Shown: one piece after another, positions 1-33,420 of the stretch
Layout of the letters: the number at the start of each line of letters is the position of its first letter
How positions within the stretch are numbered: the first letter of the stretch is position 1
UHGV virus genome: UHGV-0152658
From: a virus
Strand: one strand, 5' to 3'
DNA: 33,420 nt
Notes under the pieces: generated by a model
Told to the model about the DNA's origin: nothing
Databases searched by the model: none
Seen by the model: only the letters and a program-made list of their open reading frames with translations
Translations under genes and position numbers: made by a program

Positions 1-32
1 TACACAGTGCAGTGTTTATTCTGTTGTTAGTG

Positions 33-61
33 CCAAAAATAAAGGCCGACTATGCGGCCTT
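33..61 (-). terminator. Intrinsic terminator (tL1-like) ending the N-proximal part of the leftward operon
   Basis: 7-bp stem aaggccg (42-48) / cggcctt (55-61) with 6-nt loop; on the minus strand it is followed by TTTATTTTT (33-41). Overlaps the stop codon of the 107-aa ORF. Confidence 0.6.
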
Positions 62-373
62 ATCTACATTCCTGAACCAAACGCAGATCGGACCGTCTTC
101 TGTATCGTGAATCGAACCGACAAACCATCCTTCTCCATCTGGCATGCTTGGCTCCCATCCACTGATGTTTGGATTCCCATCTTCAAAATACGCGTCAATT
201 ACCGTTTGATTGTTGTCGTTTTCCATTTCAACAATTGATGATTCAATGCCATGCTGCTTGCAGAAAGATCTGAACTCATCAGCTGAAATTGCCTCTCTAT
301 CCCCAAACAGGTTGGCGTATTCTGGGTGCGTCCAGTAGCCATCCTCGCTTCGCTCTACTACTAATGCTTCCAT
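50..373 (-). CDS. Hypothetical, strongly acidic early protein (107 aa), first gene downstream of N
   Basis: ORF with ATG at 373-371 preceded by GAGGTGA Shine-Dalgarno that overlaps the N stop codon; about 23 Asp/Glu versus about 6 Lys/Arg; no family recognised. Confidence 0.6.
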   Translation of the reverse strand: MEALVVERSEDGYWTHPEYANLFGDREAISADEFRSFCKQHGIESSIVEMENDNNQTVIDAYFEDGNPNISGWEPSMPDGEGWFVGSIHDTEDGPICVWFRNVDKAA

Positions 374-381
374 ATATCACC

Positions 382-708
382 TCAAATAAGTGGTTTGCTG
401 CCTAATTTCATTTTCTGGCGACCAACACAAGTCACACCCATTTCACTGCGTGGCTTGCTGTACCATGTGCGCTGATTCTTGCGCTCAATACGCTGCAGGT
501 TGCTTTCAATCTGTTCGTGGTATTCAGCCAGCACTGTAAGGTCTATAGGATTCAGTGCGCTTTCTACTCGTGATTTCGGTTTGCGATTCAGCGAGAGAAT
601 AGGGCGGTTAACTGGTTTTGCGCTTACCCCAACCAACAGGGGATTTGCTGCTTTCCATTGAGCCTGTTTCTCTGCGCGACGTTCGCGGCGGCGTGTTTGT
701 GCATCCAT
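382..708 (-). CDS. N: Antitermination protein N (lambda type)
   Basis: Translation from the ATG at 708 (MDAQTRRRERRAEKQAQWKAANPLLVGVSAKPVNRPILSLNRKPKSRVESALNPIDLTVLAEYH...) matches lambda N including the arginine-rich RNA-binding N-terminus; the 138-aa track ORF has an upstream alternative start that I reject. Confidence 0.9.
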   Translation of the reverse strand: MDAQTRRRERRAEKQAQWKAANPLLVGVSAKPVNRPILSLNRKPKSRVESALNPIDLTVLAEYHEQIESNLQRIERKNQRTWYSKPRSEMGVTCVGRQKMKLGSKPLI

Positions 709-818
709 CTGGATTCTCCTGTCAGTTAGCTTTGAGTAACGCGCCGTGATGCTTATCTCCACGGTTGCTGTCTTGCAGCTGCATTTCGCGCTACTCAAAG
801 CTTTCTGCTTTGAATGCT

Positions 819-848
819 GCCCTTCTTCAGGGCTAAATTTTTAAGAGC
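819..848 (-). promoter_or_regulatory. nutL site (boxB 819-833, boxA about 840-848)
   Basis: Plus strand gcccttcttcagggc is the reverse complement of lambda boxB GCCCTGAAGAAGGGC; adjacent ttaagagc is the reverse complement of a boxA-like GCTCTTAA. Confidence 0.8.
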
Positions 849-894
849 CTCACCTTCAATGGTGGTTAGTGCGTCCTGCTGATGGCTTAAAATT

Positions 895-962
895 ACAAGA
901 AAGATTGTATGTTTTAAACAAGAAATATTGTAAAAATGGGCGTGAAAAACAAACTCCATTGT
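895..962 (-). promoter_or_regulatory. OL operator cluster (three 434-type 14-bp operators) overlapping pL
   Basis: ACAAGAAAGATTGT (895-908), ACAAGAAATATTGT (918-931), ACAAACTCCATTGT (949-962): the ACAA-N6-TTGT pattern of phage 434 operators, upstream of N. Confidence 0.75.
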
Positions 963-1012
963 TTTTAAACGGAAAATAGTTTGTTTTTTGGTTGTCGAAA
1001 TTGAGGTGAGGA

Positions 1013-2365
<1,353 letters not shown>

Positions 2366-2373
2366 GACATTCC

Positions 2374-2405
2374 CGCTCTTACACATCCTAGCCCTGAAAA
2401 AGGGC
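2374..2405 (+). promoter_or_regulatory. nutR site (boxA 2374-2382, boxB 2391-2405)
   Basis: CGCTCTTACACA boxA followed by GCCCTGAAAAAGGGC boxB hairpin, the lambda nutR arrangement. Confidence 0.85.
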
Positions 2406-2428
2406 ATCAAATTAAACCACACCTATGG

Positions 2429-2450
2429 TGTATGCATTTATTTGCATACA
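2429..2450 (+). terminator. tR1-like hairpin (probably Rho-dependent region)
   Basis: 8-bp stem tgtatgca / tgcataca with tttatt loop between nutR and cII; no strong U-tract, so it is not a clear intrinsic terminator. Confidence 0.35.
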
Positions 2451-2484
2451 TTCAATCAATTGTTATCTAAGGAAATACTTACAT

Positions 2485-2778
2485 ATGGTTCGTGCAAACA
2501 AACGCAACGAGGCTCTACGAATCGAGAGTGCGTTGCTTAACAAAATCGCAATGCTTGGAACTGAGAAGACAGCAGAAGCTGTGGGAGTTGATAAGTCGCA
2601 GATCAGCAGGTGGAAGAGGGATTGGATTCCAAAGTTCTCAATGCTGCTTGCTGTTCTTGAATGGGGCGTCGTCGACGACGACATGGCTCGATTGGCACGA
2701 CAAGTTGCTTCGATTCTCACCAATAAAAAACGCCCGGCGGCAACCGAGCGTTCTGAACAAATCCAGATGGAATTCTGA
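2485..2778 (+). CDS. cII: CII transcriptional activator (lambda type)
   Basis: Translation from ATG 2485, MVRANKRNEALRIESALLNKIAMLGTEKTAEAVGVDKSQISRWKRDWIPKFSMLLAVLEWGVVDDDMARLARQVA..., matches lambda CII; 97 aa. Confidence 0.92.
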   Translation: MVRANKRNEALRIESALLNKIAMLGTEKTAEAVGVDKSQISRWKRDWIPKFSMLLAVLEWGVVDDDMARLARQVASILTNKKRPAATERSEQIQMEF

Positions 2779-2810
2779 GGTAATTACTGGATCAATCCAC
2801 AGGAGTAATT

Positions 2811-2972
2811 ATGACAAAACGTCGTAAGAAATACCAGGAAAAAGAAGAGATTCGACACCCTGATTCACCTGAGGGATTAGTGGTAGCCGCAGCAAATAAC
2901 AGGGCGTTCGCAGAGCGCCTTGTTGGTGTTTACAGACTAGCCAAAGCAGGAGTGAAACATGGGCGTCGTTAA
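2811..2972 (+). CDS. Small basic hypothetical protein (53 aa) between cII and the replication gene
   Basis: ATG at 2811 with AGGAG 5 nt upstream; MTKRRKKYQEKEEIRHPDSPEGLVVAAANNRAFAERLVGVYRLAKAGVKHGRR; below the 60-aa track cutoff; position resembles a small ORF found here in P22-like phages. Confidence 0.45.
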   Translation: MTKRRKKYQEKEEIRHPDSPEGLVVAAANNRAFAERLVGVYRLAKAGVKHGRR

Positions 2973-3849
2973 GTTAGCTGATTACAGGCATAACCCTGTA
3001 CAACATCAGGAGGCATCCAGTATGGGGTATGTCTCTATACACCGCCAGTTTATGGACAGCAGGCTCTATAAGGACTCTCAGGCAGTACATCTTTGGCTTC
3101 ACTTAATCCTCAAGGCTAATCACGAATCTACTGTCGTCAATACGGATATCGGTCCGATAACTGTTGATCGCGGTCAGATGATAACTGGACGCCCGTCGCT
3201 GGTCAGAGAAACATTCATCCCCGACAACAAAGTTCGGAGCTTATTACGGACTTTTGAGTCGAAAGGGATGCTTAATATGTGCTCGATGGGGAAGAAATTT
3301 AGCCTGTTTACAATCGTTAAATATGACGATTTTCAGGCAAAAAATTGTCCAACGGTTGTCCAACGGTTGTCCAACGCAAACACCAGTAATGGCGCGGCTC
3401 TCAGCGGAGATTGTCCAACGGTTGTCCAACAGTTGTCCATAAACAATAATATAAATAATATCTCTAATACTGACGTATTAGAGAGTGCCACAGCAGACAA
3501 AAAGTCTGACAAGAAAAAACCTTCCGTCAGCTGTCAGGATGTTGTCGATGCTTACCACGAAATCCTTCCTGAAGCGCCAAGAATCCGCGCACTGAATGAC
3601 AAGCGTAAAAACCAGATCCGAACGTTCTGGCGCAAAGCCGGAGTGATAACCAGACAGCTTGACGGGCATGGTTTCACGATGCAGGACTGGAGAAATTATT
3701 TGAGCTACGTAGGCGAAAATTGCCGATGGATGTTCGAAGAGCGTCCAAACCATCAACGCGGAACTGTCTGGCACAAAAAGGGATTTAATTTCCTGCTTAA
3801 CGATAATACCTACCTGAAAGTTCGTGAGGGTGAACACGATGACCGATAA
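2959..3849 (+). CDS. Replication initiator, O-like (P22 gene 18-like), with the origin inside the gene
   Basis: 296-aa ORF; ori iterons lie within the coding sequence as in lambda O and P22 gene 18; followed immediately by the helicase gene. Start is uncertain: ATG 2959 and ATG 3022 both have good Shine-Dalgarno sequences. Confidence 0.8.
   Translation: MGVVKLADYRHNPVQHQEASSMGYVSIHRQFMDSRLYKDSQAVHLWLHLILKANHESTVVNTDIGPITVDRGQMITGRPSLVRETFIPDNKVRSLLRTFESKGMLNMCSMGKKFSLFTIVKYDDFQAKNCPTVVQRLSNANTSNGAALSGDCPTVVQQLSINNNINNISNTDVLESATADKKSDKKKPSVSCQDVVDAYHEILPEAPRIRALNDKRKNQIRTFWRKAGVITRQLDGHGFTMQDWRNYLSYVGENCRWMFEERPNHQRGTVWHKKGFNFLLNDNTYLKVREGEHDDR
3345..3485. repeat. Replication origin: iterons plus AT-rich unwinding region
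   Basis: Tandem 11-bp TTGTCCAACGG units at 3345-3377 (three copies) and 3411-3439 (about 2.6 copies), followed by the AT-rich tract aaacaataatataaataatatctctaatactgacgtatta. Confidence 0.8.
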
Positions 3850-5275
3850 TTTTTATGCGCCGCCCCATAGCATCGAGGCAGAGCAGGCGGTGATTGGTGG
3901 ATTGCTTCTGGATGATGACAGCAGTGAGCGCGTCCAGAAAGTTCTGGCGATGCTGAAGCCTGATTCATTTTACAGCCGACCACACAAAATCCTTTTCGAA
4001 GAAATAACCAGAATGCACCGGGAGCAAAAGCCAGTAGATGGCCTGACGCTTTTCGATGAACTGGAGCGCAAATCGTTAACGGTGTCTGTTGGCGGTTTTG
4101 CTTATATCGCTGAGATCGCAAAGAACACGCCAAGCGCCGCAAACATCGTTGCCTATGCAATGCAGGTTCGCGAAACCGCAATGGAACGCTACGCCATCAA
4201 CCGCATGACTGAAGCGACGGAATTGCTCTATTCCCGCAACGGAATGACTGCAACGCAGAAGTACGAAGCTATTCAGGCGATTTTCACGCAACTGACAGAC
4301 CATGCAAAAACCGGATCGCGTCGCGGCCTTCGCTCATTTGGTGAGGTCATGGAAGACTGGGTTAGCGACCTTGAGAAGCGATTTGACCCGTCAGGCGAAC
4401 AACGAGGAATGAGCACAGGGATCCCATCGCTGGACAGGATGCTGTCACCGAAAGGTCTGGTGAAAGGCTCTCTGTTTGTCATTGGCGCTCGCCCTAAGAT
4501 GGGGAAAACGACGCTATACAGCCAGATGGCAATCAACTGCGCAGTGCATGAGAAAAAGCCCGCTCTGATGTTCAGCCTTGAAATGCCCGGTGACCAGATA
4601 CTGGAAAAACTGGTAGGACAGAAGTCAGGTGTTAACCCGAATATTTTTTACCTTCCGGCGACAAATGACGCTGATGACGGCTATCAGGGTGATTACGATG
4701 GTGACTTCAACAGGGCGATCGAAACAGCCAATCGCTTGAGTGAAATCGACCTGCTTTACATCGACGACACGCCGGGATTATCTCTGGCTCAAATCGTCAG
4801 CGAAAGTCGTCGAATCAAGCGAGAAAAAGGATGTGTTGGCATGATTCTGGTCGATTACCTGACACTAATGACCGCTGAGAAGGCCGATCGCAACGACCTT
4901 GCTTACGGCATGATCACCAAAGGACTGAAGAACCTTGCCAAAGAGCTTGATTGTGTTGTTGTGCTTCTGACACAGCTTAACCGCGCACTGGAAAGCCGAA
5001 CCAATAAACGCCCATTACCAAGTGACTCCCGAGATACAGGGCAGATTGAACAGGATTGCGATTATTGGGTTGGGATCCATCGTGAAGGTGCTTTTGATGA
5101 CAGTGTTCCACCTGGTGAAACCGAACTAATCCTTCGTCTCAATCGTCATGGCAATACCGGCACGGTGTATTGCATTCAGGCAAATGGCGCTATTTATGAC
5201 ACAGACCAACAGTCTGCTGAAATGCGCCGCCGTGAACGCGAGGAACCGCAGTCCAAGAAGAAAGGAGGATTCTGA
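3839..5275 (+). CDS. Replicative DNA helicase, DnaB family (P22 gene 12-like)
   Basis: Walker A GARPKMGKTT, N-terminal DnaB-like domain (HSIEAEQAVIGGLLLD); ATG at 3839 overlaps the end of the O-like gene. Confidence 0.88.
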   Translation: MTDNFYAPPHSIEAEQAVIGGLLLDDDSSERVQKVLAMLKPDSFYSRPHKILFEEITRMHREQKPVDGLTLFDELERKSLTVSVGGFAYIAEIAKNTPSAANIVAYAMQVRETAMERYAINRMTEATELLYSRNGMTATQKYEAIQAIFTQLTDHAKTGSRRGLRSFGEVMEDWVSDLEKRFDPSGEQRGMSTGIPSLDRMLSPKGLVKGSLFVIGARPKMGKTTLYSQMAINCAVHEKKPALMFSLEMPGDQILEKLVGQKSGVNPNIFYLPATNDADDGYQGDYDGDFNRAIETANRLSEIDLLYIDDTPGLSLAQIVSESRRIKREKGCVGMILVDYLTLMTAEKADRNDLAYGMITKGLKNLAKELDCVVVLLTQLNRALESRTNKRPLPSDSRDTGQIEQDCDYWVGIHREGAFDDSVPPGETELILRLNRHGNTGTVYCIQANGAIYDTDQQSAEMRRREREEPQSKKKGGF

Positions 5276-5679
5276 TGACCATCTACATCACCGAGCTAAT
5301 AACAGGCCTGCTGGTAATCGCAGGTCTTTTTATTTTTGGGGGGGATGGAAGTGTGGCTGACTGGCAAATTCCAATCATCATTCTTGCCGGAGCTTCGCTG
5401 GTTGCTGGCTTTATCCTGCTGAAAAAGCATAAAGACCGTGATCAAAAAGTCGAAGTTCTCTATGGGTATCCAGCGAACAGCACAACATGGCTGACCATTT
5501 ACCACTACCGAAAATCAGGCCGCTGGGTATTCGAATGGGATGATCTGTTCGCTGAAAAGCGACCAAAGTCATGGGGAGACATCAGCGAATGCATGATGTT
5601 TGAAGAAAGAAAATCCGGCGCAACCCGAGAAGAGTTTAACGAAGCGTGGGCGCGATTAAGTGAGAGAGGGTATTTGTGA
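5275..5679 (+). CDS. Hypothetical membrane protein (134 aa, two predicted N-terminal TM helices)
   Basis: ATG 5275 after AAAGGAGGA; hydrophobic stretches ITELITGLLVIAGLFIFGG and IPIIILAGASLVAGFILL; TGATG overlap with helicase stop. Confidence 0.6.
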   Translation: MTIYITELITGLLVIAGLFIFGGDGSVADWQIPIIILAGASLVAGFILLKKHKDRDQKVEVLYGYPANSTTWLTIYHYRKSGRWVFEWDDLFAEKRPKSWGDISECMMFEERKSGATREEFNEAWARLSERGYL

Positions 5680-5876
5680 GCAAGTACGAAAAATTAGATC
5701 AAAACATTCTTTCAATGCTGAGTGAAAGACCAACACCTGTTTTTGATATCTGGCTTAAATGGCGGAGCAATGGAATGTATATCGAAACCATCGATCGTCG
5801 TATGCAATACCTGAGAAAGAAAGGGCTTGTTGCAAATGTGCGTGGGAAGGGTTGGGTGAAAATTAACCTGTCATAA
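5676..5876 (+). CDS. Hypothetical small protein (66 aa)
   Basis: GTG start overlapping the upstream stop (GTGA), purine-rich Shine-Dalgarno upstream; no family recognised. Confidence 0.45.
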   Translation: MSKYEKLDQNILSMLSERPTPVFDIWLKWRSNGMYIETIDRRMQYLRKKGLVANVRGKGWVKINLS

Positions 5877-5887
5877 CGGGGATTGAT

Positions 5888-6160
5888 ATGGACGAATCAA
5901 GAAAGCAGTTTGAAGAATGGTTTAAAAACAAATATCACGTTTCAAGTGACGTGATGAAGATTATGCACATCAAGGTCGAGATTGCATGGGAGGCATGGCA
6001 GGCATCGCGAGCAGCTATTGAAATAACCGCGCCAAAGTTTATCGACAGCAGAGAAGCATTAGCCAAAGGGTTTACTGTTGATTATTCCAATGGCTTCGGT
6101 GATGCAATGGATGCTTATGAGGAAAACATCCGCGCTGCTGGAGTCAAAGTGAAGGAGTAA
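5888..6160 (+). CDS. Hypothetical protein (90 aa), nin region
   Basis: ORF with ATG and GGGGA Shine-Dalgarno; tightly packed before ninB. Confidence 0.55.
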   Translation: MDESRKQFEEWFKNKYHVSSDVMKIMHIKVEIAWEAWQASRAAIEITAPKFIDSREALAKGFTVDYSNGFGDAMDAYEENIRAAGVKVKE

Positions 6161-6162
6161 CG

Positions 6163-6573
6163 ATGAAGCAAACAATCTTCCTCCGAACTAAGCAACAACA
6201 GCAAGCCGCAATCAACGCCATCCTCGCAACTCCTCTCGATAAAGACAAGCCAGTCACCATCCGCATTACTGACTACAAGCGCAACCTTGACCAGAACGCA
6301 AAATTTCACGCGATGCTGGCTGATATCGCTTGTCAGGTTCAATGGTGCGGCAAATGGTTAAAACCAGAACAATGGAAGGTTTTGTTGATCAGCGGTCATG
6401 CAGTGGCAACAAAACAGGAAGCTGATGTTTTGCCCGGGCTTGAAGGCGAATACGTCAACATTCGCGAAAGTAGCGCGCAGATGAGTGTGAAGCGTATGGC
6501 AAGTCTGATTGAGTACACGACAGCATGGGCTATTGGTCAGGGTGTCAGATTTACCGACAGGAGATACGAATGA
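6163..6573 (+). CDS. ninB: NinB (Orf family recombination mediator)
   Basis: Resembles lambda NinB/Orf (conserved LDQN motif region, similar size); GGAG Shine-Dalgarno before ATG 6163. Confidence 0.8.
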
Positions 6574-6746
6574 GACGACAGCGACGAAGCATCACCGACA
6601 TAATCTGCGAAAACTGCAAATACCTTCCAACGAAACGCTCCAGAAATAAACGTAAGCCAATCCCGAAAGAATCTGACGTAAAAACCTTCAACTACACGGC
6701 TCACCTGTGGGATATCCGGTGGCTAAGACATCGTGCGAGGAAATGA
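6570..6746 (+). CDS. ninE: NinE
   Basis: ATG 6570 overlapping ninB stop (ATGA); [52 protein letters not shown] matches lambda NinE as I recall it. Confidence 0.8.
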
Positions 6747-7126
6747 CAATGGATTATTCACAGTTAAGTGATTTTGAAATTAACGTGGCGGTATTCGAAG
6801 CCATTCATAACGGATCACCGGATTACAAAGAAGGTGAGAATGGCGATATGGTGTTTGTCTCATTTGAGGGAGACATTGTAAACGGAGACGCAGTTGAAGT
6901 AGAAGTTGAGCGCGGATCCTTTAACCCATGCGCAAACCCAGCAGACTCATGGCCGATTATCACTGAAAACAACATCAGCATAATTTTAGACAATCCCTCA
7001 ATGCCGTGCGCCACAGACAACGCAAGGGACTTGTTTGATGATGCCTTACCGAATGTTGGTGTCGCATATGACAATCCACTCCGTGCCGCCATGATTGTCT
7101 TTCTCATGATGCGGAGAATCCAATAA
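6743..7126 (+). CDS. Hypothetical acidic protein (127 aa), NinX position
   Basis: ATG 6743 overlapping ninE stop (ATGA); Asp/Glu-rich; no family recognised. Confidence 0.55.
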
Positions 7127-7305
7127 TGCTTAGCCCATTCCAATCCCTTCAATACCAGAAAGAAAGCGTCGAGCGAGCTTTAACGTGCGCTAACTGCGGT
7201 CAGAAGCTGCATGTGCTGGAAGTTCACGTGTGTGAGCACTGCTGCGCAGAACTGATGAGCGATCCGAATAGCTCAATGTACGAGGAAGAAGACGATGGTG
7301 ATTAG
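7126..7305 (+). CDS. ninF: NinF
   Basis: ATG 7126 (TAATG overlap with upstream stop); [50 protein letters not shown] matches lambda NinF; 59 aa, below the track cutoff. Confidence 0.8.
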   Translation: MLSPFQSLQYQKESVERALTCANCGQKLHVLEVHVCEHCCAELMSDPNSSMYEEEDDGD

Positions 7306-7687
7306 CCGATACGGACAAATAACGTTTAAACATTTTCAAGACAATCCAACATGGGCTGCTGCGGCTGGATATGACTTTAATTATTTTGATTGTCTGTCAG
7401 TCGCATGTATAGCAACTACCAATGTTGCTAACAACATAATCGATGAATTCTTGGATTTTCCAGACTATCAGGTCAGAGAGTTGCCTGCATTTTTTGTGAA
7501 AGTATCTGTTGCTACAGCTCTGTTATTTATTTTGTTATTCGCATATCCATTGCTTGCCGTATTTGTTTATGTGAGATGCAAACACTCACAAAAGAAATAC
7601 AGCGGAGAGCATACCGATATTACCAGCCAAAATATGCGTGTGTGGTTGAGGAGATGCCAAGAGAAATGGGGGGGACGTCATGGCTAA
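7295..7687 (+). CDS. Hypothetical membrane protein (130 aa) on an AT-rich insert between ninF and the ybcO-like gene
   Basis: ORF with one clear hydrophobic helix (LLFILLFAYPLLAVFVYV); visibly lower GC than flanking nin genes. Confidence 0.5.
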   Translation: MVISRYGQITFKHFQDNPTWAAAAGYDFNYFDCLSVACIATTNVANNIIDEFLDFPDYQVRELPAFFVKVSVATALLFILLFAYPLLAVFVYVRCKHSQKKYSGEHTDITSQNMRVWLRRCQEKWGGRHG

Positions 7688-7970
7688 CCTACGCAAAGAA
7701 GCACGCGGCAGAGAATGCCAGGTTCGTATTTACGGCATATGCAATGGCAATCCTGAAACTACAGTTCTGGCACATTACCGGATGGCTGGAATTTGCGGAA
7801 CAGGAATGAAGCCTGACGACCTGATCGGGGCATGGGCTTGTAGTGACTGCCACGCGGAGATCGACCGACGCACCCATAACCTCGACAACAAAGACGCCAG
7901 ACTTTACCACCTCGAAGGCGTGATCAGGACGCAGGCGATACTGCTGAAGGAGGGAAAGATTAAGCCATGA
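7680..7970 (+). CDS. YbcO-like (DUF1364) Cys-rich protein
   Basis: 96 aa with Cys cluster; sits immediately before rusA, as ybcO does in the DLP12 prophage. Confidence 0.6.
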   Translation: MANLRKEARGRECQVRIYGICNGNPETTVLAHYRMAGICGTGMKPDDLIGAWACSDCHAEIDRRTHNLDNKDARLYHLEGVIRTQAILLKEGKIKP

Positions 7971-8329
7971 ACGAATATCAGTTTGTGCTTCCTTACCCGC
8001 CGTCGGTGAATACCTACTGGCGAAGACGTGGAAGCCAATACTACATCAGCGATAAAGGCCAGAAATACCGAAAAGAAGTTCAGCAAATCATCCACCAACT
8101 CAAGTTAGATATTTTCACCAAATCACGACTCCGCATCAAAGTCATCGCAGACGTTCCAGACTCCCGCCGCCGCGACCTCGATAACATCCTGAAAGGTTTA
8201 CTCGACTCCCTTATCCACGCCGGATTTGCGGAAGACGACGAGCAATTCGATGACATTCGCGTAATTCGTGGTGTGAAAGTACCAGGCGGACGGCTTGGAA
8301 TAAAAATCACCGAACTGGAGAACGTATGA
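7967..8329 (+). CDS. rusA: RusA-family Holliday junction resolvase
   Basis: Motifs PPSVNTYW and RRRDLDN and a size of 120 aa match the RusA family; ATGA overlap with the upstream gene. Confidence 0.85.
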   Translation: MNEYQFVLPYPPSVNTYWRRRGSQYYISDKGQKYRKEVQQIIHQLKLDIFTKSRLRIKVIADVPDSRRRDLDNILKGLLDSLIHAGFAEDDEQFDDIRVIRGVKVPGGRLGIKITELENV

Positions 8330-8514
8330 ACGCCACAATTCAAACGATACCAGAGCTTCTTATCCAGACACGAGGCAATCAGACCGAAGTGGCGAGGATG
8401 CTTTCCTGCGCAAGAGGAACAGTGCTCAAGTACAACCGAGACAGCAAAGGCGAGCGTCACGTAATAGTTAACGGCGTCCTGATGGTAACGCCAGGCAAAA
8501 AGGGAAGACGATGA
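8326..8514 (+). CDS. ninH: NinH
   Basis: Motif GNQTEVARxLxCxRGTV as in lambda NinH; 62 aa, directly before Q. Confidence 0.75.
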   Translation: MNATIQTIPELLIQTRGNQTEVARMLSCARGTVLKYNRDSKGERHVIVNGVLMVTPGKKGRR

Positions 8515-9134
8515 GACTCGAAAGCGTAGCTAAATTTCATTCGCCAAAAAGCCCGATGATGAGTGACTCACCACGGGCCACGGCTTCTGACTCTCTTTCC
8601 GGTACTGATGTGATGGCTGCTATGGGGATGGCGCAATCACAAGCCGGATTCGGAATGGCTGCATTCTGCGGTAAGCATGAACTCAGCCAGAACGACAAAC
8701 AAAAGGCTATCAACTATCTGATGCAATTTGCACACAAGGTATCGGGGAAATACCGTGGTGTGGCAAAGCTCGAAGGAAATACTAAGGCAAAGGTACTGCA
8801 AGTGCTCGCAACATTCGCTTATGCGGATTATTGCCGTAGTGCCGCGACGCCGGGTGCAAGATGCAGAGATTGCCACGGTACAGGTCGTGCGGTTGATATA
8901 GCCAAAACAGAGCAGTGGGGGAGAGTTGTCGAGAAAGAGTGCGGAAGATGCAAAGGCGTCGGCTATTCAAGGATGCCAGCAAGCGCCGCATATCGCGCTG
9001 TAACGATGCTAATCCCAAACCTTACCCAACCCACCTGGTCACGCACTGTTAAGCCGCTGTATGACGCTCTGGTGGTGCAATGCCACAAGGAAGAGTCAAT
9101 CGCAGACAATATTTTGAATGCGGTCACACGTTAG
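8511..9134 (+). CDS. Q: Late gene antiterminator Q (lambda type)
   Basis: Translation MRLESVAKFHSPKSPMMSDSPRATASDSLSGTDVMAAMGMAQSQAGFGMAAFCGKHELSQNDKQKAINYL... matches lambda Q over its full length as I recall it. Confidence 0.93.
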   Translation: MRLESVAKFHSPKSPMMSDSPRATASDSLSGTDVMAAMGMAQSQAGFGMAAFCGKHELSQNDKQKAINYLMQFAHKVSGKYRGVAKLEGNTKAKVLQVLATFAYADYCRSAATPGARCRDCHGTGRAVDIAKTEQWGRVVEKECGRCKGVGYSRMPASAAYRAVTMLIPNLTQPTWSRTVKPLYDALVVQCHKEESIADNILNAVTR

Positions 9135-9176
9135 CAGCATGATTGCCACGGATGGCAACATATTAACGGCATGATA

Positions 9177-9215
9177 TTGACTTATTGAATAAAATTGGGT
9201 AAATTTGACTCAACG
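9177..9215 (+). promoter_or_regulatory. Late promoter pR' (-35 TTGACT 9177-9182, -10 TAAATT 9200-9205, start near 9213) with overlapping qut
   Basis: Sequence TTGACTTATTGAATAAAATTGGGTAAATTTGACTCAACGATGG is the lambda pR' arrangement (17-bp spacer) directly downstream of Q. Confidence 0.85.
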
Positions 9216-9240
9216 ATGGATAAATGCACTCGTTAAATAA

Positions 9241-9269
9241 AGCCCTGAGTTAATAGCTCGGGGCTTTTT
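9241..9269 (+). terminator. Intrinsic terminator close to pR' (tR'-like; defines a short leader transcript)
   Basis: 9-bp stem agccctgag / ctcggggct (one G-U pair), 7-nt loop, then TTTTT. Confidence 0.7.
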
Positions 9270-9690
9270 GCGTTACAATCACAAAGGGAAGAGCGTTAGG
9301 TGAATCGGCGATACTGCCCCACAAGCCCGTTAATCGATAGAGGTAGACTAGCGCTCTTCCTTTTGTGCTGAATTAAGCGAATGCCGGAAGCAGAACCGGA
9401 TCACCAAATGCGTACAGGCGTCATCGCCGCCCAGCAACAGCACAACCCAAACTGAGCCGTAGCCACTGGCTATCCTGAACTCATCAGTGATAGTTACGCT
9501 GCGGCCTTCTATACATGACCTTCGTGAAAGCGGGTGGCAAGAGGCTGCGCTAACAACCTCCTGCCGTTTTGCCCGTGCATATCGGTCACGAACAAATCTG
9601 ATTACTAAACACAGTAGCCTGGATTTGTTCTATCAGTAATCGACCTTATTCCTAATTAAATAGAGCAAATCCCCTTATTGGGGGTAAGAC

Positions 9691-10014
9691 ATGAAGATGC
9701 CAGAAAAACATGACCTGTTAGCCGCCATTCTCGCGGCAAAGGAACAAGGCATCGGGGCAATCCTTGCGTTTGCAATGGCGTACCTTCGCGGCAGATATAA
9801 TGGCGGTGCGTTTACAAAAACAGTAATCGACGCAACGATGTGCGCCATTATCGCCTGGTTCATTCGTGACCTTCTCGACTTCGCCGGACTAAGTAGCAAT
9901 CTCGCTTATATAACGAGCGTGTTCATCGGCTACATCGGTACTGACTCGATTGGTTCGCTTATCAAACGCTTCGCTGCTAAAAAAGCCGGAGTAGAAGATG
10001 GTGGAAATCAATAA
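9691..10014 (+). CDS. S: Holin S (class I, lambda type) with dual-start motif
   Basis: [34 protein letters not shown]... matches lambda S; Met1-Lys2-Met3 dual starts and the upstream GGGGG-containing hairpin are present. Confidence 0.93.
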
Positions 10015-10474
10015 TCAACGTAAGGCGTTCCTCGATATGCTGGCGTGGTCAGAGGGAACTGATAACGGACGGCAGAAAACCAGAAATCATGGTTATGACG
10101 TCATTGTAGGCGGAGAGCTATTCACTGATTACTCCGATCACCCTCGCAAACTTGTCACGCTAAACCCAAAACTCAAATCAACAGCCGCCGGACGTTACCA
10201 GCTTCTTTCCCGTTGGTGGGATGCCTACCGTAAGCAGCTTGGCCTGAAAGACTTCTCTCCTAAAAGCCAGGATGCTGTTGCATTGCAGCAGATTAAGGAG
10301 CGTGGCGCTTTGCCGATGATTGATCGCGGTGATATCCGTCAGGCTATCGACCGTTGCAGCAATATATGGGCTTCACTGCCGGGCGCTGGTTATGGTCAGT
10401 TCGAGCATAAGGCTGACAGTCTGATTGCAAAATTCAAAGAGGCTGGCGGAACGGTCAGAGAGATTGAGGTATGA
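9998..10474 (+). CDS. R: Endolysin R (lambda-type lytic transglycosylase)
   Basis: [49 protein letters not shown]... matches lambda R; overlaps S end. Confidence 0.93.
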
Positions 10475-10929
10475 GCAGAGTCACCGCGATTATCTCCGCT
10501 CTGATTATCTGCATCGTCGTCTGCCTGTCATGGGCTGTTAATCATTACCGCGATAACGCCATTACCTACAAAGCCCAGCGCGACAAAAATGCCAGAGAAC
10601 TGAAGCTGGCGAACTCGACAATTACTGACATGCAGAAGCGTCAACGTGATGTAGCTGAACTCGATGCCAGATATACAAAGGAGCTTGCTGATGCTAACGC
10701 GACTATCGAAAGTCTTCGTGCTGATGTTTCTGCTGGGCGTAAGCGCCTGCAAGTCGCCGCCACCTGTGCAAAGTCAACGACCGGAGCCAGCAGCATGGGC
10801 GATGGAGAAAGCCCAAGACTTACAGCAGATGCTGAACTCAATTATTACCGTCTCCGAAGCGGAATCGACAGGATAACCGCGCAGGTTAACTACCTGCAGG
10901 AATACATCAGGACGCAATGCCTTCGATGA
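10471..10929 (+). CDS. Rz: Spanin inner-membrane subunit Rz
   Basis: N-terminal TM helix ([18 protein letters not shown]) followed by a coiled-coil-like region; lambda Rz-like N-terminal half; follows R. Confidence 0.88.
10691..10876 (+). CDS. Rz1: Spanin outer-membrane lipoprotein Rz1, embedded in the +1 frame of Rz
   Basis: Embedded ORF with lipoprotein-like signal ([12 protein letters not shown]) and Pro-rich mature region; start could be Met at 10691 or 10724. Confidence 0.65.
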
Positions 10930-11102
10930 TAGCGATAATTTTACTCATCATCCTTCACATCTGGCTCTGTAGACAGGGTGGTGATCACTTCTGGAGTAAA
11001 TCCAGATTAAACATCTCATTGCTGATGCTTGATATTGAGCATCTGGCGCGCGGTAAGGGGCTGCGTTGAGATAAGAGCCAGTCATCACAAACACCAGGAT
11101 TT

Positions 11103-11127
11103 AGCCTCGCATTTGCGGGGCTTTTTT
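11103..11127 (+). terminator. Intrinsic terminator downstream of the lysis cassette
   Basis: 8-bp stem agcctcgc / gcggggct (one G-U), 4-nt loop, then TTTTTT. Confidence 0.65.
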
Positions 11128-11274
11128 ATATCTGCAACAAACGCGCTTCACACGCGCGGCTTCTGAACACAGAACCTTTCAGGATGACCCTTGAGGATGC
11201 CGGTTTGGTGATCGGTGCTTTTCTGTGGGTCGGAATCCTGTGTGACAAGGTTCATCACTAAAAGGTAATCACTG

Positions 11275-11805
11275 ATGAAGTACCCAACAGTTATTGTCAA
11301 TGGTGTGTCCGTTCGTGTTGATGAGGATGGACGCTACAACTTAAACGATCTCCATGCAGCAGCAGTTGCAAATAAAGAGGCTACAGAGCAACAGCGCCCA
11401 AGCCAGTTTTTGCGTAGCGCGCAGATAAAACGCTTCATAAAAGCACTGGAGGCCAAAGTGCAAAAAAGCACTTTGGAACAAATTCAACCACTTAAAATAA
11501 TCAAAGGTGGTGCAGAACCAGGTGTGTGGGGTGTTGAACTTCTGGCAATCAGATATGCAGCATGGATTAAGCCGGAATTTGAAATCGAAGTTTATGAAGT
11601 TTTCAAAACGGTTGTCCGTCTCGGCGTTGGCGCAATGTCCCGTCTGAATAGAATCGATCACATCATCAATACTGAAACCAAAGCGATAAGCCAGTGCGCA
11701 AGCCAAATGGCTAAGTGGGGCGTTGGTGGGCGAAAAAGATTGCTTCATGTTGCACGTGAGAGAGCGGCAAATGAAGTGCAAATGTATTTGCCCGGAATAG
11801 TGTGA
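11275..11805 (+). CDS. KilA-N domain protein (176 aa)
   Basis: N-terminal region with the KilA-N-like signature (GVWGVELLAIRYAAWIKPEF); located between lysis genes and terminase, where P22-like phages carry accessory ORFs. Confidence 0.6.
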   Translation: MKYPTVIVNGVSVRVDEDGRYNLNDLHAAAVANKEATEQQRPSQFLRSAQIKRFIKALEAKVQKSTLEQIQPLKIIKGGAEPGVWGVELLAIRYAAWIKPEFEIEVYEVFKTVVRLGVGAMSRLNRIDHIINTETKAISQCASQMAKWGVGGRKRLLHVARERAANEVQMYLPGIV

Positions 11806-12061
11806 TTTCGCAGGTTAATCCAGTTTTTGCATTACGGCAGTACCACGAAACAACCCAAGCCAGTAAGTGGGGAAATAACACTGGCAGCCACTGAAAGATG
11901 AACCTCCAGCCTTATGGCAAAAAAGATTCTTTGTGGTGGCGGACTGATGGAAAGACATCGGTTATTGCAGAGACCATTCAATGAGTGGTCTCGACAATGG
12001 CTTATACCCCACACGGGATAACTTAACTGATATCCCTTTTAACGGATAAACGGAGCCAACA

Positions 12062-12304
12062 ATGGCAGAGATTATTCCCATGACTGAAGAACAGAAATTC
12101 CAGTTAGAGATTTACAAACTGGTCATGAACCAGAACGCAGCCGCAGAAGAGGCATTTCAGTTCATTGGCACTGACGAGCTGAAGCTTGAACTATTCAAAA
12201 TTCACTTCCAGTCAGGTGGCGCTAATTCAGATATCACGACCCGCACTATCGAAGCGGTGCGTAAATCGAAGGAATCGTTAGACCTGTTCACTACCGGAGC
12301 ATGA
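12062..12304 (+). CDS. Hypothetical protein (80 aa) upstream of terminase
   Basis: ORF with ACGGAG Shine-Dalgarno; preceded by about 250 bp of non-coding DNA. Confidence 0.55.
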   Translation: MAEIIPMTEEQKFQLEIYKLVMNQNAAAEEAFQFIGTDELKLELFKIHFQSGGANSDITTRTIEAVRKSKESLDLFTTGA

Positions 12305-12339
12305 TGCTCAACCTGAAATAACAACTAAGTGAGATGAAT

Positions 12340-12828
12340 ATGGCAGCACCAAAGGGCAACCGATTTTGGGAGGCCCGCAGTAGTCATGGGCGAAACCCTA
12401 AATTCGAATCGCCTGAGGCGCTGTGGGCTGCTTGTTGTGAATACTTCGAGTGGGTGGAAGCTAACCCGCTATGGGAGATGAAGGCGTTCTCGTATCAGGG
12501 TGAAGTGATACAAGAGCCTATCGCCAAGATGCGAGCGATGACCATTACAGGCCTCACTCTGTTCATTGATGTGACGCTTGAAACATGGCGCACATATCGC
12601 CTGCGAGAAGATTTATCTGAAGTCGTTACGCGAGCAGAACAGGTCATCTACGATCAGAAATTTTCTGGCGCAGCCGCTGACCTTCTCAACGCTAATATCA
12701 TCGCCCGTGATTTGGGCCTCAAAGAGCAGTCGCAAGTTGAAGACGTGACACCTGATAAGGGAGATCGCGATAAGCGGCGCTCTCGTATCAAGGAGCTATT
12801 CAACCGTGGAACTGGACGCGATTCTTGA
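12340..12828 (+). CDS. Terminase small subunit (P22 gp3-like)
   Basis: [50 protein letters not shown]... resembles P22 gp3 as I recall it; contains a pac-like sequence; alternative ATG at 12334. Confidence 0.85.
12607..12628 (+). other. Candidate pac site (P22-type) inside the small terminase gene
   Basis: GAAGATTTATCTGAAGTCGTTA within the small-subunit gene resembles the P22 pac sequence from memory; not verified. Confidence 0.5.
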
Positions 12829-14305
12829 TAACTTGAGCGACGAAGAGCAAATAGAATTGCTCGAGCTACTCGAAGAAGAAGAGAACTACCGGAACACACA
12901 CCTGCTATATGAATTTACGCCATACAGCAAACAGCGTGAGTTCATCGACGCCGGGCATGACTATCCAGAGCGATGTTTTATGGCTGGTAACCAGCTAGGT
13001 AAGTCATTTACTGGTGCTGCTGAAGTCGCGTTTCACCTTACCGGGCGTTATCCGGGCACAAAAGGCTATCCTGCTGATGGTAAATATGGCGGGGAGTGGA
13101 AAGGTAAGCGTTTCTATGAGCCTGTTGTCTTCTGGATTGGTGGCGAGACAAACGAGACTGTAACCAAAACGACTCAACGCATCCTGTGCGGTCGTATCGA
13201 AGAGAATGATGAGCCTGGCTACGGTTCCATACCGAAAGAAGACATTATTAGCTGGAAGAAGTCTCCTTTCTTTCCGAGCCTTGTTGATCATCTTCTGGTT
13301 AAGCATCACACGGCTGATGGCGTTGAAGATGGCATTTCAATCTGCTACTTCAAACCATACTCGCAAGGCCGTGCTCGCTGGCAGGGTGACACAATCCACG
13401 GCGTGTGGTTTGACGAAGAGCCACCATACAGCATTTATGGCGAAGGTCTTACCCGTACCAACAAATACGGGCAATTCTCAATTCTGACGTTTACCCCGCT
13501 GATGGGGATGTCTGACGTTGTTACCAAATTCCTGAAGAATCCAAGCAAGTCGCAGAAAGTGGTCAACATGACCATCTACGACGCTGAGCACTACACAGAC
13601 GAACAGAAAGAGCAAATCATCGCATCTTATCCTGAGCATGAGAGAGAGGCGCGTGCTCGCGGTATTCCTACGATGGGTAGTGGTCGAATCTTCCAGATAC
13701 CGGAAGAGACTATTAAGTGTCAGCCGTTCGAGTGTCCTGATCACTTCTACGTAATTGGCGGGATGGATTTCGGATGGGATCACCCGCAGGCGCAGGTTCA
13801 GCTTTGGTGGGATAAGGACGCAGACACAATCTACGTTTCACGCGTGTGGAAGGCGAAAGAAAAAACAGCCGTTCAGGCGTGGGGAGCCGTTAAATCTTGG
13901 GCGCATAAAGTGCCAACCGCATGGCCTCATGACGGAAACCAGCACGAGAAGGGCGGCGGTGAGCAGCTTAAAGGGCAGTACGCGGACGCTGGTTTTATGA
14001 TGTTGCAGGAGCATGCGACATGGCCTGATGGCGGTAATGCTGTTGAGCCTGGAATCACTGAATTGCGCGACATGATGCTTGATGGTCGCTTCAAAGTATT
14101 CAACACCTGTGAGCCATTCTTTGAGGAGTTTCGCCTCTATCACCGTGATGAAAACGGGAAGATCGTCAAGCTTAACGACGACGTTCTCTCAGCCGTTCGC
14201 TATGCATACATGATGCGCCGCTTCGCCAAAATGATGCGCGACATCAAAAAACCAAAAGAGAAAAAGATACCAGCCCCAATCAGGCCCATCGCACGGAGAA
14301 CTTAA
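12806..14305 (+). CDS. Terminase large subunit (P22 gp2-like)
   Basis: 499 aa; GTG start overlapping small-subunit end; ATPase and nuclease-sized domains; followed directly by portal. Confidence 0.88.
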
Positions 14306-16471
14306 ATGGCCGACGAAAACAGACTCAATTCCATTCTGTGTAAGTTTGACGCGGACTGGATGGCGAGCGATGAAGCCAGAACCGAGGCGACAAATGACCT
14401 GTATTTTAGCCGAGTGTCGCAATGGGATGACTGGCTATCAAACTACACGACCCTGCAATATCGCGGACAATTCGATGTTGTTCGCCCGGTGGTCAGGAAG
14501 CTTGTCGCAGAGATGCGCCGGAACCCTATCGACGTTCTCTTCCGACCAAAAGATGGCGCTAATCCTGATGCTGCCGATGTGTTGATGGGGATGTATCGTA
14601 CTGATATGCGCCATAACACGGCAAAGATTGCCGTTAACGTTGGCGTTCGTGAGCAGATAGAGTCTGGCGTTGGCGCATGGCGTCTGGTCACGCAGTACGA
14701 AGACAACGACCCAACAAGCAACAATCAGGTAATCCGACGCCTTCCAATCCATGAAGCCTGCTCACACGTCATATGGGACGCCAATAGCAAGCAGATGGAT
14801 AAGAGCGACGCTAAGCACTGCACGGTGATTAACGCCTTGTCACGCAATGGCTGGAAAGAGTTCGCAGAGGATTACGGTATTGATCCGGACACCCTGCCAT
14901 CTTTCCAGAATCCGAACGACACATGGCTGTTTCCGTGGGTATCGAATGATGTCGTCTACGTCGCTGAGTATTACGAGGTCGAAGAGAAGAAAGAGAAGGT
15001 CTTCATCTACCGCGACCCGCTGACAGGTGAGCCGGTCAGCTATTACCAGCAGGATATCAAAGACGTCATCGACGACCTGGCTAATCGTGGATTCATTAAG
15101 GTAGCAGAGCGCAAGGTGAAGCGTCGGCGTGTGTATAAGTCGATCATCACCTGCACGCAGATACTGAAAGACCGCGAGAAGATAGCCGGAGAGCATATTC
15201 CAATCGTTCCAGTGTATGGCGAATGGTCATTCGCTGGTGACAAGGAGTGCTACGAAGGAGTGGTAAGGCTGACGAAAGACGGTCAACGCCTTCGTAACAT
15301 GATCATGTCATTCAACGCCGATATTGTTGCTCGTTCACCGAAGAAGAAACCGACCTTCTTCCCTGAGCAAATCGAAGGCTACGAATACATGTACGGTGGA
15401 AATGATGACTATCCGTACTATCTCCAGAACAGGACTGATGAAAACGGTAACGACCTGCCGATTGGTCCAATCTCCTACATGGAAAACCCTGAAGTGCCGC
15501 AAGCCAACGCTTACATGCTTGAGGCTGCCACCAACGCAGTGAAAGAAGTGGCTAGTCTTGGCGTGGATGCGCAGGCGGCAAATGGTCAGGTCGCTTTCGA
15601 TACCGTCAATCAACTTAACATGCGGGCAGACCTTGAGACATACGTGTTTCAGGATAACCTGGCTACCGCAATGCGACGTGATGGCGAGATTTATGCCTCA
15701 ATGGTCAACGATATTTATGACGTTCCTCGTCATGTAACGCTGACACTTGAAGATGGAAGCGAGAAAGACATTCAACTCTATGCGCAAGTTGTCGATTACC
15801 AGTCCGGCAATGTGGTCACACTCAACGACATTCGCGGTCGCTATGAGTGCTATACAGACGTAGGACCATCCTTCCAGAGTATGAAGGAACAGAACCGCGC
15901 AGAGATTCAGGAGTTGCTCACCAAGGTTCCGCAAGGTACTCCAGAGTTCCAGATGCTGATGCTGCAATACTTCACGCTGCTTGACGGTAAAGGCGTCGAG
16001 ATGATGCGAGAGTACGCGAACAAGCAACTGGTGATGATGGGGCTGAAGAAACCAGAAACACCTGAAGAGATGGAGATGGTGCAGCAGGCACAACAACAGC
16101 CGCAGCAGCCATCAGCAGAGCAAATTCAGGCGCAGGGTATCCTTCTGCAAGGTCAGGCTGAATTGCTCAAGGCAGAGAACCAACAGGCGCAGATTCAGGT
16201 CGAAGCTGCCAAGGTTGAAGCCCAAAACCAACTCAACGCCGCGAAGATTGCAGAAATCTTCAACAATATGGACCTCGACAAGCAGGCAGAACTGCGTGAG
16301 TACCTCAAGCTCGTAGGTCAATTCCAGCAACAGCGCAGCAAAGATGCTCGCGCTAACGCTGAGCTGCTTCTTAAAGATGCAGACCAGACTCATTCACAAC
16401 GCATGGATTTCGCGAATCTCATGCGTCAAGTTCAAATCCCCTCCGGCGGAGTAGCCGAGAAACCTCAATAA
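14306..16471 (+). CDS. Portal protein (P22 gp1-like)
   Basis: 721 aa with Gln-rich C-terminal coiled-coil barrel region; position after terminase. Confidence 0.88.
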
Positions 16472-16484
16472 GAGAGAGTTAATC

Positions 16485-17396
16485 ATGGACCAAACCACCG
16501 ACATTCAGGCTTCTGAAGAATTAACCCTGCCCGGCAATCATGCAGCGGCATCTGCTGATGGCTTAGTTGTCGATAATGCCAACGACAACGCAGGTCAGGA
16601 AGAAGGCTTCGAGATTGTCCTGAAAGACGATGAGAAACCAAAACAAGACCCGGCAACTAATGCTGAATTTGCCCGTCGCCGCATCGAACGCAAACGACAG
16701 CGTGAGCTTGAGCAGCAGATGGAAGCGGTTAAGCGTGGAGAGTTGCCGGAGCACCTGCGGGTGAACCCTGAGTTACCAAAACAACCAGACCCTAACGATT
16801 ATCTTTCCGAAGACGCACTGGCTAAGTACGACTATGACCAGAGCCGCGCACTGGCGGCCTTCCAGCAGGCAAACAGTGAATGGCAGATCAAGGCTATGGA
16901 CGCACGAAGCCAGGCTGTCGCCGAGCAGGGTCGCAAAACTCAGGAGTTCACCCAGCAATCAGCGCAATACGTCGAGGCAGCCCGTAAGCACTACGACGCA
17001 GCGGAAAAGCTCAATATCCCTGACTATCAGGAGAAAGAGGATGCATTCATGCAACTGGTGCCGCCAGCAGTCGGTGCCGACATCATGCGCCTCTTCCCGG
17101 AGAAATCCGCCGCTCTCATGTATCACCTTGGTGCTAATCCTGAGAAAACACGCCAGTTGCTGGCGATGGACGGGCAATCCGCGCTGATTGAACTCACTCG
17201 ACTGTCAGAACGTTTAACTCTCAAGCCTCGAGCCAAACCTGTTTCAGAAGCCCCGTTACCTGATGAACCCATTCAGGGACACGCTGTTGCTGCAAATATC
17301 TCTGCGATTGAAAAGCAGATGGAAGCGGCAGCAAACAAAGGGGATGTAGAGACGTACCGTAATCTCAAGGCGCAACTGAATAAAGGAATTCGATAA
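16485..17396 (+). CDS. Scaffolding protein (P22 gp8-like)
   Basis: 303 aa, acidic and helical composition; between portal and coat. Confidence 0.85.
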
Positions 17397-18691
17397 TGGC
17401 ATTAAATGAAGGTCAACTGGTCACGTATGCTCTGGATGAAATCATCGAAACCGTCCAGAACCTGACGCCAATGGCGTCCAAAGTGACAAAATACACCCCT
17501 CCGGCAGAATCCATGCAACGTTCAAGCAACACCGTGTGGATGCCTGTTGAGCAGGAAGCGCCAACGCAGACTGGCTGGGATTTAACTGGCAACGCAACCG
17601 GGATTCTGGAACTCTCCGTGAAATGCAACATGGGCGATCCGGATAACGATTTCTTCGAGCTTCGTGCAGATGACCTGCGTGATGAGCGTTCTTACCGTCG
17701 CCGCATCCAGGCATCCGCCAAAAAACTGGCGAATAACATTGAGTCAGCGATTGCCAAACAGGCAACTGAAATGGGCTCGCTTGTTGTTCACGATACCCGC
17801 GCAATTGGTCCATCTACTGGCCTGTCTGGCTGGGATTTTGTGTCTGATGCAGAGCGCCTGATGTTCTCCCGTGAGCTAAACCGCGACATGGGCATCAGTT
17901 ACTTCCTGAACCCTGACGATTACCGCAAAGCAGGCCGCAACCTGGTAGATGGTGACATCTTTGGGCGCGTTCCTGAAGAAGCGTATCGCAACGGTACTAT
18001 TCAGCGTCAGATCGCTGGCTTTGATGAAATTCTTCGCTCACCGAAACTTCCTGCAGTTACCAAGTCAACCGCTACTGGTGTAACTGTTTCTGGTGCGCAG
18101 AAGTTTAAGCCGCAGGCATACACCCTTGATACCGATGGTAACAAAGAGAACGTCGACAACCGTGTTGCAACGGTGACCGTATCCTCCACCACCGGATTTA
18201 AGCGCGGCGACAAAATCAGCTTCACTGGTGTGAAATTCCTGTCTCAGATGGCGAAGAACGTGCTAACTGATGATGCGACTTTCTCAATCACCCGTGTGAT
18301 CGATAGTACTCACATCGAAATCACGCCGAAGCCGATTGCACTTGATGACGCGTCACTGACAAAAGAAGAGAAGGCTTACGCTAACGTAAACACCTCTCTT
18401 GCTGATACCACTCCGGTAAACGTTCTGAACGTGGCAACAACCACCGCTAACGTGTTCTGGGCTGATGACTCAATCCGCCTGCTGTCTCAGCCGATTCCGG
18501 TAACCCATGAACTGTTTGCTGGCATGAAAACGTCTTCCTTCAGCATTCCAGGTATTGGTGTTAACGGCATCTTCGCAACGCAGGGTGATATCAACACTCT
18601 GTCTGGTAAGTGCCGTATTGCTGTGTGGTATTCAGCATGTGCTGTACGACCAGAGGCAATTGGTGTTGGTCTGCCTAACCAGACTGCGTGA
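17396..18691 (+). CDS. Major capsid (coat) protein (P22 gp5-like)
   Basis: 431 aa; MALNEGQ... N-terminus and overall resemblance to P22 coat as I recall it; TAATG overlap with scaffold stop. Confidence 0.9.
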
Positions 18692-18698
18692 TAACCAG

Positions 18699-18721
18699 AG
18701 GGAGCTTCGGCTCCCTTTTTT
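18699..18721 (+). terminator. Intrinsic terminator after the coat gene
   Basis: 7-bp stem agggagc / gctccct with UUCG tetraloop, then TTTTT. Confidence 0.75.
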
Positions 18722-18735
18722 ATCTGGAGACAAGC

Positions 18736-18972
18736 ATGACACACATGATCTTTCGTCATGGCGACATGAAGAAGTGGAAAGGCGTTGGCTACGACTTTGA
18801 AATCGTGAAAGCCGAAGAGCTTCAGGAATATCTGGATGCTGGTTGGTTTTCACATCCTGATGACCTTTTGAAGGATGTTGCAGAGCCAGAGCCAGAGCCA
18901 GAAGAAAAACAGCGTAAAAAGCCTGATCGAAAACCTAAGGCGGCAGCAGATGAACCTGACAACGAAGGGTGA
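18736..18972 (+). CDS. Hypothetical small protein (78 aa) with acidic Pro-Glu repeat tail
   Basis: ATG 18736 after GGAGA; contains EPEPEPEE encoded by a short tandem gccaga repeat; overlaps start of the next gene. Confidence 0.5.
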
Positions 18973-19450
18973 TTTAGTTCTTGCGGCATTACGTAAGCTC
19001 GGTGTGGCATCAAATGCCACGTTAACCGATGTCGAACCGCAGTCTATGGAAGACGGCGTCAACGACCTTGAAATGATGATGGCTGAATGGCTTGGCGGTG
19101 ATGCGTCACCTGGTATCAACGTTGGCTACATTTTCGCTGATGCAGATGTCGCTCCAGATCCGGGCGATGAGCACGGTTTATCAAATAACGCTATCAATGC
19201 TGTCATTTTCAACCTTGCCTGCCGCATTGCTCCGGATTATGCGCTGGAAGCGCCTGCAAAACTTATAACTACTGCCAGATACGGGAAAGAGCGACTCGTC
19301 AAACTGTCTGCAATGGACAGAGCAAAAGCCGCAAAATGTAAGTCCGGTTATCCAAACCGTATGCCTGTTGGTAGTGGTAACCAGTTGGCGAAGTGGAACG
19401 GTTGGAATTACTTCCACCGAAAGGAACCTTGCGATAACGGGAGCGAATAA
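18950..19450 (+). CDS. Head completion / tail accessory protein (P22 gp4-like)
   Basis: [29 protein letters not shown]... resembles P22 gp4 as I recall it; 166 aa. Confidence 0.8.
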
Positions 19451-20869
19451 ATGCCGATTCAGCAACTTCCGCTTATGAAAGGTGTCGGCAAAGACTTTAG
19501 AAACGCCGACTATATCGACTATCTGCCAGTGAATATGTTGGCTACACCCAAAGAAATCCTCAACAGCAGCGGATATCTTCGCTCATTCCCGGGCATTGCC
19601 AAACGCTCTGATGTGAATGGTGTATCGCGCGACGTCGAGTACAACATGGCGCAGAGTGCCGTTTATCGCGTGTGTGGTGACAAGCTCTACAAAGGAGAAA
19701 GTGAAGTCGGTGATGTTGCCGGAAGTGGTCGCGTATCAATGGCGCATGGGCGGATATCACAGGCGGTAGGCGTTAATGGTCAATTGGTCGAGTATCGCTA
19801 TGATGGCACGGTTAAAACCGTCTCAAACTGGCCTACAGACAGCGGATTCACGCAGTATGAGTTAGGTTCTGTTCGTGACATTACGCGCTTACGTGGGCGT
19901 TATGCGTGGTCAAAAGACGGAACTGATTCATGGTTTATCACTGACCTTGAAGACGAATCGCATCCTGACCGTTACAGCGCACAATATCGTGCCGAGTCGC
20001 AGCCTGACGGCATCATCGGCATCGGAACATGGCGAGACTTCATCGTCTGCTTTGGCTCATCGACGATTGAATATTTTTCCCTGACTGGGGCAACCACCGT
20101 TGGTGCCGCTTTGTATGTTGCACAGCCATCGCTGATGGTGCAGAAAGGCATTGCTGGGACTTACTGCAAAACGCCGTTTGCTGATTCGTATGCGTTCATC
20201 AGCAATCCGGCAACAGGTGCGCCGTCTGTATACATCATCGGATCCGGTCAGGTGTCACCAATCGCCAGCGCGAGCATTGAGAAAATACTACGCTCCTACA
20301 CTGCTGATGAACTGGCTGATGGCGTGATGGAGTCTCTGCGATTTGATGCGCATGAGCTGCTGATTATCCATCTTACGCGTCACGTCCTCGTGTACGACGC
20401 ATCTTCAAGCGCCAATGGTCCGCAATGGTGTGTGTTGAAAACAGGCCTGTATGACGATGTGTACCGCGCTATCGACTTCATTTACGAAGGCAATCAGATA
20501 ACGTGCGGCGATAAGCTGGAGTCCGTGACCGGGAAATTGCAATTCGACATCAGCAGCCAGTACGACAAGCAACAGGAACACCTGCTGTTTACTCCACTGT
20601 TCAAAGCGGATAACGCCAGATGCTTCGATCTGGAGGTGGAATCATCCACTGGCGTAGCTCAGTACGCCGACCGCCTGTTCCTATCTGCAACCACTGACGG
20701 CATAAATTACGGGCGTGAACAGATGATTGAGCAGAATGAACCGTTCGTTTACGACAAACGCGTTTTGTGGAAGCGAGTAGGGCGCATCAGGAAAAACATT
20801 GGCTTCAAATTGCGCGTTATCACGAAGTCACCTGTCACTCTGTCTGGTGCTCAGATAAGGATTGAGTAA
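19451..20869 (+). CDS. Tail accessory protein (P22 gp10-like)
   Basis: 472 aa; gene order and size match P22 gp10. Confidence 0.8.
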
Positions 20870-21717
20870 TGGCGGATTCGAATCTCAATGTGCCGGTAAT
20901 CATTCAGGCTACACGGCTCGACACATCAGTCCTTCCACGCAATATCTTCTCGCAGTCATATCTGCTGTACGTTATTGCACAGGGTACTGATGTTGGTAAC
21001 GTGGCTAACAAAGCCAACGAGGCCGGACAGGGCGCTTATGATGCACAAGTCAGGAACGATGAGCAGGATGTGATTCTCGCTGACCATGAGCAGCGAATTT
21101 CTGCTGCGGAAGCAACGCTTGTTAATCATGAGGAGCGAATCAGCCAGGCAGAATCAACTCTTCAGGACCATGAAACACGAATAGCTCAGAATGAAAGCGA
21201 TATTTCGTCGCTTGATACCAGAGTTCAGTCGCTGGAATCTCAGGTTTCAGACCATGAAACGCGCATCGATGCTCTGGAGTATGCCACTACTCGCAAGAAG
21301 TCAGAGGTTGTTTACTCTGGCGTATCTGTAACCATCCCGACAGCGCCGACCAACCTTGTTAGCCTGCTGAAAACGCTCACGCCGTCATCCGGCACATTGG
21401 CACCATTCTTCGACACCGTTAACAACAAGATGGTTGTGTTCAACGAGAACAAAACCCTGTTCTTCAAACTGTCGATCGTCGGGACGTGGCCCAGCGGAAC
21501 CGCAAACAGGTCAATGCAGCTAACCTTTTCCGGTTCTGTTCCTGACACACTGGTAAGCAGTCGTAACTCGGCGACAACAACCGATAACATCCTGTTAGCT
21601 ACGTTCTTCAGCGTGGATAAAGATGGCTTTCTTGCCTCAAATGGCAGTACGTTAACCATTCAGTCAAATGGTGCGGCGTTTACTGCCACAACCATCAAGA
21701 TAATCGCGGAGCAGTGA
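20869..21717 (+). CDS. Tail needle protein (P22 gp26-like) with C-terminal extension
   Basis: N-terminus [41 protein letters not shown]... is needle-like; central DHExRI heptad-type repeats; 282 aa, longer than the 233-aa P22 needle I recall. Confidence 0.8.
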
Positions 21718-22172
21718 TGATTCAGTTCAAACCAACGCGAAACATCGACCTGATAGAAGCCATAGGAAATCACCCTGACATTATCGCCGGGAGCAACAAC
21801 GGTGATGGATACGACTACAAACCTGAATGCCGTTACTTTGAGGTGAGCGTGCACGGGCAGTTCGGCGGAATTGTTTATTATCAGGAGATTCAGCCGCTGA
21901 CCTTTGATTGCCACGCCATGTACCTGCCAGAGATTCGCGGATTCAGCAAGGAAATAGGGATGGCGTTCTGGCGATACATTTTGACCAACACCACCGTTCA
22001 GTGCGTCACATCATTTGCTGCACGCAAATTCCGCCACGGTCAGATGTACTGCGCAATGATTGGCCTTAAGCGTGTCGGAACCATCAAGAAATACTTCAAA
22101 GGCGTGGATGACGTGACTTTTTACAGCGCCACACGCGAAGAACTAATCGACTTCCTGAATCACGGGAGATAG
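21714..22172 (+). CDS. Head assembly / ejection-associated protein (P22 gp14 position)
   Basis: 152-aa ORF in the position of gene 14 between needle and gp7-like gene; assignment by synteny only. Confidence 0.6.
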
Positions 22173-22174
22173 CC

Positions 22175-22867
22175 ATGTTATATGCATTTAAGCTGGGCAG
22201 AAAACTGCGCGGCGAGGAACCTTATTGCCCTGAAAAGGGTGGGAAAGGTGGCAGTTCTGATAAAAGCGCAAAGTATGCCGCAGAAGCTCAGAAGTATGCA
22301 GCAGACCTGCAAAATCAGCAGTGGCAGACGATCATGAAAAACCTTGCTCCGTTCACGCCTCTTGCGGAGCAGTATGTTAACCAGTTGCAGAATCTTTCCA
22401 GTTTAGAAGGTCAGGGGCAGGCACTTAATCAGTATTACAACTCTCAGCAGTATAAAGACCTTGCAGGTCAGGCGCGTTACCAGAGTCTTGCTGCTGCGGA
22501 GGCGACGGGTGGGCTTGGTTCGACAGCCACAAGCAATCAACTGACTACGATCGCGCCGACTCTCGGTCAGTCTTGGTTATCAAACCAGATGAGCAATTAC
22601 AACAATCTGGCAAACGTTGGGCTTGGTGCGCTGCAAGGTCAGGCAAACGCCGGGCAGACATACGCCAACAACATGAGCAGCATTGCACAGCAAAGCGCAG
22701 CACTTGCCGCTGCTAATGCCAATAAACCATCAAGTCTTCAGACTGCAATTAGCGGTGGCACGTCTGGTGCGATTGCCGGTGCAGGTCTTGCCAGCCTTTT
22801 GGGAACATCAACGCCTTGGGGCGCTGGCATTGGTGCTGGTATCGGATTGCTTGGCTCGTTGTTTTAA
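22175..22867 (+). CDS. Ejection protein (P22 gp7-like)
   Basis: 230 aa; Gln/Ala/Gly-rich with C-terminal hydrophobic Gly-rich segment; synteny. Confidence 0.75.
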   Translation: MLYAFKLGRKLRGEEPYCPEKGGKGGSSDKSAKYAAEAQKYAADLQNQQWQTIMKNLAPFTPLAEQYVNQLQNLSSLEGQGQALNQYYNSQQYKDLAGQARYQSLAAAEATGGLGSTATSNQLTTIAPTLGQSWLSNQMSNYNNLANVGLGALQGQANAGQTYANNMSSIAQQSAALAAANANKPSSLQTAISGGTSGAIAGAGLASLLGTSTPWGAGIGAGIGLLGSLF

Positions 22868-22876
22868 GGGGTAATC

Positions 22877-24283
22877 ATGGCTACTTGGCAAGGAACAAAC
22901 GGCGGATTGTTGGCTGGTATCGGCGGCGTCAACTCAAACGCTCCGAGCGTAAATGACATCGGCAATACGCTTCAGCTTATCAGGCAGAACAATGATATTG
23001 AGCGTTCAGGCGCTAACAATGTTGGGCTGACTGCTTTGCAAGGCCTTTCAGGTATTGCGGGGGTGTTTCAGCAGGAAAAGCAGGCTCAGCGGCAGAAAGA
23101 ATTTCAGCAGGCATACGCTAATGCTTATGCGTCTGGTGATCGCGGTGCTTTGCGTCAGTTGGCTACTCAATATCCAGACCAGATTGAATCCGTTCGTAAA
23201 GGCATGGGATTCATTGATGAAGACCAGCGCAATTCTATCGGCACCTTAGCGGCTGGCGCACGCCTTGCGGCCTCGTCTCCAGAAGCAATGCAATCATGGC
23301 TGCAAAACAACGCCAATGAGCTGGCGCGCGTCGGTGTTGACCCTAATAACGTTGCTCAGATGTATCAGCAGAATCCTTCAGGATTTGGTGAGTTTGTTGA
23401 TCACCTTGGGATGGCTGCTCTTGGTCCGATTGATTACTTCAATGTTCAGGACAAGATGGCTGGTCGTGAGATTGACCGAGGCAGACTGGCAGAGACAATC
23501 CGCAGCAATCAGGCTGGAGAAGCACTTCAGGAGAGAGGCCAAAACCTTTCCTATCAGTCAGCAATGACTGGGCACAATATCGCAGCACAACGTTTGGCTC
23601 TGGATCAGCAAGAGTTCGGGTTTAAGATGCAGCAAGCGCAGGAAAAGGCTCAGCAGTTGATTAGCGAAGCACCTAAGCTGTCAGTAAACATGGAAAAAGG
23701 CATCGAGACGGCTGTAAACAATGCCACAGCATCATCAAACTCAGCCAATTCTATGAGTGCGCTTGCTCAACAGTTCAGAGCAGAAAAACCAACGACAGGT
23801 TTGTTCGGTAACGCACAGAACATGTTCGCAAAACTTACCGGAAGCGATACGACATTGCGTGATTTGCGCATTCGCCAAAATGCCCTTGTTAACAGTCAGG
23901 TTCTTAAATTCCTACCTCCCGGCCCCGCAACGGATAAAGACGTTGAGATCGTTCGTCAGGGTGCACCAACTGACATGGATAACCCTGAGACGGTCGCAAG
24001 ATGGCTTGATGCTATGGCAAACCTTGAGCGACGAAACGCGCAGTTTAATGAGTTTAAAGCCGAGTGGATGAGCGCGAATGGCAACCCTGGACAATCGCGT
24101 AATGGCGGTCAGATATTGGGGTTGGATGTTAAAAAAGGTGAATCATTGGGGAGTGCCGTTAAGCGGTATATGTCAATGAATACTGACGCAGCGCCAGCAC
24201 AAGATTCGACACCTTCAGGAGAACCACGGAATCAGGTTGGATCATATACCTCAAAATCAGGCATTCAATTTACGGTGGAATGA
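22877..24283 (+). CDS. Ejection protein (P22 gp20-like)
   Basis: 468 aa; synteny and size. Confidence 0.75.
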
Positions 24284-26124
24284 TGAAAGTAACTGCAAAC
24301 GGTAAGACATTTACCTTTCCTGATGGTACGAGCACCGAAGATATTGGCACCGCCATTGATGAGTATTTTGCTGGTCAGGCTGTTCAGCAACAAACAGTTA
24401 ATCAGGCCAATAATGCACCAACACGGGAAGAACCATCATTGATGCAACAAGCTGGCGATTGGCTCACTGGTGGTCAAAGTGCAGGGCAAATTGCAGAACA
24501 GGCTGGTCGTGGTCTGGTAAACATACCATTCGACGTATTACAGGGCGGCGCAAGCCTGATTAATGCAATCAGTCAGGGGCTTGGTGGCCCCAAGGTTTTG
24601 GATGATGTTTATCGTCCAGTAGACAGACCGACAGACCCTTATGCGCAAGCTGGAGAAACAATTGGCGGGTATTTAGTTCCAGGAGTTGGAACGGCAGGAA
24701 GCATGGCTATTGGATCACTGGCAGAGGCCGCAAATCAGAAAGGCGATTTCGCACAAAATGCAGCTAAAAATGCCGGAGTTAACCTTGCCGTTCAGGGTGT
24801 TCTTTCCGCAGCAGCAAAGGGAATAGGGCGTGGAATAACGGCTATAAAAGGCGATATTGCGCCAGAAGTGGCGAAAAAAATTGCCACATCAGAATCGATG
24901 GGCGTGACACCTATGACATCTGATGTCATCCCACCGAAAAATGCATTCACTCGTGGTCTTACTCAGGATGCTGAGGGGGCCATTCTTGGAACTGGCAGTA
25001 AAAGGGCAGAGCAATATGCAACGCGTAGTAAGTTGGTAAGTAATTATTTTGACCGTTTTGGTGAGTACAACCCTGATGATGTGGTGAAATCTCTGACCAC
25101 CACGTTAAGGGGACGGAAGGATGCCGCTGGCGCTGTTATCAATGACGTCACCAATAAAATGGGTAATGCCGCAGTTGATACCACAAACACTATGAATGCT
25201 CTGAATACAGCGATCGCAAGACAGGAACGGCTTGGGACGTCTGCCAATCAAAGCCTGCTTACATCCTTGCGTAACCTACGTGAAGAATTAGCAAACCCTG
25301 CAACTGATTTGGATGTTACGTTTGATCTCTTGCGTCAGCACAGAACGGCATTTAGATTTAATGTTCAGGGAGATGCTATGGTCTTCCCCAACCAGGCAAA
25401 AGCAGCTACCAATATGGTAGAGAATGCAATGTCAAAAGACCTTCGTAACGCAGTTGCTAAAAACCTCGGTGCTTCAGACGCAGCAAAATACCTTAAAGCA
25501 AATTCCGATTATGCAAACGTTTATAATAAGGTGCTTAATAAAAACATTGCTAACAAGCTCAATAAGGCAAGTAGTGAAGCCAGCCCTGAACTTATAAATA
25601 CCGTTGTATTAAGCAGAAAACCATCTGACGTGAAACGAATCTGGAGCGCACTGGATGATAAGGGGAAAGATGCTATGCGTGCAGCTTACGTCAGCAAAAT
25701 AGCGGAAAAGGCCGGTGACTCTCCAGCCAAGTTCATCACGGAAGTTAATAAGCTGAAATCTCAGTCAGGCGGTGAAATTTACAACACTATTTTTTCTGGA
25801 AAGCACATGAAAGAGCTTGATGCTCTTCATGAAGTTCTACAGCAAACAGCAAGGTCAGACACCGCAAATGTAGTAACTCAGACGGGGCAATCGCAAGCCA
25901 ACAGGATAAGGACGATTGGCGCAACTGCGACTCTTGGCGTATCAATGGGGCTTGAGGCTGGTTTCGGTGCAATGATGCGCTTGTATGAATTCAAAGCAGC
26001 AAGGAATGCGCTCTTACGTCTGGCAAACACCAAAGCTGGAACGCCAGCTTATGAAAGAGCGCTAAATAATGCTGCAAATGCGATACGTCCTATACTTTCA
26101 AGCCAAATTACAGCAGAACAATAG
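24283..26124 (+). CDS. Ejection protein (P22 gp16-like)
   Basis: About 613 aa; second ATG (24283) has better spacing to the GGTGGA Shine-Dalgarno than the first ATG at 24280. Confidence 0.75.
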
Positions 26125-26175
26125 ATAAATAATTAACTAAGCACATAACTACTGACAGATAACCAACGCAACGAC

Positions 26176-26196
26176 CCAGCTTCGGCTGGTTTTTTT
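26176..26196 (+). terminator. Intrinsic terminator after the ejection-protein operon
   Basis: Stem ccagc / gctgg with UUCG loop, followed by TTTTTTT. Confidence 0.6.
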
Positions 26197-26254
26197 ATGC
26201 CCAAAATTCACCGTAGCCACGCTGCGGCGTTTCCTTGTATCCGGAGCAAATTAA

Positions 26255-28678
26255 ATGACAGACATTACAGCCAATGTTGTAATTGGGATGCCTTCGCAAC
26301 TCTTCACTATGGCGCGTTCTTTTAAAGCCGTAGCCAATGGAAAAATTTATATCGGTAAAATTGACACTGACCCGGTAAATACTGAAAACCAGATTCAGGT
26401 TTATGTGGAGAACGAAGACGGTTCTCACGTTCCTGTTGCACAGCCAATCGTTATCAATGCTGCTGGATATCCGGTGCATAACGGACAGATTGCCAAATTC
26501 GTTACTGTGCAAGGTCATTCTATGTCTGTTTATGATGCGTACGGTGTGCAGCAGTTCTATTTTCCGAATGTGCTGAAGTATGACCCCGATCAATTGCGTC
26601 AGCAAATTGAAAGTAATGGGGGCGCATCAATAATAGGGACGGCAACTGGCACTACTGTTCAGGAAGAGTTAAATAAGTTAAAGAGTCTTCCTTTTCTGTA
26701 TCCAGAGCTCTATTTTGATGGGAATGAGGTGGATCATACATTAGCGTTTAAAAAAATGTATGCAGACGCAAAGATATTGAAAAAATCGGTTGTTGCTACA
26801 GGGAATTATGTTCTCACGGCAAGTTCCACAGACCCGATTGAAATAACAGTTAGCTCAGATATGAGTGATGCAACAGTGACGTGCTCTACATATCAGGGTG
26901 GAGATGTCTGGTCTTTGGACAAGACACTATTTGAAATCGCTCAGGATGAAAATGATGTCACTGAAATGTTTTCCGCAGTAAGTTACCTGAAAGGGCAGAC
27001 GAGCTTCCCTGTTACCGGATTACAGGGAACTATTATTCTTGATTCTACAGATGTTGTGATGGTGAGAAATAATGGTGGTAGTCTGTCAGACCAACTAAAA
27101 ACAGAAGTTCACGAGATTGACGCTGACGGTAACTTGCGTTATCGGAACTATTATATTTATAACGATCGACCTGTTGTTAAATATAAACCTTTTACAAATA
27201 TCCTGTATTTTAAAATGCCAAAGGTTGTTCTGGATGGGGCAAGAATCAATAATGCTGTTCTTTGCTCAAGGAATAACACCATAATACATGGAAATACAGT
27301 TGATGTAATAAATAATGGTAGCACAAGGCAGGTAGTAAACTTCCAACGATGCTCAAGAGTTTATGTTAACAACCTATACATGAGTCCTGTTGGATATCTT
27401 GATGGTACTGCACCCTCCATCCCCGCGGGAAGAAATGAGGCAGCTTATTTTATCCTCACTGAAAAATGTTCTGATGTAACAATGGATAATTGCTGCAGCA
27501 TCAATGGATGGGGCGGCTTTGATGGTAATAAATCACGGAATATACATATTAATCGATGTGACCTCCCTGGTGTTGGCGGTCACTACAGCATGTCTGATAT
27601 TTACCTCAATGAGTCGACAGTTCGTTATCATTGCGCGGCGCAAGGTTGGGGAGAATGGGTGGCCACTAACTGTAAACATCTTGGCATGTACGGGAAAAAT
27701 ACTCTTGAATTCTTCTCTGTGAAGCGAGATTACATGTCATCATGGGATGGTGAGATTCGAGTTGAAGGTTTACGAGTCATGTTACCGTCTACGTGTGAAG
27801 AGTATTTCTTGGTAAGCAGTCTTGAACCAAAATATAATGGTAATTTTATCGCCACAAGCCCGGATGTAGTGATAAAGGACGTGTCTCTTGATCTGACTAA
27901 TGCCTCTGGACTTGTGGAATTTAGAATATTGGATCTCGGCGTGTCAGGCGGAAATAATTATGAGCAATATATGATTCTGCCAAACAACCACTATATTGAA
28001 AATGTAAAGGTTGTAGGGACACGTTCTTATGATTCCAATTTATCCGTCAGCGTTGTCTACAATCAAAGGAACTACTCAAGATTAACGGCCGCTCAGTTTT
28101 CAACTATCGTAGGTAGAGGGAAATACAAGCTTACAGTGAAGGATGTGGATCTCGCTCGGCTTGGGAATACTACGCAGTTATCAAACCCAAGGTATAACGT
28201 GCAAGCGTTTAAGTTTACCACTTACCGCGTTCCACAGGATGTGAACGTCGATAACAGCTACAATTGCGTCCCTTACATTTCAGCATGGGATGACATGCTG
28301 GTGCGTATAACCAATCAAGACATGGCCATGGGGTATATCGACGGCGCGGTTGCTCGCACTTCCGCTTCATACAACAGGATCTTTTTTAACAACTGTCGAA
28401 TCTATGGATTAGGTTGGGGCAGTAGCGGTGGGCAACGAACAGGTATATTTGACTTTACAAGTTGTGTATTTGGATGGTTATCTGCAATCACTGGAGTTGC
28501 GGAGACATCTAATGCAACTATAGGCCTGCTTTTTGGCGCGAATGAGTCCGGTAATAGTGCTACTGGTAAATATTCCGGATGCGCAATTCTGGTCCAGTCA
28601 AACGCTTTCCAGTTGGCTGATTCAACATTCCGTACAAGAGTCCAGACCAACTATACAAACAACGGGGTATACCAATAA
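26255..28678 (+). CDS. Tailspike protein: conserved N-terminal head-binding domain plus a divergent receptor-binding (probably beta-helix) domain
   Basis: N-terminal about 110 aa ([42 protein letters not shown]...[15 protein letters not shown]...NVLKYDPDQ) matches the P22 tailspike head-binding domain as I recall it; the rest differs from P22 gp9 and is AT-rich; 807 aa. Confidence 0.85.
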
Positions 28679-28679
28679 A

Positions 28680-28707
28680 CTCAAGGGGGCTGAACCCCCT
28701 TGAGTTT
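28680..28707. terminator. Bidirectional intrinsic terminator between convergent tailspike and gtrC
   Basis: Perfect 10-bp stem ctcaaggggg / cccccttgag with 5-nt loop, U-rich tracts on both sides (TTTAT downstream on plus, TTTATT on minus). Confidence 0.8.
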
Positions 28708-28711
28708 ATGA

Positions 28712-30133
28712 CTACTTGAATGTAACGATATAAATCCCAGAATCTTTTTGCAGTTTGTAATTCCTGCCATCTTCAATCAATTCTACATTCTTACCATCTG
28801 ATTTAGCAATTTCTGCATTCATTCCTGAGTACCAGAAATAAGCATTCATAAACCATTTAGAAGTCAGGTTAAATTTCACAATATTTTTTAGGATTGGATA
28901 ATCAAGATAGATCTGCTTAAGATAATGAGGAAGGTTAGGCTCATTTCTTATATCAATCTTAACTAACCCAGAACGTTTATCCATGCTGTCAATAGATGCA
29001 ATAACTGATTCTAACTTCCTGATTTTATATTCAGACTCGTATTTGAAAGCATTCACATAAATAGATGCCATTGCTACCGAAATGAATAAATAAAATGCAG
29101 TTATCAAATATACAGCATATCTTACCTTAGAATCTTTTATCTTTAGCAAAGGTGTAAGTGCGACCATTAGAAATGCAGGGAAAGACATCAGCACTCTGGA
29201 TGATATTATAGCATTGCTAAACATTGCGTAGGGAATAAACAACAATAAGAATGAAATTGGCAATGAGACGGCAAATAACAATGAATCAAGGTATCTTCCA
29301 CTTGTGAAAGATTTAACTGCTTGCCACAGACACACTGCGTAAGAAATAACAACGAGCACTGAAACAACTGCTAGTTGAGTCGTCGATAACGAAGTTAACA
29401 ATGAAAATATATAGTTAATATTAGATAAGAACTCGCTAATTCCATCACGATTTAAGTGAACTATTGTCGTGTGGTTGTCAACGTATACATCTGTAGAAAG
29501 CAATGTAGTTGTAGTCTGAACAATGGCAAAGGTGACAACGAATATCACAACGCTGCTTAACACGTATCTCATATTTTCCTTTTGCGTTTTACTATTAAGC
29601 AAGTTGTTTAAAGACTGAAGAATGACAAGGCAGACAAATACAGCAAACGAAGTTTGATAGAAAAAGCTTGCTGCAGTGAGAAGCAGCAGTCTGAAAATAA
29701 AATTGAATTTATGTTCATACCTAACGGCCGCCAGCATAGCCAAAGAAAACGATGCCGACATTCCAATAACATCAATGTGGTATGACATGTTTTCAATATA
29801 AAATGGAGAACAAATTAAAACACATATCGTGATTGTTTTTGCAATCCATTGCTTGCCAAACACAGATTCAGCAAAGTAATTGCAGGCTACTATCATGATA
29901 ACAAATGAAACAACAAGGTTCAGTTGATAAACATCTGGCGAGATCAACTTTCCTGATGAATTCAAAAGGATGTAATACAACTCGGTAAGAAATCGACCTT
30001 GAGAAGCTAGCCCGATATATCCGTATGAATATCTTGCTACATCATCCACAAAAGGAGGCATATAAAAGAATGGAAGGAAGAAGCAAGCGACTATAAGTAT
30101 CGCTGGCATTTCATATCGCGTTAATTTAAACAT
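28712..30133 (-). CDS. Serotype-specific O-antigen glucosyltransferase (GtrC-type polytopic membrane protein)
   Basis: 473-aa protein with many hydrophobic helices, AT-rich, last gene of a gtrA-gtrB operon; specificity cannot be read from sequence. Confidence 0.75.
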
Positions 30134-31049
30134 CTTTAGACCCCTTAATTATATATCTTGGTCTTGATTTTACTTCGACATATATTCTGCCAATGTATTC
30201 CCCAAGCACACCAATACCTATCAACTGAATTCCCCCCAGGAAAAGAATTGAAACCAATAGCGATGGATAACCACGGACAGCATTACCGAACACCAATGTG
30301 TCGAAAATCATCCACACCCCGTAAAGGAACGAGAGTCCCGCAACAAGTAGACCGATGTAAGTCCACACGCGCAAGGGGAAGGTCGAGAAACTTGTAATCC
30401 CCTCAAGCGCCAGGTTCCAGAGCTTCCAGCCATTGAACTTTGTGCTTCCGGCAACGCGTTCAGCACGGATGTATTCAACAACATCCGTCTTACCGCCAAC
30501 CCAAGATAAAACGCCTTTCATAAACAGGTTACGCTCTGGCAGTAGTTTGATATTTTCTACCATCTCTCGTGACATAAGACGGAAGTCACCAACGTTCTCT
30601 TCAATCTGCGGATTACTAATTTTGTTGTGAAGTTTATAAAACCACTCAGCAGTTTTACGCTTTAACCTACCATCAGTTGATCTGTCAGAGCGCTTTGCCA
30701 GCACCATATCAGCACCTGCCTGCCACTTTTCAATAAGATGAGGAATGACCTCAATCGGGTCTTGCAGGTCAACATCAATTGGAATCACGGCATCGCCAGT
30801 TGCATGGTCTAACCCTGCAAACAATGCTGGTTCTTTACCAAAGTTGCGTGTAAATGACAGCGGAACAACTAGCGGATCAGAAACAGCCAGAGCATTAATA
30901 ATTGACTCCGTAGCGTCTTTGCTTCCGTCATTTATGAAAACAATTTCCACTTCATATGGCTTCAACTCTTCGAATTCACGTACCGTTTTATAAAAAATTG
31001 GTATCGCTTCTTCTTCATTGAAGACAGGAACTACAAGAGATATCTTCAT
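30126..31049 (-). CDS. gtrB: Bactoprenol glucosyltransferase GtrB (GT2 family)
   Basis: N-terminal GT2 signature ([11 protein letters not shown]...FINDGSKD...DVDLQDP) and C-terminal TM helices; 307 aa. Confidence 0.9.
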
Positions 31050-31408
31050 TTCGCATCCCTAAAGACAATGAACTTTGAATAGACGAAACCGCACACCAGG
31101 CTGATGGCGGAAAAGGTGACGAGAGTGATAATTGGAGGAAGTGAACATCTATCAGCAGCCCATCCAACAGTTGCACTCAGTGTTCCCATGAACCCGACAA
31201 ATAACATGTAGCGCATCGTTGTAGTCGATGCTTTGAATGTGAATTTTGCATTCGCGAAGAAGCTAAAACTCACAGCCACAACGAAACCTGCGAAGTTTGC
31301 CAGAGCCTGATTGGTATGCGCGGCATAGATACATACACCAAAAACCACCCAGTGTATAAGTGTGTTCAGCACACCAATCGAGGTGTACTTTGCAAATAGC
31401 TTTAACAT
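31046..31408 (-). CDS. gtrA: GtrA flippase-like small membrane protein
   Basis: 120 aa, four predicted TM helices, GtrA-like; ATGA overlap with gtrB. Confidence 0.88.
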
Positions 31409-31932
31409 TTATTTAATCAATGAGTTCTGAAAGGCATGAAGTCTATCATCCAAGTCTCAATCGATCGATACTTGCGGTAGTTGATGAAGAAAAACTCTGG
31501 TACACAAAGCTTTGCACTGGATTGCAAGGATTTGTGTCATTCGATAGTTAAGGTGGTTCACTCCACCTTTTCATCAAGCCAGTCTGCCCACCACTGCATC
31601 ATTTCTCTGCGCTTAACGTAGCGGATGCCTCACTATCACACGGTGATGGTTCATTACTGCTTTGTAGAATGGATAGAGAACTGAGGATAAAAAGATATCC
31701 CAAAACCCCAAAATCTCATCTTTAGGATTTGCAGAAAGGGAGGCGTGAACAGATACCTGCGCATGAAGACGGAACTAGTCCAGATGTGATATTTGTGGTG
31801 ATCACATACATCATCAACGATGCTCGTTATGGTGAGTTTGATGACTACCCGCTGAAGTGAAAATTGTGTTGTGTACCAAATTGCGTACCAAACTAAAATC
31901 ACAAATCATGAAACCCTTGTTAATGGCGGTTC

Positions 31933-31995
31933 TCAGGGGTGTTGCGCGTAATCGTGAAACAAAAAGGTAGATTGTTGCTTACCGTCATTCATCAT
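31933..31995 (-). pseudogene. sbcB: 5' remnant of host sbcB (exonuclease I) truncated at the prophage junction (attR)
   Basis: Minus strand from ATG at 31995 translates MMNDGKQQSTFLFHDY, which I recognise as the SbcB N-terminus, then AQHP and a stop. Confidence 0.7.
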
Positions 31996-32203
31996 TAGGT
32001 TAAATCCGTTATTTCTGCTGTCTGCCAGAGTATCAAATATCACCGTGCTAATCAGCTTTAGCGCGACAATTTGGCAGCGAGTGGCAACAGTTCATGTCAG
32101 ATAAAAATGAGATAGTAGTCACATTTTCTTGCACTTTATTCCAGCCAGTTCATAAGTATTTCCGTAAAAAGAACAGCTATTTGAAACACCTGAGGGTTTG
32201 CTG

Positions 32204-33370
32204 TTGAAACGCCGTCTTATTATTGCTGCTTCTTTGTTCGTTTTTAATTTATCGTCTGGTTTTGCGGCGGAAAACATTCCTTTTTCACCTCAACCTCCAG
32301 AGATTCATGCCGGGTCCTGGGTATTGATGGATTACACCACCGGTCAGATTCTCACCGCGGGTAATGAGCATCAACAGCGCAATCCCGCCAGCCTGACAAA
32401 GCTGATGACGGGCTATGTCGTGGATCGCGCTATCGATAGTCATCGCATTAAGCCAGACGATATTGTCACCGTGGGGCGTGATGCGTGGGCGAAAGATAAT
32501 CCGGTGTTTGTCGGTTCTTCACTGATGTTTTTGAAAGAGGGCGATCGCGTATCGGTACGTGATTTAAGCCGTGGTTTAATTGTGGATTCCGGAAATGACG
32601 CTTGTGTTGCTCTGGCTGACTATATTGCCGGTGGGCAACGGCAGTTTGTTGAAATGATGAACAACTATGCCGAGAAGCTGCATCTCAAGGATACGCATTT
32701 TGAAACAGTGCATGGTCTGGATGCACCTGGCCAGCATAGCTCGGCTTATGATTTAGCCGTGCTTTCTCGCGCTATCATCCACGGCGAGCCCGAGTTTTAT
32801 CATATGTACAGTGAGAAAAGCCTCACCTGGAACGGTATCACCCAGCAAAACCGTAACGGGTTATTGTGGGATAAAACCATGAATGTTGACGGCCTGAAAA
32901 CGGGCCATACTTCTGGTGCCGGGTTTAATCTTATTGCTTCGGCTGTAGACGGGCAGCGTCGCCTCATTGCAGTGGTAATGGGGGCTGACAGTGCAAAAGG
33001 TCGTGAGGAAGAGGCAAGAAAATTACTGCGTTGGGGGCAACAAAACTTTACTACGGTGCAAATTTTGCACCGTGGGAAAAAGGTCGGTACGGAACGCATC
33101 TGGTATGGCGATAAAGAAAATATCGCCCTGGGAACGGAACAAGAGTTCTGGATGGTGCTACCGAAAGCCGAAATTCCACATATCAAAGCCAAATATACCC
33201 TTGATGGTAAAGAACTCACCGCGCCAATTAGCGCCCATCAGCGGGTAGGGGAAATTGAACTTTACGACCGTGATAAACAGGTGGCGCACTGGCCGCTGGT
33301 TACCCTGGAATCTGTCGGGGAAGGCAGCATGTTTTCCCGCCTGAGTGATTATTTCCACCATAAGGCCTGA
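32204..33370 (+). CDS. dacD: D-alanyl-D-alanine carboxypeptidase DacD (PBP6b), host gene
   Basis: Signal peptide, SxxK active-site motif (ASLTKLMT), SGN and KTG motifs; start set at TTG 32204 to give 388 aa (track ORF begins at TTG 32198). Confidence 0.88.
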   Translation: MKRRLIIAASLFVFNLSSGFAAENIPFSPQPPEIHAGSWVLMDYTTGQILTAGNEHQQRNPASLTKLMTGYVVDRAIDSHRIKPDDIVTVGRDAWAKDNPVFVGSSLMFLKEGDRVSVRDLSRGLIVDSGNDACVALADYIAGGQRQFVEMMNNYAEKLHLKDTHFETVHGLDAPGQHSSAYDLAVLSRAIIHGEPEFYHMYSEKSLTWNGITQQNRNGLLWDKTMNVDGLKTGHTSGAGFNLIASAVDGQRRLIAVVMGADSAKGREEEARKLLRWGQQNFTTVQILHRGKKVGTERIWYGDKENIALGTEQEFWMVLPKAEIPHIKAKYTLDGKELTAPISAHQRVGEIELYDRDKQVAHWPLVTLESVGEGSMFSRLSDYFHHKA

Positions 33371-33420
33371 CCTTTCTTTTGCAGCAGACTGGCAGGAGTG
33401 CGAGTCTGCTCGCATAATCA

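Follow-up and report, generated by a model that had tools for sequence, protein, structure and literature searches.

A strongly acidic early gene of a P22-like prophage is an exchangeable cassette in the ral slot and a candidate for anti-defence

The coding sequence of a strongly acidic protein of 107 residues, encoded directly after the antitermination gene N in a P22-like prophage, is an exchangeable cassette that lies between two conserved linkers, and this is the main new finding of the present analysis. The gene represents a new family within the known class of lambdoid early accessory cassettes, and because sister phages carry ral in the same exchangeable slot, it can reasonably be regarded, from its sequence setting, as a good anti-defence candidate.

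The acidic gene and its setting in the pL operon

The window, i.e., the whole stretch of 33,420 nucleotides that was analysed, is a P22-like prophage, recognized by a P22 portal and the head-binding domain of a tailspike. Its right end carries an O-antigen glucosylation operon (gtrA, a gtrB-like gene and GtrII; 31408..28712, minus strand) and is abutted by a host gene for a D-alanyl-D-alanine carboxypeptidase of the PBP5/6 type (32198..33370); no tRNA gene was found at this right prophage–host junction. At the other end of the window the minus strand reads, in order, nutL, N, the acidic ORF and a terminator-like hairpin, with the following features:

819..849, minus strand: nutL, composed of a boxA-like element GGCTCTTA (849..842) and boxB GCCCTGAAGAAGGGC (833..819)
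382..708, minus strand: lambda-type antitermination gene N, 108 aa from the ATG at 708 (Pfam N36, 1.5e-26; phrog_271)
377..383, minus strand: Shine–Dalgarno sequence GAGGTGA of the acidic ORF, overlapping the N stop codon TGA at 384..382 (from the sequence)
373..371, minus strand: start codon ATG of the 107-aa acidic ORF (from the sequence)
50..373, minus strand: the 107-aa acidic ORF, a member of phrog_1372 and an exchangeable cassette (ORF call, PHROG match, dN/dS, blastn boundaries)
52..50, minus strand: stop codon TAG of the acidic ORF (from the sequence)
33..61, minus strand: terminator-like hairpin with U-tract, also the downstream cassette linker (stem 61..42, tail 41..35)

The original prediction covered positions 33..373, which correspond to the ORF together with the hairpin, and described a very acidic protein with about four times as many Asp and Glu as Lys and Arg residues. 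The counts are 23 and 6 (3.8-fold), with a pI of 4.09 (~4.1) and a net charge of about −17. The ribosome-binding site had likewise been placed across the N stop, and GAGGTGA (383..377) does share bases with the TGA at 384..382, the spacer between N and the ORF being 8 nt. A compositional outlier was also considered and rejected, the GC content of the ORF being 0.463 versus 0.473 for the window, and no further copy of the family was found in the window.

The ORF is a genuine gene under selective constraint. It goes beyond chance because it matches phrog_1372 (5.6e-44, over residues 1–106), because a profile built from 29 relatives retrieves 1009 cluster representatives (50% identity) at E<1e-3, 501 of them at E<1e-10, because the identical protein recurs in 579 blocks of an assembly collection, and because dN/dS is 0.089 against a copy at 94% identity. 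Among remoter copies, dS is saturated and dN ranges from 0.1 to 0.45.

The boxB element is identical to the NutL site annotated in lambda, and nutL marks where the pL transcript bearing N and the acidic ORF begins. No promoter-like site was found in front of the ORF, which is on the pL strand and should therefore be repressed in a lysogen. It had been predicted to lie in the segment of the pL transcript made ahead of N-dependent antitermination, and indeed the hairpin is the sole terminator-like site on the minus strand from nutL to the edge of the window. Since the ORF is upstream of this first terminator-like element, it should be expressed without N-dependent read-through. The acidic ORF would thus be one of the immediate-early accessory genes in the pL operon of a P22-like or lambdoid prophage, co-transcribed with N and probably translationally coupled to it, and its product would appear in the first minutes after infection or induction with no need for N. 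The window ends 49 nt past the ORF stop, and the downstream context described below was taken from related loci.

Cassette exchange in the ral slot

The upstream linker consists of the 27 nt CAGCAAACCACTTATTTGAGGTGAKAT that precede the ATG (window about 374..400) and includes the Shine–Dalgarno sequence; the downstream linker is the hairpin followed by TTTATTTTTGGCAYAAACAACAGA after the stop (window 20–61). Both are constant in 42 ORF-bearing loci whose outer contexts differ. The boundaries were defined by blastn comparison of the window with five sister phages (Sf101, HK544, mEp043, Louie and Dewey): homology spans N, ends at 367–371, i.e., at the start codon (ATGGAAG), and resumes at about 60–47, i.e., in the hairpin. 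Between these points HK544 and Sf101 carry orf28 and ral, mEp043 an ORF of 51 aa, Louie one of 62 aa and Dewey one of 156 aa. Sf101 is otherwise 98% identical to the window over the cI–N region, and its gp35, which served as a positive control, matches Pfam Ral at 4.1e-47. The earlier suggestion that the gene lies in the neighbourhood of ral can thus be made more precise, as it fills the very slot, with the same linkers, that holds orf28 and ral in HK544 and Sf101.

The identical protein was found between N and cIII (cIII–kil) in 10 of 10 different lambdoid prophage mosaics, which differ in repressor, N type, and replication and recombination genes, and in which none or one small ORF precedes the acidic ORF and up to three variable ORFs follow it. 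Among 5426 complete E. coli genomes, the acidic gene is present in 41 and ral in 885, and ral occurs in one of 45 ORF-bearing loci. This one locus (L103) has both genes, by which strict mutual exclusion was rejected; the acidic ORF and ral are mostly, not strictly, alternatives.

According to the modular theory of lambdoid phage evolution, cassettes are bounded by short conserved linker sequences. The arrangement resembles the moron or mosaic cassettes of lambdoid phages in that a single ORF between a linker containing a ribosome-binding site and a linker with a hairpin or terminator is swapped among otherwise unrelated backbones. Classical morons, however, have their own promoter and are expressed from the prophage, whereas the acidic ORF cassette has no promoter-like site and depends on pL.

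One of the recombination joints can be placed inside the coding sequence, since the C-terminal Lys-Ala-Ala-stop of both the acidic ORF and Ral is encoded in the shared 5′ arm and loop of the hairpin (window 42–66; about 1281–1300 of the lambda locus, L007). Remoter family members have different C-terminal ends (e.g., RKKQ).

A variety of single-gene cassettes bounded by these linkers after N was also seen across a wider set of loci (L001, L002, L008–L017, L018, L019, L084–L086 and L087–L115). In some loci the upstream linker motif TTATTTGAGG recurs directly after the hairpin, which suggests tandem cassette arrays that are shuffled by linker recombination.

The hairpin at the downstream linker

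The hairpin AAGGCCG-CATAGT-CGGCCTT (61..42) is followed by TATTTTT (41..35). In the RNA it forms a 7-bp stem with 5 GC pairs, a 6-nt loop CAUAGU and a tail UAUUUUU, and thus has the layout of an intrinsic terminator, a GC-rich hairpin directly before a U-tract; its folding energy is −10.5 kcal/mol (z −3.3), which was equalled by 1 of 200 shuffled sequences. The TAG of the ORF sits in the loop, so that the overlap of the terminator with the ORF's own stop, as originally proposed, is confirmed.

The description of this element as a tL1-like terminator holds for the hairpin and U-tract architecture, but not for its identity. The hairpin and about 45 nt downstream of it align with lambda directly behind ral, at about 34,080–34,095, and no alignment was found in the lambda interval between N and ral, where tL1 orthology would have placed it. 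Because its homology is to the hairpin after ral, it is not lambda tL1; it is probably lambda tL2a (cf. Luk & Szybalski 1983). Phages of this type lack the sieB interval; this makes the hairpin the first element after N that resembles a terminator, and it may take the role of tL1. Its U-tract is interrupted (UAUUUUU), and the fold of an 81-nt RNA (window 20–100, minus strand) favors an alternative in which the 5′ arm pairs with upstream coding sequence (minimum free energy −24 kcal/mol). A ribosome terminating at the stop codon in the loop would cover the 5′ arm of the hairpin, and termination at this predicted site might therefore depend on the position of the ribosome.

Conservation and predicted fold

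The acidity is not a peculiarity of one ORF, as it is kept over 179 instances of the domain, with a median net charge of −15, a median pI of 4.2 and a median ratio of acidic (D+E) to basic (K+R) residues of 3.1. In contrast, the positions conserved best are not acidic; these are R8, G12, W14, H16, P17, W/F37, W73, P75, P78, G80, G82, W83, F84, S87, I88, H89, D90, T91, E92, D93, G94, P95, C97, W99 and R101, which can be summarized in two family motifs, V-x-R-D-x-x-G-x-W-T-H-P and W-x-P-x-x-P-x-G-x-G-W-F-x-x-S-I-H-D-T-E-D-G-P-x-C-x-W-x-R. With its core of aromatic, Gly and Pro residues and a single HDTEDGP hairpin, this pattern looks like a specific globular binding domain and not like an extended, DNA-like array of carboxylates.

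AlphaFold2 predicted the structure with a pLDDT of 86.9 from an alignment of 29 sequences, and with a pLDDT of 96.1 and a pTM of 0.86 from 84 sequences. In the model, ~100 residues form a compact, very acidic alpha+beta domain with helices at 17–23, 31–40 and 56–63 and strands at 43–49, 84–91 and 94–102, the HDTEDG turn joining the last two strands. No match to this fold was found among solved structures, including anti-defence proteins of known structure. Searches with the sequence gave no match in Pfam at E<=1, none in PADLOC or NCBIfam and none in the PDB, whether a single sequence or a profile was used, and no transmembrane or signal features were detected. An immunity domain of the SUKH (SMI1/KNR4) type, which had been raised by sub-threshold matches in one relative, was rejected because none of 84 members matches it and there is no structural match.

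Comparison with Ocr, ArdA and Ral had been proposed as a check of the original idea, and here the outcome was negative: profile and structure searches revealed no similarity in sequence or fold to Ocr, ArdA or Ral/Lar. The protein has neither sequence homology to Ocr nor the Ocr-like fold, an elongated helical dimer that mimics bent B-DNA; it belongs to neither the sequence family nor the fold of ArdA; it does not match Pfam Ral (PF11058) or Lar_restr_allev (PF14354) at E<=1; and it resembles the sponges of the Tad1, Tad2 and Acb2 type neither in fold nor in sequence. What it has in common with Ocr (T7 gp0.3) and ArdA is that it is small, strongly acidic, encoded by a mobile element and, as predicted, made first after DNA entry; the immediate-early position (a timing read from the sequence alone) and the strong negative charge are as expected of a protein of the Ocr type. 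Its location in the pL operon between N and cIII is, on the other hand, that of Ral- and Lar-type genes. The likeness to lambda Ral lies in the operon, the linker slot shared in sister phages and the small size of the protein, but Ral has 66 aa, is not similarly acidic and has a Cys-rich N-terminal part, whereas the acidic ORF encodes 107 aa with a net charge of −17; furthermore, lambda ral lies behind the sieB interval and the acidic ORF directly after N. Lar of Rac is functionally analogous to Ral, both providing restriction alleviation for type I restriction-modification.

Spread of the family, fusions and neighbours

The ORF product is 99% identical to mEp213_045. The profile of phrog_1372 has 194 positions and is thus longer than the ORF, since many members bear extra modules; phrog_20322 and the C-terminal part of phrog_8593 are related. 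Relatives were found by tblastn in phages of Burkholderia, Pseudomonas, Vibrio, Erwinia, Klebsiella and Yersinia (PY54), in the P1-like phage D6 and in 2035 plasmid records (1763 conjugative), mostly from Klebsiella. In P1-like elements the homologue lies in a variable block between ref and ppp. All family members in the databases are named “hypothetical” or “prophage protein”, no member has a Pfam domain over the family region, which is without a Pfam model, and a literature search by motif, accessions and phage names found no paper on the family.

Of the top 150 family representatives, about half are fusion proteins, in which the family domain may stand at either end, and the fusion partners are highly diverse, most being uncharacterised phage modules. 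Recognizable partners are Lar_restr_allev in three proteins (e.g., P0184), an Rv2179c-like 3′–5′ exonuclease in two (e.g., P0084), a Tad2-like Thoeris anti-defence domain in one (P0083), DHH/DHHA1 in one (P0063) and KTSC (P0131). Two recurrent fusion modules without a Pfam match were also noted (P0088, P0089, P0103, P0126, P0177, P0051, P0095, P0091 and others; P0100, P0144, P0165): the first, of ~100 aa, has the pattern AERxRQ...EG...HDD...WPW...KP...LVKAGALILAEIERLDR and is C-terminal in the profiles of many large PHROGs, and the second is Cys-rich (C-x-x-C-G-C...A-C...C-x-W...C-S-x-C).

A census of immediate neighbours in 50 genomes of Enterobacterales and Pseudomonas gave a heterogeneous picture, with TraU (6), N, zinc fingers of the DksA/TraR type, three orphan DNA methyltransferases, DndB, Lar and Abc2; no neighbour recurred, except TraU in one plasmid subfamily.

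Plasmid homologues and the DUF2726 pairing

Klebsiella IncFII(K) and E. coli IncF plasmids have, in the finO–repA interval, a DUF2726 gene (PD-(D/E)XK-type) whose end shares 4 nt with the start of the homologue; this arrangement, and that of a Citrobacter plasmid described below, were read from three plasmid loci (L028, 8345–9300; L032, 3300–4291; L030, 1398–1964 and 3276–4291). DUF2726 belongs to the PD-(D/E)XK superfamily (PMC3424549). The two genes have stayed adjacent in two F-like plasmid lineages although they have diverged to 68% and 57% identity. In a Citrobacter plasmid, a different upstream gene overlaps the homologue, and the DUF2726 gene is elsewhere, separated from it. DUF2726 was rejected as a general partner, since a jackhmmer search of all ORFs from 51 chromosomal loci and the plasmid loci found it with F-like plasmids only, with none of the 51 chromosomal loci having it within 4 kb and none of the phage loci examined having it either; it is now a lead specific to one subfamily.

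One subfamily of homologues lies inside F-type tra operons, directly upstream of traU or, in a Serratia plasmid, after traV (L029, L034, L041, L043, L046, L053 and L063, at about 3980–5300; L031). Several plasmid homologues are thus found within the tra operon or at the far end of it. The usual place of plasmid anti-defence genes is the leading region, so that the tra-operon site is unusual for such a gene.

Possible functions

The best guess at the function, tentative and held at somewhat less than even confidence, is that of an anti-defence binding protein. The product would bind and neutralise, stoichiometrically, a protein, from the host or a rival element, that works on nucleic acid, and would do so through a specific protein–protein interface in which the HDTEDGP hairpin and the invariant Trp/His/Arg core are central, rather than by Ocr-style mimicry of B-DNA. 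We infer that the protein is a binder and not an enzyme, that its target is a host or rival protein that handles nucleic acid and that the outcome is counter-defence. Several lines point in this direction: the exchange of the cassette with ral in the same slot, with ral in 1 of 45 ORF loci; the fusions to Lar-like and Tad2-like domains; an acidity conserved across 179 domain instances; a real and constrained gene in the order nutL, N, ORF and hairpin; the identical protein in at least 10 lambdoid mosaics, always between N and cIII; neighbours that include orphan DNA methyltransferases, DndB, Lar and Abc2; and the DUF2726 pair kept adjacent in two F-like plasmid lineages. On the other side, every member of the family is named “hypothetical protein” and has no PADLOC, Pfam, NCBIfam or fold match, there is no conserved genomic partner (DUF2726 being in 0 of 51 chromosomal loci), and several plasmid homologues sit within the tra operon (before traU, after traV) or at the far end of it. 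Among partners that are mostly uncharacterised modules, fusions to Lar and Tad2 make up a small minority, and the sharing of a slot with ral could reflect mere recombination at shared linkers.

The foremost alternative, unlikely though deserving serious consideration, is a host-takeover or developmental early protein outside defence, which might, for example, modulate the choice between lysis and lysogeny, the stress physiology of the host, or its replication or division. Non-defence roles of this sort are known in the same operon from Kil, Ea8.5, Orf63 and Ea22. In many temperate phages and P1-like elements the ORF lies in strings of small accessory early genes, most of its neighbours and fusion partners are modules of the Ead/Ea22 type or other uncharacterised ones, and its presence in tra operons fits a general host interaction just as well as anti-defence. 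Against such a role stand the alternation of the cassette with ral and the Lar-like and Tad2-like fusions, and the extreme, conserved acidity is typical of inhibitors of nucleic-acid-binding proteins.

Two narrower proposals concern the kind of target. A DNA mimic of the Ocr or ArdA kind that blocks type I restriction-modification and substitutes for Ral, which would be a special case of anti-defence, is rather improbable. A net charge of about −17 on 107 residues, which is a family-wide property, the immediate-early position and the occupation of a slot from which ral is nearly absent (1 of 45 loci) would fit such a mimic, but the pattern of conserved residues resembles a globular binding domain, and no similarity to Ocr or ArdA was found in sequence or fold. 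Slightly less probable again is inhibition, in the manner of an immunity protein, of a DUF2726-kind PD-(D/E)XK nuclease; the plasmid copies would then be the cognate partners of the adjacent nuclease-like genes, and the phage copies would be orphan inhibitors that shield incoming DNA from such nucleases. A small acidic protein is the typical format of a nuclease inhibitor, and the plasmid homologue begins 4 nt before the DUF2726 stop, with the pair still adjacent at 68% and 57% identity; yet the pairing is confined to related plasmid backbones, the Citrobacter plasmid is arranged differently, and DUF2726 was found in 0 of 51 chromosomal loci (4 kb) and in none of the phage loci examined.

There is little to recommend a “sponge” for small-molecule or nucleotide signals, or a tiny enzyme acting on defence second messengers. 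The near-invariant His16, Arg8 and Arg101, several Trp residues and H89-D-T-E-D could form a pocket for a ligand or metal, and a Tad2-like sponge, a DHH/DHHA1 phosphoesterase and Rv2179c-like exonucleases are among the fusion partners of some relatives, but these fusions are rare (4 of 75), there is no fold match to Tad1, Tad2, Acb2 or nucleotide-binding folds, and the strong negative charge disfavours the binding of anionic nucleotides. A prophage-encoded defence or superinfection-exclusion gene like sieB is the least credible of all, for although the lambda N–ral interval holds sieB and the N–cIII slot mixes defence with counter-defence genes, a gene on the pL strand, 8 nt after N and without a promoter-like site, should be repressed in the lysogen, and its product has no transmembrane or signal features and no PADLOC match.

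The reading as an anti-defence binding protein can be extended, more doubtfully, to the whole family, which would then be a counter-defence protein of a new fold class in temperate phages, phage-plasmids and conjugative plasmids, i.e., an immediate-early, Ral-replacing inhibitor that binds and disables an immune effector of host or plasmid directed at nucleic acid (e.g., type I restriction-modification or a DUF2726-kind nuclease), with the linker slot as a dedicated anti-defence site. If the counter-defence function is true, the anti-defence repertoire would gain a new and widespread family of about 1000 clusters (50% identity), with a fold unseen before and with members in phages of enterobacteria, Pseudomonas, Burkholderia and Vibrio and in about 2000 sequenced plasmids, among them the epidemic IncFII(K) plasmids of Klebsiella. 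Further inhibitors could then be sought in the linker-bounded slot after N, since at least four other uncharacterised cassettes occupy it. Whatever the function, the annotation of lambdoid prophages benefits from the cassette architecture and from the alternation of ral with the acidic ORF.

Further observations in the pL region

Two observations were made beside the main line of the analysis. The pL operon of mEp213 (L001) contains two different N genes in tandem (3953–4285 and 5438–5710), with small cassettes and a hairpin linker copy downstream of each. In the window itself, an ORF of 134 aa (1016–1417, minus strand; 158 aa if an upstream ATG is used, which extends it to 1489) lies between the repressor gene and pL/N, where lambda has rexAB, and shares bases with the 3′ end of cI. 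A match was found to phrog_2651 and none to Pfam, and the N-terminus is hydrophobic and signal-peptide-like; the ORF could be a conversion or exclusion gene that is expressed from the prophage.

Follow-up and report, generated by a model that had tools for sequence, protein, structure and literature searches.

The nin regions of lambdoid phages, exemplified by ninA-I of lambda and ninA, B, D, E, X, F, G, Y, H and Z of P22, hold small co-oriented genes that overlap one another between the replication genes and Q, that are dispensable and that are exchanged at gene boundaries (PMC8022706, PMC5630979, PMC10695390). These genes are delayed-early and N-dependent, are carried on the PR transcript and are non-essential (PMC10695390), and tight ATGA-type packing is typical of the region (PMC8022706). 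The pool of nin-region genes is put at 30-50, with each phage holding about 10, in the passage of PMC5630979 that cites Juhala 2000. The characterised nin products are soluble proteins of DNA metabolism or regulation.

A second group of described systems consists of small inner-membrane proteins for superinfection exclusion, among them T4 Imm, P22 SieA and HK97 gp15. The imm gene of T4 is expressed early in lytic growth, SieA and gp15 are made from the prophage, and the lambdoid exclusion genes sieA, sieB, rex and cor are all expressed from the prophage and not from the nin region.

Here, a stretch of 33,420 nucleotides (UHGV virus genome UHGV-0152658, hereafter the window), which represents most of a P22-like (Lederbergvirus) prophage of E. 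coli, was analysed with regard to the ORF at 7295..7687 on the + strand. The ORF has in common with the nin pool its strand, its place between the replication genes and Q, its small size, its overlaps with the neighbours, its predicted dispensability and its exchange at gene boundaries. It differs in that its product is a predicted membrane protein, and in that its family, phrog_2638, is not confined to nin regions but has members in P1-like, Mu-like and Proteus phages as well. The product resembles T4 Imm, P22 SieA and HK97 gp15 in being phage-encoded, small, accessory, patchily distributed and predicted to reside in the inner membrane, a likeness by description and not residue by residue. 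No sequence or fold relationship to these proteins was detectable (PHROGs, Pfam and PADLOC; the fold searches were uninformative). The expression proposed below would be similar in timing to that of T4 imm, whereas SieA and gp15 are prophage-expressed and the ORF lies in a lytic operon.

The ORF in its nin-region setting

The nearest sequenced phages, IME10, HZ41 and APC_JM3.2, were 95.7-96.3% identical to the window across 57-66% of its first 25 kb, and none of them carried the ORF. Pfam matches to the neighbours gave the order NinB (6163-6573), NinE, NinX (6707-7126), NinF (7126..7305, 59 aa, E 1.8e-12), the ORF, the YbcO/DUF1364 nuclease-like gene (7680..7970, E 2.3e-43), RusA, NinH and Q (8511-9134), all on the + strand. 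The neighbours named in an initial annotation made from the sequence alone were all recovered, and NinX had been missing from its list. The start of the ORF, which the same annotation had placed over the stop region of ninF, is an ATG inside the last ninF codons with an overlap of 11 nt, and its stop overlaps the ATG of ybcO by 8 nt. By sequence reading, a Shine-Dalgarno-like GAGGA (7282-7286) is found 9 nt 5′ of the ORF ATG at 7295-7297 (the whole element being 7282..7297), and a run of seven G (7668-7674) in the 3′ end of the ORF precedes the ybcO ATG at 7680 in the same manner (7668..7682). In its position between replication genes and Q, its co-orientation and its stop/start overlaps the ORF agrees with what is found for nin-region genes. 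Close relatives exist without the gene, which is probably dispensable for phage growth.

The mechanical starts of the ORFs for ninE (6525..6746) and ninX (6707..7126) are probably too far upstream. In both, the Pfam domain (NinE and NinX, respectively) begins at residue 16, and in RefSeq relatives NinE is annotated with 58 aa and NinX with 119-127 aa; with such starts the usual short overlaps are restored. Another small predicted membrane protein is encoded in the early-right operon at 5275..5679 (+). It has 134 aa with two N-terminal hydrophobic segments, matches phrog_5903/5907, and its start overlaps the stop of the DnaB-like helicase gene. No tRNA genes were found between Q and the holin gene (9135..9690), and an ARAGORN scan of the whole window was likewise negative; at this Q-holin position the related ws5-3 prophage has tRNA-Asn and tRNA-Thr (locus L001, 8892-9047). 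The ORF at 32198..33370 (+) encodes the host PBP5-type D-Ala-D-Ala carboxypeptidase, and the prophage boundary therefore falls between approximately 31.4 and 32.2 kb.

The phrog_2638 family and its conservation

The 130 aa product of the ORF matched the HMM of phrog_2638 with E 5.5e-55, residues 9-126 aligning with profile positions 2-119 of 120. This is the ORF's own family, matched at full length by the ORF and by all 39 of the 39 aligned relatives, and PHROGs holds it without annotation. A word-indexed search had returned 13 relatives of the protein, and an HMM search run exhaustively against 1.84 billion representatives gave no more than 43 clusters, all of 100-135 aa and with the same layout. 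The family is thus an already catalogued but uncharacterised one, and the exact protein has been deposited many times as 'hypothetical protein'. A literature search on accession numbers, the PHROG identifier and the slot found no study of the gene.

By our own estimate a chance ORF of this length is expected about once per window in DNA of 40% GC, and the case for a gene was therefore built on homology and purifying selection and not on length. Against homologues of 50-57% identity, pN/pS was 0.31-0.39 (pN 0.28-0.32; pS 0.78-0.91, saturated), and close alleles gave dN/dS of 0.08-0.52. The constraint is unevenly distributed: codons 1-35 (7295..7399) form the most constrained module, with pN 0.07-0.10 versus 0.30-0.48 elsewhere in the ORF and pS saturated throughout. 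As judged from these comparisons of sequence, the ORF is a genuine gene under purifying selection. An overlapping ORF at 7576..7809 (+, 77 aa) was ruled out by the main-frame synonymous sites, which are saturated there as well (pS 0.72-0.93), so that no second constraint acts on the stretch; synonymous sites free of constraint likewise argue against an overlapping element within the ORF.

Relatives of phrog_2638, searched for with a 10-sequence alignment, were detected only in Enterobacterales and always in phage contexts. The host genera were Escherichia, Salmonella, Klebsiella, Buttiauxella, Dryocola, Pseudocitrobacter, Yersinia, Xenorhabdus, Morganella, Proteus and Providencia. In lambdoid prophages the relatives follow NinF, NinE, NinX or NinB. 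In P1-like phage-plasmids the relative is found in the pap-hot variable region, in Yersinia phage P840 in the early recombination module together with recombinase and exonuclease genes, and in Proteus Gorganvirus phages in the replication module with helicase, exonuclease and primase genes. Three Providencia Mu-like prophages (loci L107-L109, 7001-7375) carry it between Mu F and a Mu G-like gene of the late head operon, with overlapping start and stop. Small membrane-protein genes are not usual in a late head-morphogenesis operon, and this location shows the family to be independent of nin regions.

No conserved partner or neighbour gene was found across the 93 loci, and Pfam searches of the neighbour clusters returned only Ead/Ea22, HNH and Rha/KilAC. 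Two database labels of relatives were annotation errors, namely 'conotoxin' in Yersinia phage P840 and 'ribonucleotide reductase large subunit' in Proteus phages; both belong to family members of 117-120 aa, that is, to the phrog_2638 membrane-protein family. All other database names of relatives were 'hypothetical protein'.

Interchangeable cassettes after ninF

The ORF was present in 41 of 5426 complete E. coli genomes, whereas the flanking nin sequences were present in 2245-2278 (about 2250). Carriers include ST131 strains and the EPEC strain E2348/69. Among 50,697 phage records, the only DNA-level match to the ORF was in Klebsiella phage phiKp_30.

The slot after ninF is occupied by at least four alternative cassettes. 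A Rha/KilAC antirepressor gene (723 nt, 240 aa) was by far the commonest occupant in the spread sample, and the others were a phrog_1258 ORF of 89 aa, a phrog_3973 ORF of 70 aa, HNH genes and the ORF itself. In the sampled E. coli prophages having ninF followed by DUF1364, every slot was filled and no empty ninF-DUF1364 junction was seen. Where ninG follows, an empty slot is also seen: ninF directly adjoins ninG in lambda, P22 and the close relative APC_JM3.2. In strain AZ146 the same ORF is joined to NinG instead of DUF1364.

The junctions were aligned for five prophage loci carrying four different downstream cassettes. On the left side, identity among the five loci was complete through GAGGAAGAAGACGATG and collapsed right after the cassette ATG in the end of ninF. 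On the right side, identity resumed exactly at ATGGCTAA, the first 8 nt of the next gene, and each alternative cassette ended in its own GGAG/GAGG-like run ahead of the shared ATGGCTAA. The Rha/KilAC, phrog_1258 and phrog_3973 cassettes have left and right junctions identical to those of the ORF and the same translational coupling, but are unrelated to it in sequence and, unlike its product, are predicted to encode soluble proteins. A polymorphic patch approximately 60 nt inside ninF has alleles that assort independently of the cassette.

The ORF had been described as an insertion interrupting a conserved gene order. This was not what the alignment displayed: the ORF is present or absent by cassette, with the breaks at GAGGAAGAAGACGATG and ATGGCTAA, and the sampled slots hold alternative cassettes. 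The related proposal of horizontal acquisition fared better, in that the gene is accessory and exchanged (41 of 5426 genomes against about 2250 with the flanks), is absent from the nearest phages and falls below its flanks in GC at 97% of 92 loci. The exchange at the slot is ordinary lambdoid nin-region mosaicism and no new kind of element. The ORF most probably arrived by recombination at gene boundaries, where the last codons of ninF supply a shared ribosome-binding site and ATG to whichever cassette follows and ATGGCTAA is the other junction.

Two further arrangements were seen at this position. In phiKp_30 (locus L097, 4658-5988), the ORF homologue (96% aa identity) and a 711-nt 'DNA-binding protein' gene are stacked before DUF1364; that record has no annotation of ninE, ninX or ninF in the interval from NinB to the ORF homologue. 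In E. coli E2348/69 (locus L002, NC_011601.1 735687-736399), two copies of ninF split by an HNH-endonuclease pseudogene are located directly upstream of the ORF homologue, and the duplicated ninF with the pseudogene is a recombination scar at the slot.

Base composition and expression

The visibly higher AT content that had been reported for the ORF was borne out by windowed GC as well as by GC and GC3 per gene. The ORF has a GC of 0.399 (39.9%) and a GC3 of 0.366 (36.6%), against 0.455-0.529 and 0.471-0.567, respectively, in eight neighbour genes, and 200-nt windows across 7300-7599 fall to GC 0.36-0.385. The dip is real but moderate, being at the 6.9th percentile among 393-nt windows of the whole window. 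Deeper troughs exist at 720-1335 and at 26.6-30.4 kb, and the gtr/tailspike end is much more AT-rich. At that end of the prophage, a gtrA/gtrB/gtrC-like cluster for O-antigen glucosylation (28712..31408, -; Pfam GtrA, GT2 and GtrII) contains the lowest GC of the window, 0.31 near 28750. Across the 92 loci with a relative, the family gene was lower in GC than its 2-kb flanks in 97%, with a mean difference of 5.7 points, and AT-richness is therefore a property of the family and not only a sign of recent arrival.

Promoter- and terminator-like sites in 5.2-9.8 kb did not exceed their frequency in shuffled sequence, and the ORF is bracketed by none of them. On the + strand, neither a promoter-like site upstream within ninF nor a terminator-like site downstream of the ORF was found in a consensus scan, which a weak internal or upstream promoter could escape. 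Two candidates, an antisense promoter-like site at 7660-7631 and a minus-strand terminator-like site at 7720-7706, were not above the shuffled expectation and were rejected. As the ORF has no promoter or terminator of its own, it most likely shares the delayed-early PR transcript, and its translation would be coupled to that of ninF. The product would then be a protein of lytic growth and not of the lysogen. A lysogen of Kapi1, a P22-like phage of E. coli, showed no detectable expression of ninE, ninF or ninH (PMC12922286).

The strongest of the competing explanations is that of a classical lysogenic-conversion moron, in which a foreign, AT-rich cargo gene would be active in the repressed prophage and confer a trait on the host, for instance superinfection exclusion or defence in the lysogen. 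The deviant base composition expected of a moron is seen in the ORF (GC 0.399 versus 0.455-0.529), and GC is below the flanks both in the window and in 97% of the loci. The gene is moreover rare and patchy, it encodes a small membrane protein as do many prophage exclusion factors, and AT-rich DNA often contains fortuitous promoters. The promoter and terminator that a moron would have of its own are lacking above chance, and for this reason the ORF is not a classical moron in the Hendrix/Juhala sense. Also contrary to this explanation, the start and stop of the ORF overlap both neighbours, the adjacent nin genes are silent in the related lysogen (PMC12922286), the relatives in the Gorganvirus replication module and in the Mu-like late head operon do not suggest lysogen expression, and a PADLOC match is absent. 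We consider a moron of this kind unlikely. The initial annotation, in suggesting a cargo gene, over-read a gene that is start/stop-coupled, has no promoter or terminator above chance and is adjacent to genes (ninE, ninF and ninH) silent in the Kapi1 lysogen (PMC12922286).

Elsewhere in the prophage, a 158-aa ORF at 1013..1489 (-) lies in the low-GC patch at 720-1335, with the N gene (382..798, Pfam N36) on one side and the cI-like repressor ORF (1414..2046) on the other. It matches phrog_2651 and gave no Pfam or PADLOC match. Its position is that of rexAB in lambda, on which ground it is likely lysogen-expressed, and this makes it a better candidate than the ORF at 7295..7687 for a prophage-expressed accessory or defence gene.

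Architecture and topology of the protein

The protein has a hydrophobic helix, as claimed from the initial reading, at residues ~64-94, where 19-residue Kyte-Doolittle means reach 2.6; it is the sole strong hydrophobic stretch. The AlphaFold2 model, made from a 10-sequence alignment, had a pLDDT of 85 and a pTM of 0.71 and consists of a short beta-hairpin (2-9), two short helices (11-23), a helix at 30-53, a long helix at 60-101 and a helix at 108-126. Hydropathy, alignment and the long helix of the model agree on a transmembrane (TM) helix at codons 64-94 (7484..7576), and the ORF thus encodes a predicted small single-pass membrane protein. The basic tail that follows (codons 95-130, 7577..7684) has 8 K/R and a net charge of +5, includes the amphipathic helix 108-126 and is predicted to be cytoplasmic.

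Close relatives share ITFKHFQDNPxWAAAAGYDFNYFDCLS in codons 1-35, and in the alignment the family-wide core of this module is F14, P18, A21, G25, Y26 and usually D32-C33. An acidic D/E-x-E-V-R-E-L-P stretch stands just before the TM helix, and the helix itself contains a conserved Pro86 and an aromatic motif, which is YPLL in the ORF and PFxFW in distant members.

K/R are more numerous in the 15 positions that follow the TM helix than in the 15 that precede it in 34 of 39 family members (means 4.46 versus 1.97). Together with the positive-inside rule, this bias favours an N-out/C-in orientation, in which the acidic N-terminal domain of about 60 residues is probably periplasmic and the basic tail cytoplasmic. 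Translocation of a 63-residue N-terminal domain that lacks a signal peptide can take place, though it is not common. Most members have an amphipathic helix 30-53 (mean Kyte-Doolittle 0.65), with several charged residues in many, but this helix is TM-like in a few distant ones and the most hydrophobic segment in P0041. This would allow an N-in/C-in hairpin as the alternative, with the conserved N-terminal module in the cytoplasm.

Homology searches had phrog_2638 as their sole informative outcome. No match to the protein was obtained in PADLOC with E up to 10, and Pfam and NCBIfam to the same limit gave only noise, e.g. Kinocilin and ATP synthase c, which is attributed to TM composition; a Pfam scan of all 39 relatives gave scattered TM noise only. 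In PHROGs the unannotated phrog_2638 was the only match, and no defence, Abi, Sie, toxin or holin family was found in PHROGs, Pfam or PADLOC. A profile search of PDB sequences returned nothing, and Foldseek against PDB and BFVD nothing below E 1e-3, the one BFVD match at E 3e-3 being an unnamed 109-aa viral protein. In fold comparison the AlphaFold2 model resembles only generic helical hairpins.

Possible roles during phage growth

Taken together, the observations are on balance best explained by a functional nin-pool cassette of phrog_2638 that is expressed from the PR operon in lytic growth and encodes a single-pass inner-membrane protein with an envelope-acting role, a joint reading that we hold to be somewhat probable. 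A solo gene that has no signals of its own and turns up in unrelated phages, in operons that are early, late or variable, points to a benefit during lytic growth that is independent of recombination genes. The constraint is highest in the 35-residue N-terminal module and in the TM motif, which suggests specific binding and disfavours a mere anchor or pore. The N-terminal 35 residues and the Pro/aromatic TM motif would then be the probable working parts, binding a conserved component of the envelope or inner membrane of Enterobacterales. The most plausible role, drawn from architecture, location and priors, would be the exclusion or handicapping of competing phages (e.g. at DNA entry), or the modification of the host envelope or neutralisation of a membrane function, in lytic development; an envelope-acting role in competition or host takeover is proposed with low confidence in its specifics. 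Counting against exclusion from a nin region is the prophage expression of sieA, sieB, rex and cor.

A bolder version is that phrog_2638 represents an unrecognised class of lytic-cycle envelope effectors, promoter-less and solo, which hop among the operons of lambdoid, P22-like, P1-like, Mu-like and Gorganvirus phages and whose 35-residue module binds a conserved host inner-membrane or periplasmic protein, thereby blocking genome entry by competitors or disabling a membrane-based host defence. This version is tentative and must be regarded as doubtful.

Small size, a basic tail and a single helix of strong hydrophobicity next to an amphipathic one with a polar face would also be compatible with a membrane toxin, an abortive-infection effector or a holin- or antiholin-like modulator of lysis that depolarises or permeabilises the inner membrane, and the helical-hairpin-like model could oligomerise. 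However, no antitoxin or other partner gene is conserved next to the gene; the toxin-antitoxin test found no conserved neighbour across 93 loci, and Rfam nothing in the window. A complete lysis cassette is located elsewhere, at 9691-10929 downstream of Q, and holin types differ among the carriers. No holin, Abi or toxin model was matched in Pfam, PHROGs or PADLOC, and conservation is highest in the non-membrane N-terminal module and not in the TM helix. Such a function appears quite unlikely.

The N-in/C-in hairpin would make the protein a cytoplasm-facing membrane anchor that tethers replication or recombination proteins of the phage, or its DNA. The ORF is found among NinB, RusA and YbcO, and relatives among the helicase, exonuclease and primase genes of Proteus phages and the recombinase and exonuclease genes of P840; the C-terminal helix is basic, and helix 30-53 is in some members hydrophobic enough to span the membrane. 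The link to DNA metabolism is nevertheless broken by the Mu-like late head operon and the P1-like variable region, the basic tail is short and is variable in distant members, and helix 30-53 has several charged residues in many family members; such an anchor is very unlikely. Finally, that the ORF is non-functional, a chance ORF or decaying remnant in an AT-rich spacer, might be argued from a length that by our estimate is not significant by itself in DNA of 40% GC and from a product without an assigned function, but this is already refuted, as far as sequence can tell, by the 43 representative clusters of the same length and architecture and by strong purifying selection with saturated synonymous sites, and it is further contradicted by the correctly spaced Shine-Dalgarno sequence and the confident AlphaFold2 model.

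Preferring, then, a cassette of the lytic PR operon that encodes an envelope-acting membrane protein, we note that the ORF by itself matters little: it adds a single gene to the well-known accessory pool of nin regions. The end of ninF as a docking site is a clean natural example of gene-boundary recombination, and the slot is a convenient place for engineering payloads into P22-like or lambdoid phages. The family as a whole is a small one of Enterobacterales phages, constrained over 35 residues and distributed among early, late and variable operons, and this pattern suits a factor for phage competition or host takeover.

Follow-up and report, generated by a model that had tools for sequence, protein, structure and literature searches.

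A convergent tailspike and gtr operon at the end of a P22-like prophage

The DNA analysed here, a 33,420-nt stretch of a viral genome (the window), contains a tailspike gene and, convergent with it, the genes gtrA, gtrB and gtrC, which form one operon beside the prophage attachment site. The features of this region are listed by their positions in the window.

26255-28678, plus strand: tailspike, 807 aa, reading frame intact
26255-26593, plus strand: tailspike head-binding (particle-attachment) domain, aa 1-113 (PF09008)
26597-28678, plus strand: tailspike receptor-binding/depolymerase part, aa 115-807, predicted right-handed beta-helix (AF2 model)
28675-28709, no strand assigned: perfect 15-bp inverted repeat (5-nt loop), located between the two stop codons and presumed to terminate transcription in both directions
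28712-30133, minus strand: gtrC-like gene, 473 aa, reading frame intact
30126-31049, minus strand: gtrB, 307 aa, reading frame intact
31046-31408, minus strand: gtrA, 120 aa, reading frame intact
31409-31946, no strand assigned: non-coding prophage arm from gtrA to attR, homologous to argW-site relatives up to 31618
31947-31995, minus strand: attR, a duplicate of the 49 nt at the start of sbcB; next come the sbcB-dacD intergenic region and dacD (from the empty-site match)

The reading frames agree with a first-pass annotation of this DNA, which had described a gtrA-gtrB operon that faces the tailspike and ends in a polytopic specificity protein of 473 aa. Within the operon, stop and start codons overlap, by 4 nt between gtrA and gtrB and by 8 nt between gtrB and gtrC. 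Pfam and PHROGs assign families to all four module proteins; NCBIfam gave none for the tailspike, GtrC or GtrA. The G+C content is 41.9% in the receptor-binding part of the tailspike, 35.0% in gtrC, 43.4% in gtrB and 44.9% in gtrA. As the structural genes have 50.0%, the term AT-rich, earlier applied to the tailspike, is valid, modestly so for the tailspike and strongly for gtrC.

The tailspike gene stands at the end of the late operon, with ejection genes directly upstream (PF25688 P22_gp7; PF16928 and PF26808 P22_gp16), and the window carries a full P22-like late gene set. The prophage is inserted at the 5' end of sbcB, adjoining dacD. Positions 31947-32000, which include the 49 nt of attR, show 100% identity to the NCTC11121 empty site, and the flank with dacD has 97-98% identity to E. 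coli. The attR site lies about 540 bp beyond gtrA. The module is best read as the host-recognition and lysogenic-conversion end of an apparently complete P22-like (Lederbergvirus-type) E. coli prophage. It is a prophage cassette of an ordinary kind, in which a tail enzyme that recognises a surface sugar is joined to three glucose-adding genes. The tailspike-gtrABC pair itself is uncharacterised, and its occurrence tracks E. coli O46/O134 strains.

The window does not reach the O-antigen locus, which is situated ~18 kb past sbcB at the opposite side of the prophage. The sole contig that encodes the exact GtrC sequence has a length of 54.7 kb and ends, by our estimate, near attL.

The tailspike

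Residues 1-113 of the tailspike match the full length of the Head_binding profile (PF09008, E 4.7e-63), with no Pfam match beyond them. In a sequence search of the PDB, matches were confined to residues 1-117, which hit Sf6 gp14 (7sg7, E 4e-63) and P22 gp9 (E 3e-47). These matches bear out the conserved P22-family head-binding domain that had been recognised at first reading. For the other ~690 aa, neither the PDB nor Pfam gave a sequence match. Among 50,697 phage records, DNA matches to the tailspike gene are limited to its first ~357 nt, and the best protein identity of the receptor-binding part is 29%, to Vibrio phages. Identity to a typed tailspike was thereby rejected, and the proposed homology comparison with typed tailspike sets likewise returned no match.

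The AF2 model of the receptor-binding part (pLDDT 86.3, pTM 0.88) consists of serial beta-strands. Foldseek ranked the Klebsiella phage K64-ORF41 tailspike first (8x8m, E 1e-17, TM 0.58), with the K1 capsule lyase 7w1c and Pseudomonas phage LKA1 gp49 (4ru4) as other top matches. All are beta-helix polysaccharide depolymerases, and the receptor-binding part is thus predicted to have a right-handed beta-helix depolymerase fold. However, the identity to these closest solved folds is 9-13%, they have other N-terminal adaptors and hosts, and their catalytic residues are not transferable. The similarity to the P22 endorhamnosidase is undetectable in sequence and weak in fold (E about 1e-3, TM 0.18-0.19). 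The earlier claim that some 700 residues are unlike the P22 receptor-binding domain thus stands at the level of sequence, whereas the general fold class is the same.

Klebsiella capsule depolymerases, and not O-antigen enzymes, lead the list of fold matches. This poses the question whether the tailspike and GtrC target another polysaccharide, such as a different O-type, a capsule or an O-antigen capsule, in which case a link to O46/O134 would reflect clonal background. We consider this rather unlikely. To our knowledge, all characterised P22-type tailspikes whose genes adjoin gtr or oac (P22, Sf6) are specific for O-antigen, and Hf4s can be added to them. Genomic observations that bear on the same question are given below.

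The gtr operon and its flanks

GtrA (PF04138, E 1.7e-13; phrog_2224 GtrA, E 4e-70) is a small membrane protein and the presumed undecaprenyl-phosphate-glucose flippase; it is 98.3% identical in amino acid sequence to the NCTC11121 copy. GtrB matches PF00535 on aa 4-167 (E 4.7e-31) and the GtrB families phrog_841/34335 (E down to 1e-181), and has hydrophobic segments at aa ~230-286. Judged by these matches, it is a probable bactoprenol-phosphate glucosyltransferase of the GT2 type with two C-terminal transmembrane helices. The gtrAB region is 83-87% identical in nucleotide sequence to phages Hf4s, SfIV, SfI, SfV and SfII.

The third protein matches PF14264 Glucos_trans_II with 77.8 bits (cut-off 30) and falls into phrog_4829 (E 1e-49). 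P22 GtrC (O:1 factor) belongs to the same PHROG, a kinship at profile level only. Structure prediction gave a confident GT-C fold, and GtrC is accordingly modelled as the specificity glucosyltransferase, with a polytopic GT-C fold and a ~110-aa C-terminal soluble domain. At 473 aa it equals its full-length cluster relatives and keeps the invariant residues of the family, including the DD motif at aa 30-31. This excludes a truncated gtrC or a pseudogene, the latter a case that the first reading had named as refuting its interpretation. In a tblastn search of the 50,697 phage records, GtrC had no Sf phage match at E <= 1e-3, though the Sf gtrAB genes match; the Shigella flexneri typed set searched comprised the phage-borne GtrI, II, IV and V. 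The best protein identity among the phage records is 26%. We therefore also dismissed identity to a typed phage Gtr, with only gtrAB and the tailspike start matching these records in DNA. The comparison with typed gtr sets suggested earlier thus found no typed counterpart, and by sequence neither this GtrC type nor the tailspike receptor-binding domain appears to have a characterised relative.

The gtr promoter must lie within 31409-31946. A scan of the minus strand of this arm for sigma-70 consensus sites found none upstream of gtrA. In P22 and Salmonella, gtr operons undergo Dam/OxyR phase variation through two pairs of GATC sites upstream of gtrA. Here, in contrast, a single GATC (31463) lies between gtrA and 31800. 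P22-style phase variation is thus unsupported, and with the four-GATC switch absent nothing points to an OFF phase.

The lack of a consensus promoter, together with the degraded remnants in which related copies occur in other genomes, would fit a cassette that is silent in the lysogen, either because the operon is unexpressed or switched off or because the prophage is a defective passenger. We regard this as very unlikely. The three gtr frames are intact, full length and translationally coupled, with catalytic-type residues conserved, and the late gene set is full. Moreover, other, independent public assemblies carry the entire module at 99.95-99.98% identity and at other integration sites (two sites for these copies), which suggests the recent spread of a working phage.

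The tailspike and gtrC are separated by the hairpin AUAAACUCAAGGGGG-CUGAA-CCCCCUUGAGUUUAU, whose stem arms lie at 28675-28689 and 28695-28709. Its folding energies, one per strand, are -27.0 and -27.8 kcal/mol (z -6.2 and -6.4); among 200 shuffled sequences, none was as stable. The perfect stem and strong fold agree with the perfect bidirectional terminator described at first, but termination itself is presumed from the hairpin, because the U-tract is short, interrupted (UUUAU) and partly inside the stem. Of the two strands, only the minus strand is flagged at the hairpin by a consensus terminator scan. All related loci keep the 33-bp spacing of gtrC and the tailspike gene, and the 59% and 42% identical GtrC relatives are followed by analogous but different hairpins.

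Recurrence of the module and association with O46/O134

The tailspike-gtrCBA block is conserved at at least three integration sites (argW, sbcB and the hmp side). None of the identical-module copies found is experimentally typed. The receptor-binding domain occurs in nine of 5426 complete E. coli genomes, and seven of these nine have the O46/O134 wzx/wzy cluster, which is present in 17 of the 5426 (Fisher p 2.5e-17, inflated because the seven positives share ancestry, all falling within one wzx/wzy clade of at least 99.3% identity). A modification gene adjoins the receptor-binding domain in all nine: gtrCBA in two, and in the other seven a hexapeptide acyltransferase, a soluble hexapeptide-repeat enzyme of 195 aa. 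The gtrC allele (99.4% nt) was found, among complete E. coli genomes, only in two O46/O134 genomes of near-identical strains, so its link to O46/O134 effectively represents one lineage. Alleles of the tailspike show mosaicism, with central segments that vary independently of the module downstream.

These data bear on the possibility, raised above, that another polysaccharide is the target. The restriction of the positive genomes to one wzx/wzy clade could reflect clonal background, but the three integration sites and two modification modules in O46/O134 strains argue for repeated acquisition through independent infections. Two domain carriers are not O46/O134; both, however, are degraded prophage remnants with the tailspike and a few neighbours but no head or ejection genes, and TUM12355, the one whose O-antigen locus was examined, has composite O160 plus O8 clusters. 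Carriage of the module by E. fergusonii and by one assembly labelled Enterobacter would fit another target. So might a look-up of the exact O46/O134 Wzy, which showed, among the matches listed, no overlap with the draft assemblies carrying the identical module, most entries being collapsed.

From this co-occurrence, the O46/O134 O-antigen backbone is likely both the receptor of the tailspike and the acceptor of GtrC, and we predict an O46/O134 type for the window's own host. The first-pass annotation had regarded the sugar and the linkage involved as unreadable from sequence. A candidate backbone can now be suggested.

A model for lysogenic conversion

We consider it probable that the tailspike and gtrABC form a lysogenic-conversion cassette acting on the O-antigen, with O46/O134 as the suggested type. 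The conserved N-terminal domain would fix the tailspike to the virion, while its beta-helix body would bind, and probably cleave, the O-polysaccharide, for which the O46/O134 backbone (containing glucuronoyl-allothreonine) is the candidate. In the lysogen, GtrB would make undecaprenyl-phosphate-glucose at the cytoplasmic face, GtrA would flip it across the membrane, and in the periplasm the GT-C enzyme GtrC would transfer the glucose onto one particular O-unit residue (the Gtr pathway is summarised in PMC7685785). As a result, the serotype would be changed, and the receptor would become poorly usable by the phage's own tailspike and by other O-antigen-dependent phages. The intact gtrABC genes, their family assignments and the GT-C fold agree with the original interpretation that the prophage probably modifies the O-antigen of its host. 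By analogy, the tailspike may prefer the receptor in its unmodified form, as was first proposed.

Other temperate phages that modify the O-antigen they use as receptor, such as Sf6, are known for self-exclusion. In the P22-like coliphage Hf4s of E. coli 4s, the O-antigen was shown experimentally to be the receptor, and a functional gtr cluster shields lysogens from superinfection, including by Hf4s itself. Both cases speak against a tailspike that uses glucosylated and unmodified O-antigen alike, with glucosylation serving to exclude other phages or to alter immune recognition. This is unlikely, even though a single receptor-binding family goes with two modifications that differ chemically (glucose or acyl), its mosaic alleles vary independently of the downstream module, and some heterologous phages still infect Hf4s lysogens.

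The cassette proposed here has several known counterparts. With P22 it shares the virion type, the N-terminal head-binding domain and the gene order, which runs from an ejection protein gene through the tailspike and a convergent gtrC-gtrB-gtrA to an att site. Unlike in P22, there is no immI region (arc/mnt/ant) between gene 16 and the tailspike, and the GtrC proteins are 26% identical over 45% of the query. Hf4s is the closest isolated phage for gtrA/gtrB (87.2% nt), but its gtrC and tailspike receptor-binding part match nothing here, and the O-antigen of its host is of another type. The Shigella flexneri phages SfI, SfII, SfIV and SfV, source of the typed GtrI, GtrII, GtrIV and GtrV, use the same three-gene design, in which the third gene, beside the att site, varies. 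Their gtrA/gtrB genes (83-85% nt) are, however, their sole match to the module; neither the tailspike nor, as described above, GtrC has a counterpart in them. Sf6 (gp14 and oac) provides the best head-binding match and likewise combines a tailspike with an O-antigen acyl-modification gene, comparable to the acyltransferase-linked alleles of the seven E. coli genomes. In contrast to the module, Sf6 has no gtr genes and a receptor-binding domain unrelated in sequence, and Oac is a membrane acyltransferase and not a soluble hexapeptide-repeat enzyme.

Implications for O46 and O134

Tailspike-plus-gtr lysogenic conversion is textbook and involves no new mechanism. Here, however, GtrC and the receptor-binding domain point to the O46/O134 backbone as a defined polysaccharide, which makes enzyme specificity directly testable. 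The O-antigen gene clusters of E. coli O46 and O134 are 98-99.9% identical, yet the two are recorded as not serologically cross-reacting (PMC4732683). A precedent is provided by O17/O44/O73/O77/O106, whose O-antigen clusters are >99% identical and whose serogroups differ by prophage-encoded glucose side branches (PMC7685785). For O46/O134, in contrast, we found no such prophage-gtr explanation in the accessible literature, and the link made here is one of co-occurrence. The same literature yielded no statement on how the O46 and O134 structures differ; neither serogroup is therefore taken here as known to be glucosylated. A tentative possibility, which we rate as less than even, is that the two are split by prophage-borne modification genes that accompany one tailspike family, namely this GtrC, with a glucose side branch as its product, and/or the 195-aa hexapeptide acyltransferase.

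If so, the failure of genotyping to separate O46 from O134 would be explained, and the cassette would be the missing genetic determinant for the pair and a marker for in-silico serotyping. The tailspike would be a new depolymerase whose O-antigen target includes a uronic acid amide. Finally, in a phage with a different backbone a 42% identical GtrC adjoins a 42% identical version of this receptor-binding domain, and the linkage of tailspike and modification gene thus appears, from sequence comparison, to outlast deep divergence. Under the same tentative reading, the cassette would exemplify a receptor-binding domain and its cognate modifying enzyme that travel and co-diverge as a unit across phage backbones.

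Gene content of the module

A six-frame ORF list returned the four open reading frames of the module exactly as the first-pass annotation had described them:

26255-28678, plus strand, tailspike, 807 aa
28712-30133, minus strand, gtrC, 473 aa
30126-31049, minus strand, gtrB, 307 aa
31046-31408, minus strand, gtrA, 120 aa

The minus-strand genes run in the order gtrA, gtrB, gtrC, and their coding regions overlap: gtrA and gtrB by 4 nt, gtrB and gtrC by 8 nt. By Pfam, the 120-aa protein belongs to PF04138, the 307-aa protein to PF00535 and the 473-aa protein to the GtrII glucosyltransferase family PF14264, which it matches at 77.8 bits (cut-off 30). PHROGs names the four proteins tail spike, GtrC-like, GtrB and GtrA. 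The interpretation of the cassette as a divergent tailspike plus gtrABC is supported. It is an uncharacterised example of a well-known type, and public genomes already contain it.

The 33-bp gap between the tailspike and gtrC stop codons is spanned by a hairpin (28675-28709) with a perfect 15-bp stem and a 5-nt loop. The two strands have folding energies of -27.0 and -27.8 kcal/mol, with z values of -6.2 and -6.4; in 200 shuffles no fold was as stable. What had been called a perfect bidirectional terminator is thus a perfect stem that folds strongly on both strands; because the U-run is short and lies partly within the stem, a terminator function is likely rather than certain.

A consensus scan found no promoter 5' of gtrA. 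The region upstream of gtrA holds a single GATC site, so a Salmonella-type Dam/OxyR switch of the gtr operon is not supported by the sequence. About 150 bp upstream of gtrA, a small plus-strand hairpin (31553-31575; GGTGG-TTCACT-CCACC, then TTTT) falls within a stretch conserved with relatives at the argW site. Across the window (1-33420), GATC is depleted, with 78 sites versus 138 +/- 11 expected from dinucleotide-preserving shuffles, all of which held more sites than observed.

A P22-type head-binding domain carries a predicted beta-helix body

The N-terminus of the tailspike (aa 1-113) matches the head-binding family PF09008 (E 4.7e-63), and no Pfam family is matched beyond it. In line with this, sequence matches in the PDB are limited to aa 1-117 (Sf6 gp14, E 4e-63; P22 gp9, E 3e-47), with no solved structure matching the remainder. 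The protein therefore keeps the P22-family head-binding domain, as had been noted. The receptor-binding part (aa 115-807) was also correctly described as AT-rich: its G+C content is 41.9%, against 50.0% for the structural genes (gtrC 35.0%, gtrB 43.4%, gtrA 44.9%).

An AlphaFold2 model of aa 115-807, built with 18 homologues, predicts a long series of beta-strands (pLDDT 86.3, pTM 0.88). The closest structures are beta-helix polysaccharide depolymerases, namely the Klebsiella phage K64-ORF41 tailspike (8x8m; E 1e-17, TM 0.58), the K1 capsule lyase 7w1c, and Pseudomonas phage LKA1 gp49 and phi297 gp61. P22 gp9 is recovered only at E about 1e-3. The claim that the remaining ~700 aa are unlike the P22 receptor-binding domain thus stands for sequence, but not for the broad fold class, which the model suggests is common to both tailspikes.

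The receptor-binding domain was absent from 50,697 records of isolated phages, in which the best match was a Vibrio phage protein at 29% identity. A large protein collection holds copies at 69-94% identity, some with the P22 head-binding domain at the N-terminus and others with the PF18668 adaptor, which argues that the tailspike body has been swapped between phage types. The window allele itself is a mosaic. Overall it is 91% identical to the allele linked to an acyltransferase gene (see below), but over the last ~90 aa it shares 96-100% identity with the NCTC allele, the one linked to gtr. A recombination joint thus falls within the 3' end of this gene.

In a central segment (window 27150-27600, aa ~300-450), the NCTC11121 allele shares 58-76% amino acid identity with the window and strain-41 alleles; elsewhere identity is 84-100%. 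This segment of NCTC11121 may be a swapped substrate-groove segment.

GtrC is intact and distant from typed enzymes

The 473-aa protein was correctly recognised as polytopic: about ten hydrophobic segments are followed by a ~110-aa hydrophilic C-terminal domain. Its AlphaFold2 model, based on 71 sequences, has a pLDDT of 95.7. Seven residues are invariant in this alignment (D30, D31, R34, R47, Y159, Q160 and R313). The DD pair comes after the first membrane helix, and in GT-C enzymes the catalytic acidic residues are located after the first membrane helix. We rejected the possibility that gtrC is truncated, as it is as long as its full-length cluster relatives and keeps all seven invariant residues.

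We likewise rejected identity with a typed enzyme. In gtrAB, the window is matched at 83-85% nt by the Shigella phages SfI, SfII, SfIV and SfV, yet their third genes give no match to GtrC at E <= 1e-3, and the alignment with P22 GtrC covers 45% of the query at only 26% identity. The sequence space around GtrC is thinly populated: a search of 1.84 billion cluster representatives gave just 15 with E <= 1e-30, the nearest at 59%, 41% and then at most 31% identity.

The tailspike is paired with modification genes

The closest complete genomes to the window, NCTC11121 and NCTC9966, carry GtrC at 99.2% protein and 99.4% DNA identity. In the other seven complete genomes with the receptor-binding domain, all without gtr, the gene after the tailspike encodes a 195-aa hexapeptide-repeat acyltransferase (WP_001020284); it is convergent with the tailspike and, at the locus read, 10 bp from it. 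This gene occurs in exactly the same seven complete genomes as that tailspike allele, and strain A28 carries it twice, at different sites. It replaces gtrCBA at the following compared loci:

L004, 9043-9630
L005 and L006, 9043-9630
L019, 8057-8629
L020, 6001-6588

With gtrCBA in two and the acyltransferase in seven, all nine carriers have a gene of O-antigen-modification type adjoining the tailspike.

A metagenome contig (L018, 18-5174) extends this pattern. Here, gtrA (87%) and gtrB (89%) precede a GtrC only 42% identical to that of the window. A GC-rich hairpin unlike the one in the window comes next, and then an 808-aa tailspike in convergent orientation. Over aa 114-807 this tailspike shares 42% identity with that of the window, but it carries PF18668 at its N-terminus and lies among tail genes that are not P22-like. 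The tailspike-GtrC pairing has outlasted both deep sequence divergence and a switch to another phage backbone. Together, the acyltransferase and L018 pairings speak for a functional link between tailspike and modification gene.

The Gtr pathway of loading undecaprenyl phosphate with glucose, flipping the carrier and transferring glucose to the O-unit is established (PMC7685785). By analogy, GtrB would put glucose on undecaprenyl phosphate, GtrA would turn the loaded carrier over across the membrane, and GtrC would pass the glucose to the O-unit in the periplasm. During infection, the tailspike would bind, and probably cleave, the polysaccharide that GtrC modifies. For this module we infer gtr expression, the acceptor residue, the tailspike chemistry and self-exclusion. 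In E. coli, the nearest system studied by experiment is the P22-like podovirus Hf4s, whose gtr cluster (gtrAB 87% identical to the window's) converts the O-antigen and guards lysogens against Hf4s itself.

O46/O134 polysaccharide is the predicted receptor

The O-antigen cluster of NCTC11121 is annotated with O46/O134-family wzx and wzy, and also holds an ATP-grasp amidoligase, three glycosyltransferases, gne and ugd. In a search of every complete E. coli genome (5426), 17 carried the O46/O134 wzx-wzy segment and nine the receptor-binding part. Seven genomes have both (Fisher p 2.5e-17, which overstates independence since these positives share one wzx/wzy clade). Their prophages lie at several sites (argW, beside bioA, beside yagU), and A28 has two prophage copies at different sites, which counts against simple clonal inheritance.

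The two carriers outside O46/O134, TUM12355 and WL164, each hold only an argW remnant (an Arc-family gene, one hypothetical gene, tailspike, acyltransferase and intS). The galF-his locus of TUM12355 (L016, 17364-41506) contains O160 wzx/wzy and then an O8 wzm/wzt cluster in tandem, which is consistent with an O-antigen switch after phage acquisition.

Based on this co-occurrence, we predict that the tailspike receptor is the O46/O134 polysaccharide, a specific and testable assignment. The link of gtrC itself to O46/O134 is effectively one observation, as gtrC is found among complete E. coli genomes only in the near-identical NCTC11121 and NCTC9966. Among the individual entries listed for the exact O46/O134 Wzy sequence, most entries being grouped, no draft assembly with the identical module appeared. 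The module is also carried by E. fergusonii.

The listed identity between the O46 and O134 clusters is 98-99.9%, with no serological cross-reaction recorded (PMC4732683). The main text of a 2020 E. coli O-antigen review (PMC7685785) explains several pairs of this kind, O46/O134 not among them. We tentatively raise the rather doubtful possibility that what distinguishes O46 from O134 is the window GtrC or the alternative acyltransferase.

O-antigen-type loci are doubled in tandem between galF and his in some strains. In two assemblies with the O46/O134 cluster (L023, L024 17866-21140), wzz is followed by manC, manB and an ABC-transporter permease.

Prophage setting and other copies

A P22-like E. 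coli prophage makes up the window, whose left 25 kb matches coliphages such as IME10 at up to 96-97% identity. The late genes include P22 gp7, gp16 and gp4 domains, and the right flank is E. coli dacD (97-98% identity). Comparison with an empty site revealed that the first 49 nt of sbcB are repeated at 31947-31995, which identifies this segment as attR and places the insertion in the sbcB 5' end, within the first ~16 codons. No tRNA genes were found in the window.

Only 130 bp (26125-26254) separate the gp16-like ejection gene from the tailspike, including a hairpin followed by a seven-T run (26176-26196). In NCTC11121 and strain 41, this interval instead holds 2.4-2.8 kb of Arc/Mnt/antirepressor (immI-type) genes, a region that the window prophage thus lacks.

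The 90% cluster of GtrC comprises 38 members, which come from E. coli, E. fergusonii and a single assembly labelled Enterobacter. The exact GtrC sequence also occurs on a Logan contig, from run SRR21969470, with the same neighbour genes.

Table. Other copies of the module
Window 26000-32000 (prophage end and attR), 99.98%: GCA_027224725.1 and one gut-type metagenome contig, both at this sbcB site
Window 26000-31618 (module), 99.95%: GCA_052515165.1, argW site
Module, 96.5-98.4%: remnants next to hmp, for example in E. fergusonii

All copies of the module share gtrA-gtrB-gtrC, the 33-bp gap and a convergent 807-aa head-binding protein.

Follow-up and report, generated by a model that had tools for sequence, protein, structure and literature searches.

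Phages with an attachment site in sbcB

Intragenic attachment sites at which attP carries a copy of the gene end are found for phage 21 and e14 in icd, and for many phages that integrate in tRNA genes. At these sites, the diverged copy of the gene end keeps the target gene intact, and the same principle applies to the locus analyzed here. The classic icd and tRNA cases replace the 3′ end of the gene, however, and the host promoter still drives it, whereas in sbcB it is the 5′ end that is exchanged, which leaves the phage to provide the start codon, the ribosome-binding region and, presumably, the promoter. The sbcB site is a clear example of this rarer type of intragenic attachment site.

Integration at sbcB is itself well documented, as the gene is a standard integration locus of Stx phages. 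For two phages, 2851 (Stx2c) and Sf101 (Shigella), the location at the 5′ end of sbcB has been published together with CGTAATCGTGAAA as the 13-bp core common to attP and attB (PMC4159516), and the integrase of Sf101 is reported to share 99% identity with its counterparts in HK544, mEp234 and 2851 (PMC4159516). The attachment site is thus already known from these two phages, and the arrangement is an ordinary one. The accessible portions of the Sf101 paper contain no discussion of whether the sbcB reading frame is regenerated (PMC4159516), and no explicit description of such a regeneration was found in the searchable open literature, whose coverage does not extend to the primary paper on phage 2851. 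Database records mark the same site: the record of mEp234 annotates the core as “prophage attachment site (type 2851)”, and in the record of phage 1717, where dacD lies downstream of it, it is labelled “duplication due to insertion of stx2c phage”. In public annotation, the fused gene already goes by the name exodeoxyribonuclease I.

We analyzed a stretch of 33,420 nucleotides from UHGV virus genome UHGV-0152658, referred to as the window. On sequence grounds, its right end is the attR of a type 2851 prophage within the start of sbcB: the core is found exactly at 31947-31959, the attB lies in the 5′ end of sbcB beside dacD, and the phage arm is homologous to that of other type 2851 phages. The integrase gene lies outside the window and was therefore taken from a near-identical lysogen (locus L010), where it encodes 392 amino acids with Pfam domains Arm-DNA-bind_3 and Phage_integrase, and shares 390/392 residues with the integrase of mEp234, 391/392 with that of E212 and 388/392 with that of HK140. 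In our reading, which we hold to be very probable, a P22-like gtrABC prophage of about 39 kb has its attR in sbcB, and a phage-borne start rebuilds the exonuclease I (ExoI) reading frame at attL.

Three groups of relatives can be set beside this prophage. Stx phages 2851 and 1717, as well as Stx1a, Stx2a and Stx2c prophages of E. coli O157, O145 and O26, use an identical core and the same attB, and their attR phage arm is about 93% identical to that of the window. These are long- or short-tailed lambdoid phages with stx and effector genes at their right end, whereas the window is P22-like and has gtrABC there. Sf101, a Lederbergvirus of Shigella flexneri, shares the P22/Sf6-like architecture of the window prophage as well as its order of tailspike, opposite-strand O-antigen cassette, decayed UmuD-like gene, CGTAATCGTGAAA, int and AlpA-type Xis; it differs in its cassette, which consists of oacB (O-acetyltransferase) and not, as in the window, of gtrABC (glucosylation). 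Finally, mEp234, HK544, HK140 and E212/EC.P3 are free phages that are either of other morphotypes (Hendrixvirinae) or P22-like without gtr, but they have the same attP with an sbcB look-alike start, and integrases matching at 388-391 of 392 residues. In HK140, the UmuD-like gene beside attP is still intact, in contrast to the decayed copy in the window.

The attR junction and its phage arm

The features from the right end of the gtr operon to the end of the window are as follows.

31409..31618, minus strand: region upstream of gtrA, presumed gtr promoter region (99.8-99.96% identity to locus L018)
31491..31946, no strand: attR phage arm (the attP arm distal to int), common to all type 2851 phages
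31609..31860, plus strand: decayed UmuD-like (S24 peptidase) remnant, found by tblastn with HK140 gp28
31873-31880 and 31885-31892, plus strand: two direct copies of GTACCAAA, candidate arm-type integrase sites
31933..31995, minus strand: orphaned host sbcB 5′ end, from its translation; host part identical to K-12
31947..31959, no strand: 13-bp attR crossover core CGTAATCGTGAAA, the sole copy in the window, from the att-site comparison
31996..32203, no strand: host sbcB-dacD divergent intergenic region, colinear with K-12 b2010-b2011 and intact at attR
32204..33370, plus strand: dacD (penicillin-binding protein 6b), an intact host gene, from its ORF and the dacD homologues in XDL and K-12

To define the junction, we aligned in one orientation the uninterrupted sbcB-dacD locus of K-12 (L006), the attP sites of mEp234 and E212 (L003, L004), the attL sites of XDL (L002) and Z30 (L005), the attR of XDL (L001) and the window. 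The four types of site align as a clean reciprocal exchange at the 13-bp core, and CGTAATCGTGAAA is exactly shared by attB (K-12), attP (mEp234, E212), attL (Z30, XDL, L010, L012) and attR. On the sense strand of sbcB the core reads TTTCACGATTACG, which takes in codons F13-H14-D15-Y16 and reaches one base into E17. To its right, the first 100 bp are identical to K-12, and positions 31947..33420 align with K-12 MG1655 without gaps at 98.5% identity over 1474 bp.

The open reading frame at 32043..31933 on the minus strand translates as MIFDTLADSRNNGFNLMMNDGKQQSTFLFHDYAQHP followed by a stop, with MMNDGKQQSTFLFHDYAQHP and the stop as its tail portion. Codons 1-16 of sbcB (MMNDGKQQSTFLFHDY) occupy 31995..31948 on the minus strand, starting from the native ATG at 31995..31993. 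The frame then runs through four foreign codons (AQHP) to the stop codon TGA at 31935..31933, leaving 20 codons behind the native sbcB promoter, of which the first 16 are from the host and the last four from the phage arm. The native promoters of both sbcB and dacD reside in the intergenic region. The longest reading frame of dacD starts at 32198, and at the identical locus in near-identical contigs (L019, L021) the gene has Pfam domains Peptidase_S11 and PBP5_C.

These results bear out several points of a preliminary description of the window, made from its letters alone. It had recognized the minus-strand frame as the start of sbcB, diverging after codon 16 and stopping within four codons; it had placed this some 540 bp to the right of gtrA, where the junction is indeed found at a distance of 539 bp, and had reported an intact dacD and divergent sbcB-dacD region to follow, which holds with 98.5% identity to K-12 from the core to the end of the window. 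Its placement of attR within the 5′ coding end of sbcB agrees with the att-site alignment, and its estimate of 31945-31960 for the core brackets the actual position. The alignment to an uninterrupted locus that it had proposed as a check, carried out here with K-12, confirmed the junction.

The window arm from 31491 (to 31946, or to 31976 with the core included) is 92-95% identical to mEp234, E212, 2851, 1717 and Sf101, and the phage arms of other Stx phages at sbcB are likewise 92-95% identical. The two copies of GTACCAAA conform to a consensus GTACCA(A/G)A, of which three more copies occur in the same orientation on the int side of attP and attL. By analogy to the P and P′ arm sites of lambda, we infer that these repeats are candidate arm-type binding sites of the integrase. 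The UmuD-like remnant is 56% identical to HK140 gp28 over 84 amino acids (E = 2e-25), and has an in-frame stop and no N-terminus; Sf101 and some RefSeq genomes annotate an 82-amino-acid antisense hypothetical protein (31654..31902, minus strand) or a “HumD/S24 peptidase” at this place.

The gtrA-proximal part of the arm holds further small elements. An inverted copy of the arm repeat (GTACCAGA) is found at 31503 on the minus strand, and two hairpins at 31510-31529 and 31551-31575 on the plus strand, one of them followed by a T run on that strand. They lie in a stretch that is shared by the region upstream of gtr and the region 3′ of the tail-fibre gene in mEp234. The hairpins may be late-operon terminators of an ancestral phage, which would now lie antisense to gtrA on its upstream side. 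A scan of 31300-32300 against Rfam gave no RNA family.

The sbcB reading frame at attL

As the window's own attL lies beyond its ends, we read attL from near-identical contigs found via an exact-protein look-up. Contig DALOSW010000001.1 (GCA_027224725.1) differs from the window by 4 mismatches over 1-10373 (L010) and by 1 mismatch over 24712-33420 (L019), and ENA scaffolds come still closer (1 mismatch at L012, 0 at L021). In DALOSW010000001.1, the two cores are direct repeats, with 38,953 bp from attL to attR. Its attL consists of the gene for the 392-amino-acid integrase, 181 bp, and then, divergently oriented, an intact sbcB of 474 amino acids with Pfam domains RNase_T, ExoI_SH3 and ExoI_C. 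The ENA scaffold L012 has int and a divergent intact sbcB as in L010, and the same arrangement recurs at the attL of XDL, Z30, L011 and L098. A complete 474-amino-acid sbcB frame is present in 6 of the 6 attL loci read.

The gene order beyond sbcB differs among these lysogens. In the near-identical lysogen and in Z30, plaP directly follows sbcB (L010/L012 18760-18832, L005 586-660) and tsuB/tsuA (yeeD/yeeE) are missing, while these two genes are present between sbcB and plaP in K-12, XDL and L011.

The replacement start is already present in the attP of the free phages, where 15 codons that resemble the beginning of sbcB abut the core on its int side, as the reverse complement of ATG ACA GAC ACA GAT AAA CAA CCT ACC TTC CTC TTT CAC GAT TAC G. 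It encodes MTDTDKQPTFLFHDY, one codon shorter than the sbcB start and diverged from it; in attP of mEp234 and E212, the resulting mini-ORF MTDTDKQPTFLFHDYAQ(Y/H)P, followed by a stop, runs across the core. At attL, the first codons of sbcB (MTDTDKQPTFLFHDY) and the region upstream are phage-derived, and host codon 17 and all that follows are joined to them in frame. Relative to K-12, the hybrid ExoI has changes at residues ~3-9 and only a few strain polymorphisms otherwise. Its entire length can be aligned with the E. coli ExoI of crystal structures 4jrp and 1fxx, where the differences are again limited to the N-terminal tail and a few strain polymorphisms. The catalytic D-Y-E motif is retained in its sequence, and Asp15 and Glu17, which are catalytic in DEDDh enzymes such as exonuclease I, are both kept in the fusion. 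In the 9 nucleotides just upstream of the core, phage and host differ at 4 positions (ACC TTC CTC in the phage versus ACC TTT TTG in the host), all of them synonymous, as both encode T-F-L.

In this reading, a type 2851 tyrosine integrase inserted the prophage at sbcB codons 13-17 by recombination within the 13-bp core CGTAATCGTGAAA, with the int side of attP supplying an ATG and MTDTDKQPTFLFHDY after 181 bp of phage DNA. Integration shifts the host promoter and the first 16 sbcB codons to attR, where reading ends four codons later, and at attL it joins the phage start in frame to the host sequence from codon 17 onward, giving a 474-amino-acid ExoI. Because int faces in the opposite direction, no phage operon would read into the hybrid gene; a promoter within the 181 bp of phage DNA would drive it, and ExoI function would be kept in lysogens. 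By targeting a strongly conserved block of active-site codons, the phage would gain an attB that is stable and widely conserved, and would do so at no cost in gene function.

The junctions are common. Of 5426 complete E. coli genomes, 464 have an attR-type junction (at least 80% of 795 bp covered) and 582 an attL-type junction (int with fused sbcB); roughly 10% of the complete genomes have the arrangement, including Stx2c lineages of O157:H7. Among the matches listed, RefSeq names the gene sbcB, exodeoxyribonuclease I, in 5 of 5 attL-bearing genomes. Exact copies of three hybrid protein sequences were found on 125, 287 and 259 contigs, respectively. A scan of IMG/VR for attP variants returned 33 attR and 5 attP sites that are nearly invariant, with one D-to-G change. 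None of the complete E. coli RefSeq genomes exceeds 97% over the junction or 76% prophage coverage.

Traces of the same arrangement were also found outside Escherichia and Shigella, by a degenerate-pattern scan of species-representative genomes. Buttiauxella sp. B2 (L096, 2650-3440), Mixta theicola and Mixta sp. Q2659 (L095, L100) and Winslowiella arboricola (L101) have truncated or frameshifted remnants of a 70-75% identical integrase, which lie upstream of, and divergent to, an intact sbcB of ~475 amino acids. In Buttiauxella, the entire int-side arm is still alignable, including its three repeats, and the core variant is TTTCATGATTACG. This suggests that these loci are fossil attL sites, at which the phage start has outlived the prophage, and that sbcB-5′-targeting integrases extend past Escherichia and Shigella into Erwiniaceae. 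We also considered that the look-alike start had been captured from the native sbcB of another genus, as the Buttiauxella gene matches it at 30 of 31 nucleotides. This gene was rejected as a donor, because its upstream region aligns with the whole int-side arm and an integrase remnant is present, so that the locus itself appears to be a fossil attL.

We infer from these sequences that the hybrid sbcB is expressed from phage DNA and that its product is functional. It could instead be that the frame is regenerated but silent or strongly mis-regulated, making the lysogen a functional hypomorph or placing ExoI under phage-dependent control. The native promoter does stay behind at attR, the 181-bp segment has three putative arm-type integrase sites, and the phage ATG has no obvious Shine-Dalgarno sequence ahead of it. 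Scanning the phage segment of attL for the sigma-70 consensus likewise revealed no promoter, but the scan is uninformative here because it equally missed the native sbcB promoter at attR. Conversely, the hybrid gene is intact over hundreds of contigs and the 582 complete genomes, the codon changes between the phage and host T-F-L are all synonymous, and an intact sbcB beside a decayed integrase in three other genera would be unexpected if the fusion were silent, and so supports a usable one. We therefore regard a silent or mis-regulated gene as rather unlikely.

A promoter swap acting at both junctions, with the phage setting ExoI expression and the host sbcB promoter feeding gtrABC, seems quite unlikely to us. 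If it were true, the phage promoter of sbcB would lie among the arm-type integrase sites, so that the phage could dictate ExoI levels or tie them to the occupancy of these sites by Int and Xis, and the orphaned host promoter at attR could add to gtrABC expression; with either effect, the att site would be a device for regulatory rewiring rather than a neutral landing pad. A terminator scan of the minus strand from the orphaned sbcB promoter to gtrA detected no intrinsic terminator, so that read-through into gtrABC is possible.

That the insertion simply inactivates sbcB, leaving a lysogen without ExoI and with altered recombination and phage biology, is very improbable. While the native promoter and start codon at attR drive only the 20-codon frame, near-identical and related lysogens have the full-length in-frame gene at attL, the replacement start is already carried by the attP of free phages, and RefSeq calls the gene exodeoxyribonuclease I in the listed lysogens. 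The preliminary description had expected sbcB to be split unless the left end of the prophage supplied a new 5′ end, and had anticipated a loss of ExoI. Its proviso turned out to be the correct part: the search for attL that it proposed revealed a complete sbcB frame in the near-identical contigs and CGTAATCGTGAAA as the direct repeat shared by attL and attR. The split and the loss of ExoI do not stand, because an intact sbcB is present at the locus, both in the near-identical lysogen and in every related lysogen examined; it was such a gene that the description itself had named as evidence against its reading.

Least of all can the 16-codon match be a chance resemblance or an assembly chimera, a reading for which only the brevity of the coding fragment speaks and which is practically eliminated by the identity to K-12 in the 100 bp right of the core and at 98.5% from the core through dacD, by the recurrence of the junction in the 464 complete genomes and 33 IMG/VR prophage contigs, and by the reciprocal attL on one contig with attR in the near-identical lysogen.

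With the frame rebuilt at attL from a phage-borne start, as we favor, the 20-codon stub left at attR is a by-product. Finding a prophage junction in sbcB is thus no ground for scoring ExoI as lost, because the other junction rebuilds the gene with a phage-derived start. As the stub is frequent, pangenome and pseudogene pipelines could miscall sbcB.

The gtrABC cassette and its neighbors

At the right end of the prophage, an O-antigen glucosylation cassette, gtrABC, occupies 28712..31408 on the minus strand.

28712..30133, minus strand: gtrC-type glucosyltransferase, from its ORF; Pfam Glucos_trans_II on an identical protein
30126..31049, minus strand: gtrB, from its ORF; Pfam Glycos_transf_2 on an identical protein
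31046..31408, minus strand: gtrA, from its ORF; Pfam GtrA_DPMS_TM on an identical protein

The cassette lies between the tailspike gene and attP. Pfam detects a Head_binding domain in the tailspike as well as P22 gp16, and RefSeq names in homologous prophages include portal, gp10, ejection proteins and tailspike. As read from its genes, the prophage is a P22-like (Lederbergvirus-type) serotype converter with gtrABC, and a sibling of Sf101. The gtr operons of Salmonella and P22 have a phase-variation architecture in which four GATC sites are under the control of OxyR and Dam. Such an architecture is not evident upstream of this gtrA; GATC occurs between gtrA and the core only at 31463 and 31800.

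The tailspike and gtrABC are also found together in prophages elsewhere. The block at 24712-31618 is 99.96% identical to one in a prophage at a different chromosomal site (L018), which has a different integrase, of 385 amino acids, directly beside gtrA, and copies adjacent to glyA-hmp (L020, L022) are about 98.5% identical. The presence of this block at different sites and with different integrases indicates that the O-antigen module is exchanged between integration modules. The identity to L018 stops at 31618, inside the 128-bp stretch (31491-31618) that is shared with the type 2851 arm.
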